A DNA stretch of 64,000 nt from Pirellulales bacterium. GTDB taxonomy: Bacteria; Planctomycetota; Planctomycetia; Pirellulales; UBA1268. Below are positions 1 to 64,000 of the stretch, piece by piece. Position 1 is the first letter of the stretch. Each line of letters starts with the position of its first letter. Below the pieces are notes generated by a model. That model was not told the origin of the DNA. It ran no database searches and worked only from the letters and a program-made list of their open reading frames with translations. The translations under genes were made by a program, and so were the position numbers. Location of the stretch: positions 14,155 through 78,154 of the forward strand of contig JBIIDT010000003.1 in assembly GCA_044238145.1 (NCBI GenBank), in the 5' to 3' direction.

Positions 1-1
1 C

Positions 2-1234
2 GTCTACCTCGCCGAGCACACCACCCTCCAGGGCCTCGTGGCGATCAAGGTCCTGCCCGTGAAGCGGGTTGACCAGACGTCCTACCTCGCCCGCTTCGAG
101 CGGGAGGCCCGCGAGGCCTTCCGCCTGAACCACCCCAACATCGTCCGGCCCATCGACCTCGACACCTCCGGGACGATCCACTTTATCGCCATGGAGTACG
201 TCGAAGGCGTCGACCTGGCCGTGAAGGTCAAGCATGACGGCCCACTCGGCGTGCGGGAGGCCGCCGACTTCATCCGCCAGGCGGCGCTCGGCCTGCACCG
301 GGCCCATGAGGCGGGGCTCGTGCATCGCGACATCAAGCCGGCGAACCTGATGCTCGACCGGCACGGCACCGTGAAGATCCTCGACTTCGGTCTCGCCCTG
401 GCCCGGGCGACCGAGGAGGAGGATGCCTCCCTCACGAAGACCCACGACGAGAAGGTGCTGGGCACGGCCGACTACCTGGCGCCCGAGCAGGCCCGCGACA
501 GCCACGTCGCGGATCGCCGCTCCGACATCTACGCCCTCGGATGCACGCTCTATTACCTGCTGACGGGCCGAGCCCCGTTCGCCAAGGGATCGATCGCCGA
601 ACGAATCCAGGCGCACATGAAACGGCCGCCGCCGAACCTGCTCGAGGAGCGGGGCGACGTTCCACCCGCGATCGCGGAACTCTACTTCCGCATGCTCGAG
701 AAGCACCCGGACGCCCGGCCCCAGACCGCGCAGGAGATCGCCGACGCGCTCGGCACGTGGTTGGCCGCCACCGCCACGACCGACGCCGGAGCGCGCCCGC
801 GGCCCGAGCCGCCGCGCCGGCTGCCACCGCGGCGCAGTCCCCGGCCGGCTGCCGACCCTGGCTCGTCGAACGTCCACTACGCCCCCCCCGTGCGACCGGG
901 CAGCAGCGTGAGCGGCAGCCCCGGGCCCCGCGGCCCCGGCGGCGGGGCCGCGGCCGACTCCGGCCCCTTCGCCTTCGGCCCCGGCGCCCGGCCGACGACG
1001 GCCACGGCGACGCCACCGGCCCGGCCGGCCGCGGCCCCGGCGACCGGCGACGCGGCCTTCCGGTTCGACCAGGGCCCGGTCCCGACCACGACCACGAAGG
1101 CCGATGGTCAGCCGGTGAAAAAAACCGTGCGCAAGCCGCTCCTGATCGCGGGCCTGCCGCTCGGCTTCTGGCTCGTGGCCCTCGTCGGCGTGGTCGCCGC
1201 GATCGGGCTGGCGATCAAGGTCTTCAACCGGTGA
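2..1234 (+). CDS. Ser/Thr protein kinase, 5' end cut by the window edge, with a Pro/Ala-rich linker and a C-terminal TM anchor
   Basis: Hanks kinase motifs are present: VAIK, HRDIKPANLML, DFGLA, LAPE. The C-terminal hydrophobic stretch is LLIAGLPLGFWLVALVGVVAAIGLAI. The reading frame stays open back to base 2. Confidence 0.9.
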   Translation, partial: VYLAEHTTLQGLVAIKVLPVKRVDQTSYLARFEREAREAFRLNHPNIVRPIDLDTSGTIHFIAMEYVEGVDLAVKVKHDGPLGVREAADFIRQAALGLHRAHEAGLVHRDIKPANLMLDRHGTVKILDFGLALARATEEEDASLTKTHDEKVLGTADYLAPEQARDSHVADRRSDIYALGCTLYYLLTGRAPFAKGSIAERIQAHMKRPPPNLLEERGDVPPAIAELYFRMLEKHPDARPQTAQEIADALGTWLAATATTDAGARPRPEPPRRLPPRRSPRPAADPGSSNVHYAPPVRPGSSVSGSPGPRGPGGGAAADSGPFAFGPGARPTTATATPPARPAAAPATGDAAFRFDQGPVPTTTTKADGQPVKKTVRKPLLIAGLPLGFWLVALVGVVAAIGLAIKVFNR

Positions 1235-1244
1235 CGGCGGACGT

Positions 1245-2018
1245 TCACGACGCCCGCGGCCCGATCCGCCACGGCCCCTCGGCCAGGGCATCGATGCCGG
1301 AGCGGTGCGTGAGGTCGTAGTCGAGCGGCGTGAGCGTGACGGCGCCGGCCGCGAGCGCCGTGACGTCCGATTCGCGGGGCGACGGGGGCGGCGGCGGCTC
1401 GTTCGTCGCCCAGTAGTAGGATCGGCCGCGCGGGTCGAGCCGCCGCTCGAAGGCCTCGCCATAGCGGACCACGCTCATGGGCACGACGCGGAGCTCAGGG
1501 GTTCCGCGCAGGGCCCGTGTCGGGATGTTGAGGTTGAACAGGCTGCCCGGCGCCGGGCCGCGGGCGAGGAGGGCGTCGATCACGTCGATCGCGATCTCGG
1601 CCGCCCGGGCGTAGTCGGCGTGCTCGTCCCACTCGAGCGACACCGCGATGCTCGTGATCCCGAAGAACGCTCCTTCGATCGCCGCGGCCACGGTGCCCGA
1701 GTAGAGGACGTTGATGCCGGCGTTGAGCCCGCTGTTGATGCCGCTGACGACGAGGTCGGGCCGCCGCGGGCAGAACTGCGAGATCCCGAGCTTGACCGCG
1801 TCCGCGGGACTGCCGTCGACGGCCCAGCCGCGGCGGCGGTCGCCGTCGAAGATCTCCTTGGCCGTGAGCGGCGTGAGGAAGGTGATGGCGTGCCCGACGC
1901 CGCTCTGCTCGGTCGCGGGCGCCACGACGCTCACGTCACCCAGCCGCTGCAAGGCCCGGCCCATCGCGGCCAATCCGGGGGCGAAGATGCCGTCATCGTT
2001 GGTGAGCAGGATCTGCAT
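1245..2018 (-). CDS. surE: 5'/3'-nucleotidase SurE
   Basis: The N-terminus [15 protein letters not shown] and the motif [16 protein letters not shown] are typical of SurE. The start was set at the internal ATG at 2018; the track ORF begins at a GTG at 2027. Confidence 0.92.
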
Positions 2019-2095
2019 GCGGGCCACACTATAGCAACCGCCCGCACGGGCCCTATACTGGCGGGCTTTTCCGAGTCCCCCGGCGCCGCCACCCC

Positions 2096-3685
2096 ATGCC
2101 CGCCACGACCGCCCCCCAGCCGGCCGCCGCCGCTTCCCGCCCGCAGCAGGCCGAACGGATCGTCGTCCTCGACTTCGGGTCGCAGTACGCCCAGCTCATC
2201 GCCCGCCGGGTCCGCGAGCAGCACGTCTACTGCGAGATCGTGCGGCACGACATCGCCGCGTCGCGGCTTCGCGAGCTGGCGCCCCGCGGCATCATCCTGT
2301 CGGGCGGACCGTCGAGCGTCTACGAGGAGTCCGCACCCCGCTGCGACCCCGAACTGTTCCGCCTCGGGATCCCCGTGCTCGGCATCTGCTACGGCATGCA
2401 GCTGGCCTGCGACGCCCTGGGCGGCCGCGTCGGCCGGGCCGCAGCCCGCGAGTACGGCCGGTCTGCCTGCGAGATCACCGCGCCCGACCCGCTGTTCGCG
2501 GGCGTGCCGGCCCACACGGAAGTGTGGATGAGCCACGGCGACCAGGTGGACGGTGTGGCCGCCGACTTCCTGCCCCTGGCCCGCACTGCAACTTGCCCGC
2601 TGGCCGCCGTGCGGCACCGCACGCTGCCCGTATACGGCCTGCAGTTCCACCCCGAGGTCACCCACACGCCCGCCGGCGGGCGGATGCTCGCCAACTTCCT
2701 GCGGTCCGCCTGCGGCTGCTCCGGCACCTGGCGACTCGAGGACTTCGCGGCCGCCACGATCGCCGACCTGCGGGCGCGGGTGGGCGGCGACCGCGTGATC
2801 TGCGGCCTGTCGGGGGGCGTCGACTCGGCGGTCGTCGCCGCGCTGCTCTCGAGGGCGATCGGCGACCAGCTCTCCTGCATCCTCGTCGACAACGGCCTGC
2901 TGCGCAAGAACGAGGCGGCCGCGGTGATCGAGGAGTTCACGGAGCACTTCCGGACCGACCTGCACGTCGTGCCGGCGGAGGGGCGATTTCTCGAGGCCCT
3001 GGCCGGCGTCACGGAGCCCCAGGAGAAGCGGCGCCGGATCGGCCGGACGTTCGTGGACTGCTTCGCCGACGAGGCGGCGAAGATCCGCGGGGCCCGCTTC
3101 CTGGCGCAGGGCACGCTCTACCCCGACGTCATCGAGAGCGGGGCGGCGCCCGACGGCCCCGCGGCGACGATCAAGCTCCACCACAACGTCGGTGGCCTGC
3201 CCGAGGACCTCCAGTTCGAACTCATCGAGCCGCTCCGCGACCTGTTCAAGGACGAGGTCCGCCAACTCGGGCTGCAACTCGGGCTGCCCGAACGGATCGT
3301 GTGGCGGCACCCGTTCCCCGGTCCCGGCCTGGCGGTGCGGTGCCTCGGGGAGGTGACGAAGCCGCGGCTCGACACGCTGCGCGAGGCCGACGCGATCGTG
3401 CTCGAGGAGCTGGAGCGGGCCGGGCTGATGCGCAAGGTGTCGCAGGCCTTCGCCGTCCTCCTGCCGGTCCAGAGCGTGGGGGTGATGGGCGACGCGCGGA
3501 CCTACGACGATGTCCTCGCCGTCCGAGCCGTCGAGACCGAGGATTTCATGACCGCGGACTGGAGCCACCTGCCGTACGAGGTGCTGGCCCGGATGTCGAC
3601 CCGCATCATCAACGAGGTCCGCGGGATCAATCGGGTCGTGTACGACGTGTCCTCGAAGCCGCCGGCCACGATCGAGTGGGAATGA
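2096..3685 (+). CDS. guaA: GMP synthase (glutamine-hydrolysing)
   Basis: [18 protein letters not shown] marks the GATase domain, SGGVDSAV the ATP-PPase P-loop, and the C-terminus is KPPATIEWE. The protein is full length at 529 aa. Confidence 0.97.
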
Positions 3686-3715
3686 CGGCCGTACGGCCCG
3701 GGGTACAATGGGTCG

Positions 3716-3747
3716 GCGGTGGGTGGCGAACGTCCGCCGCCCACCGC
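3716..3747 (+). terminator. GC-rich hairpin downstream of guaA, a possible terminator without a U-tract
   Basis: The arms are GCGGTGGGTGGCG and CGCCGCCCACCGC, pairing over 13 positions including one G-T pair, with loop AACGTC. It begins 31 nt after the guaA stop. It contains the recurring core GCGAACGTCCG. Confidence 0.4.
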
Positions 3748-3773
3748 GGCTCCCGACCACCCGAGGCGTTCCC

Positions 3774-4445
3774 ATGCACGTCGCGATCATCGAGGACGAT
3801 CCGGTCGTCGCCCGGGCCGTCGGCACGGCGATCCGCGAGGCCGGCCACGAGTGCACCTGGGTACCCGACGGCGAGACCGCCATCAGCGACCAGACGCTCG
3901 CGGTCAACGATCTCGTCATCCTCGACCTGATGCTGCCCGGCGCGGCGGGACTCCAGGTGCTGGAGGCCGCGCGGGCGGCCGGCGTCCGCACGCCCGTGAT
4001 CGTGCTCACCGCCCTGGGGACGGTGCCGGACAAGCTCCGCGGCTTCGAGGCGGGCGCGGACGACTACCTCGTCAAGCCGTTCGCGATGGACGAGCTGCTG
4101 GCCCGCATCGACGCCATCCATCGCCGGAGCGGCCACAGACCCGCCCCCGAGATGGAGGTGGGGCCGTTGCACCTCGGGCTGGCCACGAAGCGGGTCACGG
4201 TCGCCGGCCGCAGCATCGACCTGACGCCCACCGAGTTCAGCATCCTCGAGCTGCTGATGCGGTTCAACGGCCAGGTGGTGACGCGGAAGATGCTCTGCGA
4301 GCACGTCTGGGGCTTCGACTGGGAAGGGCCCACGAACGTGATCGAGGTGCACATCAACCGCCTGCGGGGCAAGCTCGACCGGGGCCGGGACGAGTCGTTC
4401 ATCCGCACGATCCGGGGACGCGGCTATGCGTTGGCGGTGGCCTGA
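3774..4445 (+). CDS. OmpR-family response regulator (receiver plus winged helix)
   Basis: The sequence runs MHVAIIEDDP...DLVILDLMLPG, and the C-terminal winged-helix part is EVHINRLRGKLD...IRTIRGRGY. The start was set at the internal ATG at 3774. Confidence 0.9.
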   Translation: MHVAIIEDDPVVARAVGTAIREAGHECTWVPDGETAISDQTLAVNDLVILDLMLPGAAGLQVLEAARAAGVRTPVIVLTALGTVPDKLRGFEAGADDYLVKPFAMDELLARIDAIHRRSGHRPAPEMEVGPLHLGLATKRVTVAGRSIDLTPTEFSILELLMRFNGQVVTRKMLCEHVWGFDWEGPTNVIEVHINRLRGKLDRGRDESFIRTIRGRGYALAVA

Positions 4446-5877
4446 CCGGCCGTGGCCGGCGACCCTCGGCGGCCGGCTCACGCTGTGGAACACCGCCGTG
4501 GTCCTGGCGGTGACCGTGGTCTCTTTGCTCGCCGCCCGGTTCGCGGCCCGGGCGACGCTCTATGCGGACACCGACGCCGAACTCCGGGCCGGCGTCCGGG
4601 AGGTCGTCCTGGCGCTCGAGGATCTCTCGCCCGACGTCGACGCCGTCGTCGCCGAGATCCGCCGCAAGGCCCGCAGCCACGAGGAGCGGGGCTGGTTCAG
4701 CCAGCTGCTCACCGCGGACGGCACGACGGTCTGGAGGAGCGATCACTGCCCGGACGCGGTGGCGAACTTCGCGCCGACCAACCTCGACCGGGTGGAAAAC
4801 GTGGTGCAGGTGGGTCCGTTCCGTTACGTGCGGCTGCGGATCGAGCGCCCCGCCGGGCCGGCCTACCTCGTCCGCGTCGGCACCTACACGACGGGCCTCG
4901 ACGCGCGACTCACCGCCCTGATGCGACAGCTGACGCTCGTCGGCATCGGCCTCTCGCTGCTCACGCCGCTGGTGGGCTGGTGGCTGGCCCGGCAGGCGAC
5001 GCGGCCGGTCGCCACCGTCCTCCAGGCCGCCGCCGGCCTCCGGCCGACGCAACTCGCGGACCGGCTGCCGCTCCGCGGCACCGACGACGAGCTCGATCGC
5101 CTGGCCCGGACGATCAACAGCCTCCTCGACCAGATGGCCGGTCACATGGAGCGGCAGCAGCGGTTCATCGCCGACGCGGCCCACGAGCTCCGCGGCCCGC
5201 TCGCTGCCGTCCAGAGCGCGCTCGAGGTCTCGCTCTCCAAGGAGCGGCCGGCCGAGGCCTACCGGGGCGCCCTGGGCGACGTGCTGGAGGAGACCCGCCA
5301 TCTCGCCAAGCTCGCCAACGACCTGCTCACCCTGGCGGAAACCGGCGGCGACGCCCCGGGGCCGTCGCGGGATCTGGTCGACGTCACGGTCATTGTCCGG
5401 CAGGCGTCGGCCATGTTCGCCGGCGTGGCCGAGGACCGGGGGATCCGTGTCACCGTCGAGGTCCATCCCGTCGTCGTCGCGGGGGACGCGGGCCAGCTGC
5501 GGCAGGTGCTCGGCAACCTGCTCGACAACGCGATCCGGTTCACTCCGCCCGGCGGCAGCGTAGGCATCCGGCTCGCGGCCGACGCCGGATCGGGCCGGGC
5601 GGTCCTCACGGTCACCGACTCCGGGACCGGCATCGCAGCCGAGCACCTCGGGCGGGTCTTCGACCGCTTTTACAAGGCGGACCCCGCGCGGGCCCGGGAC
5701 CGCGGTTACCGCGGCGGCCTGGGGCTGTCGATCTGCAAGGCGATCATCGAGCGGCACGGCGGGGAAATCAGCGTCGCCAGCCGGCCGGGGCGGGGCACGA
5801 CCGTCACCCTGAGCCTGCCGCTCGCAGGCGGCCCGCTGCGACCCGCCGCCCGGGCGGAAGCGACAGCGACCGCGTAA
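4426..5877 (+). CDS. Sensor histidine kinase (two TM helices, HAMP, HisKA, HATPase)
   Basis: The H-box is AAHELRGPL. The N and G boxes are LDNAIRFTPPGG, DSGTGI and GGLGLSI. It overlaps the regulator stop by 20 nt. Confidence 0.88.
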   Translation: MRWRWPDRPWPATLGGRLTLWNTAVVLAVTVVSLLAARFAARATLYADTDAELRAGVREVVLALEDLSPDVDAVVAEIRRKARSHEERGWFSQLLTADGTTVWRSDHCPDAVANFAPTNLDRVENVVQVGPFRYVRLRIERPAGPAYLVRVGTYTTGLDARLTALMRQLTLVGIGLSLLTPLVGWWLARQATRPVATVLQAAAGLRPTQLADRLPLRGTDDELDRLARTINSLLDQMAGHMERQQRFIADAAHELRGPLAAVQSALEVSLSKERPAEAYRGALGDVLEETRHLAKLANDLLTLAETGGDAPGPSRDLVDVTVIVRQASAMFAGVAEDRGIRVTVEVHPVVVAGDAGQLRQVLGNLLDNAIRFTPPGGSVGIRLAADAGSGRAVLTVTDSGTGIAAEHLGRVFDRFYKADPARARDRGYRGGLGLSICKAIIERHGGEISVASRPGRGTTVTLSLPLAGGPLRPAARAEATATA

Positions 5878-5892
5878 CGGACCGCCGCCGGC

Positions 5893-6702
5893 ATGCCGAA
5901 CCATCCCCACGCCGCCGACCGCCCCTGCGTCGCAGGCATCCTGTTCGCGCTGCCGATCGAGGCCGACGCGTTCGAGCGGCGGGTCGTGGGCCGCCGGGAG
6001 TGGCGCAGTTCGGGGCCGGCCATGTTCGAGGGCGCGGTCGCCGGCTGCCGCGTGGCCTGGTGCGTGACGGGCGTGGGTGGCGACGCCGCCACCCGGGCCG
6101 CCCGCCTCATGCTCGACGGCCACCGCCCCGCGGCGCTCGTTGCGGCGGGCTTCGCCGGCGGACTCGACCCGGCGATCGCCCGCGGCTCCGTGGTGCGGCC
6201 GACGGCCGTCGTCCGGGAGCCGGCCGCCGGGCGGATCGGTCTCGCGACCGCCGGCTGTGGAGTCGCCGGTCCGCTGCTGGTGAGTGTCGACGCCCCGGCG
6301 ACGACACCGGATCGCAAGCGGCAACTCGCCGCCCGCACGGGTGCCGCGGTCGTCGACATGGAAACATACGCCGTCGCGGCCGTCGCGGCGGCCGCGGGCC
6401 TGCCGTGCTACGGCATCCGCGTCGTCTCCGACGACGCCGGGCAGCCGCTGCCGCCGGAGGTCGCAGCCCTCGCCCGGCCGCAGACCGCGGCCCGCCGGTT
6501 CGGCGCCGTCCTCGGCGCCCTCGGGCGGCGACCCGCCGTGGCCCTCGACCTGTGGCGGCTCTATGAGCATGCCGTGGTCGACGGCCGCGAGCTCGCCGTC
6601 GCGCTCGAGACCCTGCTCGGGGAACTGGCCTCGTCCCCTACCGCCGCCCTGCCAGGAGCCGGACCAGCGGACTCCGCGGCAGGTCGGGCACGAGCGCCGT
6701 GA
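5893..6702 (+). CDS. hpnG: Hopanoid-associated nucleoside phosphorylase (PNP/UDP family), HpnG-like
   Basis: The layout fits the PNP_UDP family: ILFALPIEA, GVGG, VVDMETYAVA and RVVSDDA. It sits next to hpnCDE. The assignment rests on family motifs plus context. Confidence 0.7.
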   Translation: MPNHPHAADRPCVAGILFALPIEADAFERRVVGRREWRSSGPAMFEGAVAGCRVAWCVTGVGGDAATRAARLMLDGHRPAALVAAGFAGGLDPAIARGSVVRPTAVVREPAAGRIGLATAGCGVAGPLLVSVDAPATTPDRKRQLAARTGAAVVDMETYAVAAVAAAAGLPCYGIRVVSDDAGQPLPPEVAALARPQTAARRFGAVLGALGRRPAVALDLWRLYEHAVVDGRELAVALETLLGELASSPTAALPGAGPADSAAGRARAP

Positions 6703-8038
6703 GCGGCCGCCCCAGCACGCGGCCGACCTCCTCCGCCGCCAGCCGCCCGCTGCGGACCGCTCCCTCCATCGTCGAAGGCCAGCCGGTCGCGGTCCAGTCG
6801 CCGGCGAGAAACAGGTTGGCGACCGCCGTCCGCGGCCCGGGCCGCACCGCCTCGACTCCGGGCCGTACCGAGAGCACGGCGGTGGGATCGGTGACGATCC
6901 GCACGTCGAGGAGCCGCGCGTCGCGGGCGGCGGGAAAGACCTCGCGGAGCTCCGCGACCACCGCGTCGCGGAGGCCGTCGCGGTCGCCCCCGAGGAGCCC
7001 CCGCGAGGCACTGATCACGACCTGGCAGTGACCGCCCGCGTCGGCCTCGGCCCGGAACACCCACTGGGAGACGCGGCCGACGAGCACGGCGTGCGGCAGG
7101 TCGACGACGTCGCGGTCGAACCAGAGATGCACCGCGGTGATCGGCGACCCGGTGAGCCGGGCGTCGGCGTCGGGCACGAGGTCGGGCAGCAGCCGGGCGG
7201 CCTGCCGCCAGGGCACCGCCACGAGCGCCGCCGCGCAGGGCACGGACTCGTCGCCGCACCGCACGGCGACGACCCGGTCGCCGACGCGGTCGAATCCCGT
7301 CACGCTCGTCCGCGTGCGGACCGCGGCACCGCGCGCCTCGAGCCAGCGGACGAGCCGGTCGCCGAACAGCGTGCCCAGCGGCTCGGTGGGCACGAGCAGG
7401 TCCGCGGCCTCGCGGTGGGCGAGGAACCCGTCCACGACCACCTTGCGGGCGGCGGCGACGCTCACGAGATCGATCGACTCGCCGAGCGCGCTCTCGAGCA
7501 CCGGCTGCCAGAACAGGCGGATCACCCGGTCCGGCTGGCCGACGGCCTGCAGCCAGTGGAGCGCCGTCCGCGCGTCCCCAGCGGCCGCCAGGCGGGCGAG
7601 CCGGAGCATGCCCACCGCCAACGCCGCCTTCTCCCCGAGCGTGAAGTGCCGCATGCCCGCCAGCAGCGGCGTCAGGTGCAGCGGCGCGGGCAGCCACCGG
7701 GACGGCGTGCAGGCCGCCCGCCGACCGTCGTCCCCGATGAACCACAGCGTGCGATCGCGGCGCAGGGCGTCGGCGAGGCCCGTCCGCCGGCAGAGATCGA
7801 GGAAGTTGGTGCAGCAGCCCATCGCCACGTGCTGGCAGGCGTCGACGAGGCCGCCCGACACGGGGTCCTCGAACGAGGCGGCGCGGCCGCCCGCATGCCG
7901 CCGCGACTCGAGGACGACGGCCGTCACACCCGCCTCGGTGAGCGCCGCCGCCGCCGCCAGGCCCGCGAGCCCGCCGCCGACGACCACCACCGTCCCGGCG
8001 GCCCGCTCCGCCTCCGTCCGTGCCGTGCCTGCGATCAT
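6638..8038 (-). CDS. hpnE: Hydroxysqualene dehydroxylase / FAD-dependent desaturase HpnE
   Basis: The Rossmann motif VVVVGGGLAGLAAAAAL is present, and the C-terminus is amine-oxidase-like (FLAGDWTATGWPSTMEGAVRSG). Its ATG at 8038 overlaps the hpnD stop (ATGA). Confidence 0.8.
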   Translation of the reverse strand: MIAGTARTEAERAAGTVVVVGGGLAGLAAAAALTEAGVTAVVLESRRHAGGRAASFEDPVSGGLVDACQHVAMGCCTNFLDLCRRTGLADALRRDRTLWFIGDDGRRAACTPSRWLPAPLHLTPLLAGMRHFTLGEKAALAVGMLRLARLAAAGDARTALHWLQAVGQPDRVIRLFWQPVLESALGESIDLVSVAAARKVVVDGFLAHREAADLLVPTEPLGTLFGDRLVRWLEARGAAVRTRTSVTGFDRVGDRVVAVRCGDESVPCAAALVAVPWRQAARLLPDLVPDADARLTGSPITAVHLWFDRDVVDLPHAVLVGRVSQWVFRAEADAGGHCQVVISASRGLLGGDRDGLRDAVVAELREVFPAARDARLLDVRIVTDPTAVLSVRPGVEAVRPGPRTAVANLFLAGDWTATGWPSTMEGAVRSGRLAAEEVGRVLGRPLTALVPDLPRSPLVRLLAGRR

Positions 8039-8913
8039 GCGAGGTATCCGCGGTACGGACGGCCCGGCCCCAGGAGGGTGGTCGCCGCGGCCGCCACGAC
8101 GATCGCGGCGCGGCTCGGCCGCACGCGGGCCGTGAAGATCCGCGGCCCCGCCCGCCGCACGGCCTCGAAGAGCCGCCGGTAGACGCCGAACATCGCCCGA
8201 AAGGCGAGCCGGCCGTCGGTCGAGAGCATGCGGTCGAGGCGGGCGGCGCGGGCGTAGCAGGCGGCCGCGCGATCGCACGACAGCGCCGCGAGCCGGGCGA
8301 ACCCCGGCCCGATCCGGCCCGCCACGAGGTCGTCGATCGTGCAGCCGCTGGCGGCGAAGTCCTCGGCCGGCAGGTAGATGCGGCCGCGGGCGCGGTCCTC
8401 GGGGATGTCCCGGAGGATGTTCGTGAGCTGGAAGGCGAGGCCGCAGTCGTGCGCGGCCGCGACCGCGGCGGGGTCGCGAAAGCCCCACACGTGGATCGCC
8501 GCGAGGCCCACGGCGGTCGCCACCCGCCGGCAGTATTCCTCCAGTTCGGCGAACGTGCCGTATCGGGCCTGGTCGAGGTCCATCCGCACGCCGGCGAGGA
8601 TGTCCGCGATGGCCGCGCGGGGCACGGCGAAGCGGCGCACCGTGTCGGCCAGGGCCCGCACGACGGGATCGGCGATCGGCTCCCCGTCGAGACCGCGGAC
8701 CACCTCCCGCTCGAAGGCGGCGAGTGCCGAGCGGGCGGCCGCCGGATCGGCCGCGTCGTCCACGATGTCGTCGGCGCGGCGACAGAACGCGTACAGGGCG
8801 GTGGTGCCCCGCCGCTTCGCCGCCGGCAGGATCCGAATCGGGCCCGCGAAGCTCGAACCGCTCCGCTGCAGGGCGGCGGAGCAGGCAGCGTGGTCGGCGG
8901 CGAGATCGATCAT
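8035..8913 (-). CDS. hpnD: Presqualene diphosphate synthase HpnD (squalene/phytoene synthase family)
   Basis: Family motifs are YAFCRRADDIVDD and NILRDIPEDRARGRIYLP. It shows 4-nt start/stop overlaps with both hpnC and hpnE. Confidence 0.85.
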   Translation of the reverse strand: MIDLAADHAACSAALQRSGSSFAGPIRILPAAKRRGTTALYAFCRRADDIVDDAADPAAARSALAAFEREVVRGLDGEPIADPVVRALADTVRRFAVPRAAIADILAGVRMDLDQARYGTFAELEEYCRRVATAVGLAAIHVWGFRDPAAVAAAHDCGLAFQLTNILRDIPEDRARGRIYLPAEDFAASGCTIDDLVAGRIGPGFARLAALSCDRAAACYARAARLDRMLSTDGRLAFRAMFGVYRRLFEAVRRAGPRIFTARVRPSRAAIVVAAAATTLLGPGRPYRGYLA

Positions 8914-9848
8914 GGACTGCCCGCCTGCGACCAGACGGCGATCCAGGCGGCCCGGGCCGCGAGGGCGAACTTCCGGCCGCGGCCGACGGTGGGCCGCCGC
9001 GCCAGGGTGTCGCCACCGACCCGCTCGATGGCGTCGGCCACGGCCCGGCCGCCCCCAAGAAACATGGCGATCGCCGGCCGCAGGGCCCGAGGGGCCGCGG
9101 CGACGAGGGGCGCCCCGCGGTCGAAGCACTCGCGGGCCCAGACGACCTCGTGCCGGACGAGTTCCCTCAGGGCAGGGGAGGCCCGCGGCGCGTCGAGGTC
9201 GGCCTCCGCCACGGCGAACCGAGCCATGTCGTCCGCGGGCAGGTAGACCCGTCCGGCGAGCCGATCACGCCTGATGTCCTGCCAGAAGTTGACGAGTTGC
9301 AGCCCGGAGCAGATGGCGTCGGACATGGCGACGAGCTGCGGGTCACGGCAGCCCTCGAGGGCGAGCACGATCCGGCCCACCGGGTCGGCCGAGCGACGGC
9401 AGTAGTCGAGCAGATCCGCCCGGTCGGCGTACCGGGTCTTCACCTGATCCTGGCGGAACGCATCGAGCAGGTCGGCGAACGGCTCGATGCCGACGCCGGT
9501 CGACCGGGCCGTGTCGGCCAGCGCCACGAACACCGGGTGCCGCGGCCGCCCCGCGAAACACTCCTCGAGGCCCGCCCGCCAGGCAGCCAGATCCCGCAGC
9601 GCCGCGTCGGACCCGACGGCCTCGTCGGCCAGATCGTCGGCCCAGCGGGCGAACGCGTATACGTTCGCCAGGTGCTGCCGCAGCCGGGCGGGCACCAGCC
9701 GGGTGGCCACGGTGAAGTTCTCGTAATGGCGCGCCGCCACCTGCCGACAGAAGGCCCGCGCGGCCTCGATGTCGTCGCCGGCGGGCAGGGGCGCGAGCCG
9801 CCAGGCCGCGGGGTCGCGGCGGGCGGCGGGGATCGTTTCGCTGGTCAT
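8910..9848 (-). CDS. hpnC: Hydroxysqualene synthase HpnC (squalene/phytoene synthase family)
   Basis: Family motifs are ENFTVA, YAFARWADDLADE and NFWQDIRRDRLAGRVYLP. The upstream part of the 602-aa track ORF was trimmed. Confidence 0.85.
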   Translation of the reverse strand: MTSETIPAARRDPAAWRLAPLPAGDDIEAARAFCRQVAARHYENFTVATRLVPARLRQHLANVYAFARWADDLADEAVGSDAALRDLAAWRAGLEECFAGRPRHPVFVALADTARSTGVGIEPFADLLDAFRQDQVKTRYADRADLLDYCRRSADPVGRIVLALEGCRDPQLVAMSDAICSGLQLVNFWQDIRRDRLAGRVYLPADDMARFAVAEADLDAPRASPALRELVRHEVVWARECFDRGAPLVAAAPRALRPAIAMFLGGGRAVADAIERVGGDTLARRPTVGRGRKFALAARAAWIAVWSQAGSP

Positions 9849-9950
9849 GCGCGGCGCCCAGGGGACAATCTGGCCGGGCAAACGGGGCTCCACTACCATA
9901 CCGTGTCGGACCGGCCCCGCGTGGCCGGCCTGCCGTCGGCGCCAACCACC

Positions 9951-10904
9951 ATGAAAATCCTGCTCGCCAGCCCCCGCGGATTCTGCGCGGGCGTCAACAT
10001 GGCCATCGAGACGCTGGAGACGGCCATCCGGCTGTACGGCACGCCGGTCTACGTGTTCCACGAGATCGTCCACAACAAGCACGTCGTCGACCGCTTCGTC
10101 CGAGAGGGAGCCGTGTTCGTCGACGCCGTGGAGGAGGTGCCCGAGGGGGCCGTGCTCCTGTTCTCGGCCCATGGCGTGGCCCCGGAGGTGCGGCGGGTCG
10201 CGGAGGCCCGGCGGCTGCGGGCGATCGACGCCACGTGCCCGCTGGTCACGAAGGTGCACCTCGAGGCGATCAAGTACGCCAAGCAGGGCTACCGGATCAT
10301 GCTCATCGGTCACGAGGGGCACGACGAGGTGATCGGCACCATGGGGCAGGCGCCGGCCGCGTTCACGCTGGTCGAGACGCCCGACGCGGTCGACGGGCTC
10401 CCCTTCGGGCCCGACGACAAGCTCGCCTACCTCACGCAGACCACGCTCTCGGTGGACGATGCGTCGCGGATCATCAAGCGGCTCAAGGAGCGGTTCCCGC
10501 ACATCGTCGGCCCGCCCAAGGACGACATCTGCTACGCGACGCAGAACCGCCAGGAGGCCGTGCGGCTGCTCTCCGAGGGGGCCGACATGGTGATCGTGCT
10601 CGGCAGCCAGAACAGCTCCAACAGCCAGCGACTCGCGGAACTCGCCCGCGAGCAGGGCATCCCCGCCCACCTCATCGACGGCGCCAACGAGATCGAACCG
10701 GCCTGGTTCCAAGGCCACGAGACCGTGCTGATCACGGCCGGGGCGAGCGCGCCGGAGCGGGTCGTGCAGGACTGCATCACGTGGCTCCGGGAGCGGTACG
10801 GTGCCACCGTCGAGGAGCGGACGATCCGGGAGGAGGAGGTCTACTTCCCGCTCCCGAAGGAACTGCGGGCCGCGGCCGGGGCCGTTCAGCTACCGATGGC
10901 ATGA
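9951..10904 (+). CDS. ispH: 4-hydroxy-3-methylbut-2-enyl diphosphate reductase
   Basis: MKILLASPRGFCAGV, ATCPLVTKVH, HEGHDEV and SSNSQRL are classic IspH/LytB motifs including the cluster cysteines. Confidence 0.95.
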   Translation: MKILLASPRGFCAGVNMAIETLETAIRLYGTPVYVFHEIVHNKHVVDRFVREGAVFVDAVEEVPEGAVLLFSAHGVAPEVRRVAEARRLRAIDATCPLVTKVHLEAIKYAKQGYRIMLIGHEGHDEVIGTMGQAPAAFTLVETPDAVDGLPFGPDDKLAYLTQTTLSVDDASRIIKRLKERFPHIVGPPKDDICYATQNRQEAVRLLSEGADMVIVLGSQNSSNSQRLAELAREQGIPAHLIDGANEIEPAWFQGHETVLITAGASAPERVVQDCITWLRERYGATVEERTIREEEVYFPLPKELRAAAGAVQLPMA

Positions 10905-10951
10905 GGGGCGGGTGAGCCTCACCGGCTCTCGTCTCACCACTCCATCGACCA

Positions 10952-11119
10952 GGGGTGGGATTGCCCATGCCCTGAGAGCCGGCGTAGGCGGCCAGCGGAA
11001 CCATGGATGGCGGAGCGCAGACGCCTCCGAGAGAGCGGAGCCCAGGCACCGAGCCGCCGCAGGCGGATTGGTCGGGGCGCAGCGAACGTCCGGCGACGGG
11101 GCCTGGGCAACCTCACCCC
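10952..11119 (+). repeat. Intergenic TIR repeat element, copy A (168 bp, longest and most diverged copy)
   Basis: The ends are GGGGTGGGATTGCCCATG and CCTGGGCAACCTCACCCC, complementary at 15 of 18 positions. It shares internal blocks with copies B and C: GATGGCGGAGCGCAG, GAGCGGAG and AGCGAACGTCCGGCGAC. It lies between the convergent genes ispH and ettA. Confidence 0.7.
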
Positions 11120-11142
11120 GTGCGCACCAGCCGAGGTCCAAC

Positions 11143-12816
<1,674 letters not shown>

Positions 12817-12995
12817 CGTGGCGGTCGCTGCTCCGTGCGGTGTGGCGGGCGGGGTCGAGTCGGGAAATGGTACCGGACGGACCTGCCGTGAACGAGGCCC
12901 GAGACCACGGACTCGTTGCAGCGCGGGAGGCGATGGTCTAGGATTTCGGCGGTTGGTCGGCCGCGTCCCGCGGCCGCGCCCGAGGAGACGCCGCC

Positions 12996-13889
12996 ATGCC
13001 CGAATACGCCCAGCCCGACGTGCTGGTGTCCACCGAATGGGTCGCCGGACACCTCGCCGATCCCACGGTTCGCATCGTCGAGTCCGATGAGGATCGGGCC
13101 CTCTACACCCAGGGCCACATCCCCGGCGCCGTCGAGATCGACTGGGCCGTCGACCTGCAGTGCCCGGTGGTCCGCGACTACATCGACCGGCAGGCCTTCG
13201 AGCGGCTGTGCGCCGAGCGGGGCATCTCCAACGACACCACGGTGGTCTTCTACGGCGACAAGAGCAACTGGTGGGCCTGCTACGCGTTCTGGGTGTTCAA
13301 GCTCTACGGCCACCGGGACTGCCGGATCATGAACGGCGGCCGGAAGCGTTGGGAGCTCGACGGCCGCGCCTGGTCGAACGAGCGCGTCTCCTATCCGCGG
13401 GCGACCTACTCCGCGCAGGAGCAGGATGGCTCGATCCGCGCCCTCCGCGACGAAGTCCTCAAGCACTGCAAGGCCGGCAAGCAGCTGCTCGACGTCCGCA
13501 GCCCCGAGGAATACCGTGGCGAGCGGATGCACATGCCCGACTATCCCAACGAGGGCGCCGTCCGGGGCGGACATGTTCCCGGGGCCCTCAACGTGCCCTG
13601 GCCGATGAACTGCCACGAGGACGGCACGTTCAAGTCCGCCAAGGAGCTGGAGAAGCTGTACGTCAAGGAACTCCGCATGAAGCGCCGGTCGCCGACCATC
13701 GCCTACTGCCGGATCGGCGAGCGGTCGAGCCTCACGTGGTTCGTGCTCAGGTACCTGCTCGGCTTCGGCAACGTGAAGAATTACGACGGCTCGTGGCTGG
13801 AGTGGGGCAACGCCGTGCGGGTGCCGATCGCCAAGGGAGCCGAGCCGGGCGGCAGGGCCGCCGCGGCCGCCACCACGGCCCACGCGTAG
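12996..13889 (+). CDS. Thiosulfate/3-mercaptopyruvate sulfurtransferase (double rhodanese)
   Basis: There are two rhodanese modules. The active-site loop is [10 protein letters not shown] (the CRxGxR type), and GHIPGA is also present. Confidence 0.87.
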
Positions 13890-13892
13890 CGC

Positions 13893-14327
13893 ATGAGCGG
13901 CGTCCGCGAGAAGGTCGACGAGATCGTCGGCGAGTTTTCCGACCTCGACGGTCGTGAAAAACTCGAACTGCTCGTCGACTACGCCAACGGCCTGCCGCCG
14001 TTGCCGCCGGCCTACGAGGCCCGCAAGGCAGCCGAGGACCGCCGCGTGCACGAGTGCCAGACACCCGTCTTCCTGTGGACCGAAGTGGAGCAGGGGATGG
14101 CGCGGGTCGTGGCCGAGGTCGCGCCGGAGGCGCCGACGGTGAAGGGCTTCGTGGCGATCCTGGCCGCGGCGGTGAACGGCCGCCCCGTCGCGGAGGCGGC
14201 TGCCATCCCCGAAGACCTGCTGGAGCGGCTCGGGCTGGCCGACGTGCTCGGCATCCTCCGCTCCCGCGGCCTGCGGTCGATCACGGCCCGCATCAAGCGC
14301 GGCCTGGCCGAGGCGGCGGCCCGTTGA
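13893..14327 (+). CDS. sufE: SufE-family sulfur acceptor protein
   Basis: The sequence RVHECQTPVFLW contains the conserved persulfide-accepting Cys context, and the 144-aa size fits SufE. It starts 3 nt after the rhodanese stop. Confidence 0.8.
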   Translation: MSGVREKVDEIVGEFSDLDGREKLELLVDYANGLPPLPPAYEARKAAEDRRVHECQTPVFLWTEVEQGMARVVAEVAPEAPTVKGFVAILAAAVNGRPVAEAAAIPEDLLERLGLADVLGILRSRGLRSITARIKRGLAEAAAR

Positions 14328-14549
14328 AGGCACCGATGAAGGCACCAGACATCCCCCGTCTCGCATGCAGGAACCGCCACCCTCCGCGGTCGTTCGGGAC
14401 CGGACACGCCAGGGCAGGCGAGGGGATCGGCGTGAGGATGCGGAGCGTGGCGGACGTTCGCCAGCGACGCAACTCATGCCGTCCCCGAGCCGGGTTGGGC
14501 TTTTCGACTCCCTCCGTCCCGCGCATCGCCACCCCGAAAAGGACCGTCC

Positions 14550-15578
14550 GTGTCACCCGCTGAAAAAGTCGTCGCCGGCATCGACCTCGGCGGCACGGCC
14601 ATCAACTACACGTTCCTCGACGAGCGTGGCCAGTTCCTGATCGACGGCCTGTGCGAGCATCCGGCCCGCAGCGTCGAGGGACCGGACGTCTGCCTGGGAC
14701 AGATCGAGGTCGGCCTGCAGGCGGCCGCCGCCCGGGCCGGACTGGAACTCGGGAAGCTCGTGGCGGTGGGCCTCGACACGCCGGGGCCGGCGAGTGCGGC
14801 TGGAGTCCTGAGCCGCCGCGGCTCGACGAACTTCGTCCACCCCGACTGGGCCGGCTTCGACATGCGGGCCGGCCTCGAGAAGCGGCTCGGCCTGCCCGTG
14901 ACCTATCTCAATGACGGCAACGCCGCCGCCCTGTGGGGCCACGTCGCGATCTTCGGCTCCGAGAACGCGGCCACGAGCGTGTCCGCGATCATCGGCACGG
15001 GCCTCGGCGGCGGCGTGATCACCGGCGGCCGCGTCGTCACCGGCCGCAACGGCTTCGGCGGCGAGCTGGGGCACGTGCTCCTGCCGTGGACGGTGATCCC
15101 GGGCATCGAGGGTCTGGTGCCGAAGTGCAACTGCGGCCGCACGGGCGACCTCGAGTCGCTCTGCTCGCTGACGGCGATCCGCCAGTCGCTCCTGCCGCAC
15201 TTCCTCGTCCGGCATCCGGGGCACCCGCTGGCCGCGGAGGCCGACGTGGGCCGGGCGGCCAAGCTGGTCCGCGGCCTCGCGGAGCGGGGCGACGAGATGT
15301 GCCGGGCGATCTTCCGCGTCCAGGCCCGGGCCCTGGGCCTGTTCTTCGACGAGATGATCAACGTCTTCGATCCCGACGCGCTGATCGTGGGGGGCGGCGC
15401 CGTCGAGACCGACGAGGCCTTCCGCCGCTGGTTCCTCACCGAGATCCGCGCCGGCATGCCGACGCAGCGCGAGGAGCAGGCCGACCTGCCGATCCACGTC
15501 ATGCCCGCCGGCGACACGGCCGGCGCCCGCGGCGCCGCCCTCGACGCCGCGAGGATGGTTCGCGAACGGGGACTGTAG
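14550..15578 (+). CDS. ROK-family sugar kinase
   Basis: VAGIDLGGTAIN is the ATPase phosphate-1 motif. NDGNAAALW and GGELGH are present, and the Cys-rich segment is PKCNCGRTGDLES. The start codon is GTG. Confidence 0.8.
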   Translation: MSPAEKVVAGIDLGGTAINYTFLDERGQFLIDGLCEHPARSVEGPDVCLGQIEVGLQAAAARAGLELGKLVAVGLDTPGPASAAGVLSRRGSTNFVHPDWAGFDMRAGLEKRLGLPVTYLNDGNAAALWGHVAIFGSENAATSVSAIIGTGLGGGVITGGRVVTGRNGFGGELGHVLLPWTVIPGIEGLVPKCNCGRTGDLESLCSLTAIRQSLLPHFLVRHPGHPLAAEADVGRAAKLVRGLAERGDEMCRAIFRVQARALGLFFDEMINVFDPDALIVGGGAVETDEAFRRWFLTEIRAGMPTQREEQADLPIHVMPAGDTAGARGAALDAARMVRERGL

Positions 15579-15599
15579 CGGCGGCCTCGAACCGCCGGG

Positions 15600-16712
15600 T
15601 CAGGCGACCTGGTCGAGCACCGGCAACGCCGGCAGGCCGTTGGGCTGGAGCCGCGGGGCGGGGGAGGGCAGGGGCCGCAGATCGGCGGGTTTCGCCCGCG
15701 GGGGCCCGAAGATCATCAGCCGCGCGGTGGCGAGCAGGCCACTCAGCGACCCGAACGTGGCCTCCACGGCCGCCGGCTCGTAGCCGCAGTGCACCATGCA
15801 GTCGCGGCACTTGGGATTCCCGCTGGCCCGCCCGTAACGGTCCCAGTCGGTCTCCTCCATCAGTTCGCGAAACGTCCGCGAATAGCCCTCGTCGAGCAGG
15901 TAGCAGGGCCGCTGCCAGCCGAAGAGGTTGTAGGTGGGCGTGCCCCAGGGACGGCATTCGAGTTCCCACGCTCCCTTGAGGAACTCGAGAAACACCGGTG
16001 ACTGATTGAACTTCCAGCGCCGCGGCGCCCCGTCGAGCATGCGGCGAAAGAGCGACTGGCTCCGCTGCCGGGGCAGGAAGTGGTCCTGGTCGGGCGCCTT
16101 GGAGTAGGAGTAGCCCGGCGAGATCATCATCCCCTCGACGCCGAGGGCCATCACGTCGTCGAAGAACTTCCGGTAGCGGCCGGGATCGGCGTCGGTGAAG
16201 AGCGTGGAGTTGGTCGTCACCCGGAAGCCGGCCCGGCGGGCGGCCTTGATCGCCGCCACCGCGGCGTCGTACACGCCCTCCCGGCAGACGGCGTGGTCGT
16301 GCTCCTCGCGCGGCCCGTCGAGATGCACGGAGAAGGCCAGGTAGGGGGAAGGCTCGAAGTGCGGCAGCATCTCCTCGAGCTTGAGCGCGTTGGTGCACAG
16401 GTAGAGGTATTTCCTACGGGCCACGATGCCGGCCACGATCTGCTCGATCTGCGGGTGCAGGAGCGGCTCGCCGCCGGGGATCGAGACGATCGGCGCCCCG
16501 CACTCGTCCACCGCAGCGAAGCACTGCTCCGGTGTGAGGTGCGAGCGGAGGATCTCGACGGGGTGCTGGATCTTGCCGCAGCCACCGCAGGCGAGGTTGC
16601 AGCGGAAGAGCGGCTCGAGCATGAGCACGAGCGGATAGCGGTCGTTGCCCCGCAGCCGCTGGACGGCCACGTGCCGCAGCACCGCCAGCATCTGCCCGAT
16701 CGGCACGCTCAT
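15600..16712 (-). CDS. hpnH: Adenosylhopane synthase (radical SAM) HpnH
   Basis: MLEPLFRCNLACGGCGK carries the radical SAM CxxxCxxC motif. The conserved tail is GNPKCRDCMVHCGYE. Its ATG at 16712 overlaps the shc stop by 4 nt. Confidence 0.9.
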   Translation of the reverse strand: MSVPIGQMLAVLRHVAVQRLRGNDRYPLVLMLEPLFRCNLACGGCGKIQHPVEILRSHLTPEQCFAAVDECGAPIVSIPGGEPLLHPQIEQIVAGIVARRKYLYLCTNALKLEEMLPHFEPSPYLAFSVHLDGPREEHDHAVCREGVYDAAVAAIKAARRAGFRVTTNSTLFTDADPGRYRKFFDDVMALGVEGMMISPGYSYSKAPDQDHFLPRQRSQSLFRRMLDGAPRRWKFNQSPVFLEFLKGAWELECRPWGTPTYNLFGWQRPCYLLDEGYSRTFRELMEETDWDRYGRASGNPKCRDCMVHCGYEPAAVEATFGSLSGLLATARLMIFGPPRAKPADLRPLPSPAPRLQPNGLPALPVLDQVA

Positions 16713-18766
16713 GCGACCCGCTCCACCCGCCGGGCGGCGGCGTGCCGCGTCATGCGGATCAGCGCGATGAGCGGGAAGTAAATCGGGTACCAGTGGTACC
16801 GCAGGTAGAACACCCGCGGAAAGCCGGTGCCCGTGAACTCGTCCTGCAGCCACGTGCCGTCGGCCTCCTGCCGCTCGACCAGCCAACGCACGCCGGCCTG
16901 CACCGCCCGCGACTCCCCGCGGCCCGCCGAGACCAGCCCGGCCACGGCCCATGCGGTTTGCGAGGCGGTCACCGGCCCGACGCCCGCGAGCGCCCGATCG
17001 GTGTAACTCTCGGGCGACTCGCCCCAGCCGCCATCGGGCTGCTGATGGGCCTCCAGCCAGTCGGCGGCGTGGGCGACGAGCGGGTCGGCCGGGCACACGC
17101 CGACCGCTTGCAGGCCCTGGAGCGCCTGCCAGGTGCCGTAGATGTAGTTCACTCCCCAGCGGCCATACCACGAACCGTCGGCCTCCTGGGTCTTCTCCAG
17201 GTAGGCGATCGCCCGCTCGACCGCCGGGTGACCGCGGCGCAGTCCCGTCTTGCCGAAGGCCTCGAGCACCCGACCCGCGAGGTCGGGCGAACTCGGGTCG
17301 ATCATCGCGTTGTGGTCGGCGAACGGCACCTTGCAGAGCAGTTCGCAGTCGTTGTCGAGATCGAACGCCCCCCAACCACCGTCTGTGTTCTGCATCGCCG
17401 CGAGCCAGCCGACGGCCCGGGCGACCGCGGCTGCCACCCGGCGCCGCCGCTCTTCCCCGGCGGGGACCGCCGCCGGACTGTCCAACCATGTCGCCAGCGC
17501 GATGACCACCATCGCGGTGTCGTCGACGTCGGGGTAGAAGCGGTTGGCGTATTGGAAACACCAGCCCGAGGGCTCGGCCCGCGTCCGCCGCGCCCAGTCG
17601 CCGGTGGCACGGATCTCGTTGTCGAGCAGCCAGTCCACGGCCTTCGCGAGCTCCCCGTCATCGATCGTAAGATCGCCGGCCGCGGCCGCCTCGGTGAGGC
17701 CGATGAGCGTGATCGCCGTGTCCCAGACGGGCGAGCGGCACGGTTCGATCCGGGTCGTGCCGTCCGGCTCCTGCTCGACGAGGCCGTCGAGCTGCCGCCA
17801 GCACTCCCGCACCTCCGGCGCATCCTCGTCACAGCCCATCGCCCGCAGGGCCACGATGCTCCATACGATCGGCGGAAAGATGGCCCCCAGGCCATCGCTG
17901 CCGGAAAACCGCTCGAGCATCCAGCGGCGACACGCCTGGATCGCCCGGGCCCGGAGCGGCATGAAGCCCACCGCCTCGCAGGCCTTCATGAACAGGTCGG
18001 TGCCTCGAAAGAATCGCGCCCAGAAGCTGCGGTCGACCGGGGGCGGCGGGCCGCGCCGATCCCGCGCCGTGAATAGTTCGGCGATGCCGCGACCCGCCGG
18101 AATCGGCCGCAGCGGCTTGAACGCCCACATCAGCGACAGCGGCACGATCATCGTCCGCGACCAGGCCGACACCCGGTGCAGGTTGATCGGAAACCAGTCC
18201 GGCAGGAGCACCATCTCGGGCGGCACCGCCGGACAGGCGGCGTAGGGCATCTGGCCGAGCAGGGCCAGATAGAACTTCGTGAAACTGTTGACGGCCCACG
18301 GTCCACCGGCGGCTGCGATCGCCTGCCGCGCCCGCACGAGCGCGGGTGACCGCGGGTCGTGGCCGGTGAGTTTGAGCGCCAGGTACGCTTTCACGCTCGC
18401 GCTGACGTCGACGGGGCCGCCGGGATGGATCGCCCAGCCCCCCTCGGGCAGTTGCAGCGCCAGGATCCGCCGGGCCGCCCCGGCCACGTCCGGTCGCTCG
18501 AGCCGACCGGACCACGCGAGGATCAGGATGAACTCGCTCTCGAGGATGGTGTCTCCTTCGAGCGGGCCGCGCCAGTGGCCGTCGGCGGACTGCTGCGATC
18601 GCAGCCAGGCCGCCACGCGGGCGGCGGCGGTCCGCACGTCGCGGCCGTCGGGCTCGAAACCGGTCCCGCGGGCCGGGGCATGCCGGCCCGTGCGGAACGG
18701 GCGGCCGACCGTGACGGACGGCTCATCCGTCGCGGTGCCGGCGAGGCTCTCGTGGACCGAACTCAT
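16709..18766 (-). CDS. shc: Squalene-hopene cyclase
   Basis: The catalytic motif DVDDTAMVV is present. There are multiple QW repeats (DGGWGAF, DGSWYGRWG, DGGWGES). The start was set at MSSVHES (18766). Confidence 0.95.
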   Translation of the reverse strand: MSSVHESLAGTATDEPSVTVGRPFRTGRHAPARGTGFEPDGRDVRTAAARVAAWLRSQQSADGHWRGPLEGDTILESEFILILAWSGRLERPDVAGAARRILALQLPEGGWAIHPGGPVDVSASVKAYLALKLTGHDPRSPALVRARQAIAAAGGPWAVNSFTKFYLALLGQMPYAACPAVPPEMVLLPDWFPINLHRVSAWSRTMIVPLSLMWAFKPLRPIPAGRGIAELFTARDRRGPPPPVDRSFWARFFRGTDLFMKACEAVGFMPLRARAIQACRRWMLERFSGSDGLGAIFPPIVWSIVALRAMGCDEDAPEVRECWRQLDGLVEQEPDGTTRIEPCRSPVWDTAITLIGLTEAAAAGDLTIDDGELAKAVDWLLDNEIRATGDWARRTRAEPSGWCFQYANRFYPDVDDTAMVVIALATWLDSPAAVPAGEERRRRVAAAVARAVGWLAAMQNTDGGWGAFDLDNDCELLCKVPFADHNAMIDPSSPDLAGRVLEAFGKTGLRRGHPAVERAIAYLEKTQEADGSWYGRWGVNYIYGTWQALQGLQAVGVCPADPLVAHAADWLEAHQQPDGGWGESPESYTDRALAGVGPVTASQTAWAVAGLVSAGRGESRAVQAGVRWLVERQEADGTWLQDEFTGTGFPRVFYLRYHWYPIYFPLIALIRMTRHAAARRVERVA

Positions 18767-18926
18767 GCAACCATCCCTGCTGCCACTGACGCGAGCGATC
18801 CATCGCCCGCCATACGGTGAGGTTCGGGGAAGATTAAAGAGCGGCGGAAACACCGACAAGTCCGGAAGGAAGGGCGAGCCTGCCCCGGGCGACCTGGCGC
18901 GACACACGGGGAAAGATGGGCGAGGT

Positions 18927-19661
18927 TTACGGCCTGCCGGCCCCGCCTCCCGGGCCAGCCAGCGGCATCTCGATGGTCACCCGCGTGCCACCCCCGGGTC
19001 GTGAATCAACTCGGACGGCGCCGCCGTTGAGCTCCACCAGCCGCCAGGCCTTCGGCAGACCGAGGCCGATGCCGCGGCCCGCCTCGCGGCCGCTGAAGAA
19101 CGGGTCGAAGGCCCGACGCAGCGTGGCGGCGTCCATGCCCCGGCCGTCGTCGGCCACCTCGATCTCGGCCGCCGTCACACCGGCGCGGGCCGCCACCCCC
19201 ACCTGGCCGCCGTCCTCCACCGCCTCGACGGCGTTCATGACCACGGCCCGCAACGCCTCGACGACCTGCCCGACATCCACCATGACCTCGACCGGCCGCG
19301 GGGGCGGGGCGAACTCCAGCCGCAGGCCGCGGGCCACGGCAGTGGGCCGCAGCGGCTCGAGCACGGCCCGCACGATCTCGCCGATCGCCGCCACCACCGG
19401 CTGCGGCCGCGGCGGCCGCGCGAAGACCATCAGCCCGCCGATCATGTCGCGGGCCCGGAAGGCCTGGTCCACGATCGTCGCCAACCGGCGGCGGCGCTCC
19501 GGATCGCGCTCGTCGACGAGCAGCGCCTGCGCCCGCGCGGCGATGTTGGCCAGCGGGTTGTTGATCTCGTGCCCGGCCCCATAGGCGAACTCGCGGAGCG
19601 CCTCGAGCCGGGCCTCGGCGAGGGCCGCCTCGAACCGCTGGTCGCTCGCGGCCTCGTTCAT
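18927..19661 (-). CDS. Soluble histidine kinase with HisKA and HATPase domains only; no TM helix or sensor domain visible
   Basis: The H-box is GHEINNPLANI. The ATPase boxes are MNAVEA, DDGRGM and GIGLGL. An AGGAG sequence lies 7 nt before the ATG. Confidence 0.8.
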   Translation of the reverse strand: MNEAASDQRFEAALAEARLEALREFAYGAGHEINNPLANIAARAQALLVDERDPERRRRLATIVDQAFRARDMIGGLMVFARPPRPQPVVAAIGEIVRAVLEPLRPTAVARGLRLEFAPPPRPVEVMVDVGQVVEALRAVVMNAVEAVEDGGQVGVAARAGVTAAEIEVADDGRGMDAATLRRAFDPFFSGREAGRGIGLGLPKAWRLVELNGGAVRVDSRPGGGTRVTIEMPLAGPGGGAGRP

Positions 19662-19686
19662 CCGGTCGCTCCTCGCGGCGGCCCCG

Positions 19687-19730
19687 AAAAAAAGCGGCCG
19701 CCCGCACCCGGCGGGGGGGCGGGCGGCCGC
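19687..19730 (-). terminator. Intrinsic terminator between the response-regulator and kinase genes
   Basis: On the minus strand it reads GCGGCCGCCCGC, a 13-nt loop, GCGGGCGGCCGC, then TTTTTTT. That is a perfect 12-bp stem plus a U-tract. It lies 32 nt after the regulator stop and 26 nt before the kinase ATG. Confidence 0.7.
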
Positions 19731-19761
19731 GACGTTGCGCTCCAGGCGGCGGGCCGACGGC

Positions 19762-20349
19762 TCACGAACCGGCGACGCCCGACTCGATGTCGAGCAGGCT
19801 GCAGATCCGGTCGACGAGCATCTCGGCCTCGAACGGCTTCTGCAGGAACTCGTTGGCCCCGGACGCCTTGAGGTCCTCGATCTTGTCCGGCTCGCACATG
19901 CCGGAGATGCAGATGATCCGCACCTCGTCCATGGTCGAGTCGCTGCGGACCCGCTGGCAGACCTCCTTGCCGTTGATGTCCGGCAGCATGACGTCGAGCA
20001 CGATCAGGTCGGGACGATAGTCCTTGACCATCATGCCGGCGTCGAAGCCGTTGTTCACGCTGCGGGTCTCGAACCGGCCGTCCTTCTCGAGGACGTCCGT
20101 GATCAGCTCGACGAGATCCTGGTCGTCGTCGACGACGAGGATCTTTCGCCGCCCACTCTCCAGGGCATCGGTCGGGATCCCGTTGTCGCGCATGAACAGG
20201 AACAACTGGTCACGCGGGATCCGGCGAAACCGGCTGCCCGGCACCCGGAATCCCTTCAACTGGCCCGAGTCGAAGCAGCGAATGATCGTCTGCTGACTCA
20301 CCTTGCAAATCTTGGCGGCTTCGCCGGTCGTGTACACGGTCTTCTGCAT
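19762..20349 (-). CDS. Response regulator with an N-terminal excisionase/MerR-type HTH followed by a receiver domain
   Basis: YTTGEAAKICKVSQQTIIRCFDSGQLKGFRVPGSRFRRIP is the HTH. KILVVDDDQDL...DLIVLDVMLPDING is the receiver. The start was set at the ATG at 20349, which is preceded by GGGAGAGGGTGG. Confidence 0.8.
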   Translation of the reverse strand: MQKTVYTTGEAAKICKVSQQTIIRCFDSGQLKGFRVPGSRFRRIPRDQLFLFMRDNGIPTDALESGRRKILVVDDDQDLVELITDVLEKDGRFETRSVNNGFDAGMMVKDYRPDLIVLDVMLPDINGKEVCQRVRSDSTMDEVRIICISGMCEPDKIEDLKASGANEFLQKPFEAEMLVDRICSLLDIESGVAGS

Positions 20350-20639
20350 CTGCTTTACCACCCTCTCCCTAGCCGTGGTGCAGCTAGTCAAAACGGCGGC
20401 CCGGGGGCTCCTCGCGAGCGACTCGACCCCGAACGCCTAGGCCTCCTTGCAGCGGTCTCATGACGCCGTCGCCACAACGGTCGCCATTCGCGTCGCACTC
20501 CGTGCCGACGCAGTTCTCCGAACGTTCCCGGTCCGTCCGGGAACACCGGTCCGGCAACGACGCAGGCCGGGGAAAGAGGGGGAAAGGACTCCGCTTCCTT
20601 CAACCGCTTCCCTGCATGCCATCCTTGCCAGACAACCCA

Positions 20640-20669
20640 ACTCTACAGGCGGCTTTCGCGGCGAGTCAA
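20640..20669 (-). promoter_or_regulatory. Sigma-70-like promoter candidate (TTGACT-18 nt-TAGAGT) about 290 nt upstream of the HTH-receiver gene
   Basis: The minus strand reads TTGACTCGCCGCGAAAGCCGCCTGTAGAGT. It sits just downstream of the terminator at 20733-20758 in a stretch that looks less GC-rich. Planctomycete promoter consensus is poorly known. Confidence 0.35.
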
Positions 20670-20732
20670 TATCGTTCCAGACGCCGCAAACCCCTTGTTC
20701 GCAGGCCTTTGGGCGAAGCCTCCAAAAGCCTG

Positions 20733-20758
20733 AAAAAATCGCCGCCCGCGATGGCGGC
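20733..20758 (-). terminator. Intrinsic terminator after the UbiC-like gene
   Basis: The minus strand reads GCCGCC-ATCGCG-GGCGGC followed by GATTTTTT. It lies 31 nt downstream of the stop at 20789. Confidence 0.7.
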
Positions 20759-20788
20759 CCAGCCCGCCGGCGTTGCCGTGCCGACGCG

Positions 20789-21340
20789 TCACCCGGGCGC
20801 GACGATCTCGAGCAACTCGACCGCGGGCACGCCACCCACGCGAATCTCCGCGACGCGGCCGAAGGCCACGGCGTCCGGCGGACCGCCGAACAGCGCGGCG
20901 AGGTGCGGCCCGGCCGTGACCCGGAGGAGGCGGACTTGTTGCACGTCGCAGAGCAGGCCGGCGTCGACGAGGATACGGCCAAGCGGCATGCGGCCCGCGC
21001 GGATCGCGGCCGCAGTCTCCGGCGGAACCGCGGCCAGGTCGATGCGCACGATGCCGTGCTGCACGACCCTCCCGTCGCGAAGGAGGAGGATCTCCCGGGC
21101 GTAGCGATCGCGGTCGGCTGTCCCCGGCCGCTCGGCGACGATCCGCAGCTCGACCGGGCCGCCGTGATGCCGTTCCATCGCCACGGTCATGTGGCTGCGA
21201 TGATCGAGCAGCCGGCGGGGCTGATCGGGGACCGCGTCCGCCGGGAGTTCCTCGAACCGGCCGAACGCGTCCGGATCGGCGTGAAACTCCCGGACGATCG
21301 CCAGGGCCCGCCCGACGGCGGTGGGGTCAGCGGGCTGCAT
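20789..21340 (-). CDS. Chorismate pyruvate-lyase-like protein (UbiC/DUF98 fold)
   Basis: It is collinear with E. coli UbiC blocks. RYAREILLLRDGRVV matches RYWLREILLCADGEP, GRMPLGRIL matches GKTPLGRYL, and the tail FGRVAEIRVGGVPAVELLEIVAP matches [22 protein letters not shown]. The start was set at the internal ATG at 21340. Confidence 0.65.
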   Translation of the reverse strand: MQPADPTAVGRALAIVREFHADPDAFGRFEELPADAVPDQPRRLLDHRSHMTVAMERHHGGPVELRIVAERPGTADRDRYAREILLLRDGRVVQHGIVRIDLAAVPPETAAAIRAGRMPLGRILVDAGLLCDVQQVRLLRVTAGPHLAALFGGPPDAVAFGRVAEIRVGGVPAVELLEIVAPG

Positions 21341-21414
21341 CGGATGGCGACAAGGAGGGGAACACCGTTCGGGGATTCTCCCGCCGCCGGCCGCCGGCCG
21401 CAAGCCGCGGCGGT

Positions 21415-23235
21415 TCAGCCGGCCCCGACGTCGGCCGCCGACTCGGGTACGGCCAGATCGAGCAGGAACTCGAGGACTTCGCGGAGCCGCGGCAGCCGAC
21501 AGCCCGCGATCGCCGCCGCCGCCCCGGCCCGTTCGTCGCGCACGATCGCCGCGGTCCGCACGAACACGTCGGCCCGCCGATAGAGCTCCCGCGCTTCGGC
21601 GACCGCAGCAGCAACGGCCGCCTCCGGGGCATCCGCCGCTGCGGCCATGCCGGCGAGCTTCCGCAGCCGAGCCGCGTCGTCGCCCGACAGCCGTTCCATC
21701 GCCAGCGCCCACATCACCGTGGGCCGGCCGCCGAGCAGGTCGCCGGCCGCCCGCCGGGCGTTCTCCAGGTCGCCCTGCCAATCCTTCAAGTCGTTGAGCA
21801 CCTGGAAGCCGGTGCCAACGTGCAGGGCATAGCGATCGACGGCAGCCGCGACGCCGGGCTCGAGCCCCGCCAGCCGAATGCCAATCGCGATCGCGGCCTC
21901 GAACGCGGGGGACGTCTTGAGCCCGTAGATCGCCAGGGCCTCGGCTGGGGCGAGCCGCCTGTCGCCGTCGTCGCGCCACCAGAGTTCCGCCCCCTGTCCG
22001 CGGGCGAGCCGCACGTGGGCGTCGGCCAGGAGCCGGACGACGTCGCGGGACGTGCCGGCGTCGACGCCGACGAGACCCGAGACGATGCGGTAGCCGAGGC
22101 CGAGCAGGTGGTCGCCCACGTTGATCGCCGTGGGCACGCCCCGGGCGCGGTGCAGCGTCGACTGGCCGTACCGCATGGCGTCATCGTCCTCGATGTCGTC
22201 ATGGACGAGCGAGGCCTTGTGGAACACCTCGATCGCCACGGCGGCCGCCTTGACCGATTCGCGGACGACCGCGGGATCCGCCGCGTAGCCGGCGGCCGTG
22301 GCCACCGCCGGCTGCACCACCTGCAGGTCGGCCCGCACCGCGTCGTAGGCCGCCAGGGCGATGAACGGCCGCAGGAACTTGCCACCGCGGGCGAGGAAAT
22401 CGGAACCCAGCGCCGCGGTGGCATCGAGTGGCAACAGCCGTCCGGTGGCCACGGGCGGCGGCAACGCCTCGGCGAGTCCCAGCCGGCCGCCGAGCGCGGC
22501 GAGCGCCTCGGGGGCGAACATTTCGGCCGCCTCGCGGAGCAGGGGCAGATAGTCGCCCATCGGGGCCGTGGCCCCGCCCCCCACACCGAGCAGGCCCAGC
22601 ACCCAGTCGACGTCGATCGCGACGGCCTCGGCACACGGGCCGCCGGCCACGGCATCGCCCGCCGGCCGGCAGGGAACCGCCGCCACGGGCAAGGAAAATG
22701 CCGGCAGCATCGCGAACGCCTTCTCGAGGTGCTCGAGTTTCGCCACGCCGAGAATGCCGTCGTACTGACCGGTGAGCAGGGAGCCGATCGCGGCCACGGC
22801 CCGGTTCGTCGATTCGACCACCCAGCCCGAGTCGCGGGCGGCGGCCCAGATCGTCGCGATCCCGCAGGCCGGCCCGCACACGTGGGGCACGAGCGACTCG
22901 CCGGCGGCGGACACGCGTGGGCAATCGGGCAGGAGCAGCAGCCGCCGACCACTGGCACCCGCGGCCAGCCGCTCCCGCCAGTATTCCGACACGATCGTGA
23001 CCATCGTCCAGCCGACGAGATCGGCGCCACCCCCGGCTCGGGTGACGAGCGACTCGGCAACCGATCGCAGCCCCGCGGCTGTGCGTGCCGCGGGCGGCAG
23101 CCCGTCCGCCCGCCACCCCGCGACGAGGTCGCTCGCCAGGGCCCGAAGCCGGTCGCGGGCCGGCCGCGACGCAGGACAGGCGAGCGGGCCGGCGGGAGCA
23201 GGAGCGGGACGAGCGACGGCGGCGGTACGGTTCAC
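21415..23235 (-). CDS. Fusion protein: N-terminal DUF116-like Cys-rich domain plus a C-terminal polyprenyl diphosphate synthase domain
   Basis: The DUF116-like part is LLLLPDCP...HVCGPACGIATIW...DGILGVAKLEHLEKAF...LPVAAVPC. The synthase part has the first Asp-rich motif LVHDDIEDDDAMRYG, but the second motif reads FQVLNDLKDW. The start is uncertain: GTG at 23235 was chosen, and the next ATG gives MVTIVSEYW. Confidence 0.72.
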   Translation of the reverse strand: MNRTAAVARPAPAPAGPLACPASRPARDRLRALASDLVAGWRADGLPPAARTAAGLRSVAESLVTRAGGGADLVGWTMVTIVSEYWRERLAAGASGRRLLLLPDCPRVSAAGESLVPHVCGPACGIATIWAAARDSGWVVESTNRAVAAIGSLLTGQYDGILGVAKLEHLEKAFAMLPAFSLPVAAVPCRPAGDAVAGGPCAEAVAIDVDWVLGLLGVGGGATAPMGDYLPLLREAAEMFAPEALAALGGRLGLAEALPPPVATGRLLPLDATAALGSDFLARGGKFLRPFIALAAYDAVRADLQVVQPAVATAAGYAADPAVVRESVKAAAVAIEVFHKASLVHDDIEDDDAMRYGQSTLHRARGVPTAINVGDHLLGLGYRIVSGLVGVDAGTSRDVVRLLADAHVRLARGQGAELWWRDDGDRRLAPAEALAIYGLKTSPAFEAAIAIGIRLAGLEPGVAAAVDRYALHVGTGFQVLNDLKDWQGDLENARRAAGDLLGGRPTVMWALAMERLSGDDAARLRKLAGMAAAADAPEAAVAAAVAEARELYRRADVFVRTAAIVRDERAGAAAAIAGCRLPRLREVLEFLLDLAVPESAADVGAG

Positions 23236-23294
23236 GAATCGGGCATTCCGAGAGTGGGGAGGTCCGATTGTAGAACCGTCCCCCCCGATCTTGG

Positions 23295-24581
23295 CTAACC
23301 CTGCCCGCCCGACGGCTCGAAAAATGCGGGAATCAGCGCGTCGACCTGGAGCAGGCCGCTCCGCGACAGCACCGGCTGGGGACGGAGCGACTCGAGCCGC
23401 CCCTCCGCCTCCAGGGCCCGCCACTGGTCAGCCCACTCCGCGACCGGGTCGACGCCGAACTTCCGCCGCAGCCGCTCCACGTCGAGCCGCCCCTTCTTGA
23501 GACCGAGCACGGTCTCGCGGATCAGGAGTTCGCGGGGCGTGGGCACGAGGCCGCGGCGGATCGGCAGCCGACCGGCCTCGACGTCGTCAAGATAGCCGTC
23601 CCAGTGCGTGTCGTTCTGATAATGGACGCCCGAGAGATGGCCGAAGCTGGCGACACCGAGGGCGGCGAGGTCGGCGCCTTCCCAGAGCATGTCGCGATAG
23701 CGGAACTGGACGCGGTCCGGATCACGGACGAGCGTGTAGCCGCTCGACACGACGTAGCCGGCGGCCTCGAACCGCTCGAACGCCCAGGCCACCCAGGCCC
23801 GCTTCGTCGGCCAGTCGGCGACGGGCACCTCGCCTCCTCCGTCCTTGGCGTCCTTCACGAACACCGTGTTGAAGGGAAGCTCCATCTGGTAGATCGTCAC
23901 GCTGTCGGCGCCGAGGGCGAGTGTCTTCTCGACCGTCGTCCGCCACGACTCGAACGTCTCGCCGACCATGCCGGCGATCAGATCGACGTTCGTGCTCGGG
24001 AATCCGGCCGCCTGGATCCAGTCCCAGGCGCGGAGGATCTCGGCGGACAGGTGAGCCCGGCCGTTGGCCTCGAGGATCGAGTCGTCGAAGTTCTCGACCC
24101 CGAGCGAGATCCGCGTCATGCCCAGGGCCTTGAGGGCCCTGACCTTGGGCTCCGAGAGCGTGCCCGGCTCGCACTCGAACGTCACCTCCTCGGCGCGGTC
24201 CCAGCCAAAGCTCTCGTGCAGCCCCGCCACGAGCCGCTGCAGTTGCTTCACGGAGAGAAACGACGGCGTGCCGCCGCCGAAGTAGACGTATTTCAGCGGC
24301 CGGCCGGCGATCGCGCGGCGGGCGGCCACGATCGCCGCCTCGCGGGCCAGGGCCTGCGAATACCGCTCCACGTCGACCGCGGCCACGTCGGTGTAGACGC
24401 GGAAGTAGCAGAACTTGCACCGCTTGCGGCAGAAGGGCACGTGCAGGTAGAGCCCGAGCGGCGCCGCCGTGGGGGCGGCGTCGAAGGCAGCGAGCACCTC
24501 CGGCACGGCTTCGGCATGCCACCGCGCGAACGGCGGATAGTTGGCGACGAAGTAGCTACCCGGCTCGGTGGCGTCGCTCAT
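23295..24581 (-). CDS. HemN-like radical SAM enzyme (oxygen-independent coproporphyrinogen oxidase / class C family)
   Basis: LYLHVPFCRKRCKFCYF carries the CxxxCxxC motif, and YFGGGTPSFL is present. The protein is 428 aa with a HemN-type C-terminal region. Confidence 0.8.
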   Translation of the reverse strand: MSDATEPGSYFVANYPPFARWHAEAVPEVLAAFDAAPTAAPLGLYLHVPFCRKRCKFCYFRVYTDVAAVDVERYSQALAREAAIVAARRAIAGRPLKYVYFGGGTPSFLSVKQLQRLVAGLHESFGWDRAEEVTFECEPGTLSEPKVRALKALGMTRISLGVENFDDSILEANGRAHLSAEILRAWDWIQAAGFPSTNVDLIAGMVGETFESWRTTVEKTLALGADSVTIYQMELPFNTVFVKDAKDGGGEVPVADWPTKRAWVAWAFERFEAAGYVVSSGYTLVRDPDRVQFRYRDMLWEGADLAALGVASFGHLSGVHYQNDTHWDGYLDDVEAGRLPIRRGLVPTPRELLIRETVLGLKKGRLDVERLRRKFGVDPVAEWADQWRALEAEGRLESLRPQPVLSRSGLLQVDALIPAFFEPSGGQG

Positions 24582-24776
24582 GGTGTCATCCGGCGGCGGT
24601 CGCGGGCTACGGGGAGGGTCCTGCCGCCGGCAGCGGTCGTGCCGGGTCTGCGGGGGTGGAGACTGGTCGCATCAGTCTATCCTGATCGTGGCGGGGGCCG
24701 GCCGACGGCGTGATTTGCCCGGGTGCCAACCGCGAACTAGCCTCCACCCGAGGTGTCCGTCCCCAAGGAGTCCGTC

Positions 24777-25697
24777 ATGGAATACGTCGCCATCGCCGCC
24801 GCCGTCGCGATCCTCCTCGTCGTCCTCATGGGCGTCCGGGTCGTGCCCCAACAGAGCGCGTCCGTCGTGGAACGGCTCGGCCGGTTCAACGGCGTGCTGA
24901 CGCCGGGCCTCAACGTCATCATCCCCTTCGTCGACAAGATCGCCTACCGTCACACGCTCAAGGAGGTGGCCGTCGACATTCCCGAGCAGGTGTGCGTCAC
25001 CAAGGACAACGTGCAGGTCGCCGTCGACGGCGTGGTGTTCCTGCAGGTCGTCGACGCCAAGCTCGCCTCCTACGGCATCGCCAATTACCACTTCGCGGTG
25101 TCGCAGCTCGCCCAGACCACCATGCGGTCGGAGATCGGCAAGATCGTCCTCGACAAGTGCTTCGAGGAGCGGAGCAACATCAACGCGGCCGTCGTCGCCG
25201 CGATCGACGAGGCGGCCGCGGGCTGGGGCGTGAAGGTGCTGCGGTACGAGATCAAGAACATCACCCCGCCCGACACGGTGCTGGTGGCGATGGAGAAGCA
25301 GATGCAGGCCGAGCGGGAGAAGCGGGCCACGATCCTCCAGTCCGAGGGCCAGAAGCAGTCGGCCGTGAACATGGCCGAGGGCCAGAAGCAGAAGGTGGTG
25401 CTCGAGTCGGAGGCCCTGCGGCAGCAGCAGATCAACAGCGCGGAGGGCGAGGCGGCCGCTATCATCGCCGTGGCCGACGCTACCGCCCAGGGCATCCGCC
25501 GGGTCGCCGACGCGATCCGCTCCGAGGGGGGCCTGGAGGCCGTGCAACTGCGGGTCGCGGAGCGGCTCGTCGAGCAGTATGGCAAGCTCGCCAAGGAGAC
25601 GAATACGATGATCCTGCCGGCGAACTTCGCCGACATCGGCAGCCTCATCGCCGCGGCGATGGCCGTGGTCAAGCGGGGCGACAAGACCGCCTCGTGA
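24777..25697 (+). CDS. SPFH/band-7 (stomatin-like, QmcA/YbbK-type) membrane protein
   Basis: There is an N-terminal TM helix. The SPFH core is VVERLGRFNGVLTPGLNVIIPFVD...TKDNV...YGI, followed by a coiled-coil tail. The ATG at 24777 was chosen because AAGGAG lies 7 nt upstream. Confidence 0.9.
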   Translation: MEYVAIAAAVAILLVVLMGVRVVPQQSASVVERLGRFNGVLTPGLNVIIPFVDKIAYRHTLKEVAVDIPEQVCVTKDNVQVAVDGVVFLQVVDAKLASYGIANYHFAVSQLAQTTMRSEIGKIVLDKCFEERSNINAAVVAAIDEAAAGWGVKVLRYEIKNITPPDTVLVAMEKQMQAEREKRATILQSEGQKQSAVNMAEGQKQKVVLESEALRQQQINSAEGEAAAIIAVADATAQGIRRVADAIRSEGGLEAVQLRVAERLVEQYGKLAKETNTMILPANFADIGSLIAAAMAVVKRGDKTAS

Positions 25698-25734
25698 CGC
25701 CGCCGATCCGCCCGCAGGATTCACGGAGGATGCG

Positions 25735-26169
25735 ATGAACGACCTGCTTACCCCGTCCGCCTTCTGGCTCGCGCTGGGCTTCCTCCTGATGGCGGCGGAG
25801 CTCGCGTCCGGTGCGGCCGTGCTCATCTTCTGCGGTTTGGGGGCGCTGGCGGTCGGCATCCTCCTCACCCTCGGCGTCGCCGTGCCGGCGCCGTGGCAAG
25901 TGGTGCTGGCCGCGGTGCTGGCCCTCGCCTCGACGCTCCTGTTCCGGCCGCTGCTCCGCCGGTCGCTGAGCGGGCACGCCGAGTACGCCGACCACGTCGG
26001 TGCTCTCGTCGTGGCGCAGACGCCCGTCGAGCACGACGCGCCCGGCACAGTCCGCCATCGCGGCACCGTGTGGCAGGCCCGCACGGCGCGGGGCGAATCC
26101 CTGGCGGCGGGCGACAAGGGCGTCGTCACCGGAGTCGAGGGGATCGAGCTCCGGATCCGCCGCGCCTGA
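25735..26169 (+). CDS. NfeD-family membrane protein (short form), partner of the SPFH protein
   Basis: There are three N-terminal TM helices. The C-terminal OB-like segment is GTVRHRGTVWQARTARGESLAAGDKGVVTGVEGIELRI. The gene order matches qmcA-ybbJ. Confidence 0.75.
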   Translation: MNDLLTPSAFWLALGFLLMAAELASGAAVLIFCGLGALAVGILLTLGVAVPAPWQVVLAAVLALASTLLFRPLLRRSLSGHAEYADHVGALVVAQTPVEHDAPGTVRHRGTVWQARTARGESLAAGDKGVVTGVEGIELRIRRA

Positions 26170-26173
26170 TGGC

Positions 26174-27187
26174 TCACAGGCCGCGGGCGGCCCGCAGGTC
26201 TTCGAAGTCGCGGAGATGGTAGGCCACCTTCGCCTTGTCGAGCACCCGGCACAGGCCGCGGAGCGCGATGCCCATGCCGTCCGGGCCGCTCGTGCCGCCG
26301 AACTGGCCGCCGCCGCGGACGTGCGGCTCGAGGTCGAGGAACACGCCCGGAATCCCGCGCCGCTCGAGCTTCTTCGTGAGCGCCGGCAGCATGCCCCGCA
26401 GGTCGGCCAGGATCCGCTCGTGGCCGCTCGCCCCGAGGTCGGCGGGCACGAAGTTCGAGAGCTTATCTTCCTCGACATGACCACCGCGCTTGGCGGTCTT
26501 GACGGTCGATTTGTAATCCTTGATGTGGACCCAGCCGAGCCCCGGCTTCATCGCCTCCCACTCCTTCCAGACCTGGGCCGGCGAATAGCCCTGGCAGAGG
26601 ATGTTGGCGGCGTCGAACACGAGCACGAGCGCCGGGTGGTTCACCCGGCGATGAATCTCGGCGAGCAACCGGCCCGAGCGGCCGACGAGATTGGCCTCCA
26701 CCTCCAGGCCGAACGTCAGGTCGGAACGATGGCAGGCCTCGGCGATCTTGCCGAGCTGGTCCACCGTCTGCTCCAGGTGGTCCTCCGGCCGATCGTCCTT
26801 CGGCGGATAGAAGGAAAACCCGCGGATCAGCTTCGTCTCGAAGGCATGGGCCAGCTCGCAGGCCTTGGCCACATCCTTGGCGAGGTACTGCTTGAAGGGC
26901 ACGTAGGTGTTCTTCGTGCCGTCGGCCTTGTCGAGCAGCTTCACCTTGCCGATCGGCGAGGCGATCGAGGCCACGTTGAGGCCGTACTCGTCCTCCAGGT
27001 GCCGGATCTTCTGGATCTCCGGCAACGTGAGCTTCATGACGTTCTTCACGCCCTTGCCCACGTCGATGAATCGCAGGCTGTAGTACTCCAGGCCGATCGC
27101 AGCGAGGGCCGAGAACTGCTCCACGGCGGTGAGGTGAAAGGCGGCCTCGTCGGCGAGGGCGGAGAGGAGGACGTGGGGCTGCGGCAT
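26174..27187 (-). CDS. Sugar phosphate isomerase/epimerase (xylose isomerase-like TIM barrel)
   Basis: The spacing of FGLEVEAN, VFDAANI and WVHIKD fits the AP-endonuclease-2 / TIM-barrel family. The start was set at the ATG at 27187 (MPQPHVLL). Confidence 0.72.
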   Translation of the reverse strand: MPQPHVLLSALADEAAFHLTAVEQFSALAAIGLEYYSLRFIDVGKGVKNVMKLTLPEIQKIRHLEDEYGLNVASIASPIGKVKLLDKADGTKNTYVPFKQYLAKDVAKACELAHAFETKLIRGFSFYPPKDDRPEDHLEQTVDQLGKIAEACHRSDLTFGLEVEANLVGRSGRLLAEIHRRVNHPALVLVFDAANILCQGYSPAQVWKEWEAMKPGLGWVHIKDYKSTVKTAKRGGHVEEDKLSNFVPADLGASGHERILADLRGMLPALTKKLERRGIPGVFLDLEPHVRGGGQFGGTSGPDGMGIALRGLCRVLDKAKVAYHLRDFEDLRAARGL

Positions 27188-27282
27188 GGGATCGGGTTCC
27201 TGGGCGGGCGGACGTCGTTGACGGTTAGGGATTGTAGCCACGTCCTCAGCGGGCTGCCCGATCGGCAACCCCGCGCCGGGTC

Positions 27283-27412
27283 GGGGGTGCCCATGCCCTC
27301 TCGCCGGACGTTCGTTTCGGCCCTCCAGGCCTCCACTCACTGCGTGTCGGCTGCGCTGCGCCATCCTGGCTGCGCTTGCCTCCCCAGCCCGCTCGAAGGC
27401 ATGGGCACCCCC
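27283..27412 (-). repeat. Intergenic TIR repeat element, copy B (130 bp, inverted relative to copy C)
   Basis: It has perfect 15-bp terminal inverted repeats, GGGGGTGCCCATGCC and GGCATGGGCACCCCC. Its reverse complement aligns with copy C through the blocks GGCAAGCGCAGCCAGG, GATGGCG, AGCGCAGCC, AGTGAG, GGAGGCC, CGAACGTCCGG and GGCATGGGCA. Confidence 0.78.
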
Positions 27413-27465
27413 TCCTGGAGCGCCGATTGGGATTCTCGGAACGGCGGTCCCTAGTTGGAGTCCGA

Positions 27466-27849
27466 CTAAAAACCCGCCAGGTGGTCGGCGGCGGGGTGCG
27501 ACACGGCGATCCGGGAGCGGATGCCGCCGCGGGGCGTGAACTCGGCGAGCAGCGTCATGCGCCGCGGGTGGATCACCGCGACGAGGTCGTCGAGAATGCG
27601 GTTGGTGACGTTCTCATAGAAGATGCCTTCGTTGCGGAACGCCTGGAGGTACAATTTCAGGCTCTTGAGTTCCACGCACAGTTTGTCAGGGACGTAGCGG
27701 AACGTGAGCGTGCCGAAGTCGGGCTGGCCGGTCTTCGGGCACATGCTCGTGAACTCCGGACAGATGTGCTCGATCACGTAGTCGCGGCCGGGAAACTGGT
27801 TCGTGAAGGTTTCCAACTGGTCGCGCGAGGGCGGTTTGAGGGTGCTCAT
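27466..27849 (-). CDS. queF: NADPH-dependent 7-cyano-7-deazaguanine reductase
   Basis: [15 protein letters not shown] holds the catalytic Cys, and [15 protein letters not shown] is the QueF motif. At 127 aa it is the unimodular type. Confidence 0.92.
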
Positions 27850-27867
27850 GATGCTGCAGAGTGTGCC

Positions 27868-28584
27868 ATGAACACGCCCGCTGCGAAACCCTCCGCCGCT
27901 CCCGGCCGCTCCGCGGTGGTCCTCCTCTCCGGCGGCCTGGATTCCGCCACCGCCGCGGCCTGGGCCGCCCGCGAGGGGTTTTCGCTGTCCGCGCTCTCGA
28001 TCGACTACGGCCAACGGCACCGCGTGGAGCTCGACGCCGCCCGCGCGGTGGCCCGCGCCCTCGGGATCGCCGACCACGTCGTCCTGCCCGTCGACCTGGC
28101 CGCCTTCGGCGGCAGCGCGCTGGTGGACGCCGCGATCCCGGTGCCCAAGGGCCGCGACGAGGCCGCAATCGCCTCCGGCATTCCCGCGACCTACGTGCCC
28201 GCCCGCAACACCGTCTTCCTGGCGCTCGCCCTGGCGATGGCGGAGACCCGCGGCGCCGACGCGATCGTGCTGGGCATCAACGCCGTCGACTACAGCGGCT
28301 ATCCCGACTGCCGGCCCGAGTACCTGGCCGCCTTCGCCCGCATGGCCACGCTCGCCACGAAGGCCGGCGTCGAAGGCCAGCCGCTCGAGTTCCTCGCACC
28401 GCTCGTCGACCTCACGAAGGAGGCGATCATCCGGCTCGGCTTGTCACTCGGGCTCGACTACGGCCTCACGACCAGCTGCTACGACCCGGGCGCCGACGGC
28501 CGGCCGTGCGGATCGTGCGACTCCTGCCGGATCCGGGCGGCGGGCTTCACCGCGGCGGGTGCCGTCGACCCGCGCTGCGACTAG
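27868..28584 (+). CDS. queC: 7-cyano-7-deazaguanine synthase
   Basis: [14 protein letters not shown] is the PP-loop. DYGQRH is present, and the C-terminal zinc cysteines are [17 protein letters not shown]. Confidence 0.93.
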
Positions 28585-28586
28585 CC

Positions 28587-29285
28587 ATGCGGATCGCCGA
28601 AATCTACGCGTCGCTGCAGGGGGAAGGGCTGCTCGCCGGCACGCCGAGCACGTTCGTCCGCACGAGCGGCTGCAACCTGCGGTGCGTCTGGTGCGACACG
28701 CCGTTCACGTCCTGGCGGCCAGAGGGACGGGACATGTCGGTGGACGAGGTGCTCGCGGCCGTCGCGGTCCACGCCCCACGACACGTCGTGGTCACCGGCG
28801 GCGAGCCGCTCCTCGTCGACGCGGTCGTGCCCCTGTGCGCCGAACTGCGGCGGTGCGGGTTGCACGTCACGATCGAGACGGCCGGCACCGTGCTGCCGGC
28901 AGGGGGCGTGCCCGCCTGCGACCTGATGTCGATCAGCCCGAAGCTCGCCTCGTCGGCCCCACCCGCCGACACGCCGGGCGGCTGGGCCGCACGGCACGCG
29001 GCGGCCCGGCGGCGGGACGACGTCCTCACCGTGCTCGCCGCGTCGGCCCCCTACCAGTTCAAGTTCGTGGTCGAGACGGCGGCCGACATCGATGAGGCGG
29101 TCCGCTGGCTCGACGACCTCGGTCCCGCCATCGACCACGATCGCGTGCTCCTCATGCCGCAGGCGCGGACGCCCGAGGAACTCGCGGATCGGTCGGCCTG
29201 GCTGGCGGGCGAGTGCGACCGCCTCGGCTTTCGCCTCGCCCAGCGGCACCACATCCTCTGGTTCGGCGGCCGCCGCGGCACGTGA
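28587..29285 (+). CDS. queE: 7-carboxy-7-deazaguanine synthase (radical SAM)
   Basis: EIYASLQGEG and VRTSGCNLRCVWCDT are QueE motifs. It starts 2 nt after the queC stop. Confidence 0.9.
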   Translation: MRIAEIYASLQGEGLLAGTPSTFVRTSGCNLRCVWCDTPFTSWRPEGRDMSVDEVLAAVAVHAPRHVVVTGGEPLLVDAVVPLCAELRRCGLHVTIETAGTVLPAGGVPACDLMSISPKLASSAPPADTPGGWAARHAAARRRDDVLTVLAASAPYQFKFVVETAADIDEAVRWLDDLGPAIDHDRVLLMPQARTPEELADRSAWLAGECDRLGFRLAQRHHILWFGGRRGT

Positions 29286-29373
29286 CCGGTTCCGATCACG
29301 AAGATGACGACCCTGCGGTGGTTGCCGGGCGACGGCGCGCAGCTTATCCTTCAATCGTTTTCGGGGAATCACC

Positions 29374-30072
29374 ATGGCTGCCAAACGATCGAGTCCCGCG
29401 GTTCGTCCGCTGCGTGGCCGGCCCAAACAGGCCGCGGCCCGCAAGCGCCCCGTGCGGATGCAGCTGCTGCACGAGGCCACGCGGTTGTTCGCGGCCCGCG
29501 GCTTCGACGGCGTCACGGTGGACGAGGTGGTGGCGGCCGCGAAGGTCAACAAGCGGATGGTCTACCACTACTTCGGCAGCAAGGACGGGCTCTACATGGC
29601 CGTCCTGGAGCGGGCCTACACCGGCCTGCGGCAGAGCGAAGAGGGGATGTTTCCGCCCGCCATCTGGTCCGAACCCACGGCCGCGATCCTCGCCAACGTC
29701 GTGGCCACCTACTTCCGCTTCTTCATGACCCACGCCGACGTCGGGCGGATCCTGCTGTGGGAGAACCTGCAGGGGGGAAGCCACCTGCGGCGCGTGACGC
29801 CGGCGATCTCGAAGAGCCCGATGCTCGCGCCCCTGCAGCGACTGGTCCGGCAGGGCGAGGCGGACGGCTCGCTGCGCAGCGGCATCGACCCGCAGCACCT
29901 TCTCGTGAACCTCTTCGGCCTGTGCCAGATCTATTTTTCCAACCGGCACACGATGTCCCATGCCATCGACCTGGACCTCACCGATCCCGCGGTGCTGGAG
30001 AAAGGCATCGAGCAGGCCACTGCGGTGGCCATCGCGGGGCTCTGCCCGCCGGGCCCGGACCGCGGCCACTGA
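29374..30072 (+). CDS. TetR-family transcriptional regulator
   Basis: The N-terminal HTH is ATRLFAARGFDGVTVDEVVAAAKVNKRMVYHYFGSKDGLY. Confidence 0.88.
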   Translation: MAAKRSSPAVRPLRGRPKQAAARKRPVRMQLLHEATRLFAARGFDGVTVDEVVAAAKVNKRMVYHYFGSKDGLYMAVLERAYTGLRQSEEGMFPPAIWSEPTAAILANVVATYFRFFMTHADVGRILLWENLQGGSHLRRVTPAISKSPMLAPLQRLVRQGEADGSLRSGIDPQHLLVNLFGLCQIYFSNRHTMSHAIDLDLTDPAVLEKGIEQATAVAIAGLCPPGPDRGH

Positions 30073-30090
30073 TGACGGCGGCCGCCCCGC

Positions 30091-31113
30091 TCAGGCGGGC
30101 TTCGCCGGGGCGTGTCCGCGCGGCCCGAACGCCAGCACGGTCGCGGCGCCGACGGCCACCACGAGCATCCCCGCCAGGAAGAACGGGCTGATCGCGGTCG
30201 TGGGCGTGCCGGTAAGCGCCAGCGTGGCGAGCGTGTTGATCACCGGGGCGCAGCCGAACACCACCGGCATCACCGTGAACGGCTTGCCGCCGAGGTTGAA
30301 GGCGAGGATCGTGCCCAGCGCACCGAGGGCGCCGAGGCCGCCGGCCGCCAGGCTCCACAGGGTGCCGCCGAGCCGCCAGTTGCCCGTGTCGCCCATGGGC
30401 ACGAGAAGCGCCAACGGCACGAGCACGGCGATCAGGAAGTAGGCCACCCCGATGCACAACAGCGGCCGCAGCCGACTGCCCCCCATCGCCCCCTGCCCGC
30501 GGTGCAGCACCGGCCCGTAGCCGCCCCAGCAGACGAGCGTCATGACCGTGGCGAGGAGCACCTCGACGAGCCGCTCGGCCTTCTTTTCGACCGTCGGCGG
30601 CGCGGCGGCGGACGACTCCACCGCGGCCGCAGCCGGCGGAGGCGCGTGCGCCGCGGCCTGCGGCTTGAAGACCAGCACCGTGACCGCACCGGCTACCACC
30701 AGCAGCAGGCCGGCGAGGAAGGGCGCCTTGAGCTGGTCGAAGGCCCGGTTCATGACCGCGGTCAGCAGCGTGTTGACGACCGGCGCCCCGCCGAAGATGA
30801 GCGGCATGACGTAGATCGGCTTGCCGCCGAAGCCGATGGCGAGGATCACGCCCAGGGCGCCCAGCGATCCCGCCACCCCGGCGAGCAGGCTCCAGAAGAC
30901 GCCCTTCGCGGTCCAGCCGCCGCGCTCGCCCCAGCGGGCGAGCAGGGCCGCGGGAATCAGCACGGCGATCAGGAAGTAGGCGGCCCCCACGCACACGAAC
31001 GGCCGCAGGCTCGACTGCATGGCATCGCGGCCGAAGTGGAGCACCGGGCCGTAGCCTCCCCAGCAGAGGGCCGTGAGGGCGATGGCGGCGAGCATTCCGC
31101 AGAGTTGCAGCAT
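30091..31113 (-). CDS. Internally duplicated polytopic membrane protein (two homologous halves of about 5 TM helices each, DMT-like architecture)
   Basis: The two halves align. LCWGGYGPVLHFGRDAM...VGAAYFLIAVLIPAALL...FWSLLAGVAGSLGALGVILA...GGKPIYVMPLIFGGAPVVNTL matches LVCWGGYGPVLHRGQGAM...IGVAYFLIAVLVPLALL...LWSLAAGGLGALGALGTILA...GGKPFTVMPVVFGCAPVINTL. The family assignment is tentative. Confidence 0.6.
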   Translation of the reverse strand: MLQLCGMLAAIALTALCWGGYGPVLHFGRDAMQSSLRPFVCVGAAYFLIAVLIPAALLARWGERGGWTAKGVFWSLLAGVAGSLGALGVILAIGFGGKPIYVMPLIFGGAPVVNTLLTAVMNRAFDQLKAPFLAGLLLVVAGAVTVLVFKPQAAAHAPPPAAAAVESSAAAPPTVEKKAERLVEVLLATVMTLVCWGGYGPVLHRGQGAMGGSRLRPLLCIGVAYFLIAVLVPLALLVPMGDTGNWRLGGTLWSLAAGGLGALGALGTILAFNLGGKPFTVMPVVFGCAPVINTLATLALTGTPTTAISPFFLAGMLVVAVGAATVLAFGPRGHAPAKPA

Positions 31114-31130
31114 GGGAACTCCTCGAGGGG

Positions 31131-32201
31131 TCAGGCGATCATACGTCGGCCGCGGCCCAGGACCTCGAGGGCGGCCCGGCCGACCTCCTCGACCGTGATC
31201 AGCCGCATGCAGTCGTGGTGGCCGAGCGGGCAGACCGGCTGGCGGCACGGCGCACAGACGAGCGGTTTCCGCATTTCGACACACCGCTCCGCGTCGGACT
31301 GCCCGAGCAGCGGATCGGTCGGGCCGACGAGGGCGACCGTGGGGACGCCGAAGGCGGCGCCGATGTGCCGCGGGCCGCTGTCGGACGAGATGGCCAGGGA
31401 CGCCCGCCGGTAGACCGCCTTGGAGAGCCCGAGCGGCAGGTCCGCCTCGTCGCCGAGTCCGGCGACGGCGGGCAGGGCGGCCCGGGCGACGACCGCGCGG
31501 GCCGCCTCGCGGTCGCTCGGACCGCAGTGAATGAGCACGCACACGCCGGGCAACCGCTCCACGAGCCACCGGGCGAGGGCCGCATGGTTCTCGACGCCCC
31601 ACGCCCGCGACGTGCCCTGGGCGCTGTTGTCGTTGAGCACGACGAGTGGATCACCGCCGCCGGGATCCCGGCCCGGGAAGAGGCGGGCGAGCAGCCGCTC
31701 GGAATGCCGCTCGTCGGCCGCCGTGGTCGCCAGTTCGAGGTGGAGCGATTGCGGCGGCAGGCCGATCGCCGCGCCGATCCGCAGGTAGGCCACGGGCGGC
31801 GGCAGGACCTGCGGCCGGCCGTTCTCCCGGGGCTGGGGGAGCGGGTCGGTGAGCAGCAGCCGGCGGCAGTTGCCCACCACCCCGACCCGGCGGCGGGCCC
31901 CGCCCCGGAAGGCGAGCGCCGCGGCGGAGAGGGATCCCGGCAGCACGAGCGCGATGTCGGGACGGATGGCCGCAAGCGCCCGGGCCGCCGCCCGAAAGCC
32001 GATCGTCGGCTTCCGATTGTGGCGGTCGTAGCAGATCACGTCGTCGATCCAGTCGGTGCCCGCGAGCAGGTCGGCGATCACCGGCCGCATCACGCCGATG
32101 ATCCGCGCGGCGGTGCCGTAGTGGGCGCGCAGGCCGCGGAGCAGGGGGGTGGCCATGCAGGCATCACCCACCCAGCGGGGCAGGATCACGGCGATCTTCA
32201 T
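31131..32201 (-). CDS. Glycosyltransferase family 9 (heptosyltransferase-like)
   Basis: The N-terminus is MKIAVILPRWVGDACMATPLL. The late motif is SSDSGPRHIGAAFGVPTVALVGPT. The start was set at the ATG at 32201. Confidence 0.8.
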   Translation of the reverse strand: MKIAVILPRWVGDACMATPLLRGLRAHYGTAARIIGVMRPVIADLLAGTDWIDDVICYDRHNRKPTIGFRAAARALAAIRPDIALVLPGSLSAAALAFRGGARRRVGVVGNCRRLLLTDPLPQPRENGRPQVLPPPVAYLRIGAAIGLPPQSLHLELATTAADERHSERLLARLFPGRDPGGGDPLVVLNDNSAQGTSRAWGVENHAALARWLVERLPGVCVLIHCGPSDREAARAVVARAALPAVAGLGDEADLPLGLSKAVYRRASLAISSDSGPRHIGAAFGVPTVALVGPTDPLLGQSDAERCVEMRKPLVCAPCRQPVCPLGHHDCMRLITVEEVGRAALEVLGRGRRMIA

Positions 32202-32323
32202 GGCCCAGACGGTACCGGCTGGACCGCGGCGGCGGCAAAGCCAGATTCCCGTCCCGCCGGTCGGCGGCGACCGTGCGGCCTCCGCGGCGGGACTGCAGCC
32301 GCCCCGGCGGCGGCCGGACGGCG

Positions 32324-33439
32324 TCAGAACATGCCGCCGCCGACGCCCGTGGCCCCGCCCATCGCGGCCGGCTCGTCGTGGACCTTCACGCCCGCGACCG
32401 ACCGGATCAGCCGGCCGACGAGGGCGTGAAACTCTGGCGACACCGACTGCACGGCCAGACACTCGCCCACCGCGGTCACCTTGGCCTCCGGATCGGCGTT
32501 GTAGGGAAGCGACTCGTTGCACAACGGCACGAGTTTGTTGGCCAGATCCTTGCGGATCTCGGCGTCGGCGACGTAGTGGATGCGAACGGTGGGCGTCTTC
32601 GAGGCCGGAATGTCGTCCGGGCCGCCGAACTCCGCCAGGGCCCGCTCATGCAGCCCGCGCAGCAGGCCCTCAATCTGCTCGTGGACCTCCGCGCTCTGCG
32701 AGACCACGAGCACGGGTTCGCCGCCGTAATCCAGCGGGCGGATGACGCCGTTGCCACCGCCATCAGCCCAGGCCGCGGGACCGCCGACGGTGTTTTGGAC
32801 CAGGTCTATGAGCGACTGGAAATCGACGGGCACCGTCTCGGCGTAAACCCACGGCACCGGATACAGCCGCACCGCGAGGTCCTCGTTCGCCCGCTCTCTC
32901 GTCGTGACCACGAGCGATTCGTCGCGGACCATCCACGTCAGCTCGATGGGATCGAGGATCTGGCGGAGCGCGGCCCGGGCGGACGTGCCCTGGGCGGTGA
33001 ACGTGATCGGCGTGTCGAGGTCGACGCCGGAATCCTCGAAGGCCCGCATGTCGATGACGAACGGGACACCGATCGCCTCACCGGCCGTGACGAGCACCTC
33101 CCGCAGGGGCGCCTCGGTGAACTTCCACTTCGCCGCGGCCACCGGCTGCCCGAGGGCAGCGTCGATCGCGTCTGCCGCCTCGACGTCCGCCGCGTCGCCG
33201 AGCAGCCGCGAGCGGTAGTCGCGAACCATTGGCAGCCGGGTCACCTGGGGATGGACGATGCGGGTCCGCGGGGCGGGCGGCGGGACGACGACCGGCGGCG
33301 TCGCAGGCTGCCCGACCGGCCGCGGCGGCTCGACGGCCGGATTCGCCGGCGGCTCGGCGGCGACCGCCGGCAGGCACACGACGACGGAAAAGAAGCAAGC
33401 GGCCAGTAAATGGAACGAGTTGTGGCGGGGGCCGACCAT
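32324..33439 (-). CDS. Secreted hypothetical protein with a Pro-rich linker and two secretin-N/STN-like alpha/beta modules
   Basis: AAGGAG lies 8 nt before the ATG at 33439. The signal peptide is FHLLAACFFSVVVCLPAVAA. The modules are WKFTEAPLREVLVTAGEAIGVPFVID...ARAALRQILDPIELTWMVRDESLVVTT and VRLYPVPWV...LIDLVQNTVGGPAAW...VLVVSQSAEVHEQIEGLL. The function is unknown. Confidence 0.6.
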   Translation of the reverse strand: MVGPRHNSFHLLAACFFSVVVCLPAVAAEPPANPAVEPPRPVGQPATPPVVVPPPAPRTRIVHPQVTRLPMVRDYRSRLLGDAADVEAADAIDAALGQPVAAAKWKFTEAPLREVLVTAGEAIGVPFVIDMRAFEDSGVDLDTPITFTAQGTSARAALRQILDPIELTWMVRDESLVVTTRERANEDLAVRLYPVPWVYAETVPVDFQSLIDLVQNTVGGPAAWADGGGNGVIRPLDYGGEPVLVVSQSAEVHEQIEGLLRGLHERALAEFGGPDDIPASKTPTVRIHYVADAEIRKDLANKLVPLCNESLPYNADPEAKVTAVGECLAVQSVSPEFHALVGRLIRSVAGVKVHDEPAAMGGATGVGGGMF

Positions 33440-33574
33440 GGGAGGACTCCTTGCTGCGGCGGAGGGAGAGAACAGAACGCAGGGGTGCGGGTCTGATGGT
33501 GCCGTGGAATCCGCCGCCGGATGGCGTGCGAATCCAACGTCGATTAGTCTACCTCTGCCTCGGAGACCCCCGCC

Positions 33575-35647
33575 ATGCCCCGCCCCGGCCGCCCGGCCCA
33601 TCGCCTGCCCGTGGCGCTCGGCGCCCTGCTCGGCCTCTCGCTGGCCGGCCTCCGGCCCGCGGTAAGCCCCGCGGACGAGCCACCCGTCGCGGCCCGCGAG
33701 GCCGCCCTCCGCGAGCGGATCCAGAAGGCCGTGGACCGGGTCTACCCGACGCTCGTCCGCATCGACGTCGTGATGGAGTCGGGCGGCTCGGGCCGGATGC
33801 AGAAGTCGCGGGGCACCGGTTCCGGCGCCTGCATCACCGCCGACGGCTACATCATCACGAATCACCACGTCGCCGGTCGCGGCAGCCGGATCACCGTGCG
33901 GATGACCAACCGCGAGGAGCTGCCCGCCAAGCTCATCGGCACCGACGCCCTCTCCGACCTGACGATCCTCAAGATCGACCCGGCCGCCCGCCGCGACCCC
34001 GCCGCGCCGCTCCCCTTCGCCACGTTCGGCGACTCCGACACGCTCCAGATCGGCGACGTCGTCCTCGCCATGGGCAGCCCCGCCGGCCTCTCGCAGAGCG
34101 TGACGCAGGGCATCGTCTCGAACCTGGCCCTCGTCCCCCCCGGAGGCGCGCTGCGGATCGAGGGGGAGAGCGTCGGCGAGTTGATCCGCTGGATCGGTCA
34201 CGACGCGATCATCTTCCCGGGCAACTCGGGCGGGCCGCTGGTCAACCTCGACGGCGAGATCGTCGGCGTCAACGAGATCGGCGTGGGCAGCCTGGGAGGT
34301 GCGATCCCGGCGAACATCGCCAAGGCCGTGGCCGACGAGATCATCGCCCGGGGAAGCGTGGCCCGCAGCTGGGCGGGCATGGGCGTGCAGCCGTTGCTCA
34401 AGTCGGCGGCCGCCGACACCGGCGTGATGGTCGGTTCCGTGCTGCCCGGAGGTCCCGCCCAGCAGGCGGGACTGCGGCCCGGCGACCTGATCACGTCGTT
34501 CCACGGCACCCCGATCCCCGCCGCCCGGGCCGCCGAGGACCTGCCGGCCTTCAATCGCCTGGTGTTCGGCGTTCCGGTCGGCACGCCCGTGCAGGTCAAG
34601 GGCACCCGCGACGGCCAGCCGATGGAGTGGCAGCTCGTCACCGCCGTCCGCGAGCCGTCGCTGCCCAAGGAGGTGGAACTCCAGCCGCTGGGCCTGACCG
34701 CCCGCGACCTGACGAAGGTCGTGGCCCTGGAAAAGAAGCGGCCGAGCACGGCCGGCGCGATCGTGGTCGGCGTTCGCAACGGCGGCGGGGCCGCCGAGGC
34801 GAAGCCCGCGTTGCGGGAGGGGGACATCGTCGTCAGGCTGGGGAGCGAGCCGATCGCCCGCACCGCCGATCTGCTCGCGGCCGTCACCGCGATCAGCGAG
34901 CGGACCAAGGAACCCGTGCCCACGCTCGTGACCTTCGTCCGCGACGCCGAGGAGATGGTGACGGTGGCGAAGGTCGGCCCGCCGTCGGAGAGCGACCGGG
35001 CCGGCAAGCCGGCCCGCCCATGGCTCGGCGCGCAGACCCAGGTGCTGACCCGCGAGATCGCGGAGGCGCTCGGCATCGCCGGCCGGAAGGGTGTCCGGGT
35101 CACGCACGTCGTGCCCGAGTCGCCCGCGGCCCGGGCCGGCCTGCAGGTGGGCGACCTGCTCCTCAAGCTCGACGGCCGCGTGATCGCGGCCGACAAACCG
35201 TCCGACACCGACGTCTTCGAGAGCCTGGTGCGGGCCTATGCCATCGGCACTGAGATCGCCTTCGACGGCCTGCGGGGCACGGAGCCGCTGGCCGTCAAGG
35301 TGATGCTCGACGGGACGCCCGCCGCCACCGGCGACCTCGACACCTTCAAGGACGAGACCTTCGAGCTCACGATCCGCGAGTTGCCGCTCGCCGAGCGGAT
35401 CGCCGAGCAGATGCCCGTCGACGCCCCGGGCGTGCGAGTGAGCGCCGTGCAGCCCAACGGCTGGGCGGCCCTCGCCGGCATCGGGCCCGGCGACGTCGTG
35501 GTGTCGATCGACGGGCAGCTCGTGAAGACGGTGGCCGACGCCGAGAAGCTGCTCAAGGCCTGCCGCGAGACGAAGCCGAAGCAGGTCGTGTTCTTCGTCC
35601 GCCGCGGCGTGAACACGGGATTCGCGGAAGTGGAGCCGCGCTGGTAG
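33575..35647 (+). CDS. HtrA/DegP-type trypsin-like serine protease with multiple PDZ domains
   Basis: A signal peptide is present. The catalytic residues lie in TNHHV, DLTILKI and GNSGGPLVN. Several C-terminal PDZ-like segments follow, such as GPAQQAGLRPGDLI, SPAARAGLQVGDLLL and GWAALAGIGPGDVVV. Confidence 0.9.
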   Translation: MPRPGRPAHRLPVALGALLGLSLAGLRPAVSPADEPPVAAREAALRERIQKAVDRVYPTLVRIDVVMESGGSGRMQKSRGTGSGACITADGYIITNHHVAGRGSRITVRMTNREELPAKLIGTDALSDLTILKIDPAARRDPAAPLPFATFGDSDTLQIGDVVLAMGSPAGLSQSVTQGIVSNLALVPPGGALRIEGESVGELIRWIGHDAIIFPGNSGGPLVNLDGEIVGVNEIGVGSLGGAIPANIAKAVADEIIARGSVARSWAGMGVQPLLKSAAADTGVMVGSVLPGGPAQQAGLRPGDLITSFHGTPIPAARAAEDLPAFNRLVFGVPVGTPVQVKGTRDGQPMEWQLVTAVREPSLPKEVELQPLGLTARDLTKVVALEKKRPSTAGAIVVGVRNGGGAAEAKPALREGDIVVRLGSEPIARTADLLAAVTAISERTKEPVPTLVTFVRDAEEMVTVAKVGPPSESDRAGKPARPWLGAQTQVLTREIAEALGIAGRKGVRVTHVVPESPAARAGLQVGDLLLKLDGRVIAADKPSDTDVFESLVRAYAIGTEIAFDGLRGTEPLAVKVMLDGTPAATGDLDTFKDETFELTIRELPLAERIAEQMPVDAPGVRVSAVQPNGWAALAGIGPGDVVVSIDGQLVKTVADAEKLLKACRETKPKQVVFFVRRGVNTGFAEVEPRW

Positions 35648-35721
35648 ACATGGCGTTTTCCTTCCTCCGGTAACACTGCCCCCGTTCCCCTCACCCTAGG
35701 ACGCTCGCCAGCGGGCCCGCC

Positions 35722-36573
35722 ATGACTCCACCCCTCGTTCGCTTCGCCGTGTTCGTCTTCGCCGCCATGGCGCTCGCCGCCACGCCTCCCCGAGCCGGCG
35801 GCGAGGAGCCGGTGCCCGCCCTAGGCCGGAAGGTCTTCGAGCAGAACCGCGAATCGATCGTCAAGGTGACGGGCGTGGCCCAGATCCGCCTCTCGGCGGC
35901 GGCCCGGCCGGGCCTGACCATGCCCGAGCGCGAGGACAAGGTCCGCACCGACGGCACGCTCGTCGACGACAAGGGGCTCGTCGTGCTCTCCCTGAGCGCC
36001 ATCGATCCGTCGCGGCTCATCGACGGTCGCGAGGCCAACTCGCCGGCCGGGCCGATCAAGGTGGAGGCGTCGGCCACGCTCAAGGAATTGGAGATCATCC
36101 TCGGCGACGGCACCGAGATCCCCGCCACCCTCGTCTTCAAGGACGAGGACCTCGACCTGGCGTTCCTGCGGCCCAAAGCCGACGCGCCGGAGGCCGGCGG
36201 CGCGACCTTCGACCCGGTCGATCTCGCCGCGGCGGGCACGGTGCAGGTGGCCGACTACACGGTCTCGGTGACGCGGCTCGAGGACCTGTTCAACAACGAC
36301 CCGGCGCTGATGCCGGGCCAGGTATCGGCGGTGATCGAACGGCCACGGCCGTTCGTCCTGGCGACCAACGTCGTCCGCGGCTGCCCGATGTTCACGCTCG
36401 ACGGCAAACTGCTCGGCATCGGCATCGTGAGGCACCGGAAGACGGAGGGGGGCACCGCCGCGGGCAACGCGCTCGTGCCCGCGGCCGAGGTGCTGAAGCT
36501 CGTGCGGCAGATCCCCGACAAGGCTCCCGAGCCGACCGCACCGGCCGCCGAGAAGCCGGCCCCGGCCCCCTGA
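35722..36573 (+). CDS. Secreted trypsin-fold paralogue lacking the catalytic His and Ser (probable pseudoprotease)
   Basis: A signal peptide is present. It is collinear with the HtrA protease domain. The His site TNHHV is replaced by VLSLSAI. The Asp site DLDLAFLR is kept. GNSGGPLVNLDGEIVGV is replaced by VRGCPMFTLDGKLLGIG. Confidence 0.6.
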   Translation: MTPPLVRFAVFVFAAMALAATPPRAGGEEPVPALGRKVFEQNRESIVKVTGVAQIRLSAAARPGLTMPEREDKVRTDGTLVDDKGLVVLSLSAIDPSRLIDGREANSPAGPIKVEASATLKELEIILGDGTEIPATLVFKDEDLDLAFLRPKADAPEAGGATFDPVDLAAAGTVQVADYTVSVTRLEDLFNNDPALMPGQVSAVIERPRPFVLATNVVRGCPMFTLDGKLLGIGIVRHRKTEGGTAAGNALVPAAEVLKLVRQIPDKAPEPTAPAAEKPAPAP

Positions 36574-36684
36574 AGGCCCGCCGCTTAGCGGGCCGGCTGC
36601 CACCGCCTCCAGTAGGTCGGCGGCGGCACGGGCTATGATGGTGGGGAAAATCCACCGCCCTCACCACGCACGCGAGGCATTCGC

Positions 36685-38073
36685 ATGCTCGAGTTCCGAG
36701 CTCCCTCGGCCCGCGATCGGGCAATCCTGTGCGGCGGCCCGTCGCGACGCGACTTCCTCCAGGTGGGCGCCCTGGCGGCCGTCGGGCTCTCCCTGCCGCA
36801 GTACGCGCGGGCGGCCGCCGAGGGGAAGGTCCGCCCGGGCCACGAGAAGCGGTCCTGCATCATGATCTTCAACCTGGGCGGCCCGTCGAACATGGACCTC
36901 TGGGACATGAAGCCCGACGCCCCGGCCGAGATCCGGGGCCCCTTCAAGCCGATCCGCACGAAGAGCGACGCCTTCGAGGTGTCGGAACTCCTGCCGAAGC
37001 ACGCGGAGATCGCCGACAAGTTCTCGCTCGTGCGGAGCTGCCACCACGACGGCGCGGCGGTGCACGACGCCGGCTGGCAGATGATGCAGACCGGGCGGCG
37101 GTTCACCGGCGGCATCGAGACGCCGCACGCCGGCAGCGTGGCCGCCTACCTGCTCGGCCGCCGCACCGACCTGCCCCCCTTCGTGGTGCTCCCCGAGATC
37201 ATGGGCCGCGGTGGCGGCAACCTGCCCAACGGCCAGGCCGGCGGCTTCCTCGGCAAGGCCCACGATCCCTTCGCCCTGATGGCCGATCCCTCGCGACCCA
37301 ACTTCCGGGTTCCCGACCTGCTCCCCCCGGACCAGGTCTCGGTCGCCCGGCTCGACCGGCGGCGGAAGATGCGGGAGATCGTGGAGGGGGCCGCGAAGCA
37401 GTTCGAGGCGAGCGAGGACGCCCGGCTCCTCGATGAAAACTTCCACGCCGCCTGGCGGCTGATGACGAGCCCGCAGGCCCGCGAGGCCTTCGACCTCTCG
37501 AAGGAGCCACAGGCGGTTCGCGAACGCTACGGCATGAACCGCTTCGGCCAGTGCTGCCTGCTCGCCCGCAGGCTCGTGGAGAACGGCGTGCGGTTCGTGA
37601 CCATCAACACGTTCCTCACGGTGTTCGACGAGATCACCTGGGACATCCACGGCTCGAAGCCGTTCACGTCGATCGAGGGCATGAAAACCATCGTCTGCCC
37701 GATGTACGACCAGGCCTACTCGGCCCTGATCGGCGACCTCTTCGAGCGCGGCCTGCTCGGCGACACGCTCGTGGCCGGGCTCTCCGAGTTCGGCCGCACG
37801 CCGAAGGTGAACCCGGCCGGCGGCCGCGACCACTACCCGCAGTGCTTCACCTGCTCGTTCGCGGGCGGCGGCGTCAAGGGGGGCCGCGCCGTCGGTGCCA
37901 GCGACACGATCGGCGCGTTCCCGGCGGAGCGGCCGGTGAAGCCCGGCGACATCGTGGCCACGATCTTCCACTCGCTCGGCCTCGACCACGAACGGCACCT
38001 GCCGGGCCCCGCCGGCCGGCCGTTCGCCCTCACCGACTTCGGCACGGAGCCGATCAAGGAATTGTTCACATGA
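36685..38073 (+). CDS. DUF1501 (sulfatase-like) protein with a Tat-type signal
   Basis: The Tat-type signal is SRRDFLQVGALAAVGLSLP. Hallmark DUF1501 blocks are SCIMIFNLGGPSNMDLWDMKPDAP and SEFGRTPKVNPAGGRDHYP. Confidence 0.9.
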   Translation: MLEFRAPSARDRAILCGGPSRRDFLQVGALAAVGLSLPQYARAAAEGKVRPGHEKRSCIMIFNLGGPSNMDLWDMKPDAPAEIRGPFKPIRTKSDAFEVSELLPKHAEIADKFSLVRSCHHDGAAVHDAGWQMMQTGRRFTGGIETPHAGSVAAYLLGRRTDLPPFVVLPEIMGRGGGNLPNGQAGGFLGKAHDPFALMADPSRPNFRVPDLLPPDQVSVARLDRRRKMREIVEGAAKQFEASEDARLLDENFHAAWRLMTSPQAREAFDLSKEPQAVRERYGMNRFGQCCLLARRLVENGVRFVTINTFLTVFDEITWDIHGSKPFTSIEGMKTIVCPMYDQAYSALIGDLFERGLLGDTLVAGLSEFGRTPKVNPAGGRDHYPQCFTCSFAGGGVKGGRAVGASDTIGAFPAERPVKPGDIVATIFHSLGLDHERHLPGPAGRPFALTDFGTEPIKELFT

Positions 38074-38084
38074 ACGCCAGGGAA

Positions 38085-38216
38085 GGGGTTGCCCATGGCA
38101 TGGAGCCGGCCTTGCTGGCAAGCGCAGCCAGGGATGGCGAAGCGCAGCCAGCATGGAGTGAGCGGAGGCCAGGATGGCCGAAGCGAACGTCCGGGCGACA
38201 TGGCATGGGCAACCCC
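38085..38216 (+). repeat. Intergenic TIR repeat element, copy C (132 bp)
   Basis: It has perfect 13-bp terminal inverted repeats, GGGGTTGCCCATG and CATGGGCAACCCC. There are internal sub-repeats (GCGAAGCGCAGCCAG-like). Its right end contains the ATG at 38205 used for the downstream gene. Confidence 0.78.
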
Positions 38217-40451
38217 TTCCTCCGCGCGGCCCTGACCAGCGGCTCGAACCTTCTCTGGGTCGTGTGCCTGGCGGCGCTCGCCACGGCGGCGTCGGCCGCC
38301 GAGCCGAGTTTCGAACTCGACGTGGTGCCGATCCTCTCGAAGGCCGGCTGCAACGGTGGCGGCTGCCACGGCGCCCTCGCCGGCAAGGCCGGCTTCCGCC
38401 TGTCGCTCTTCGGCTACGACCCCAAAAGCGACTACCTGGCGATCACCCGCGACGCCCGCGGCCGCCGCGTCGATCCCGCCGAGCCGGGGGCGAGCCTGCT
38501 GCTCACGAAGCCCACGATGGCGGTGGCCCACAAGGGCGGCAAGCGGCTCGAGGTGAACGGCGACGACTACGCGCTCCTCGCCGCCTGGATCGAGGCCGGC
38601 TGCCCCGGGCCGCGGGAGGACGAGCGGAAGCTCGTGGGCATCGAACTCGGGCCCGCGGAGAGCCTGGCGGCGCCGGGACGGACCGTGACGCTCACGGTGA
38701 CCGCCCGCTACGACGACGGCTCCACCCGCGACGTCACCCGCTGGGCCCGGTTCACGTCGGCCGACGAGACGGTCGCCGCGGTCGATCCGGCCGGCCGCGT
38801 GAGCGTGATCGGCCATGGCGCCGGGGCCGTGACGGCCTGGTTTTCCTCGCAGATCGCCGTGGCGACCGTGATCGCGCCGTTCCCGCACGCGGCATCGCCC
38901 GCCGCCTACGCCTCCGCCCCGCGGGCCAATCTGATCGACGACTTCAACCTCGCGCAACTCGAGCGGTTGCACCTCGCGCCCTCGCCGCCGTGCGACGAGG
39001 CGACGTTCCTGCGGCGGGCGTTCCTCGACACGATCGGCCGGCTGCCGACGCCCGAGGAGGTCCGCGAACACCTCGCCGACCGCTCCCCGCGGCGCCGGGA
39101 GCGGCTCGTCGACTTCCTGCTCGCGCGGCCCGAGTTCGTCGACTACTGGACCTACAAGTGGTCCGACGTCCTGCTCGTGACCGGGGCGAAGCTGCGGCCC
39201 AAGGCGGTGGATGCCTACTGGCAGTGGATCCGCGACCGCGTCGCGGAGAACGCGCCGTGGGACCGCATCGTCCGCGCGATCGTCACGGCGCGGGGCTCGA
39301 GCGTGGAGAACGGGGCCACGAACTTCTTCGCCGTGCACCAGGATCCCGAGACGCTCGCCGAGAACACCGCGCAGGCGTTCCTCTCGCTGTCGATCAATTG
39401 CGCGAAGTGCCACAACCACCCGCTCGAGAAGTGGACCAACGACCAGTACTACGCCTTCGCCAACCTCTTCGCGCGGGTGCGGGCGAAGGGCTGGGGGGGC
39501 GACGCCCGCGAGGGTGACGGCCTCCGCACGCTGTACGTCGAGAGCCGGGGCGATCTCCTCCAGCCGAAGACGGGACGCCCGCAGCCTCCGGCGCCGCTCG
39601 ACGGCGAGCCGCTGCCGATGGACGACGCCGGCGACCGCCGCGCGACGCTCGCCGCCTGGCTCACGTCGCCGGACAACCCCTACTTCACGCGGGCGATCGT
39701 CAATCGCGTGTGGGCCAACTTCTTCGGGCTCGGCCTCGTCGAGCCGGTGGACGACCTGCGGGCGACCAATCCGGCGAGCGACGAGAAGCTGCTCGCCGCG
39801 CTCTGCGGCTTCACGCAGGAGCACGGCTACGACCTGAAGTCGCTGATGCGGCTGATCCTCCTCTCGGAGACCTACGCCCGCTCGAGCGTGCCGCTGCCGG
39901 AGAACAAGGACGATCGCCGCTGGTTCGCCCGGGCCTACCCGAAGCGGCTGATGGCGGAGGTGCTGTCCGACGCGATCGCCGACGTGACGGGCGTCCGGGA
40001 CAGCTACACGCAGATCGTGCTCAACGACGGGTCCACGCAGAAGGCGGAGGGCTACGGCCCCGACACGCGGGCCCTCGAGCTTCGCGACTCGAAGGTGAAG
40101 AACCCGTTCCTCGACACGTTCGGTCGCAACGCCCGCGAGATCACCTGCGAGTGCGAGCGGTCGAATCAGCCGAGCCTGGTGCAGGTGCTCCACCTCTCCA
40201 ACGGCACGACCCTCAACGACAAGCTCGCCGCCCCGGCCGGGCGGATCACGCAGATCCTCGCCACCGACCCGAAGCCGACCGACCTCGTCGAGGAGGCGTG
40301 GGTGCGGACCCTCTCGCGCCGGCCCACCGATGCCGAGCGGAAGCCGTTCGAGGAGCTGCTCGCGGCGGCGCAGGCCGACGAGAAGCGGCAGGTCGTGGAA
40401 GACATGTACTGGTCGCTGCTGACGAGCCGCGAGTTCCTGTTCAGGCATTGA
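38205..40451 (+). CDS. PSCyt2 (DUF1549) - Ig-like (Big_2) - PSD1 (DUF1553) protein
   Basis: A signal peptide is present. ELDVVPILSKAGCNGGGCHG marks DUF1549. The Ig-like segment is VTLTVTARYDDGSTRDVT. NCAKCHNHPLEKWTNDQYYAFANLFA marks DUF1553. The start lies inside repeat copy C, so the exact start is uncertain. Confidence 0.88.
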   Translation: MGNPFLRAALTSGSNLLWVVCLAALATAASAAEPSFELDVVPILSKAGCNGGGCHGALAGKAGFRLSLFGYDPKSDYLAITRDARGRRVDPAEPGASLLLTKPTMAVAHKGGKRLEVNGDDYALLAAWIEAGCPGPREDERKLVGIELGPAESLAAPGRTVTLTVTARYDDGSTRDVTRWARFTSADETVAAVDPAGRVSVIGHGAGAVTAWFSSQIAVATVIAPFPHAASPAAYASAPRANLIDDFNLAQLERLHLAPSPPCDEATFLRRAFLDTIGRLPTPEEVREHLADRSPRRRERLVDFLLARPEFVDYWTYKWSDVLLVTGAKLRPKAVDAYWQWIRDRVAENAPWDRIVRAIVTARGSSVENGATNFFAVHQDPETLAENTAQAFLSLSINCAKCHNHPLEKWTNDQYYAFANLFARVRAKGWGGDAREGDGLRTLYVESRGDLLQPKTGRPQPPAPLDGEPLPMDDAGDRRATLAAWLTSPDNPYFTRAIVNRVWANFFGLGLVEPVDDLRATNPASDEKLLAALCGFTQEHGYDLKSLMRLILLSETYARSSVPLPENKDDRRWFARAYPKRLMAEVLSDAIADVTGVRDSYTQIVLNDGSTQKAEGYGPDTRALELRDSKVKNPFLDTFGRNAREITCECERSNQPSLVQVLHLSNGTTLNDKLAAPAGRITQILATDPKPTDLVEEAWVRTLSRRPTDAERKPFEELLAAAQADEKRQVVEDMYWSLLTSREFLFRH

Positions 40452-43237
40452 TGATGAAACGCCTTCTGGCTCTCGCTCTTGCCGTGGCCGCGACGACGCC
40501 CGCCCTGGCCGCGCCGGCGTACGACCGCGAGATCGCGCCGATCCTGCGAACGTACTGCGCCGGCTGCCACAACGACCGCGACGCGGAAGCGGCGTTTTCC
40601 GTGGAGCGGTTCGCGACGCTGCGGAAGGGAGGCGAGGGATCGGGCGACCCGATCGTGCCCGGTGACGCCGCCGCCTCGACCCTCGTCCGGCGGATCAAGA
40701 GCCAGGACGCCGACCACATGCCGCCCGACGATGAGCCGCAGGTGCCCGCGGCGGATCTGGCGACGCTCGAGGCCTGGATCGCGGCCGGTGCCGCCGGCCC
40801 CGCCACCGACGCCTCGATCCTCAAAACGCTCGTGGTGCCGCGGCTGCCGCCGTCGCGGTCGGCGCGGCCGGTGACGGCGCTCGCCGTGAGCCCCGACGGC
40901 GGCCGGCTCGCCGTGGCCCGCGGCCGCACGATCGACGTCGTCGCGATCGAGAACGGCGTGCCGCTGCAGGGGGCGCCGCTGCTCACGATCGCCGACCTGC
41001 CCGGCCCGGTCGCGGCCGTCCACTATTCCCGCGACGGCTCCCGGCTCGTGGTCGCCGGCGGGATCACCGGCCTCCACGGCCTGGCGGAGATCCGCGACGC
41101 GGCCACCGGCGCGGTCGTGCGGGCCTTCGGCGGCCACCGCGACATCGTCTACGACGCCGAGCTTTCCCCCGACGAACGGACGCTCGCCACGGCGGGCTAC
41201 GACCGCTCGATCAAACTCTGGGACGCCGCCGACGGCACGCTCGTGCGGTCGATCGATGTCCACAACGGCGCCGTCTTCGACCTCGCCTGGCACCCGTCGG
41301 GCAAGGTCCTCGGCTCGGCGAGCGCCGACGAGACGGTGAAGCTCTGGCGGGCCGCCGACGGCGTGCGTCTCGACACCCTGAGCCAGCCACAGGGAGAGCT
41401 CGCCAGCGTCGCCTTCACCCCCGACGGTGGGCACGTGATCGCGGCCGGCCGCGACAAGCGGATCCACCTCTGGAAGTTCGTCTCGCGCGACGCGCCGGCG
41501 ATCAATCCACCGCTGCATGCCCGGTTCGCCCACGAGACGCCGATCGTGGCGCTCGCCCTCGCGCCCGACGGCACGCGGCTGGTCACCACGGCCGAGGACC
41601 GCACGGTGAAGGCCTGGAGCGTGCCCGACCTCGCGCTCCTCGCCGAACTGCCGCGGCAGCCCGACCTCGTGGCGGCGGCGGTGCCCGTCGGTGCCGGTTT
41701 TCTCCTCGGCCGGATGGACGGCCGCGTCGAGCCGGTGGCCGTCGGCACGGCCGCGGCGGGGCAGCCGACAGCGACCGCCGGCCCGGTGGCGGTGGAGGCG
41801 GCGGCCGCGGACCAGCCCGTGGCCGACCTCGTCGAGGCGGAGCCCAACGACACCGCGGCCCAGGCGACGACGGCCCGCGTGCCGGTGGCGATGAAGGGAT
41901 CGATCGGCCGGCCGGGCGACGCCGACTGCGTGCGGTTCGCCGCGCGGGCAGGCGTGCCCGTGGTACTGGAGGTGATCGCCGCCTCGGGCAAGCCGCCGTC
42001 GAGGCTCGACTCGCGGGTCGAGGTGCTCGACACGGCGGGACAACCGGTCGTGCAGGTCGTGCTCCAGGCCGTCCGCGACTCGTGGTTCACGTTCCGCGGC
42101 AAGAACTCGGTGCAGACGGGTGACTTCCGCGTGCACAACTGGGAGGAGATGGATCTCGACCAGTACCTGTACGCCAACGGAGAGGTGGTCCGCCTGTGGC
42201 TCGCTCCGCGCGGCGCCGACTCCGGCTTCGATGTCTACCCCGGGGCGGGCGATCGCCACACGTTCTTCCACACGTCGGCCGTCACCCACGCGCTCGGCGA
42301 GCCGGCGTGGATCGTCGAGCCGCTCCCCCCGGGGGCGAAGCCGGTGCCCAACGGGCTGCCGGTGTTTCCGGTGTACTGCGAAAACGACGACGACGCGACC
42401 CGCCGACTCGGCACCGACTCGCACCTCATCTTCACTCCACCGGCCGACGGCGACTACGTCGCCCGCGTGACCGACGTCCGCGGGTTCGGCGGCACGGACG
42501 ATCACCAGTACACGCTGCAGATCCGGCCGCCGCGTCCCGCTTTCGAGGTGCGCGTGGCCGGCAGGGATCCGAAGGTGAGCCCCGGCGGCGGCCGCGAACT
42601 CACGTTCACGGTCACCCGCATCGACGGCTTCGACGGTCCGGTGCGGATCGAGGTGTCGGGCCTGCCGGCGGGCTTCACGTTCCACGGGCCGATCGAGATC
42701 GAGGCCGGGCAGCAGGAGGCCCGCGGCGTGCTCGCGGCGACGGCCGACGCCGCCGCGCCCGACGAGGAGGCCGACAAGGGAGTGAAGGTGAGGGCGGTGG
42801 CGACGGTGGCGGGCGCGGAGATGGTTCGCGATCTCGGCACGCTCGGCGACATCCAGGTGGCCGACAAGCCGAAGATCACGGTTGAGATCGCCCCCGGCGC
42901 CGATCCTGCCGCCGTGAGGCAGGTGCCGGGCGAGCCGCTCGAGTTCACGATCCGGCCGGGGCAGACGATCGCGGCGAAGGTGAAGGTGGTGCGGCACGAC
43001 TTCAAGGACCGCATCGACTTCGGCACGGCGGGCGCGGGCCGCAACCTGCCCCACGGGGCCTTCGTCGACAACCTCGGACTCAACGGCCTGTTGATCGTGG
43101 AGGGGCAGGACGAGCGGGAGTTCTTCATCACCGCGGCCCCGAAGACGCCTCCCGGCCGGCGACTCTTCCACCTCCGGGCCGGGCCCGACGGCGGCCAGGC
43201 CTCCCTGCCGGTGTGGCTCAACGTCCGGCCGCCGTGA
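40451..43237 (+). CDS. PSCyt1 (CxxCH) - WD40 beta-propeller - pre-peptidase C-terminal (PPC) domain protein
   Basis: A signal peptide is present. IAPILRTYCAGCHN...HMPP marks PSCyt1. There are at least 6 WD repeats (YDRSIKLWD, ADETVKLW, RDKRIHLW, EDRTVKAW). AEPNDTAAQA...GDADCVRF marks PPC. Its ATG overlaps the upstream stop by 1 nt. Confidence 0.88.
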   Translation: MMKRLLALALAVAATTPALAAPAYDREIAPILRTYCAGCHNDRDAEAAFSVERFATLRKGGEGSGDPIVPGDAAASTLVRRIKSQDADHMPPDDEPQVPAADLATLEAWIAAGAAGPATDASILKTLVVPRLPPSRSARPVTALAVSPDGGRLAVARGRTIDVVAIENGVPLQGAPLLTIADLPGPVAAVHYSRDGSRLVVAGGITGLHGLAEIRDAATGAVVRAFGGHRDIVYDAELSPDERTLATAGYDRSIKLWDAADGTLVRSIDVHNGAVFDLAWHPSGKVLGSASADETVKLWRAADGVRLDTLSQPQGELASVAFTPDGGHVIAAGRDKRIHLWKFVSRDAPAINPPLHARFAHETPIVALALAPDGTRLVTTAEDRTVKAWSVPDLALLAELPRQPDLVAAAVPVGAGFLLGRMDGRVEPVAVGTAAAGQPTATAGPVAVEAAAADQPVADLVEAEPNDTAAQATTARVPVAMKGSIGRPGDADCVRFAARAGVPVVLEVIAASGKPPSRLDSRVEVLDTAGQPVVQVVLQAVRDSWFTFRGKNSVQTGDFRVHNWEEMDLDQYLYANGEVVRLWLAPRGADSGFDVYPGAGDRHTFFHTSAVTHALGEPAWIVEPLPPGAKPVPNGLPVFPVYCENDDDATRRLGTDSHLIFTPPADGDYVARVTDVRGFGGTDDHQYTLQIRPPRPAFEVRVAGRDPKVSPGGGRELTFTVTRIDGFDGPVRIEVSGLPAGFTFHGPIEIEAGQQEARGVLAATADAAAPDEEADKGVKVRAVATVAGAEMVRDLGTLGDIQVADKPKITVEIAPGADPAAVRQVPGEPLEFTIRPGQTIAAKVKVVRHDFKDRIDFGTAGAGRNLPHGAFVDNLGLNGLLIVEGQDEREFFITAAPKTPPGRRLFHLRAGPDGGQASLPVWLNVRPP

Positions 43238-43243
43238 GGCCGG

Positions 43244-46200
43244 TCAACCGCCCGCGGTCCGGGGCCGCTCGGGAATCGATGCCCGGGAGGCGGCGGTGAC
43301 GGCGGCCACGACCGCCGTGACGAGCGTGAGGCCGCAGGTGGCGACGATCCAGCCCAGCGGCACGCGGGCCGACGCGGCCACCAAGGCCGGCGTCACGGCG
43401 AGGCAGCCGGCCAGCGTGCCCGCCGCCAGCCCGAGTCCGACCGTCACGAGCGCCTCGCCGACGAGCAGCCTGCGGATGCGACCGGGCGTGAACCCGACCG
43501 CACGCAGCAGCGAGAGGGCGCCGAGCCGCTCGACGACCCCCTGGAGCAGCACCGCCGCCACCCCCGCCGTGCCGAGCAGGAGGCCGAGCGTCCCGAGCGC
43601 CTGGAACCCGGAGAGGAAGGTGTTCTGCACCGCCAGGAGGCTGCGGAGCCGGTCGATCGCGGGGGTGACCGCGACGCCCGCGTCGGACCAGGCCCGCTCC
43701 AGCCCGACCCGGGCGGCGGGGCGATCGGCGGCCGGCAGGGCCGAGTCGTCGACGAGGGCAAGTCCGTATCCCGACCGGTCGGGGTGCACCCGCTCGAACT
43801 GCCGCTCGGCCACGATCACGACGCCCTGCAGGATCCCCGGCGCGAGCAGGCCCACGATCTCGTGCTCCACCGGCTCGCCGGCATCGTTCTCGACCGTGAA
43901 GGTCGCACCGACGCCGCCGAGTTTGAGCGCCCACCGGGCCGTCGCCTCGTCGACGATCGCGGGCACCGGTCCGGCGGCCTCCTGTTCGAGGAGCATCCAC
44001 GGATTCGTGACCCCGCCGGGCAACGGCGCGTGATCGGCGAATGCAAAGCCGCCGCGTTGGATGAAGGTCGGCCCCACGCCGAGGACGGTCGGCCGGCCGG
44101 CGGCGTAGAGGTTCGTGCAGCTGGCGTCGTCGGCAGCGGTGGATCGCAGCCGCTCGATCGTGCAGCCGGCCACGGCCCGCTCCTCGGCGCCGGAGAGCCC
44201 GAGCGTGGCCCGCACCTGGGCGTCGAGCGGGTCGACCGAGGTGGGCGCGCCGAACGCGGCGAGCAGGGAATAGCCTCCGGTCGGGCCGCGGCGGTCCGCC
44301 GGGTCGGCGGGCGGCCGCACCGCGAACGACGAGACGGCGACGACCAGAAACTGCGCGAGGGCCACGATCGCCGCGACGGCGAAGCCGCGGCCCGGCGTCC
44401 GGGAAAGACCGCGACTGGCCAGCTGGGCGAGCGACGCGAGCGGCCGCACAGGCCTGCCGAAGAGCACGAGCCGCACCACCGCGAGCATCCCGGCCAGGGC
44501 GAGGAAGCCGGCACCGAAGAAGGCGGCGACGGCCTGCGCGGGCTCGGCTCGGCCGCCCGCGAAGGCCAGCGCCAGGGCGGCGCCGAGGGCGAGCACCGCG
44601 AACGCCGTCCGGCCACCGCGGCGCGAACGGCCGGCAGCGACGGGCTCGCCCCCGCCCTTGAGCAAACGCCACGGGGCGACCCGAGCGGCCCGCCGCGCCG
44701 CCCAGGCCACGGCGGCGAGCGACACGGCCAACGCGGCCAGACCCCCGGGCACGGCGGCCCCCCACGACGGCGGCACCGCGAAGACGCGGGCCGAGCCGAC
44801 CGCCACGTCGGAGTCCCACGCTTGCCCGAGCACCGCGAGCAGGCCGCGGGCCCACAGCGGCCCCGCGAGCGTGCCGACCACGGCGCCCGCCGCCGCCGCG
44901 CTACCGGCGACGGCCACGAGCAGCGTGGCGAGCCGCCGTGGTGGCCAGCCTACGGCGGCGAGGATGCCGACGTCACGGGACCGGGCGGCGACGAGCAGAT
45001 CAAAGAGCAGCCACTCGAGCAGCAGCCCCGCCGCAACCACGAAGCTCGAGAGCGCGAGGAACAGGCCGCCGAAGGGTGTCGAGCCGCGGGCCGCCGCCAG
45101 GGCCGTCGCCCGCAGCGGCACGACACGCAGGCCGAGTTCGGCAGGCGCGATCCGCGCCGCCAGTTCGTCGCCCACCCGGGCGGGATCCACGCTCCCCGGC
45201 GGCAGGTGCCAGGCCGTCGTGCGGCCGAAGCGGCTGCCGGCGATCCGCCGGGCGGTGTCCAGCGCCACGAACGCCTTCGGCGTCGTGCCGTGCGCCTTCC
45301 AGTAGCGGTCGTCCTCGTCGTGCGGCGGCGTGGTCCGCACCCGCGCCGCGTCGAACGGGAAGGGAGGATCCCAGTCCGCGATCGACGCCTCGTCGCTCAC
45401 GCCCTCGACCTCGGGCACGAGATCGCGGGCCACCGCCGCCCCTTGCATCGCGGCGATCCCGGCGATGCGAAACGTCGTGGTCGTCTCCTCCACGCGGCCG
45501 TGAAGCGTCTCGGGCAGGAAGTGGGTCACGGCGATCCGGTCGCCGACCGCCACGGGCGCGCCCTGGGCCGCCAGGTCGTCGGCAAGCCACCGGTCGATGA
45601 GGATCTCGTCGGGGCCCGGCAGGGGCAGGGTGGAGCCGTGGTCGTCGACCAGCGGGCCCGCGGGGTGGTTCGTCGTGTCGATGCCGAGGACGGTGGAATA
45701 CGGCACGCGGGCCACGGCGGGCTTCCCGGCGGCGTCGAGCGGCCGCAGGTCGTTGGCCAGGAACACGAGCGACGGCCGCGCCCCGCGGGGTCCGAGCACG
45801 GCGCCGGCGACCCGGTCGACCTCGGCCGGAAGGATGAGCCGGCGGCTCGTGAGCCGCGGGCCGGCCGCCCCGGCGCCGGTCCCGAACTCGAGGCCACAGT
45901 CGGCCAGGCCGGGGCGCAGGTGCGATCGCAGCCAGCCGGCCGCGTCGCCCGGCGCGGCGACCGCGAACAGGGCGTTGACCGCGTCGTCTCGTTCCAGGAT
46001 CAACCGCGCCGTCGCGAGCGAGGTCACCACGAGGGGCCTGGTCACCTGCGCGGGCCGCAGCGCGAACTGGCCGAGGCCCACCGCCGGGAGCACGGCCCCG
46101 ACGACGAGGCGGCGGCCCGTCGACTCGGCCGTCCGCCGGCCGAGCGGGCTGTCGGCGGGCACGCTCGACCGCCTCGGCAGCCGCAGGACGACCGCGTCTC

Positions 46201-46696
46201 CGGGATCGGCGGCGAGAACGCGCTGGAGCGGCGCGTTGAGCAGCACGGCATCGGCCGCGAGCGGCGGCGGCGCGGGCTCGAAGCCGAGGGCGGCCGGATC
46301 GTCGCAGGCCAGCAGCGTGGCCGCCGCCGACCGGCGGCCAGCGGCGGCCTCGACCGTGACCTCCATGACGATGGCCGGCACGAGCCGGCCCACCCCGGCG
46401 GAATCGGCCGCGGATCGGGCCGAAAGCTCGGCGGCCAGGCCGGCCGTGTAGAAGTCGTGGCCCACGAGCACGGCATCGATCCGCCCGAGCCGCTCGCCGG
46501 CCAGCTGCCGCAGGCCACGGGCCGTCGCCTCGCCCACGCACAGGGCGCCGGCGATCGTGGTAGCCACGACGGCGGCGGCGGCGGCGAGGGCCGCGACCTG
46601 CGGTCCCCAGGCCCGCACCAGCCGACCGGCGAGCCCGGCGAGCGAGCGCATCGCCCGGGGTCCCGCCGCGCGACCGTCCGCCTCCCGCCGGCTCAT
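43244..46696 (-). CDS. Large ABC transporter permease with two FtsX/MacB-type modules (1150 aa)
   Basis: There are two repeats, each with a TM helix, a large extracytoplasmic domain and three TM helices. FtsX-like segments include LLAAVGWPPRRL and LLRAVGFTPGRIRRLLVGEAL. It overlaps the ATPase gene by 4 nt. Confidence 0.8.
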   Translation of the reverse strand: MSRREADGRAAGPRAMRSLAGLAGRLVRAWGPQVAALAAAAAVVATTIAGALCVGEATARGLRQLAGERLGRIDAVLVGHDFYTAGLAAELSARSAADSAGVGRLVPAIVMEVTVEAAAGRRSAAATLLACDDPAALGFEPAPPPLAADAVLLNAPLQRVLAADPGDAVVLRLPRRSSVPADSPLGRRTAESTGRRLVVGAVLPAVGLGQFALRPAQVTRPLVVTSLATARLILERDDAVNALFAVAAPGDAAGWLRSHLRPGLADCGLEFGTGAGAAGPRLTSRRLILPAEVDRVAGAVLGPRGARPSLVFLANDLRPLDAAGKPAVARVPYSTVLGIDTTNHPAGPLVDDHGSTLPLPGPDEILIDRWLADDLAAQGAPVAVGDRIAVTHFLPETLHGRVEETTTTFRIAGIAAMQGAAVARDLVPEVEGVSDEASIADWDPPFPFDAARVRTTPPHDEDDRYWKAHGTTPKAFVALDTARRIAGSRFGRTTAWHLPPGSVDPARVGDELAARIAPAELGLRVVPLRATALAAARGSTPFGGLFLALSSFVVAAGLLLEWLLFDLLVAARSRDVGILAAVGWPPRRLATLLVAVAGSAAAAGAVVGTLAGPLWARGLLAVLGQAWDSDVAVGSARVFAVPPSWGAAVPGGLAALAVSLAAVAWAARRAARVAPWRLLKGGGEPVAAGRSRRGGRTAFAVLALGAALALAFAGGRAEPAQAVAAFFGAGFLALAGMLAVVRLVLFGRPVRPLASLAQLASRGLSRTPGRGFAVAAIVALAQFLVVAVSSFAVRPPADPADRRGPTGGYSLLAAFGAPTSVDPLDAQVRATLGLSGAEERAVAGCTIERLRSTAADDASCTNLYAAGRPTVLGVGPTFIQRGGFAFADHAPLPGGVTNPWMLLEQEAAGPVPAIVDEATARWALKLGGVGATFTVENDAGEPVEHEIVGLLAPGILQGVVIVAERQFERVHPDRSGYGLALVDDSALPAADRPAARVGLERAWSDAGVAVTPAIDRLRSLLAVQNTFLSGFQALGTLGLLLGTAGVAAVLLQGVVERLGALSLLRAVGFTPGRIRRLLVGEALVTVGLGLAAGTLAGCLAVTPALVAASARVPLGWIVATCGLTLVTAVVAAVTAASRASIPERPRTAGG

Positions 46697-47364
46697 GGCC
46701 CGAGCCGCCCGTCGACGAGTTCGCGCACAGCGCCGACCCGCCGCGCGACGTCGCGGGAGTGCGTGACGACGACAAGCATGCCGCCCGCCTCCGCGGCGAG
46801 CTCGACGAGCAGGTCGGCCACCTCGGCCGCCGACTGCGAGTCGAGCTGACCCGTCGGCTCGTCGGCGAGCACCAGCCGCGGCGCGAGCACCAGCGCCCGG
46901 GCCACCGCCACCCGCTGCCGCTCGCCTCCCGACAGTTCCTCCGGGAGGTGCGTCGCCCGCCGGCCGAGCCCAACCCGGTCGAGCAGCCGTGCCGCTCGGA
47001 CCGCCACGTCGGCGGTCACGCGGCCGGACGCCAGCGCCGGCAGCACCACGTTGTCGAGCGCCGTGCAGCCCGGAAGCAGGTGGTGCTCCTGGAACACGAA
47101 GCCGATCCGCCGATTGCGGAACGCCGCCCGGGCCGTCGCGTCCGCGGCGAACGGCTCGACGCCGTCGAGCCGCACGCGACCCTCCGTCGGCGCCTCGAGG
47201 CCGCCGACGATCGCCAGGAGCGTGCTCTTGCCCGAGCCGCTCGGGCCCATGATGGCCAGCCGCCCGCCCGGCGCGATCGTGAACGACACGCCGTCGAGGA
47301 CCCGCAGGTCGCCGGCCGCGGCCGGGTAGGTCTTCGAGATGCGGTCCACGTCGAGCATGCCCAC
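46693..47364 (-). CDS. ABC transporter ATP-binding protein (LolD/MacB-type)
   Basis: Walker A is GPSGSGKSTLL, the signature is LSGGERQRVAVARAL, and Walker B is LVLADEPTGQLD. Confidence 0.93.
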   Translation of the reverse strand: MGMLDVDRISKTYPAAAGDLRVLDGVSFTIAPGGRLAIMGPSGSGKSTLLAIVGGLEAPTEGRVRLDGVEPFAADATARAAFRNRRIGFVFQEHHLLPGCTALDNVVLPALASGRVTADVAVRAARLLDRVGLGRRATHLPEELSGGERQRVAVARALVLAPRLVLADEPTGQLDSQSAAEVADLLVELAAEAGGMLVVVTHSRDVARRVGAVRELVDGRLGP

Positions 47365-47374
47365 CCCCCGCCGG

Positions 47375-47800
47375 TCAGGCCTGAGGGCGGAAGGCGGAGA
47401 GCCGGGCGACGATGTCGTCGTCGATCGCCACCGACTCGGGATCGCGTCCCGGACGGAGCAGGCACCGAACCGCCACGACCCGGCCCGTGGCCACCGGCTT
47501 CGCCCCGTGCGCGAACGCGAAGCCGTAGGTCACGCTCGACCGGCCGATCTTCTCGACCGTGACGGTGATGTCCACCTCGTCCCCGAAACGGACGGCGGCC
47601 CGGAAGTCGCAAGACACCGAGACCCGCGGCCAGCTGGCGTCGATCCCGTCCGGGCCACGGTCGATGACCCGCAGGCCGGCGGACCGCAGCAGCTCGTGCT
47701 CGGCCGACTCCATCCACAGCAGGAACGCCGAGAAATGGACGATCCCCGCCGCGTCGGTGTCGCGAAACTCGACTCGGCGGCGGGTGGTGAACGGAGCCAT
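47375..47800 (-). CDS. Hotdog-fold acyl-CoA thioesterase (YbgC/4HBT family)
   Basis: VEFRDTDAAGIVHFSAF contains the catalytic Asp context, and the 141-aa size fits. It ends 10 nt upstream of the ABC ATPase gene. The start was set at the ATG at 47800. Confidence 0.78.
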   Translation of the reverse strand: MAPFTTRRRVEFRDTDAAGIVHFSAFLLWMESAEHELLRSAGLRVIDRGPDGIDASWPRVSVSCDFRAAVRFGDEVDITVTVEKIGRSSVTYGFAFAHGAKPVATGRVVAVRCLLRPGRDPESVAIDDDIVARLSAFRPQA

Positions 47801-47846
47801 CGGGGCACGTGAGGGCGTGGCGAAGCCGCGGCCGGCCCCGGCCCGG

Positions 47847-48131
47847 TCACTCGCCGACGTAGGGCAAGAGCGCCATGAACCGGGCCCGCTTGATGGCCCG
47901 CGTGACGGCATGCTGGCTGGCGGCGGTGCAGCCGCTCTTCCGACGGCCGATGATCTTCGCCTGCCGGTTGACGAGCTTGCCGAGGAGTTCGAGGTCCTTG
48001 TAGTCGACGTACATCGGCCGCGGACGGGCGCCGTCGATGAAGATCGGGTCGCGCCGCTTCACCTTGGCGCGGGGCTTGGGCTTCTTGCGGGCGGTCTTGG
48101 CGCCCTTCGACCTGGGTCCTGCGAAACTCAT
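47847..48131 (-). CDS. rpsR: 30S ribosomal protein S18
   Basis: VDYKDLELLGKLVNRQAKIIGRRKSGCTAASQHAVTRAIKRARFMALLPY is the canonical S18 core. Confidence 0.93.
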   Translation of the reverse strand: MSFAGPRSKGAKTARKKPKPRAKVKRRDPIFIDGARPRPMYVDYKDLELLGKLVNRQAKIIGRRKSGCTAASQHAVTRAIKRARFMALLPYVGE

Positions 48132-48200
48132 CGGAAGATGCCGTGCGACTTTCTGGAGGCTGGAGGGGGATAGAGAGGAGACTGTTTCGATGACCGCATG

Positions 48201-48240
48201 CTCGCGGGAGCCGGGCGGAACCGCGACCGGCTCCCGCGAT
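48201..48240 (-). terminator. Stable GC hairpin between the RRM gene and rpsR (attenuator, processing site or terminator; no U-tract)
   Basis: CGCGGGAGCCGG (48203-48214) pairs perfectly with CCGGCTCCCGCG (48227-48238). The loop contains a further GCGG/CCGC pairing. Confidence 0.4.
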
Positions 48241-48266
48241 GCGATGCGAAACGTTCGGGAGGGGAA

Positions 48267-48689
48267 CTAGTAGCGGTCGCCGCCACCACCGCCGTAGCCG
48301 CCACGGCCACCGCCGTAGCCGCCACCGCCGCCACCACCGTAGCCGCCGCGGCCACCACCGCCGCCGCCGCCGTAGCCACCGCGGCCGCCACCGCCGCCGC
48401 CACCGTAGCCACCGCCGCCACCACCGCCACCCGGACGGGGCGTGCGCTCGCGGGCCTCGTTGACCGTCAGGGCACGACCGTTGACTTCCTGGCCGTTGAG
48501 GGCCGCGATAGCAGCCTGCAGGCCTTCGTCGGTTTCCATTTCCACGAATCCGAAGCCGCGCGACCTGCCGGTCTCACGGTCGGAGATCACCTCGGCGCTG
48601 CGGACGGCGCCGTGCGGGGAGAACATCGCCTCGAGATCGGCGGACGTGGTGGACCAGGGGAGGTTCCCCACGTAAATCTTCCGGGCCAT
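48267..48689 (-). CDS. RRM-type RNA-binding protein with a Gly/Tyr/Arg-rich tail
   Basis: RNP2 is IYVGNL and RNP1 is RGFGFVEM. The tail is GGYGGGGGGGRGGYGGGGGGGRGGYGG...DRY. The start was set at the ATG at 48689. Confidence 0.9.
   Translation of the reverse strand: MARKIYVGNLPWSTTSADLEAMFSPHGAVRSAEVISDRETGRSRGFGFVEMETDEGLQAAIAALNGQEVNGRALTVNEARERTPRPGGGGGGGGYGGGGGGGRGGYGGGGGGGRGGYGGGGGGGYGGGRGGYGGGGGDRY
48279..48431 (-). repeat. Coding low-complexity tandem repeat (GGYGGGGGGGR units) within the RRM gene
   Basis: Repeated CCGCCACCGCCGTAGCC-type units are seen on the plus strand, and they translate to the Gly-rich tail. Confidence 0.8.
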
Positions 48690-48884
48690 AAGAATCAAAA
48701 CCTCAGGGACTCGGGAACTGGAACGTCAAAACGAAATCGACTCCATCGACCTTCGCCGGATGCACAAGCCACAGTTCCCGAACGGACTGGAGTGCGGACG
48801 AGAGTCAGTCGAACGTGCAAAGTTCTAGCATCTGCCGCCTACGGCCACAACACCGGGGGGGCGGCCCCAGGCCGGAAAGTGGCG

Positions 48885-48920
48885 AAAAACGAGCCAAAAC
48901 GACGGCCGCGGCCGCCCCCG
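48885..48920 (-). terminator. Candidate terminator downstream of glcF
   Basis: The minus strand reads GGGGGCGGCCGCGGCCGTCGTTTTGGCTCGTTTTTCGCC, which is GC-rich self-complementary GGCCGCGGCC followed by two T-runs. It is also flanked by a longer inverted repeat, CCGGGGGCGGCC/GGCCGCCCCCCCGG. Confidence 0.4.
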
Positions 48921-49007
48921 GCCCGCCGTGACCTGGCCCTCGGGTCGGTCGGCCCAAGGGGCGGGTCTCCGCCGGGGCCGAATGGGAGCGGGATCCGGCC
49001 CACGCGA

Positions 49008-50261
49008 TCAGGTATCGGCCCCGGCGTCGCGGAGCAGCTGCACGGTGTGCCGCACGGGGACGTCCGCGCCAAGCCGCGCGAGGTGCATCCGCAGCTGCGT
49101 CATGCAGCCGATGTTGCCGGTCACGGCGACGTCGGCACCGGTGGCGATGATCGCCCGGGCCTTCTCCGCCCCCAGCGCGGTCGCGATCTCCGGCTGGTCG
49201 AGGTTGTAGGTGCCGGCACTGCCGCAGCACAGGTGCGCATCGGCGACCTCGCGGAGTTCGAGGCCGGGGATCGCCCGCAGCAGGTCGCGCGGCTGCCGCC
49301 GGACGCCCTGGGCATTGGCGAGATGGCAGGCATCCTGGTAGGCGACCGTGAGCCGCGTCTCCCGCAGCGGTTCGCGGAGGCCGAGCGCGCCGAGGAACGC
49401 GGCCACGTCCACGACCCGCCCGCGAAACGCGTCGCCGCGGCCCTCGTCGGGAGTGCCCCGGAGCACGTGGTGATACTCGTGCATCGCGGAGCCGCAGCCG
49501 GCGGCCGTGGTCACGACCGCGTCCACGTCGGCGGGAAACGCGTCGAGGTTGCGCCGGGCGCAGGACTGCGCCGCCGCGAGGTCGCCGGTGTGCCAGGCGA
49601 GGCCGCCGCAGCAGCCCTGCCCGCGGGGCACGACCACCTCCACGCCCTCACGGGTGAGCACCGCGATCGTCGCCGTGGTGATGTCGGGCTCGAGCACCTG
49701 CTGGGCGCAGCCCGTGAGCAGCGCCACCCGCGCGCGTCGCGGGCCGCGCGGCGGATGGACCTCGGCCCACGTCTGCCGCGGCGGAAGCGCGGCAGGCAGG
49801 AGGTCGAGCATCGGTCGCAGCGGCGGCGGCACGAGCAGCCGGGCGAGCCGCGTGCCGCCGAACCGCACCGCGAGGCGGAACCGGGCAGGGTAGGGGAGCG
49901 TGCTGGCCGCGAGGAACCGCCGCAGCCGCTCCCACAGTCCGCGGCGGGCCTGCGGCGCCGCGACCGCCCGGAAGGGACTGATCAGGTCGCGGTAGGGCAC
50001 GCCGCTCGGGCAGGCTGGCTCGCACGCCAGGCAGCCGAGGCAGCGGTCGACGTGAGGCTGGGCGTCAACGAACGAGGCCTTGCCCTCGAGCACCTCCTTC
50101 ATGAGCACGATCCGCCCCCGGGGCGAATCCATCTCCTGCCCGAGTTCCTGGTAGGTCGGGCAGGCCGCGAGACAGAAGCCGCAGTGCACGCAGGCCGAGA
50201 CGGCGTCGGCCATCGGCCGGCCGAGCGGCCCGAAGCGGTCGGTGGGAATCTCGTGAAGCAT
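49008..50261 (-). CDS. glcF: Glycolate oxidase iron-sulfur subunit
   Basis: There are two ferredoxin-type clusters, CVHCGFCLAACPTY and CLGCLACEPACPSG, plus CCG-domain repeats (GCCGGL, LCCGSAG). The start was set at the ATG at 50261 (MLHEIP). Confidence 0.87.
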   Translation of the reverse strand: MLHEIPTDRFGPLGRPMADAVSACVHCGFCLAACPTYQELGQEMDSPRGRIVLMKEVLEGKASFVDAQPHVDRCLGCLACEPACPSGVPYRDLISPFRAVAAPQARRGLWERLRRFLAASTLPYPARFRLAVRFGGTRLARLLVPPPLRPMLDLLPAALPPRQTWAEVHPPRGPRRARVALLTGCAQQVLEPDITTATIAVLTREGVEVVVPRGQGCCGGLAWHTGDLAAAQSCARRNLDAFPADVDAVVTTAAGCGSAMHEYHHVLRGTPDEGRGDAFRGRVVDVAAFLGALGLREPLRETRLTVAYQDACHLANAQGVRRQPRDLLRAIPGLELREVADAHLCCGSAGTYNLDQPEIATALGAEKARAIIATGADVAVTGNIGCMTQLRMHLARLGADVPVRHTVQLLRDAGADT

Positions 50262-51205
50262 CAGTCGTCGAGTGTAGGGAAGCGGTGGTCCGGGTCGAGC
50301 GCCATCTTGACGGCCTCCTCGATCGCGTGCCGCGGCCGGCCGCCCGGCCACAGCGGCCCGGCGCCGCTGAGCGTGAGGCCGCGGGGGAGCGGCTCCGTCG
50401 CCAGCGCGAGCGTGCCGGCGCCGCTCACGTGCGCCGCGCGAAATGCCGGCAGCTCGGGGGGCGTGAGGTCGGCCTTGAACCGCCAGGGCGTGTCGCGGAC
50501 GCGGTCCCAGATGGCGCCGTCGACGTCGCGGCCGCCGACCTTGCGGGCCAGCGTCTCGATCGCCCGCCCCGGCCCCGCGAGCCGCACGAGCAGCGTCGCG
50601 CCGCCGGGGGGCACGTCGAGGGCATCGGGCGCCAGCCGCGAACGGGCGAGCCGGGCCAGCGTCTCGGCGGCGAACGGCAGCTCGCGGGTCAGCGTCGCCT
50701 CGGGCCGCGGAAAGACCTTGAACGTCACCTCGCCGATCACGCCGAAGCGGCCCAGGCTGCCGACGAGGAACTTCGGCACGTCGAACCCGGCGGCGTTCTT
50801 CACGACCTTGCCGCCGAGCCGCAGGAGCCGGCCCATCCCGTCGACGAACCGCACGCCGAGGATGAAGTCGCGGATGCCGCCGTAGCGGAACCGGCCGGGG
50901 CCGCTGATGCCGGCGGCCACGGCACCGCCGAGCGTGCCGCCCGCGGCGACGAACAGCGGGTCGAACGGGAGGTATTGGTTCCGCTCCGCCAGCGCGGCGA
51001 CGACGTCGGCCAGCGGCGTGCCGGCGAGCGCCGTGAACGTGAACTCCTCCGGCTCATACTCCACGATCCCGCGGAGGCCGCGGGTCGAGATCTTCACCGC
51101 CTCCACGGCCGAGAGCCGCGGCTTGGTCTCAGCGCCCACGGCGAGCACACGCGGGGCGCTGCGGACGGCGGCGACGAGCTCGGCGAGCGTGGCGGGGGCG
51201 ATCAT
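50261..51205 (-). CDS. glcE: Glycolate oxidase FAD-binding subunit
   Basis: It has a PCMH-type FAD-binding fold ([44 protein letters not shown]). It lies between glcD and glcF with 4-nt and 1-nt overlaps. Confidence 0.8.
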
Positions 51206-52659
51206 TCGCGCGAGATCACTCCCGCCCGCTCCAGCGGGTGCAGCCCGGCCCTGGACAGTGCCGCCGCGCCGGAGGGGAACATCTTGCCCGGGTTGGCGAT
51301 GCCGAGCGGGTCGAAGGCGGCCCGCAGCCGCTCCATGCAGTCGAGCTCGTCGGCGGAGAACATCGCGGGCATGTGGTCGCGCTTCTCGACGCCGATGCCG
51401 TGCTCGCCGGTCAGCGAGCCCCCCATCGCGACGCACATCTCGAGGATCCGCCCGGCGAGGGCCTCGGCCCGGTCGAGCCCGTCCGGTTCGCGTCCGTCGT
51501 AGAGAATCAACGGGTGGAGGTTGCCGTCGCCCGCGTGGAACACGTTCGCCACGCGGAGGCCCGCCGCCCGCGCCATCTCGTCGATCCGGCGCAGCGCCTC
51601 CCCGAGCCGGCGCCGGGGCACGACGCCGTCCTGCACGATGAAGTCGCGGGAGATCCGGCCAACGGCGCTGAAGGCGCTCTTGCGGCCCTTCCAGATCGCC
51701 GCCCGCTCGTCGGCGTCGCGGGCCGGCCGCACCGCCACGGGACCGCTCGCGGCGAGGATCGCATCGAGCTGCTCCCGCTCCACGGCCACCGTCTCCCGCG
51801 GACCCTCGAGTTCCACGATCAGCACCGCCTCGCAGCCGGCAGGGTAGTCGGCGTGCACCGCGGCCCGCGCCGCCTCGATCGCCAGCGCGTCCATGATCTC
51901 GAGGGCGCCGGGCAGCAGGCCCGCCGCGATCACCGCCGACACCGCGTCGCCCGCCTCCTCGAGCGTCCGATAACCGGCGAGCACGGTGTGGAAGCACTCG
52001 GCCGTGGGCAGGAGCTGGAGCGTGATCTCCAGCGCGATCCCGAACAGCCCCTCGTTGCCGGTGAACAGGCCGCACCAGTCGGGGCCGAGCCGCTCGCGGC
52101 TGCCGCCCCCCCACTCGACGACCTCGCCGGTGGCGAGCACGGCCTTGATGCCGAGCACGTGGTTGGAGGTCATGCCGTACTTCAGGCAGTGGGCCCCGCC
52201 GGAGTTGAAGGCGACGTTGCCGCCGATCGTGCACACGCTCTGCGACGAGGGGTCCGGCGCGTAGTACAGGCCGAACGGCGCCGCCGCCACCGTGACCTGC
52301 GTGTTGACCACGCCCGGCTCGACGACGGCGATCCGCTCGTCGGGGTCGAGGCGGAGGATGCGGTTGAGCCGATTGAGGGCGATCACGATCCCGTCGGCCA
52401 CCGGGAGCGAGCCGCCACACAGGCTCGTCCCGCTGCCGCGGGCTACGAACGGGATGGCGAGTTCGCGGCACAGGCGGACGACCGCCACCACCTCGTCCGC
52501 CGTCTCTGGCACGACGACCGCTAGCGGCCTGGCGTGGAACGCGGTCAACCCATCGCTCTCGTAGACGGCGAGTTCCGCCGGCCGCGTCAGCAGCCGGTCG
52601 GGCGGGAGCAGGGCGGCCAGGCGGTGGACGACGGCGGTGTTCGCTGGAGCAAGTGCCAT
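51202..52659 (-). CDS. glcD: Glycolate oxidase subunit GlcD (FAD-linked oxidase)
   Basis: [37 protein letters not shown] and GEHGIG are VAO/GlcD family blocks. Confidence 0.9.
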
Positions 52660-52797
52660 AAATCAGTGATCCTCGCCAACAAGAACGGGAGGCGAAGGGG
52701 GTCGGCAAATGCTCGAGGAGCCTATGGCCGCCTCGGCCATCAGCGACGAGACCTTTGCCGCCCCCAAGCTGGCAATGCCGATGGGTCGCAAAGCCCT

Positions 52798-53916
52798 TTA
52801 GGAGGACCGCAACACCTCCCGCAGCGCCGCGAGCACGAGATCGACGTTCCGCACGGTGGCCCCGTGCCCCATGAGACCGATCCGCCAGGCCTTGCCCGCC
52901 ATCACGCCCAGCCCCGCGCCGATCTCGATACCGTACTCCTCGAGGAGGCGGCGGCGGACGGCCGCGTCGTCGGCGTGCTCCGGCTTATGGATGCAGTTGA
53001 GCGTGTGCAACGATCGCGACGGCACATAGCGGATGCCCAGCGCGTCGAGGCCGGAACGCAGCCGGCGGTGCATCGCCGCATGGCGGGCGATGCGGGCCTC
53101 GAGCCCCTCCTCGAGCACGATCGTGAGCGCCTCGTGGAGGGCGTAGGTCATGTTGATCGGGGCCGTGTGGTGGTAGACGCGGCCGCCGCCGCCCCCGCCG
53201 GTGTAGTACTTCCGCAGCATGGAGACGTCGAGGTACCAGGACTGGACCTTCGATTTCCGCGCGTCCATCGCAGCCAGCGCCCGGTCTCCGAAGCTCACCG
53301 GCGACAGGCCCGGCGGGCAACTGAGGCACTTCTGCGTGCCGCTGTAGATGGCGTCGATGCCCCATGCGTCCACCTTCACATCGTGGCCGCCGAGGCTGGT
53401 CACCGCATCGACGAGGAACAGCGACCCCTTCGCGTGGACGAGGTCGGCGATGCCCTCCAGCGGCTGGTGGGCGCCCGTGCTCGTCTCGGCATGCACGATG
53501 CCGAAGACCTTGGCCCGCGGATGCCGTTCGAGGGCGGCGGCGATCGCCTCGAGCGGGATCGTCTCGCCCCACGGGGCCTCGATGGCGTGCACCGTGGCCC
53601 CGCACCGCTCCATGACGTCCTTCATCCGGCCGCCGAACACGCCGTTGACGCACACGATCGCCTCGTCACCCGGCTCGACGAGGTTGACGGCGAGGCACTC
53701 CATGCCCGCCATGCCGGTGCCGCTGACGGGGAACGTGAGCGGGTTCCTGGTCTGGAACACCTGCCGCAGCATCTCGCAGGTCTCGTCCATGATGGCGAGG
53801 TACTGCGGGTCGAGGTGGCCGAGCGTGGGTGCGGCAAGGGCCCGCAGGACCCGCGCCGAGACGGGGCTGGGGCCGGGGCCGAGGAGGACGCGTTCGGCGG
53901 GAAAGACGGTGGTCAT
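52798..53916 (-). CDS. Class-V aminotransferase (serine/alanine-glyoxylate aminotransferase type)
   Basis: LLGPGPSPV is present, SGTQKCL holds the PLP lysine, and the tail is RIGLMGHGA. The start was set at the ATG at 53916; the 1124-aa track ORF is an extension artefact. Confidence 0.87.
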
Positions 53917-53992
53917 GGCGCGGGGCGGGCTCGCGGGGGCGTTCGTCCGCCGCCCATGATAGCGAGTCGGCCGGCTGTCGCGGGCCCGCCGG

Positions 53993-54139
53993 TCACCGGC
54001 TCTGGCAGGTGCTGCAGATTCTCGCCACCTGCTCGGCGGACCACTTCTGGCAGAGCACGCACTTGCTGCCGGCCTGCGAACTGCACGTGGAGCAGATCCG
54101 CGCGGCATGCTCCGGCTGACTCCAAAGTCTACGGGGCAT
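53993..54139 (-). CDS. Small Cys-rich protein (48 aa, three CxxC pairs); too short to appear in the ORF track
   Basis: The translation is [48 protein letters not shown]. Of the 48 codons, 41 end in G/C, and 35 of the last 37 do, whereas the overlapping track frame has poor third-position GC. ARICSTC occurs twice. The ATG overlaps the last 11 nt of the upstream FGE-domain gene. Confidence 0.6.
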
Positions 54140-56084
54140 CGCGACCGGCCCGCAACGCAGCGACGGTCCCGACCAGCCGGAAGCCCGCGTCGTTGGCCTG
54201 GCGGCTGGCGGCCACCTGCGTGAAGGTCGACTTCCGCAGCGTCACCGCACCGCCCGCCCAGAAGCCGCCGCGCAGGCCGCGGAACTGGCCCTTCGCACCG
54301 TCCAGGTCGTTCCACTGGTAGACGAGGCCGTTCTGGTCGAAGGTGCCGTAGTGGCTGCCGCTCGTGGCGAACGCCCCGACGTCGGTCAGGTAGTTCTGCG
54401 TGGGCGAGAACACGGCCGACTGGGTGACGCAGTAGATCGGGCCGACGAGATAGTTGGCGATCGGTCCGCCGGTGGAGACGGGGTCGTTCGACGGCGGCAC
54501 GTCCTGCTGCGTGGCGTAGAGATGGTAGCCCGGGACACCCCCCTTGTTCGGCGTGAAGTAGGCCGCCTTGTACCACTCGTTCTCCGTGGGAATGAAGAAG
54601 GTCGGCGCGGACCGCGTGTTGGGGTTGACCGCGTTGCGGGGCACGGCCTTGCGGCTGCTCGCCTGCCGCAGGTCGTAGGCGCCGTTCTCCGTCGTGCGGG
54701 CGTTCTGCCGGCCGGCGGGCTGGCCGTTGGCCATCCAGTTCGCGAACCGGGCCGCGTCGAACCAGCTCACGTAGGTGATCGGCCGGTTCGCCGCGGAGCC
54801 GGCGTTGTTCATCACGCTGTAGGAGCGGCGGCCGTTCCGGCCGACCCGCGTGATTCCGGCCACGGCCAGGTCGGTGGCCATCCGCGTGTCGTACAGGCCG
54901 TGGGTGTCGGTGCGGGCCACGGCGTTGAGGAAGGCCACGTACTGCCCGATCGTGACGTCGGTCCGCGCGATCGCATACTCGTAGGCGACGGCCCCGAAGC
55001 CGGTGGCCGCGTCCGCGGCGTTGCCCGCGTCGCCGACCGTGACGAGGTCGACCACGACCGCCGCCGCCTCGGCGGGCAGGGCCGCCAGCCGGAACCCGCC
55101 ATTGGAGCCGACGCCGGACGCCGCGACGCCGAGACGGTAGTCGGAGGCGAGGTAGGAGACGAACGAGGTCCACGCGCCACCGCGGAGGATCACGGTCTCG
55201 GTCGGCTCGCCCGTCGACTCGAGCAGCTCCCAGACGTTGCCGTTCTGGTCGAAGGTGCCGTAGGAACTCGGGCTCGCCCGCATCGCGCCCACGTTCGTCA
55301 GGTAGTTCTGCGCCGGCTCGATGAGCGGCTCCTGCGTGACCGTCATCGCGCCCGTCGCGAAGATGTAGTTCACCTGATTGGCCGCGTCGCCGATCACGTT
55401 GCCGGGGTCCGCGTCGCTGCGGGTGGCGTAGCGGTGGTAGCCGCCGCGGCCACCGCGGGCCGCCGGGTCGTAGTAGGCCGCCTTGTACCACTGGTTCTCC
55501 GACGGCAGGAAGAACGTGGGGGCCGCGCCGGTGTTGGGATTCACCGCGTTCCGCGGCGGCACCGTGCCGGGCACCGCGGCGAGGTCGTAGGCGCCGTTCT
55601 CGGTGGTGGCCGCGGTCTGGCTGCCGACGGGCTGGCCGTTCGCCATCCAGTTGGCGAACCGGGCCGCGTCGAACCAGTCGACGTAGGTGATCGGCCGGTC
55701 GGCGGGGCTCGTGGCCCCCGCCGGCGTGATGCCGAACGGCCCGATGACCGCGTAGGTGTAGCCGCCCGGGCTGCCGGAGCGGTCGATGCCGGCCGAGGTC
55801 CGGTCGTCTCCATTGTCCATGGCGGTGTGGTACAGGCCGGCCAGGTCGTCGGCGGCGACGGCGTTGAGGAACGCCGCGTATTCGCCGATCGTGACCTCGT
55901 ACTTGCCGATCCGATACGCCTCGTCGACGCGGCCGAAGCCGGTTTTCGGATCGGCGGCGTTGCGCGGGTCTTCCACGGGCACGAAGATCGGGTCGATCAC
56001 CGCGAGGGCGATCCGCGGCTCGAGCCGCTCGACCGCGGGCGGGCGGGGGCGGGACCGGCGGCGGGCGGAAGCGGGGCGCGGCAT
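54129..56084 (-). CDS. Tandem FGE-sulfatase (SUMF1/EgtB-like) domain protein with an LEPR-type N-terminus
   Basis: There are two homologous halves. Each has PITYV(D/S)[32 protein letters not shown] and a (L)RGG(A/F)W motif. The N-terminus is [29 protein letters not shown]. The start was set at 56084; the track ORF starts at 56165. Confidence 0.85.
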
Positions 56085-56379
56085 GGGGTGGTCCAGCGAG
56101 AGGCGGGAACGTCCGCAAAGCGTAGCATCGGATGCCCGTCCGTTCCCGTTCGTGCCCATGGTCATGCGCCATGGGTGAAAAGCCCGGATTTGCGTGGCAG
56201 GCGATCGCCGCTACACTCGGGGGGTCGGTCGTTGACGACGCTCCTGGAAGCGTGCCGGATTTTCTTCCCGGCCCTGCTGCTTTTGGCTCGCCTTCACCTT
56301 CTGGCGGGCTGCCATTTCTCTGGCCCTTTCGCCGTGACCCCGAAAGTGAACCGGGTCATCCGTAGGAGTGTCTTGTTTC

Positions 56380-56667
56380 ATGGGTAAGAAGCTTTATGTC
56401 GGTAACCTCGCGTACAGCGTGACGAGCGAGGCGCTCGAGCAGATGTTTCTCGAGTTCGGCAGCGTCGTCAGCGCCCAGGTCATCCAGGACCGCGACACGG
56501 GCCGCAGCAAGGGGTTCGGCTTCGTGGAGATGCAGACCGACGAGGCCGCGCAGCAGGCCATCAACGCGATGCACGACAAGGATTGCGGTGGCCGGCCGCT
56601 CACCGTCAACGAGGCCAAGCCCCGGGAAGCCGGCGGCGGCAACCGCGGCGGCGGGCGAAGGTTCTAG
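56380..56667 (+). CDS. RRM-type RNA-binding protein (short form)
   Basis: RNP2 is LYVGNL and RNP1 is KGFGFVEM. AGGAG lies about 11 nt upstream of the ATG at 56380. Confidence 0.9.
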   Translation: MGKKLYVGNLAYSVTSEALEQMFLEFGSVVSAQVIQDRDTGRSKGFGFVEMQTDEAAQQAINAMHDKDCGGRPLTVNEAKPREAGGGNRGGGRRF

Positions 56668-56774
56668 CAGCCCGCGGAACAAGCCCGTCCCGGGCCTGTT
56701 CGCCCCTGATCGCCGCAGCGTGCGGCGGCAGACATCGTCCACCGTCTGCTGACCGCCCCTGCGGCCCCACCTGC

Positions 56775-58250
56775 ATGCCACCATCCCACCTGCCCGAAGC
56801 CGCAGGCGGCGGCCCATTCGCAGCGCTCGGCCTGTCACCGGACGTACTGCGGGCCGTCGACCAGCTCGGCTTCACCGGCATGTCGCCGATCCAGGCGGCC
56901 GCGATCCCCCTGCTGCTGGCGGGACACGACGTCGTCGGCCAGTCGGAGACCGGGTCGGGCAAGACCGCGGCCTTCTGCATTCCCGCGCTCGAACGCATCG
57001 ACCCACGCGAGCGGTCGACCCAGGTGCTGATCCTGGCGCCGACCCGGGAGCTGGCGATGCAGATCACGGCCGCGGCCCGCGCGCTCGGCAGCTTCATGAA
57101 GGCGCTGCGGTCGGTGACGATCTACGGCGGCGCCGCCTATGAGCGGCAGTTCGCCGAGCTGGAACGCGGCGCCCACCTCGTGGTGGGCACACCGGGGCGG
57201 CTCACCGACCACCTCGCCCGCGGCACGCTCGACCTGGCCGCGTTGCGGTTGCTGGTCCTCGACGAGGCGGACCGGATGCTCGACCTCGGCTTCCAGGAGG
57301 ACGTGGAGAAGCTGCTGGCGGCCGCCCCCGCCGCACGGCAGACGGCGTTCTTCTCGGCCACTTTCTCGCCCCCCGTCCAGGCCCTGGTCCGCCGGCACGC
57401 CCGCGACCCGCGGATCGTCGCCATCGACAAGCAGGCCGTCGCCGGCCGCCCCCTGGTCGACGAGTCCTATCTCGAGGTGCGGCATCATGAGAAGTTCGCC
57501 GCCGTCTGCCGGGTGATCGACTTTCACGACGTGCGCAGCGGCCTCATCTTCTGCAACACGCAGCGGATGGTAGAGGAGCTGGCCGACCAGCTGGCAGCCC
57601 GCGGCTGCGCCGCGGAACGGCTGCACGGCGGCATGGCCCAGCCGCAGCGGACCCGCGTCATGGAAAGCTTCAAGAAGGGGGCCTTCCGCTTCCTGGTGGC
57701 GACGGACGTCGCAGCCCGCGGCATCGACGTGCACGACCTCGAACTGGTGGTCAACTACGACCTGCCCCACGACGCGGAAGACTACGTGCACCGCATCGGC
57801 CGGACCGGGCGGGCCGGGCGGACCGGACGCGCGGTGACGCTCGTCTCCGGCGGCGGCATCCGCGTGCTGCGGGCGATCGAGCGGTTCACGGGCGCGCCGA
57901 TCCGCCGCGCGGCGGTGCCCACCGCGGAGATGGTCGCCCGCCGCCGCGTCGACGCGCTCGTGGAGGGCCTCGGCGAGACGCTCGCCGGCGGCCCGTTCCC
58001 GCACGCCGCGGGCATCGTCAACCGGCTCCTGGCCACAGGCCGACCGGCGGCGGATGTCGCGGCGGCGATCCTCCACCACTTCGCGCCGCCGCGGGCCGAC
58101 GACGACTTCCCCGACGCGTTCAACCCGCCCGGGCGGCCCGCTGCGCCGCGGCGGCCGCGACGGCCTCACGACCGCGGCCCCGGGGCCGGCCGGCCGGCGG
58201 CCGGGCCCCGAAAGATCGGCCCCCGGTCGAAAAAACGCCCGGGCCGCTGA
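56775..58250 (+). CDS. DEAD-box ATP-dependent RNA helicase with a basic C-terminal tail
   Basis: The Q-motif region is GFTGMSPIQ. The helicase motifs are SETGSGKT, PTRELA, VLDEADRML, SATF and HRIGRTGRAG. Confidence 0.93.
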   Translation: MPPSHLPEAAGGGPFAALGLSPDVLRAVDQLGFTGMSPIQAAAIPLLLAGHDVVGQSETGSGKTAAFCIPALERIDPRERSTQVLILAPTRELAMQITAAARALGSFMKALRSVTIYGGAAYERQFAELERGAHLVVGTPGRLTDHLARGTLDLAALRLLVLDEADRMLDLGFQEDVEKLLAAAPAARQTAFFSATFSPPVQALVRRHARDPRIVAIDKQAVAGRPLVDESYLEVRHHEKFAAVCRVIDFHDVRSGLIFCNTQRMVEELADQLAARGCAAERLHGGMAQPQRTRVMESFKKGAFRFLVATDVAARGIDVHDLELVVNYDLPHDAEDYVHRIGRTGRAGRTGRAVTLVSGGGIRVLRAIERFTGAPIRRAAVPTAEMVARRRVDALVEGLGETLAGGPFPHAAGIVNRLLATGRPAADVAAAILHHFAPPRADDDFPDAFNPPGRPAAPRRPRRPHDRGPGAGRPAAGPRKIGPRSKKRPGR

Positions 58251-58387
58251 GCCCGGTGCCGGATTTCAGGGGCGGAATCGCCCTGCCTTCGGCCGGGGGG
58301 TTCTGTTACACCTCTCCCGTCCGACGCCCTCAGCCGCCTGGCAACATCTGCCGACGTTTGGGCCGCTTCGTGACTCGCGAGGCCCTC

Positions 58388-58954
58388 ATGCTGTCGGTAG
58401 CCGTCCACCTGGTGTGCTGGTTCGTGGCGCTCGTGGTGCTGATGTCGCTCATCGAGCACCAGGTGCACTGCCGGCTGATGCACAAGATGCCGCGGTTCTT
58501 CCTGTGGCGGCACCTGCATGCCCGGCGGCGGATGTTCACGAGCCATGCCGTCGAGCATCACCGGCAGTATCGCCACTCCTTCCACGACGAGCCCGTGCCC
58601 CACGGCGAGGATCGCGGCATCCGGCTCAACCTCTGGGAAGGGCTCCTCGAGTCGCTGGCCGTGAGCGGCATTCTGGTCTGGTTCTCGACGACGGCCGCGA
58701 TCATGTTCCCGATGGTCGTCTGCCTGCACCACGTGCTCTGGAACCTGATCCACCTGGAGATGCACAAGCCCGCGAACCGGTCCTTCGCACGGTGGGCCGT
58801 CTTCAAGGGTGTGGCCCGGCACCACTTCCTCCACCACCGCTATCCCGACAAGAACTTCAACGTGGCCTTCCCGATCGGCGACTACATCTTCCGGACGGTG
58901 GCCAAGCCGACGGACGCCGACTGGCAGGCGATGCGGGCCGAAGGCATCGCCTGA
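58388..58954 (+). CDS. Fatty acid hydroxylase / sterol desaturase superfamily membrane protein
   Basis: The histidine boxes are HQVHCRLMH, HAVEHH and HHFLHHRY. There are 3-4 TM helices. The start was set at the ATG at 58388. Confidence 0.75.
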   Translation: MLSVAVHLVCWFVALVVLMSLIEHQVHCRLMHKMPRFFLWRHLHARRRMFTSHAVEHHRQYRHSFHDEPVPHGEDRGIRLNLWEGLLESLAVSGILVWFSTTAAIMFPMVVCLHHVLWNLIHLEMHKPANRSFARWAVFKGVARHHFLHHRYPDKNFNVAFPIGDYIFRTVAKPTDADWQAMRAEGIA

Positions 58955-59595
58955 GGCGACCGTCCGACGCGCCTGGCCGCACCACACCCAACCCGCAAAA
59001 AGGCGGAAAGGGCAAGGCCGGCGACAAGCAAGGAGCATGTCGCCGGTTCGGGAACCGCGACCACCGAGAGCGGTAAATAACCGCTTCCTGAGCCGAGGAC
59101 GAGGTTCTGGCCAATCAAGCTCTCGAAGACCGGGATGTCGGCGGCCGGGAGACCCGCATAGCTCACAGCAGCCGACGGTCCCTTTCCCGTCAGCGTCGTG
59201 ATGTCGCCGCTCCCCGAACCAAGGTCCATGAACACGTAGTTCTGGCCAGAGTTGGTGATCATGCTCATCGTACCGTACATCGGCAGCGTCGCAGACTCCA
59301 CAAACAGGTTCTCGGGGCTGATCGTGATGATGGCGCTCGTTGGCACCGTCGTAGAGAAGTAATGGATGAACTGCACCAGATACGACCCACCGGCTCCGGG
59401 ATCGAAAGGATCGTTGGGGCTGTACGCGGCGTTGCCCGTATCGGTGCCCTCGATGAAGAAGGTGTCATTGGCCGAATCGATCCGCATGATGAGTCCTGCG
59501 GACACCGGCCGGGGCAGAAGGATAGCCGACACCGTGAGGGCGATCACGATCGCGAGGCGAGTCAGCAGGTTCGCGTGAGTTTGGGAAGCGGTCAC
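58882..59595 (-). CDS. Secreted PEP-CTERM-type protein
   Basis: A GTG start is preceded by GGAG, and the signal peptide is LLTRLAIVIALTVSAILLPRPVSAG. The C-terminal sorting-like signal is VAVPEPATCSLLVAGLALSAFLRVGCGAARR, but the frame runs about 28 codons past it. That tail overlaps the hydroxylase 3' end by 73 nt. The gene looks less GC-rich than its neighbours. Confidence 0.6.
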   Translation of the reverse strand: MTASQTHANLLTRLAIVIALTVSAILLPRPVSAGLIMRIDSANDTFFIEGTDTGNAAYSPNDPFDPGAGGSYLVQFIHYFSTTVPTSAIITISPENLFVESATLPMYGTMSMITNSGQNYVFMDLGSGSGDITTLTGKGPSAAVSYAGLPAADIPVFESLIGQNLVLGSGSGYLPLSVVAVPEPATCSLLVAGLALSAFLRVGCGAARRVGRSPQAMPSARIACQSASVGLATVRKM

Positions 59596-59889
59596 GAAAA
59601 TGGCTCCGTTGTGACAAGGTCTTTGACAAGCCCCACCGCCATCGCGAGATACGAGTAGCCGCCGGCAGGTGATCTCGGCTTCAATGCAAGGGATGGCTGG
59701 AGGTCGCCATCCATTGCTTAGCACCACCGGCAGAAGTACGTGCCGGTCAGATTGCCGTCAGCGGTCGATTGCTCGTCGCGACGGTGGTGGGTGCTTGCAG
59801 TAGCGGTGCGGGAATGGGGAACCGGAAGTCGGGCAGACGAACGCCCCTCGAGGGGGACGGCTCGTTCGGATCACGAACCAAACCGAAAG

Positions 59890-59963
59890 TGGGCAGCACA
59901 GGATTCGAACCTGTGACCTCTACGGTGTGAACGTAGCGCTCTAACCAACTGAGCTAGCTGCCC
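59890..59963 (-). tRNA. tRNA-Val (anticodon CAC)
   Basis: The cloverleaf was read by hand. The acceptor stem is GGGCAGC/GCTGCCC. The D arm is GCTC-AGTTGGTTA-GAGC. The anticodon arm is CTACG-TTCACAC-CGTAG. The T arm is ACAGG-TTCGAAT-CCTGT. It is 74 nt long and CCA is not encoded. Confidence 0.95.
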
Positions 59964-60078
59964 GACACGAAGCCAGAGCGGACAAGGATAGCACTCGCCG
60001 CAGGGTCCGTCACGGGTCTCAAATCGTCCAGCAGCCGCGGGCCACGTCAGCCCGCAAGCGGCGTTCCCCCCAACCGCT

Positions 60079-60360
60079 TCAGCCCGCCTGCGCGTCGGGG
60101 GCGGACGGGGGCTCGAACCGGGGCGAGGCGACCGTGGCCACCGGGTCGTCGTCGAGATGCCGCACCGTCCGTCGCGGCGCCGGGGCCCGACCGTCGATGT
60201 GGGCAGCGACGTCGAGTTCCTTCGAGAGGGTCGACCACTGCTTCCGCAGTTCGCCGATCGTCTGGCCGAACGTGCGGCCCACCTCCGGCAGCCGCTTGCC
60301 GTACAGCATGACGGCGATCGCGCCGATGGCGACGAGTTCGAAGGGGCCGAGGCCGAACAT
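60079..60360 (-). CDS. tatB: Twin-arginine translocase subunit, TatB-like (longer paralogue with Glu8)
   Basis: MFGLGPFELVAIGAIAVMLYGKRLPEVGRTFGQTIGELRK is a TatA/B-family TM helix plus amphipathic helix. The Glu at position 8 and the longer 93-aa tail favour TatB. Confidence 0.72.
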   Translation of the reverse strand: MFGLGPFELVAIGAIAVMLYGKRLPEVGRTFGQTIGELRKQWSTLSKELDVAAHIDGRAPAPRRTVRHLDDDPVATVASPRFEPPSAPDAQAG

Positions 60361-60413
60361 GCCGGGGGCGATTCCTGGGGGCGGGGCGACCGTCCGGCCG
60401 CCACCGGTGACGA

Positions 60414-60608
60414 TCAGTCGGGGCGGCTGGCGTCGCGCGGGGCGGCGGCCTGGTCGTCGATGCCCTGCACGCCGCGCTTGAACTCCACGATCCCCTCGCC
60501 GAGCGACCGCATCACCTTCGGCAGACGGGTGCCGAAGAGCAGCAGCACGACGCCGGCGACGATCAGGAGTTCCACCGGCCCGAGACCGAAGATGGCGAAC
60601 AGGTGCAC
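60414..60608 (-). CDS. tatA: Twin-arginine translocase subunit TatA
   Basis: The core is FGLGPVELLIVAGVVLLLFGTRLPKVMRSLGEGIVEFKRG. The protein is 64 aa. The GTG start has GGAG 9 nt upstream. Confidence 0.85.
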   Translation of the reverse strand: MHLFAIFGLGPVELLIVAGVVLLLFGTRLPKVMRSLGEGIVEFKRGVQGIDDQAAAPRDASRPD

Positions 60609-60680
60609 GAGACGAATCTCCCTTCGAGGTGGCGACTCGCCGCCACGGCTCGCCGCGGCCGGACCGGACGCGACGTTTCG

Positions 60681-60708
60681 ATTCTAGCTCCGCATCGGCG
60701 AGATTCAA
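60681..60708 (-). promoter_or_regulatory. Sigma-70-like promoter candidate (TTGAAT-16 nt-TAGAAT) upstream of tatA
   Basis: The minus strand reads TTGAATCTCGCCGATGCGGAGCTAGAAT, about 70 nt upstream of the tatA start. This argues that tatA-tatB is transcribed separately from the upstream exbBD cluster. Confidence 0.4.
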
Positions 60709-60742
60709 AGTTTCCGGCAAATGCTCGCGTCACCGACGGCCA

Positions 60743-62341
60743 CTAGGGCGCCGCCGCCACCCGGGCCGGCTGCCGGTGCATCGGCAGGTGCCGGTAGTAG
60801 ACCTCCAGCGTCATCGCCGCCAGGGCCGTCGCATAGACCCTGCCGCCGTGCCCGCCCCACACCGGGTCGGGATCCCAGCTGCCGTCGAGGGCGGTGCCGT
60901 CGCGGCGCTGCAGTGGCAAGAGGGCGGCCTGCAGGGCCGTGTTCCAGCGGTCCCACTGGGGGCCACCGGCATGGAATGAGGCGAGCGTGGCGTAGTACCA
61001 GGCGTAGGCGTTGGGCCGCGACCGGTCGGGGGGCGTGCGGGCGAGCAGGTCGAGAGCCTCGATGGCGGCGGGATGGTCGGCGGGCATGCCGAGGAGGAGC
61101 CGGCAGAAGAGGGCCTCGGCCGTCATCGTGAGGCTCGTCCGCTCGCCGGGCCGGTAGGCCGCCAGTCCGCCCGCCGTGCCGGAGGAGACACCTTGCAGGA
61201 AGGGCAGGGCCCGGGCCTGGGCGGCCTCGAGCCCGGCGATGCCCGCGTTCCGGCCGCTCGCGAGCACCATCAGCTGCCAGCCCAGTTGGCTCGTGTCGCC
61301 ACGGTCGCCCGCCGCGTACCGCCAGCCGCCGGTGGCCGGGTTCTGCATGGCGAGCGTGTGCCTCACCGCCCGCTCGAGCGCCGGCCGCAGCGCGTCGTCG
61401 CCCGTCATGGCGCAGGTCTCGGCCAGCGCGATCGTCGCCATGCCGTGGCAGTACAGGGCCGCGAAGAACTCGGCGTCGCCCGCGAGCGAGCCGTCGGACC
61501 GCTGCCGGCCGATGAGGAACGCGGTTCCGCGCCGCACCGTGTCGGCGTAGTCGCCGTCGCGGTGCGTGTTGCCGGCGCCGAGGAAGGCGAGGAGCGCCAG
61601 CCCGGTGACGCCGTGGTCGCTGCGGGCGCCGGCCCCGTGGCGATGATGCCCCTGCACGGCCCGCTCCACCCCGGCCCCATGCCGAGCCGCCGCCCAGCGG
61701 CCGTCGCTCGACTGGTTGGCCGAGAGCCACGCGAGCGCCGCCGTCACCGCCTGCTCGGTCTCCTGCGAGCCGCCGCGGGCCGCGGCCGCAGCCGCCCGCC
61801 GCTCGCCGATCCGGTCGGCATACGACTCCGGCATCGGGTGGGCTCCCGCCGCCACCGTGCCGAACGGCCCTGCGGCCGCCGGTTCTTCGGCCACATCCCC
61901 CGCCTCCCGCGATGCATCGGCCGGCTCGACTGCCGCTTCCAGCAGCGGCAGCGGCTCGCCGCCGGCCAGGGGCTCGGCCGGCGGGACCTCCCCGGCCACG
62001 ACGGGCACGAGCTTCGCCTCCGGTAGGGGCTCTGGCTCCGCCTCCGTCTCCTCCTCGCGAACGGCCGCGGCGCCGTCCTCGGCCAGGTCCGCCTCCGCGA
62101 CCGGCTCCTCGGCGAGGATCACGGTCATCGCCATCCGCCCCTCGTCGTTGCGGCCCCACGAGGCGGGCATCAGGCCACCGACGAACGCGCACACCGCCGC
62201 CAGCACGGCGTGCAGGAGGAGCGAGAGAAACGTGCACTTGGCGAGCGTGTGCGACTGCAGCCACCGGGTGCGGACGAGCACGGCGAAGCCGATCGCCGCC
62301 GCGGCCAGCAGGAAGGCGCCGGCGATCCAGACCGCTCCCAT
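60743..62341 (-). CDS. Membrane-anchored protein: TonB-like N-terminal anchor (S-x3-H), Glu/Pro-rich spacer and a C-terminal prenyltransferase/terpene-cyclase-like alpha-alpha toroid repeat domain
   Basis: The N-terminal hydrophobic helices include LSLLLHAVLAAV. The spacer is EEPVAEADLAEDG...EAEPEPLPEAKLVPVVAGEVPPAEPLAGGEPLPLLE. The C-terminal repeats are SSDGRWAA, RSDGSLAG, ATGGWRY and DGSWDPDPVWGG. It occupies the tonB position 13 nt after exbD. Confidence 0.6.
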   Translation of the reverse strand: MGAVWIAGAFLLAAAAIGFAVLVRTRWLQSHTLAKCTFLSLLLHAVLAAVCAFVGGLMPASWGRNDEGRMAMTVILAEEPVAEADLAEDGAAAVREEETEAEPEPLPEAKLVPVVAGEVPPAEPLAGGEPLPLLEAAVEPADASREAGDVAEEPAAAGPFGTVAAGAHPMPESYADRIGERRAAAAAARGGSQETEQAVTAALAWLSANQSSDGRWAAARHGAGVERAVQGHHRHGAGARSDHGVTGLALLAFLGAGNTHRDGDYADTVRRGTAFLIGRQRSDGSLAGDAEFFAALYCHGMATIALAETCAMTGDDALRPALERAVRHTLAMQNPATGGWRYAAGDRGDTSQLGWQLMVLASGRNAGIAGLEAAQARALPFLQGVSSGTAGGLAAYRPGERTSLTMTAEALFCRLLLGMPADHPAAIEALDLLARTPPDRSRPNAYAWYYATLASFHAGGPQWDRWNTALQAALLPLQRRDGTALDGSWDPDPVWGGHGGRVYATALAAMTLEVYYRHLPMHRQPARVAAAP

Positions 62342-62354
62342 CGCCCCCTCCCGC

Positions 62355-62780
62355 TCAGCGCCGGCGGGTCGCGGGCCGCGTCCGCACCGAGATCGCGACG
62401 TGCCGCACGCCCGCCCCGCGGCAGGCCTCGTAGATCTCCGCCATCCGCCCGTGGGGCACGGTCGTCTCGCCGCGGATCATCACGGCCACGTCGGGCCGCT
62501 CCTGCCGCACCGCCGCGAGTCGTGGTGCGAGTTCCTCGATCGCGACCTCGTCGGGCCCCAGCCGCACCGCGCCCGAGGCCTCCACCTCCACGATCTCCGG
62601 CCGGGCCCCGTCGACCACTGCGGCCCCACCGACCTGCGGCAGGTCGAGGTCGAACTTCCGCTCGTCGCCCGAGAACTTCGTGGCGCACATGAAGAAGATC
62701 GTGAGCACGAGGATCACGTCGATCATCGGCGCCAGGTTGGGCGCCGGATCCTCGTCGGCCTCGAGTCGCACCAACGGCAT
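62355..62780 (-). CDS. exbD: ExbD/TolR-family biopolymer transport protein
   Basis: NLAPMIDVILVLTIFFM is the TM segment carrying the conserved Asp. The periplasmic domain includes VMIRGETTVPHGRMAEIYEACRGAG. Confidence 0.88.
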   Translation of the reverse strand: MPLVRLEADEDPAPNLAPMIDVILVLTIFFMCATKFSGDERKFDLDLPQVGGAAVVDGARPEIVEVEASGAVRLGPDEVAIEELAPRLAAVRQERPDVAVMIRGETTVPHGRMAEIYEACRGAGVRHVAISVRTRPATRRR

Positions 62781-62784
62781 CGCC

Positions 62785-63666
62785 TCACCCCGCCCTGCGT
62801 TTCGGCTCGGTCGCCCGCGCCTCGGCGAGCGCCTCCTGCGAGATCTCGTCGATCACCTGCTGGCAGGTCTCGTCGAGACGCATCGCCAGCCGGTCGACGC
62901 GGCTGGTGAAGGTCCAGTGCAGCACCATGGCGGGGATCGCCACGAGCAGCCCCATCGCGGTGGTGATCAGCGCCTCGCCGAAGCCCCGGGCCAGCAGGTC
63001 GGGCCGGCCCATCGCCCCGGCCGAAGCCACGTCGTTGAACGAGCGGATCAGGCCGAACACCGTGCCCAACAGGCCGAGGAGCGGCCCGATGGTGGAGATG
63101 CCGTTGAACACCCGCCGGTAACGGCGCAGGTGGTTGAGCTCACGCTCGCAGGCGTCGATGGCGGCCTGCTCGATCTCCACGGCCGGCTTGCCCCAGCGGC
63201 GCACGGCCGCGGCGAACACGCGGGCCGCCGGGCTGCCGTTCTCGTCGCAGGCGTCGAGGGCCGCACCGCGGGCGAGCGCTCCGGCCTGCAGTTGCTCGAT
63301 GAACCGCGTCACGAACAGCGTCGGGACGATGCGGCCGGTTCGCAGGCTCACGGCCCGCTCGATGCCGAACACGGCCAGGGCGAACGAGCAGCCGAGCAGC
63401 GGCACCATGAGGATGCCGCCGTCGCGGATCGTGGCGAGCAGGTTGCCGGTGGGGATCGCCGCCTCGCCGCCCCCCGCGTCGCCCCCCGCCACGGCCGGCG
63501 GCACCTCGGCGACGCGGAGCGGTTCGCGGGCCGCCCCATCCGCGCCGGCCCAGGCCCGCGGGGCTTGGGCGAGCGTCGGCGGCGCGAGAGCCAGGGCCGC
63601 GCCGACCACGGCGCAGGCCGCGCTGGACCGCACGATCACGGAGATCCATCTCCTGCGAGCCGTCAT
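62785..63666 (-). CDS. exbB: MotA/TolQ/ExbB-family proton channel with a signal peptide and an N-terminal extension
   Basis: STIGPLLGLLGTVFGLIRSF...GEALITTAMGLLVAIPAMV is the conserved channel core. The start was set at the ATG at 63666 (MTARRRW). Confidence 0.88.
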   Translation of the reverse strand: MTARRRWISVIVRSSAACAVVGAALALAPPTLAQAPRAWAGADGAAREPLRVAEVPPAVAGGDAGGGEAAIPTGNLLATIRDGGILMVPLLGCSFALAVFGIERAVSLRTGRIVPTLFVTRFIEQLQAGALARGAALDACDENGSPAARVFAAAVRRWGKPAVEIEQAAIDACERELNHLRRYRRVFNGISTIGPLLGLLGTVFGLIRSFNDVASAGAMGRPDLLARGFGEALITTAMGLLVAIPAMVLHWTFTSRVDRLAMRLDETCQQVIDEISQEALAEARATEPKRRAG

Positions 63667-63798
63667 GAATGGCGTCCGTCGCGCGCAGTATGCCCGTTCC
63701 CTCGGGCCGCACCCGCCGGAAATCATCGGCCGCCACCGCCGTCGGCGGCCCTTCCTTCGCGCCCGATCGTTACGACCGTCACGATCCCGCAGGCCGCA

Positions 63799-63827
63799 GC
63801 TGCCGGGGCCATGGATGGCCCGGCAGC
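63799..63827 (-). terminator. Hairpin downstream of the partial Cys/His-rich gene
   Basis: The minus strand reads GCTGCCGGGCC-ATCCAT-GGCCCCGGCAGC, which has one bulge. It begins 7 nt after the stop at 63834. There is no U-tract. Confidence 0.35.
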
Positions 63828-63833
63828 CCGTGC

Positions 63834-64000
63834 TCAGAAGTTCGCGTCGCACCCCGTGCAGACGTCGCCCACCATGTGCAGATGGTCGTGGTCGATGTAC
63901 ACGACTTCCTGGCAGTCCTCGTCCACGAGCGTGTGCGGCACCGGCCAGCCGACCCGCGTCACCTCCTGGAAGTAGACGGTGCACTTGTAGTGGGCGTGGT
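63834..64000 (-). CDS. C-terminal fragment of a Cys/His-rich protein of unknown function (5' end outside the window)
   Basis: The hand translation is ...HAHYKCTVYFQEVTRVGWPVPHTLVDEDCQEVVYIDHDHLHMVGDVCTGCDANF*. Nearly every codon ends in G/C. It is too short in the window to appear in the ORF track. Confidence 0.6.
   Translation of the reverse strand, partial: HAHYKCTVYFQEVTRVGWPVPHTLVDEDCQEVVYIDHDHLHMVGDVCTGCDANF

Follow-up and report, generated by a model that had tools for sequence, protein, structure and literature searches.

Introduction

REPs typically occur as head-to-head dimers near stop codons (PMC3733652). The repeat described here shares several properties with REP, REPIN and BIME sequences: it is present in high copy, is extragenic, lies after gene 3' ends in convergent or unidirectional contexts, and consists of compensated hairpins with a conserved short foot beside a variable stem, whose dimers are mostly head-to-head. 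Target-site duplications are absent from both, and in both one folded single strand is implied to be what is recognised. In contrast, REPs are simple hairpins of 20-40 nt with a foot GTAG or CGTC, whereas our element is 130-170 nt long (3-6 times the size), branched and equipped with near-invariant internal loops, its foot is G-N-G-A ... GA-GCCGG, and no RAYT gene flanked by copies is found in the window and loci studied here. By its size, probably by its foot sequence, and for want of a RAYT gene beside the copies examined, the element falls outside the definition of a REP.

Class 3 Y1 proteins are found mainly in Planctomycetes and Acidobacteria and are linked to 'atypical' high-copy hairpins, in which the foot CnGA is followed by GCCG (PMC6006769). 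Our element resembles these class 3 TnpA_Y1 repeats in its copy number and in the Planctomycetes/Acidobacteria-centred range of hosts, and the foot in P. limnophila, ACGAGCCGGAAGCGTCAGCGACGGGC, has GA and then GCCG(G), as does ...CCCC-GA-GCCGG of the element (PMC6006769). Both also have tandem G·A pairs inside stems. TIRtron/TIRYT repeats provide a further likeness, in that TIRtron TIRs start with GGGG (consensus GGGGWSAS) (PMC3733652). However, the published class 3 and TIRtron hairpins are 26-30 nt, and beyond CGAGCCG they do not align with the element.

Planctomycetes have large, repeat-rich genomes, and almost no work has been done on their small mobile elements or their non-coding RNAs. 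Here, we analysed 64,000 nt of the genome of a Pirellulales bacterium (hereafter the window; G+C ~72%) and followed one intergenic repeat from this window into other genomes.

Three copies of one element in the window

The first-pass annotation of the window reported three homologous intergenic segments, copies A, B and C, and we found all three at these positions (Table 1), with a mean column identity of 75% in a MAFFT alignment. A blastn comparison gave 82% identity for B and C across 132 nt and aligned copy A with both except for a 27-nt insertion; the extra length of copy A is a 27-nt hairpin extension of arm P4. Copies L003 and L108, from other MAGs, have the same P4-tip insert. The terminal inverted repeats were as described, with 13/13 matches in copy C (GGGGTTGCCCATG / CATGGGCAACCCC), 15/15 in copy B (GGGGGTGCCCATGCC) and 15/18 in copy A, and the shared internal blocks that had been named are in the copies. 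When extended, the terminal repeat of copy C matches at 17/18 positions, and its flanks GGAA/TTCC pair too, so that pairing reaches out to 38080-38221.

Table 1. Positions of the repeat copies in the window and of the structural parts of copy C and of the copy A insertion.
Feature	Position	Strand	Description	Support
Copy A	10952-11119	+	full element, 168 nt	CM R1 105.6 bits, E 5.7e-23; alignments
Copy B	27283-27412	-	full element, 130 nt	CM R1 125 bits, E 1.7e-27
Copy C	38085-38216	+	full element, exactly 132 nt	CM R1 148.5 bits, E 6e-33
P4-tip expansion segment, copy A	11047-11073	+	CACCGAGCCGCCGCAGGCGGATTGGTC; hairpin by itself	insertion relative to the CM model
P1 5' arm, copy C	38080-38102	+	partner 38199-38221	MFE and centroid structures
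P2 5' strand, copy C	38105-38109	+	GCCGG; partner 38191-38196 (CCGGGC)	
P3 hairpin, copy C	38110-38156	+	apical loop 38131-38134	outer stem covaries (helices 3, 4)
P4 hairpin, copy C	38158-38188	+	GGA triloop 38172-38174	helices 6, 7
P1 3' arm, copy C	38199-38221	+	holds in-frame ATG at 38205	

ORF calls with a GC3 filter and Pfam gave the same gene contexts as the first-pass annotation. Copy A lies between convergent ispH/LytB and ABC-F genes, starting 47 nt past the ispH/LytB stop (10904) and ending 23 nt before the ABC-F stop (11143). Copy B lies between the tandem genes for QueF (27466-28077, minus strand) and for a xylose-isomerase-like TIM-barrel protein (26174 to ~27229, minus strand), and is in sense orientation to both. 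Copy C is inside an apparent operon, between a DUF1501 gene and a PSCyt2/PSD1 gene, and starts 12 nt past the DUF1501 stop codon (38071-38073). All three copies are sense relative to their upstream gene.

No further copy was found in the window, either by blastn or by a search with covariance model R1 with filters off, in which the next-best score was the reverse strand of copy C (19.9 bits) and all others were at or below 15 bits. Hence, the two degenerate relatives that had been proposed are not family members: 14345-14495 reached 11 bits (E 0.5, at 14407-14499) and 56085-56180 had no R1 score at all. The former region does contain, at 14423-14485, a member of a second family, whose hairpins are shorter and have the same feet (see below). 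The window had also been said to hold no transposase, and we found none among the 38 ORFs that were run against Pfam, nor any integrase or reverse transcriptase.

A dispersed family in Planctomycetota

The question left by the first-pass annotation was whether a wider search would find only these copies, or a short duplicated segment in place of a family. We scanned one genome per species with the exact 24-base pattern GGATGGCGNAGCGCAG-N33-63-CGAACGTCC and found at least 120 matching loci, almost all in Planctomycetota MAGs. Hence, this is a dispersed non-coding repeat family and not a local duplication. The matched MAGs are labelled Pirellulales, Planctomycetia and Planctomycetaceae and include 'Kuenenia'-labelled bins, and the G+C content of the matched loci is 64-74%. 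The plasmid collection and the viral contig collection gave no match to the element.

Covariance model R1, which was built from 112 aligned copies (alignment A2), found 164 copies in the 0.76 Mb of loci, about 21 of them interrupted at contig ends, and nhmmer found 168 in the same sequence. Such interruption at contig ends is typical of repeats that break assemblies. Counting only copies beyond the seed matches, the density is about one per 17 kb in the loci, compared to one per 21 kb in the window; extrapolated from this density, a genome would hold a few hundred copies. The median unit is 132 nt long (mostly 130-134 nt, full range 119-159 nt, with two insertion variants of 158-159 nt), and lengths are not enriched in multiples of three (63/137).

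Rfam 15, whose models include the hammerhead and other small ribozymes, contained no match to the element at the gathering threshold (tRNA was the only hit), and with E values up to 10 the only match to copy C was a chance miRNA (E ~2). We found no description of a 132-nt family of this kind in the literature, and the family, which is phylum-wide, is apparently undescribed so far.

A conserved three-way-junction fold

All copies have a common architecture, in which a long closing stem (P1) and a short stem (P2) lead to a three-way junction with hairpins P3 and P4. RNA and DNA energy models gave the same fold for the plus strand of copy C, with folding z-scores of -8.6 (RNA) and -7.7 (DNA). Across the 112 copies of alignment A2, standard pairs fill 90.2% of the cells, compared to 32-37% with the partners slid, and there are 531 double-sided compensatory cells, compared to 162 with shuffling and 69-153 in the slid controls. 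Double changes were seen in 30 of the 48 pairs, and on each of five measures none of 500 shuffles matched the observed value. Hence, the suggestion in the first-pass annotation that these are structured modules is borne out by abundant covariation.

The closing stem P1 has ~22 bp, often with tandem G·A near its base, and its core has double-sided changes in 15 of 17 pairs (112 copies). P2 (helix 2; GCCGG/CCGGC in the family) is paired in 84% of cells but varies little and is thus weakly tested. P3 has the conserved core AGCGnAGCCA-(G)GGA-UGGCGnAGCGCAG, and P4 has tandem G·A/A·G at its base (GUGAGC/GCGAAC). Since the search pattern fixed parts of P3 and P4, 25 copies without the pattern were examined separately. 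In these, the apical stem of P3 forms the compensatory series GCCA/UGGC, GGCA/UGCC and GCCC/GGGC with the GGA loop kept, and the pair that closes the tandem G·A/A·G of P4 alternates between U-A and C-G, with a 3' G accompanied by a 5' C in 9/9 cases.

The tips of P3 and P4 are both CCA-GGA-UGG-like, and the GGA triloop is closed by an A-U, U·G or C-G pair. The P3 loop is GGA in nearly all copies (apex GCCA-(U)GGA-UGGC), and of 98 P4 loops, 86 read GGA and 7 read CGA (apex GGCC-A-GGA-U-GGCC). As an alternative fold, we considered GCGNAGC mini-hairpins and rejected them, since the changes from GCCA/UGGC to GGCA/UGCC preserve P3 and disrupt the mini-hairpins. A hammerhead was rejected as well: the junction (C/G)NAG-UGA ... 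GAA-C matches one half of the hammerhead core, the UGA/GAA tandem G·A, but is without CUGA.

For wobble pairs, we oriented every copy by its asymmetric interior before counting, and found 209 G·T/T·G compared to 33 A·C/C·A overall, and 129 compared to 15 in the palindromic P1. On double-stranded DNA, G·T and A·C outcomes are mirror images of each other. Hence, the large excess of G·T over A·C indicates that the G-rich strand occurs in single-stranded form, be it RNA or DNA, and that this form matters. The G·T excess may instead stem from strand-biased deamination and not from selection; single-strandedness is still implied in that case. In 75 cases the folding strand coincided with the locally C-rich strand and in 37 it did not, a count that is confounded with gene orientation in the 8-kb loci.

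Doublets, feet and ends

Copies in the loci form 13 head-to-head doublets, with spacers of 10-89 nt, and no tail-to-tail doublets. One locus has an array of three direct copies, solo 3'-arm fragments lie near full copies, and one copy (L035) is a recombinant head-to-head fusion.

The element is bracketed by conserved feet, 5' ..GGC-GA| and |GA-GCCGG.. 3', with variants [GAC]GC-GA of the 5' foot; this sequence is not GTAG, CGTC or CnGA. The flanking dinucleotides are (GA,GA) in 55 of 134 copies, which gives a tandem G·A within a continuing helix, and they are Watson-Crick complementary in another 48 of the 134. Farther out there are NGC/GCC pairs, often with GGAGG upstream and GCCGG downstream. 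Testing all pairs of offsets up to 25 nt from the ends in 129 copies, we found no variable direct repeat of 3-6 bp such as a target-site duplication would leave.

The same feet also enclose the second hairpin family, which is 50-110 nt long with termini GGGRTCGGCG...TGCCGYCCC and has an unrelated interior. This family has two members in the window (14423-14485, as above, and 52698-52764) and is present in ~15 loci. Such a shared foot combined with variable hairpins follows the logic of REP families.

The first-pass annotation likened the copies to MITE/REP-type elements. The REP part of this label agrees with the doublets, the feet and the lack of a duplication, and the MITE part does not agree with the covarying termini or, again, with the lack of a target-site duplication. 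A classical MITE would be a deletion derivative of a DDE-type IS; a TIR-binding transposase would move it in double-stranded form and leave target-site duplications. A length of 130-170 bp, terminal inverted repeats, no coding capacity, dispersed intergenic copies and the insertion polymorphism at site C (below) are all consistent with this idea, and Correia/NEMIS, ERIC, RUP, BOX and Nezha elements are likewise of similar size, non-coding, intergenically dispersed and bounded by TIRs; these MITEs can also be co-transcribed and change the expression of neighbours. However, they have conserved TIRs and target-site duplications (for example TA for Correia), whereas the termini of our element covary, so that pairing is preserved rather than a binding sequence, its fold is strand-asymmetric, and it has no duplication. 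The G·T versus A·C asymmetry would be meaningless for a double-stranded site, copies form head-to-head doublets, and neither the window nor the 0.76 Mb of loci contains a parent IS whose ends match. We give the classical MITE scant credence, the least of the explanations considered here.

Integron attC sites have R''/R' core sites (RYYYAAC / GTTRRRY) and occur in cassette arrays next to intI. We rejected this identity for the element, which has termini GGGG(Y)TGCCC and occurs as single copies or inverted doublets rather than cassette arrays, in a window without an integrase.

Site C is empty or filled in either orientation

The DUF1501 protein that adjoins copy C is 100% identical on 21 metagenome contigs and has many orthologues at 83-95% identity, which made it possible to compare site C among relatives. 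The orthologous loci L131 and L132 (93%) and L129 (85%) are without the element, and their DUF1501 and PSCyt2/PSD1 genes either share an ATGA overlap or leave a gap of 4 nt. In L127 and L128 (91-93%), a hairpin of the second family occupies the position.

At exactly site C, four independent assemblies of a sister strain (L121, L122, L124 and L126), which belongs to the population of the window itself, have an allele of 132 nt in the opposite orientation, with the same 13-nt termini as copy C. When reverse-complemented, this allele is 88% identical to copy C, with many of the differences compensatory, and it is linked to SNPs in the flanks. The two alleles have closer relatives in other MAGs, at 93% and 92%. 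We rejected mis-assembly as the source of the inverted allele, since the shared arm of 13 nt is too short. Hence, site C was either filled twice or exchanged through the palindromic arms, and we count a site that is empty, or filled either way round, in close relatives as evidence of mobility.

The flanks of the distant empty orthologues are too diverged to define the exact ends of the element. A metagenome scan found no empty allele of site C with alignable flanks, and paired-flank blastn found no empty sites among the loci. Copy A is fixed, with SNPs only, in five contigs of the population (L134-L138); for copy B, a look-up of the adjoining QueF protein, made to assess population variation, gave no record.

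Exchange through the arms is also what would be expected if host recombination or template switching, driven by hairpin or cruciform extrusion, produced gene conversion between palindromic copies with no dedicated transposase. The two site C alleles suit this explanation, with identical 13-nt termini around interiors that are opposite and 12% diverged, as do recombinant copies such as the head-to-head fusion, the solo arm fragments and the fact that no transposase was found. However, conversion cannot seed new sites, yet many unrelated loci in many species are occupied, and the feet shared with the second family suggest recognition by a protein. We therefore see only a slim chance that recombination by the host accounts for the family.

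Copy C and its inverted allele each add 44 codons (132 nt), in frame and free of stops, shortly behind a gene start. In JGI gene calls, the PSCyt2/PSD1 gene starts at ATG 38205 or at ATG 38070, and the former, which is inside copy C, could be its start codon. An in-frame, stop-free insert at the beginning of a coding sequence is reminiscent of Rickettsia palindromic elements (RPE); in contrast to RPE, there is a single in-frame case here, element lengths show no preference for multiples of three, and there is no sequence relationship.

Copies lie at gene 3' ends in both orientations

Both neighbours were called within 300 nt for 39 copies; the flanking genes are convergent in 20 of these, tandem in 18 and divergent in one, and gene 3' ends are on the element's two sides ~70% of the time. 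In tandem contexts, 7 copies are sense and 11 antisense within 300 nt (13 and 18 overall), so there is no preference for either orientation relative to the flanking genes. By a crude ORF call, 4 of 124 copies are inside long ORFs. The element is thus tolerated at gene ends, and its pattern is not that of a 5' regulator or of an oriented 3'-UTR signal; in its behaviour it resembles a small mobile parasite more than an ordinary regulator of genes. Since copies are at gene 3' ends, mostly convergent ones, they sit where insertion harms least.

The upstream flanks have no promoter-like consensus, with a hairpin as their only conserved motif, and the downstream flanks have no T-run. The first-pass annotation proposed that the copies act as terminators or insulators; without a T-run, and without an orientation preference relative to the flanking genes, this role is not supported.

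These results bear on whether the element is first and foremost a functional structured RNA that was multiplied. Its G-rich strand would be transcribed in 3' UTRs and operons or from a start of its own, and the two CCA-GGA-UGG hairpins would bind CsrA/RsmA, as a sponge or as signals for mRNA fate, or else the fold would protect mRNA 3' ends. Planctomycetes are listed among the phyla that have CsrA plus FliW (PMC4682653). Much of the fold is in keeping with such an RNA: the architecture of several helices, with covariation in the stems and near-invariant nucleotides in the loops and junction, the tolerance of G·U but not A·C, the GGA triloops at both apices and the variable length of the P4 tip (the 27-nt insert of copy A, L003 and L108), which is typical of structured RNAs. 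The sense orientation of all three window copies points the same way. The 7-mer CAGGAUG of the element equals the CsrB repeat consensus, and like CsrB/RsmZ the element has short hairpins with GGA in the loop, to which CsrA may bind. However, CsrB/RsmZ have 5-22 sites, whereas the element has 2 per unit and no promoter or terminator of its own, and it consists of hundreds of dispersed copies in both orientations.

The lack of a sense bias argues against CsrA binding as the primary role. An RNA gene would also be hard to square with head-to-head doublets and solo arm fragments, and the missing upstream promoter-like motif and downstream T-run, the absence of an Rfam family match, and the presence/absence and orientation swaps at one site in close relatives all speak against it. 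Overall, we consider a primary RNA function rather unlikely. If it is true that the GGA hairpins bind CsrA, this family would be the first dispersed-repeat antagonist of CsrA.

Search for a cognate enzyme

When all ORFs of the at least 120 loci were clustered, no mobile-element gene recurred next to copies; the clusters were housekeeping (NtrC-type regulators, ABC ATPases, FabG/FabF, DUF1501, SerA and FtsH). No Y1 gene flanked by element copies, as in a REPtron, was present in the window or among the loci listed. We met one Y1-like gene, in L129, which scored 57.9 bits against an NCBIfam REP-transposase cut-off of 80, and rejected it as the partner because neither the window nor the loci contain a homologue and its flanks are without matching inverted repeats. 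In addition, the 80 metagenome loci that carry relatives of this gene contain no element copies. We treat the class 3 Y1 link, which is based on likeness of hosts and feet, as a lead and not a finding; no class 3 gene is near any copy. That the window ORFs and the loci listed yielded no cognate enzyme counts against a REP-like reading of the element.

A proposed REP/REPIN-like element recognised as a folded single strand

We put the probability at roughly 0.55 that the family is a high-copy, non-coding, non-autonomous, Planctomycetota-specific repeat of REP/REPIN-like character, whose folded single strand is recognised and moved in trans. An enzyme acting in trans would recognise the foot together with the hairpin on single-stranded DNA and would copy or move the unit. 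The likeliest candidate would be a RAYT/TIRYT-type HUH tyrosine (Y1) transposase, presumably encoded elsewhere in the genome. Effects on neighbouring genes, such as structure at mRNA 3' ends or the new start codon in copy C, would be secondary.

The element is intermediate between simple REP hairpins and structured RNAs, with a complex fold that is conserved across orders, and it provides clear evidence that selection sees one single strand. Its size, branching and near-invariant GGA loops exceed those of REPs and may leave room for a role at the RNA level. The near-invariant loop and junction nucleotides are not obviously needed by a simple transposase that recognises hairpins, and this, too, is a point against the REP-like reading. 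Both roles might be combined if the three-way-junction fold were at once the substrate of a single-strand-specific recombinase and, in transcripts, the carrier of two CsrA-type GGA hairpins. The recombinase would then insert, excise or swap the element at a fixed site in either orientation, and several hundred copies per genome would amount to dispersed, evolvable post-transcriptional control in Planctomycetes. We judge this combination, which would make the element a new class of mobile structured module, distinctly improbable.

Site C, where two family members stand in opposite orientations, is a tractable case for how hairpin repeats move and for whether recognition by an HUH enzyme or some other recombinase can extend to branched structures of DNA or RNA. 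For annotation, the covariance model of the family is directly useful, as the family is abundant enough to interrupt metagenome assemblies and to misguide gene callers; one copy lengthens a gene call by 45 codons.

Copy C and the reading frame of the PSCyt2/PSD1 gene

We examined copy C, the element copy between the DUF1501 and PSCyt2/PSD1 genes, together with its flanks (window 38070-38221), and found that the length of the copy is exactly 132 nt, or 44 codons, with no stop codon. With the ATG at 38070 as start, copy C lies in frame with the PSCyt2/PSD1 ORF. This ATG overlaps the DUF1501 stop codon as ATGA, and the same overlap is found in the empty orthologues, related loci that lack the element at this site. 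A second in-frame ATG lies at 38205, within the 3' arm of P1, the closing stem. Because two in-frame ATGs are available, public gene calls for PSCyt2/PSD1 disagree (793 vs 748 aa).

Sister strains (L121, L122, L124 and L126) carry an inverted allele at this site, in which the reading frame is likewise open. The site, the length and the 13-nt termini are identical to those of copy C, whereas the interior is 12% diverged. SNPs in the flanks are linked to the inverted allele; two of these SNPs lie no more than 4 nt from its right end.

A second hairpin family

We found a second family of hairpins that is likewise dispersed; its members are 50-110 nt long (GGGRTCGGCG...TGCCGYCCC) and fall into two subtypes. 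Their interiors are unrelated to those of the main family, whereas the flanking feet are identical, with GGAGGCGA directly before the hairpin and GAGCCGG directly after it. At two orthologous loci (L127 and L128), a hairpin of this family takes the place of copy C.

Features in the window and at related loci
Feature	Location	Strand	Details
Inverted allele at site C	L121, L122, L124, L126: 4394-4537	opposite orientation	compared with window 38085-38216
Second hairpin family	window 14423-14485	+	
Second hairpin family	window 52698-52764	+	
Second hairpin family	L020, L021, L027, L030, L035, L038, L067, L082, L090, L094, L096, L100, L120, L127, L128		
Element, head-to-head doublets	L017, L044, L048, L053, L054, L062, L065, L066, L080, L088, L113, L114, L117		
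Element, three direct copies	L087: 703-1455		~297 nt apart; near-identical 150-nt spacers
Y1 (HUH) transposase-like gene	L129: 19281-20210	-	309 aa; motifs HFH and YIDLNP
Apparent hopanoid/isoprenoid neighbourhood	window 6638-24581		
Squalene-hopene cyclase gene	window 16709-18907		
tRNA gene	window 59890-59963	-	Rfam 72.9 bits

Strand bias, doublets and tandem copies

Among 113 near-full copies (from the window and those loci of L001-L120 of at least 4 kb), the folding strand is on the locally C-rich strand in 75 cases vs 37 (p ~3e-4), a bias that is confounded with gene orientation in the 8-kb loci.

Most head-to-head doublets (~10 of the loci listed, including L017, L048, L054, L088, L113 and L114) have a spacer that forms a small hairpin of its own. 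This hairpin, GCCTCC(Y)C-loop-GRGGAGGC, resembles an SD/anti-SD pairing. Many single copies are preceded by the same GGAGG-containing sequence. The triple array of L087 looks like a larger unit duplicated in tandem.

Other features

A relative of the window's organism (L129) encodes a Y1-like protein that matches Pfam Y1_Tnp weakly and falls under the cut-off of the NCBIfam REP transposase; we looked for a link between this gene and the element and found none.

Within the window, the element copies are located inside and close to an apparent hopanoid/isoprenoid gene neighbourhood, with amine-oxidase-type, ispH/LytB, squalene-hopene cyclase, polyprenyl synthetase and radical-SAM genes. The sole Rfam match in the window is an ordinary tRNA.

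Follow-up and report, generated by a model that had tools for sequence, protein, structure and literature searches.

Does the short gap between a gene for a protein with two FGE-sulfatase-like domains and an aminotransferase gene hide a small cysteine-rich gene of its own? The question arises in a Pirellulales contig, of which a stretch of 64,000 nucleotides (hereafter the window; G+C content about 72%) was analysed. Between the two genes runs a minus-strand open reading frame (ORF) of 48 codons. The original prediction read it as an intact small gene, translationally coupled to the FGE-domain gene, and speculated that its product could be a substrate, a metal or zinc-ribbon partner or a chaperone in FGE-related cysteine chemistry. 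The features discussed below are collected in Table 1.

Table 1. Coordinates of the features at the locus, in window positions. A slash marks the breakpoint in the two junction sequences.
Feature	Position	Strand	Remarks
Protein with two FGE-sulfatase-like domains, 678 aa	54129..56165	minus	Upstream neighbour
ORF of 48 codons plus stop	53993..54139	minus	Very probable remnant: 5'-truncated Cys-repeat gene, joined in frame with a chance ATG
ATGCCCCGTAGACTTTG (final FGE codons, stop and 6 nt)	54123..54139	minus	Identical in the intact allele
Deletion junction, 10 nt, GAGTCAGCCG, in place of 199 nt	54113..54122	minus	From the alignment with L086
Second half of repeat unit 1, with orphan CxxC	54068..54112	minus	HMM positions 11-25, 26.6 bits
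One complete repeat unit	53996..54067	minus	HMM positions 1-24, 51.5 bits; DNA identical to unit 3 of the intact allele
Deleted-allele junction			GACTTTGGAGTCAGCCGGAGCATGCC; GACTTTG/GAGTCAGCCGGAGCATGCC
Intact-allele junction			GACTTTGAAAACGG; GACTTTG/AAAACGGTTCGCG
Antisense ORF, 36 aa, called by JGI in four assemblies	54009..54119	plus	Probable shadow frame; third-codon positions in common with the remnant
Class-V aminotransferase (alanine/serine-glyoxylate type)	52798..53916	minus	Downstream neighbour, 76 nt past the remnant stop

Coding signal of the 48-codon frame

The ORF is present between the FGE-domain and aminotransferase genes with the translation given in the original prediction, and the sequence facts behind that prediction could all be reproduced. 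G or C ends 41 of the 48 codons, and 35 of the last 37. The ATG lies within the final 11 nt of the FGE-domain gene, the heptapeptide ARICSTC occurs twice, and the six cysteines are arranged as three CxxC pairs. The two copies of ARICSTC are separated by 5 differences in 21 nt, every one silent, including a TCC versus AGC choice for serine.

At 72% G+C, open frames of 48 codons are nothing unusual, and codon-usage scoring gave this one no support. Under a codon model derived from 21 confident genes within the window, it scored -0.27 bit/codon, versus +0.44 to +0.87 for the confident genes, and ranked 32nd among the 95 window ORFs of 40-60 aa. The scoring did not discriminate it from its antisense frame. 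GC3 alone also fails to pick the strand, because the antisense frame has the same third-codon positions. No SD-like site was detected near the ATG, and nothing there resembled the GGAGAG that precedes the native start described below. The maximum 15-residue hydropathy of the product was 0.67, versus 1.8-2.8 in all ten full-length members of the family to which it was traced.

Direct searches with the 48-aa peptide were similarly unproductive. Against Pfam and NCBIfam, it gave only sub-threshold, cysteine-driven zinc-finger noise. In an index of 5.8 billion clusters, a word-index search for homologues returned no protein sharing words with it, and an exact look-up of the product found no gene on record, the ORF being uncalled in any assembly.

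The best codon score among the window ORFs of 40-60 aa (+0.62 bit/codon) belonged to a different frame, a 42-aa ORF at 63834..63962(-) with the translation VTRVGWPVPHTLVDEDCQEVVYIDHDHLHMVGDVCTGCDANF. This could be a genuine small gene, or else a piece of a gene lying close to the edge of the window.

An intact allele in a sister strain and in an outgroup

A phmmer search with the ORF product against 1.84 billion representatives returned 11 matches. The best was P0121, a protein of 117 aa (E 4e-33, 85% identity), to whose C-terminus residues 12-48 of the ORF product correspond. Four short contigs (L086-L089), drawn from other data sets, carry the gene for P0121. These contigs are 99.1-100% identical to the window across the 3' end of the FGE-domain gene, and about 99.5% identical on the 5' side of the aminotransferase gene, a figure counted by hand from the global alignment sequences after discounting the part of the BLAST alignment in which repeats were mis-paired.

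In L086, the FGE stop is followed by 49 nt containing GGAGAG, an ATG, a leader, three repeat units, a stop and 76 nt up to the aminotransferase start. The spacer between the remnant stop and the aminotransferase gene is equal in length. Across the intact alleles the gene starts 49-51 nt past the FGE stop and has its own SD-like site. P0121 itself is made up of a leader (MQLGLRPMSRRAAVATAVVVIAGVAAIAVGQG...) followed by three tandem units of the form GSKC-x-LC-x-KWS-x-E-x3-RICSTC-x-S-x-A. At the DNA level, TRF detected on L086 a period of 78 nt in 2.8 copies, with about 78% mutual identity between the units.

Two outgroup contigs (L090 and L091), about 88-89% identical to the window at the nucleotide level, keep the order FGE-domain gene, Cys-repeat gene, aminotransferase and carry the full three-unit gene, whose product is P0132 (118 aa). 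Because the outgroup has the full gene, the intact form is ancestral and the form found in the window is derived. The synonymous/nonsynonymous analysis that had been proposed for the short frame revealed purifying selection on the repeat region of the intact gene: between L086 and L090, dS was 0.365 and dN 0.036, giving a dN/dS of 0.10, with a comparable 0.08 for the aminotransferase gene. The leader diverged freely between the same two contigs, as is usual for signal peptides. Judged by these sequence comparisons, the intact gene is a real, selected protein-coding gene.

The coding periodicity of the 48-codon ORF is inherited from this bona fide gene, and the GC3 bias is concentrated in the last 37 codons because codons 1-9 are not native coding sequence. 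The claim that the frame is coding therefore holds for its ancestry, with a real periodicity that comes from a genuine gene, but probably not for its present state: what remains is a truncated piece, not an intact small gene.

Scans of metagenome contigs with a back-translated 13-residue pattern and with P0121 gave no match; this collection apparently lacks the population concerned. Another contig carrying part of the locus, of 610 nt (L095 1-610; ENA ERZ27251498 k141_266376), fuses the 3' end of the FGE-domain gene and the Cys-repeat leader in frame with the C-terminal half of GroES, and continues into the N-terminus of GroEL. Its fusion protein is P0133, and the contig represents either an assembly chimera or a third rearranged allele at the Cys-repeat locus.

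Anatomy of the truncated allele

Global alignment of the window with L086 displayed two gaps, of 199 nt and 78 nt, with a net loss of 267 nt. The first stretch absent from the window (L086 460..658) comprises the SD-like GGAGAG, the ATG, the hydrophobic leader and the first CxxC knuckle of unit 1. The second (L086 704..781) is one 78-nt unit, so that unit 2 is missing between the half unit and the full unit that survive.

The ORF is thus a composite. The end of the FGE-domain gene and the 6 nt past its stop provide codons 1-5 of the ORF together with bases 1 and 2 of codon 6. Then come the 10-nt junction, which may be filler or derive from a W-S-x segment of a unit that has diverged, the half unit and the complete unit. 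The half unit differs from unit 1 of L086 at 3 of 45 nt, and a hand count over its last 34 nt put it closer to unit 1 (2 mismatches) than to unit 2 (7). The surviving complete unit carries no nonsense or frameshift mutation.

The ATG of the ORF lies within a string, GATGCCCCGTAGACTTTG, that is found in both alleles. Read from this ATG, L086 gives ATG CCC CGT AGA CTT TGA, that is, MPRRL followed by a stop. Translational coupling had been proposed from the overlap of this ATG with the FGE-domain gene. The overlapping frame is not conserved, and the idea is not supported: because the same ATG opens only MPRRL-stop in the intact allele, the overlap is a by-product of the deletion.

We propose the following history. 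The intact gene, as found in closely related strains, encodes a protein of 117-118 aa in which a hydrophobic N-terminal leader precedes three tandem 26-aa cysteine units. A 199-nt deletion took the ribosome-binding site, the ATG, the leader and the first knuckle of unit 1, leaving 10 nt at the junction. One 78-nt unit was also lost, most simply via slippage or unequal exchange in the sequence common to the starts of units 2 and 3. The 1.5 units left over came, by chance, into frame with an ATG from the final codons of the FGE-domain gene (GAT GCC CCG TAG), giving a 48-codon ORF that runs across the FGE stop. The 10-nt junction and the three substitutions in the half unit exceed the change seen in the flanks, and the history may be more complex than one clean deletion.

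Altogether, the 48-codon ORF is very probably a recent, 5'-truncated remnant of a Cys-repeat gene, and most likely a non-functional pseudogene. Its lack of function is deduced from the loss of the leader and of the native ribosome site and from the one unpaired CxxC. No decay is visible because the deletion is too recent, as the flanks of about 99.5% identity indicate. The ATG of the remnant is placed for re-initiation after the FGE stop, and some translation of the ORF by re-initiation there is conceivable.

A family of leader-bearing cysteine-repeat proteins

Nine of the 11 phmmer matches were clear family members, with P0131 in addition. The remaining candidate, P0122 (484 aa, low-complexity repeats), was set aside as spurious. 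P0123 to P0130 are 91-148 aa long and display a hydrophobic N-terminal leader followed by two to three units. P0143 and P0149, two near-identical cluster members, have the leader and a single unit. Because such one-unit members exist, the structural unit can be defined as C-x2-C-x11-C-x2-C (26 aa), with natural variation in copy number. In the family alignment 15 columns are invariant, 12 of them Cys and 3 Arg. A unit HMM built from 28 units scored 74.2 bits overall on the window frame and recognised both its full and its half unit (Table 1), which shows the CxxC/ARICSTC pattern to be a conserved protein motif.

Family members contain 4, 8 or 12 repeat cysteines; the window remnant has six, equivalent to 1.5 units and not to a whole number. 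The remnant shares unit homology with the P0121-like proteins and occupies the position orthologous to that of P0121 and P0132 (same flanks in L086-L089, same order in L090). It differs from them in having neither leader nor native start, in retaining 1.5 of three units, and in starting mid-unit, with non-homologous codons 1-9.

P0131 (ENA, on a 2337-nt contig) is a leaderless protein of 55 aa whose two repeats run in a permuted register (KLCSAC-x7-C-x-KC-x-NWAG). Forms of the module that lack a leader may therefore be viable.

The intact proteins would be exported mini-proteins, with the N-terminal hydrophobic leader as the putative export signal; in P0121, the mature part would run from about residue 34 to 117. 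Each unit would either bind one metal ion, in a zinc-ribbon or treble-clef-like Cys4 arrangement, or form two disulfides. This reading draws on the Cys spacing, on borderline matches to DZR_2 and PHF5A, and on a low-confidence model that places a helix at each second CxxC. The structure prediction that had been called for was run on P0121 with AlphaFold, from an alignment of eight sequences. It returned a short helix starting from each second CxxC, at a mean pLDDT of 54.8, and the model was too uncertain for a fold search.

In their C-x2-C ... C-x2-C spacing, the units are similar to zinc ribbons (DZR_2 PF18912, DZR PF12773) and to PHF5A-type Cys-knuckles. P0121 matched DZR_2 at 27.2 bits (cut-off 27), a borderline and cysteine-driven score. 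The window ORF stayed below the Pfam gathering thresholds, with 14.4 bits for DZR_2 (cut-off 27) and 16.6 bits for DZR (27.3). The family profile matched PHF5A chains at an E value of about 1e-6 (7e-7), again cysteine-driven. Unlike zinc ribbons, where they are unusual, the Cys-repeat family bears export-type leaders, and disulfides are equally possible.

SCREPs are defined as secreted proteins of 20-500 aa with at least four Cys and tandem homologous Cys-rich domains, and unrecognised domains occur in 69.5% of prokaryotic SCREPs (ScrepYard, PMC9885460). The intact Cys-repeat family fits this operational definition and would count as bacterial SCREPs (PMC9885460), in a class that is operational and not a homologous family; the window remnant, which lacks a signal peptide, is not a SCREP. 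With six Cys in about 48 residues, the window peptide also recalls SCIFF (TIGR03973), one of the Cys-rich RiPP precursors. As a test for SCIFF or ranthipeptides, it was compared with NCBIfam, a library that presumably includes the SCIFF model TIGR03973, and gave no match at E <= 1. No radical-SAM gene was present among the immediate neighbours (the FGE-like gene, the aminotransferase gene and glcDEF).

The family is rare and has no curated annotation, its members being called 'hypothetical protein' where they are named, and a literature search returned no description of it. At one locus (L092), the genomic context includes families that we take to be typical of Planctomycetota.

The FGE-like neighbour and the proposed functional link

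A short Cys-rich peptide encoded beside an FGE-fold gene resembles the situation of FGE substrates. Aerobic FGE carries a pair of conserved active-site cysteines in its FGE domain. The FGE-like protein of the window, for which the JGI annotation gives a shorter form of 651 aa, contains only two Cys, at positions 17 and 579, so neither of its FGE-like domains can hold the catalytic pair. Against the NCBIfam models for EgtB and SenA, it scored far under the cut-offs. Its N-terminus, inspected by eye, is Arg-rich with a hydrophobic stretch, and on this reading is likely an export leader.

Homologues of the FGE-like protein are found at 75-81% identity in freshwater Pirellulales/Planctomycetaceae MAGs, and at 45-57% in several proteobacterial MAGs. 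The full-length homologues in the lower range (within L019-L068) come from MAGs labelled Methylococcaceae, Burkholderiales, Neisseriales, Legionellaceae and Aestuariivirga. These data suggest horizontal spread of the protein among freshwater bacteria and a non-FGE, perhaps binding, role.

The search downstream of FGE-domain genes that had been recommended was performed with tblastn of the peptide and with the unit HMM on 78 loci of FGE homologues. None of the 78 carried a family member, and nothing rose above chance. The sequence downstream of the closest FGE homologues differs from locus to locus and is unrelated. Three loci (L001, L009, L034) share a conserved stretch with the translation SLGRSPKRAVYSGISVAMRVRPHVAAIPRTVSPG, about 60-170 nt past the FGE homologue; at two others (L005, L011), the downstream sequence appears tRNA-like by eye.

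Adjacency of the FGE and Cys-repeat genes is limited to the narrow lineage of the window. Among the distant family members on contigs with informative neighbours, P0123, P0125 and P0129 lie next to unrelated genes (a GDSL lipase, an MMPL/ACR transporter, a W_rich_C protein and AbiEii), and the 1.2-kb contig of P0127 has a single neighbour, without a family match. A regular-expression search for the motif C/S-x-P/A-x-R found no occurrence in the window ORF, P0121 or P0132. The negative loci, the unrelated genes beside distant members, the two Cys of the neighbour and the absent motif together speak against the functional link to FGE that had been suggested. The idea of a substrate or partner is thus unsupported; for the intact gene in this lineage, it keeps a narrow opening.

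Alternative explanations

The explanation closest to the original prediction, a functional, small, cytoplasmic, Cys-rich (zinc-binding) protein coupled to the FGE-like protein as its substrate, partner or chaperone, is improbable. It could draw on the intact frame, on the ATG within the last 11 nt of the FGE-domain gene and on the one complete Cys4 unit, but this architecture results from a very recent deletion, and the ATG is non-productive in the intact allele. Moreover, the ORF has no SD-like site, has a negative codon score and has been called in no assembly. The FGE/Cys-repeat pair is adjacent in three related lineages, which would favour a partnership; against it stand the lack of a catalytic Cys pair and the likely export leader (read by eye) in the FGE-like protein, the absence of a CxPxR motif and the empty record of the 78 FGE-homologue loci. 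The leaderless 55-aa relative P0131 also counts in favour of a functional peptide.

Slightly less probable again is that a new leaderless 48-aa cytoplasmic peptide, serving for example in metal binding, is re-initiated at the FGE stop, or that the intact exported protein is a dedicated partner or substrate of its secreted FGE-fold neighbour. This second alternative, if true, would amount to a new two-gene module in this planctomycete lineage.

We regard it as very unlikely that the deletion is an assembly artefact, produced by repeat collapse in a genome that really carries the three-unit gene. Tandem 78-nt units of such mutual similarity can be collapsed by short-read assemblers, and contigs with the full gene are known at about 99.5% identity; a collapse would nevertheless account for the lost unit and not for the lost leader. 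An artefact is disfavoured because the deleted allele is identical, to the exact junction, in four independently assembled JGI contigs from different samples, and because the left junction falls in unique sequence just past the FGE stop, not in the repeat. The source samples are JGI 3300042914, 3300042946, 3300042540 and 3300042924, and SRR11245131-33.

The antisense 36-aa ORF has scarcely any chance of being the true gene. It has the same high GC3 as the remnant, a more gene-like GC1 > GC2 and a codon score of +0.18 bit/codon, but its sequence mirrors one that is selected on the other strand (dN/dS 0.10), and ARICSTC is preserved by silent changes in the minus-strand frame only. Between L086 and L090, no conservation of the antisense frame was seen, the changes being silent in the sense frame. 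All the family evidence also lies on the minus strand, an indirect argument given that the minus-strand frame served as the query. JGI calls such antisense mini-ORFs at both ends of the aminotransferase gene, the 36-aa one and one of 30 aa at about 52709..52801(+); both are probably shadow-frame artefacts typical of high-GC genomes.

Just as negligible is a non-coding role for the interval, as leader, riboswitch or sRNA of the aminotransferase-glcDEF operon: the 212-nt gap does precede a metabolic operon, but the best Rfam match reached only E 4.2 (14.9 bits versus a gathering score of 80), the folding energy was no better than that of shuffled sequences (z = -0.40), a promoter/terminator scan found no promoter-like or terminator-like sites, and the aminotransferase orthologues have gaps of 35-123 nt and other neighbours.

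The aminotransferase gene is the first of a conserved aminotransferase-glcDEF cluster (with glcD/glcE/glcF-like genes, 49000..53916(-); L079-L085), and its protein is 83-90% identical across Planctomycetota and Verrucomicrobiota, which is unusually high. Its upstream neighbours differ in every genome examined. The orthologues on L083-L085 have other upstream neighbours, with gaps too short for an ORF of this kind. One contig (L082), aligned with window positions 54250..49023, is at least 99.5% identical to about 51850 and 80-86% identical beyond, in the glcD/E region, which suggests that either the strain is recombinant or the contig chimeric.

Significance of the locus

The reading of the frame as a recent remnant carries a caution for other genomes. 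At 72% G+C, a short ORF with a good GC3 bias and a motif that recurs, and whose start codon overlaps the upstream stop, can mimic a coupled micro-gene and yet be a fresh deletion remnant. Here, the nature of the remnant was revealed only by comparison with a sister strain, and automated pipelines mis-annotate the site by way of the antisense shadow ORF. The novelty is modest: the frame belongs, in truncated form, to a small Cys-repeat family for which no curated annotation exists. What the locus exposes is that family itself: rare, leader-bearing mini-proteins built of one to three tandem 26-aa Cys4 repeats and kept under purifying selection.
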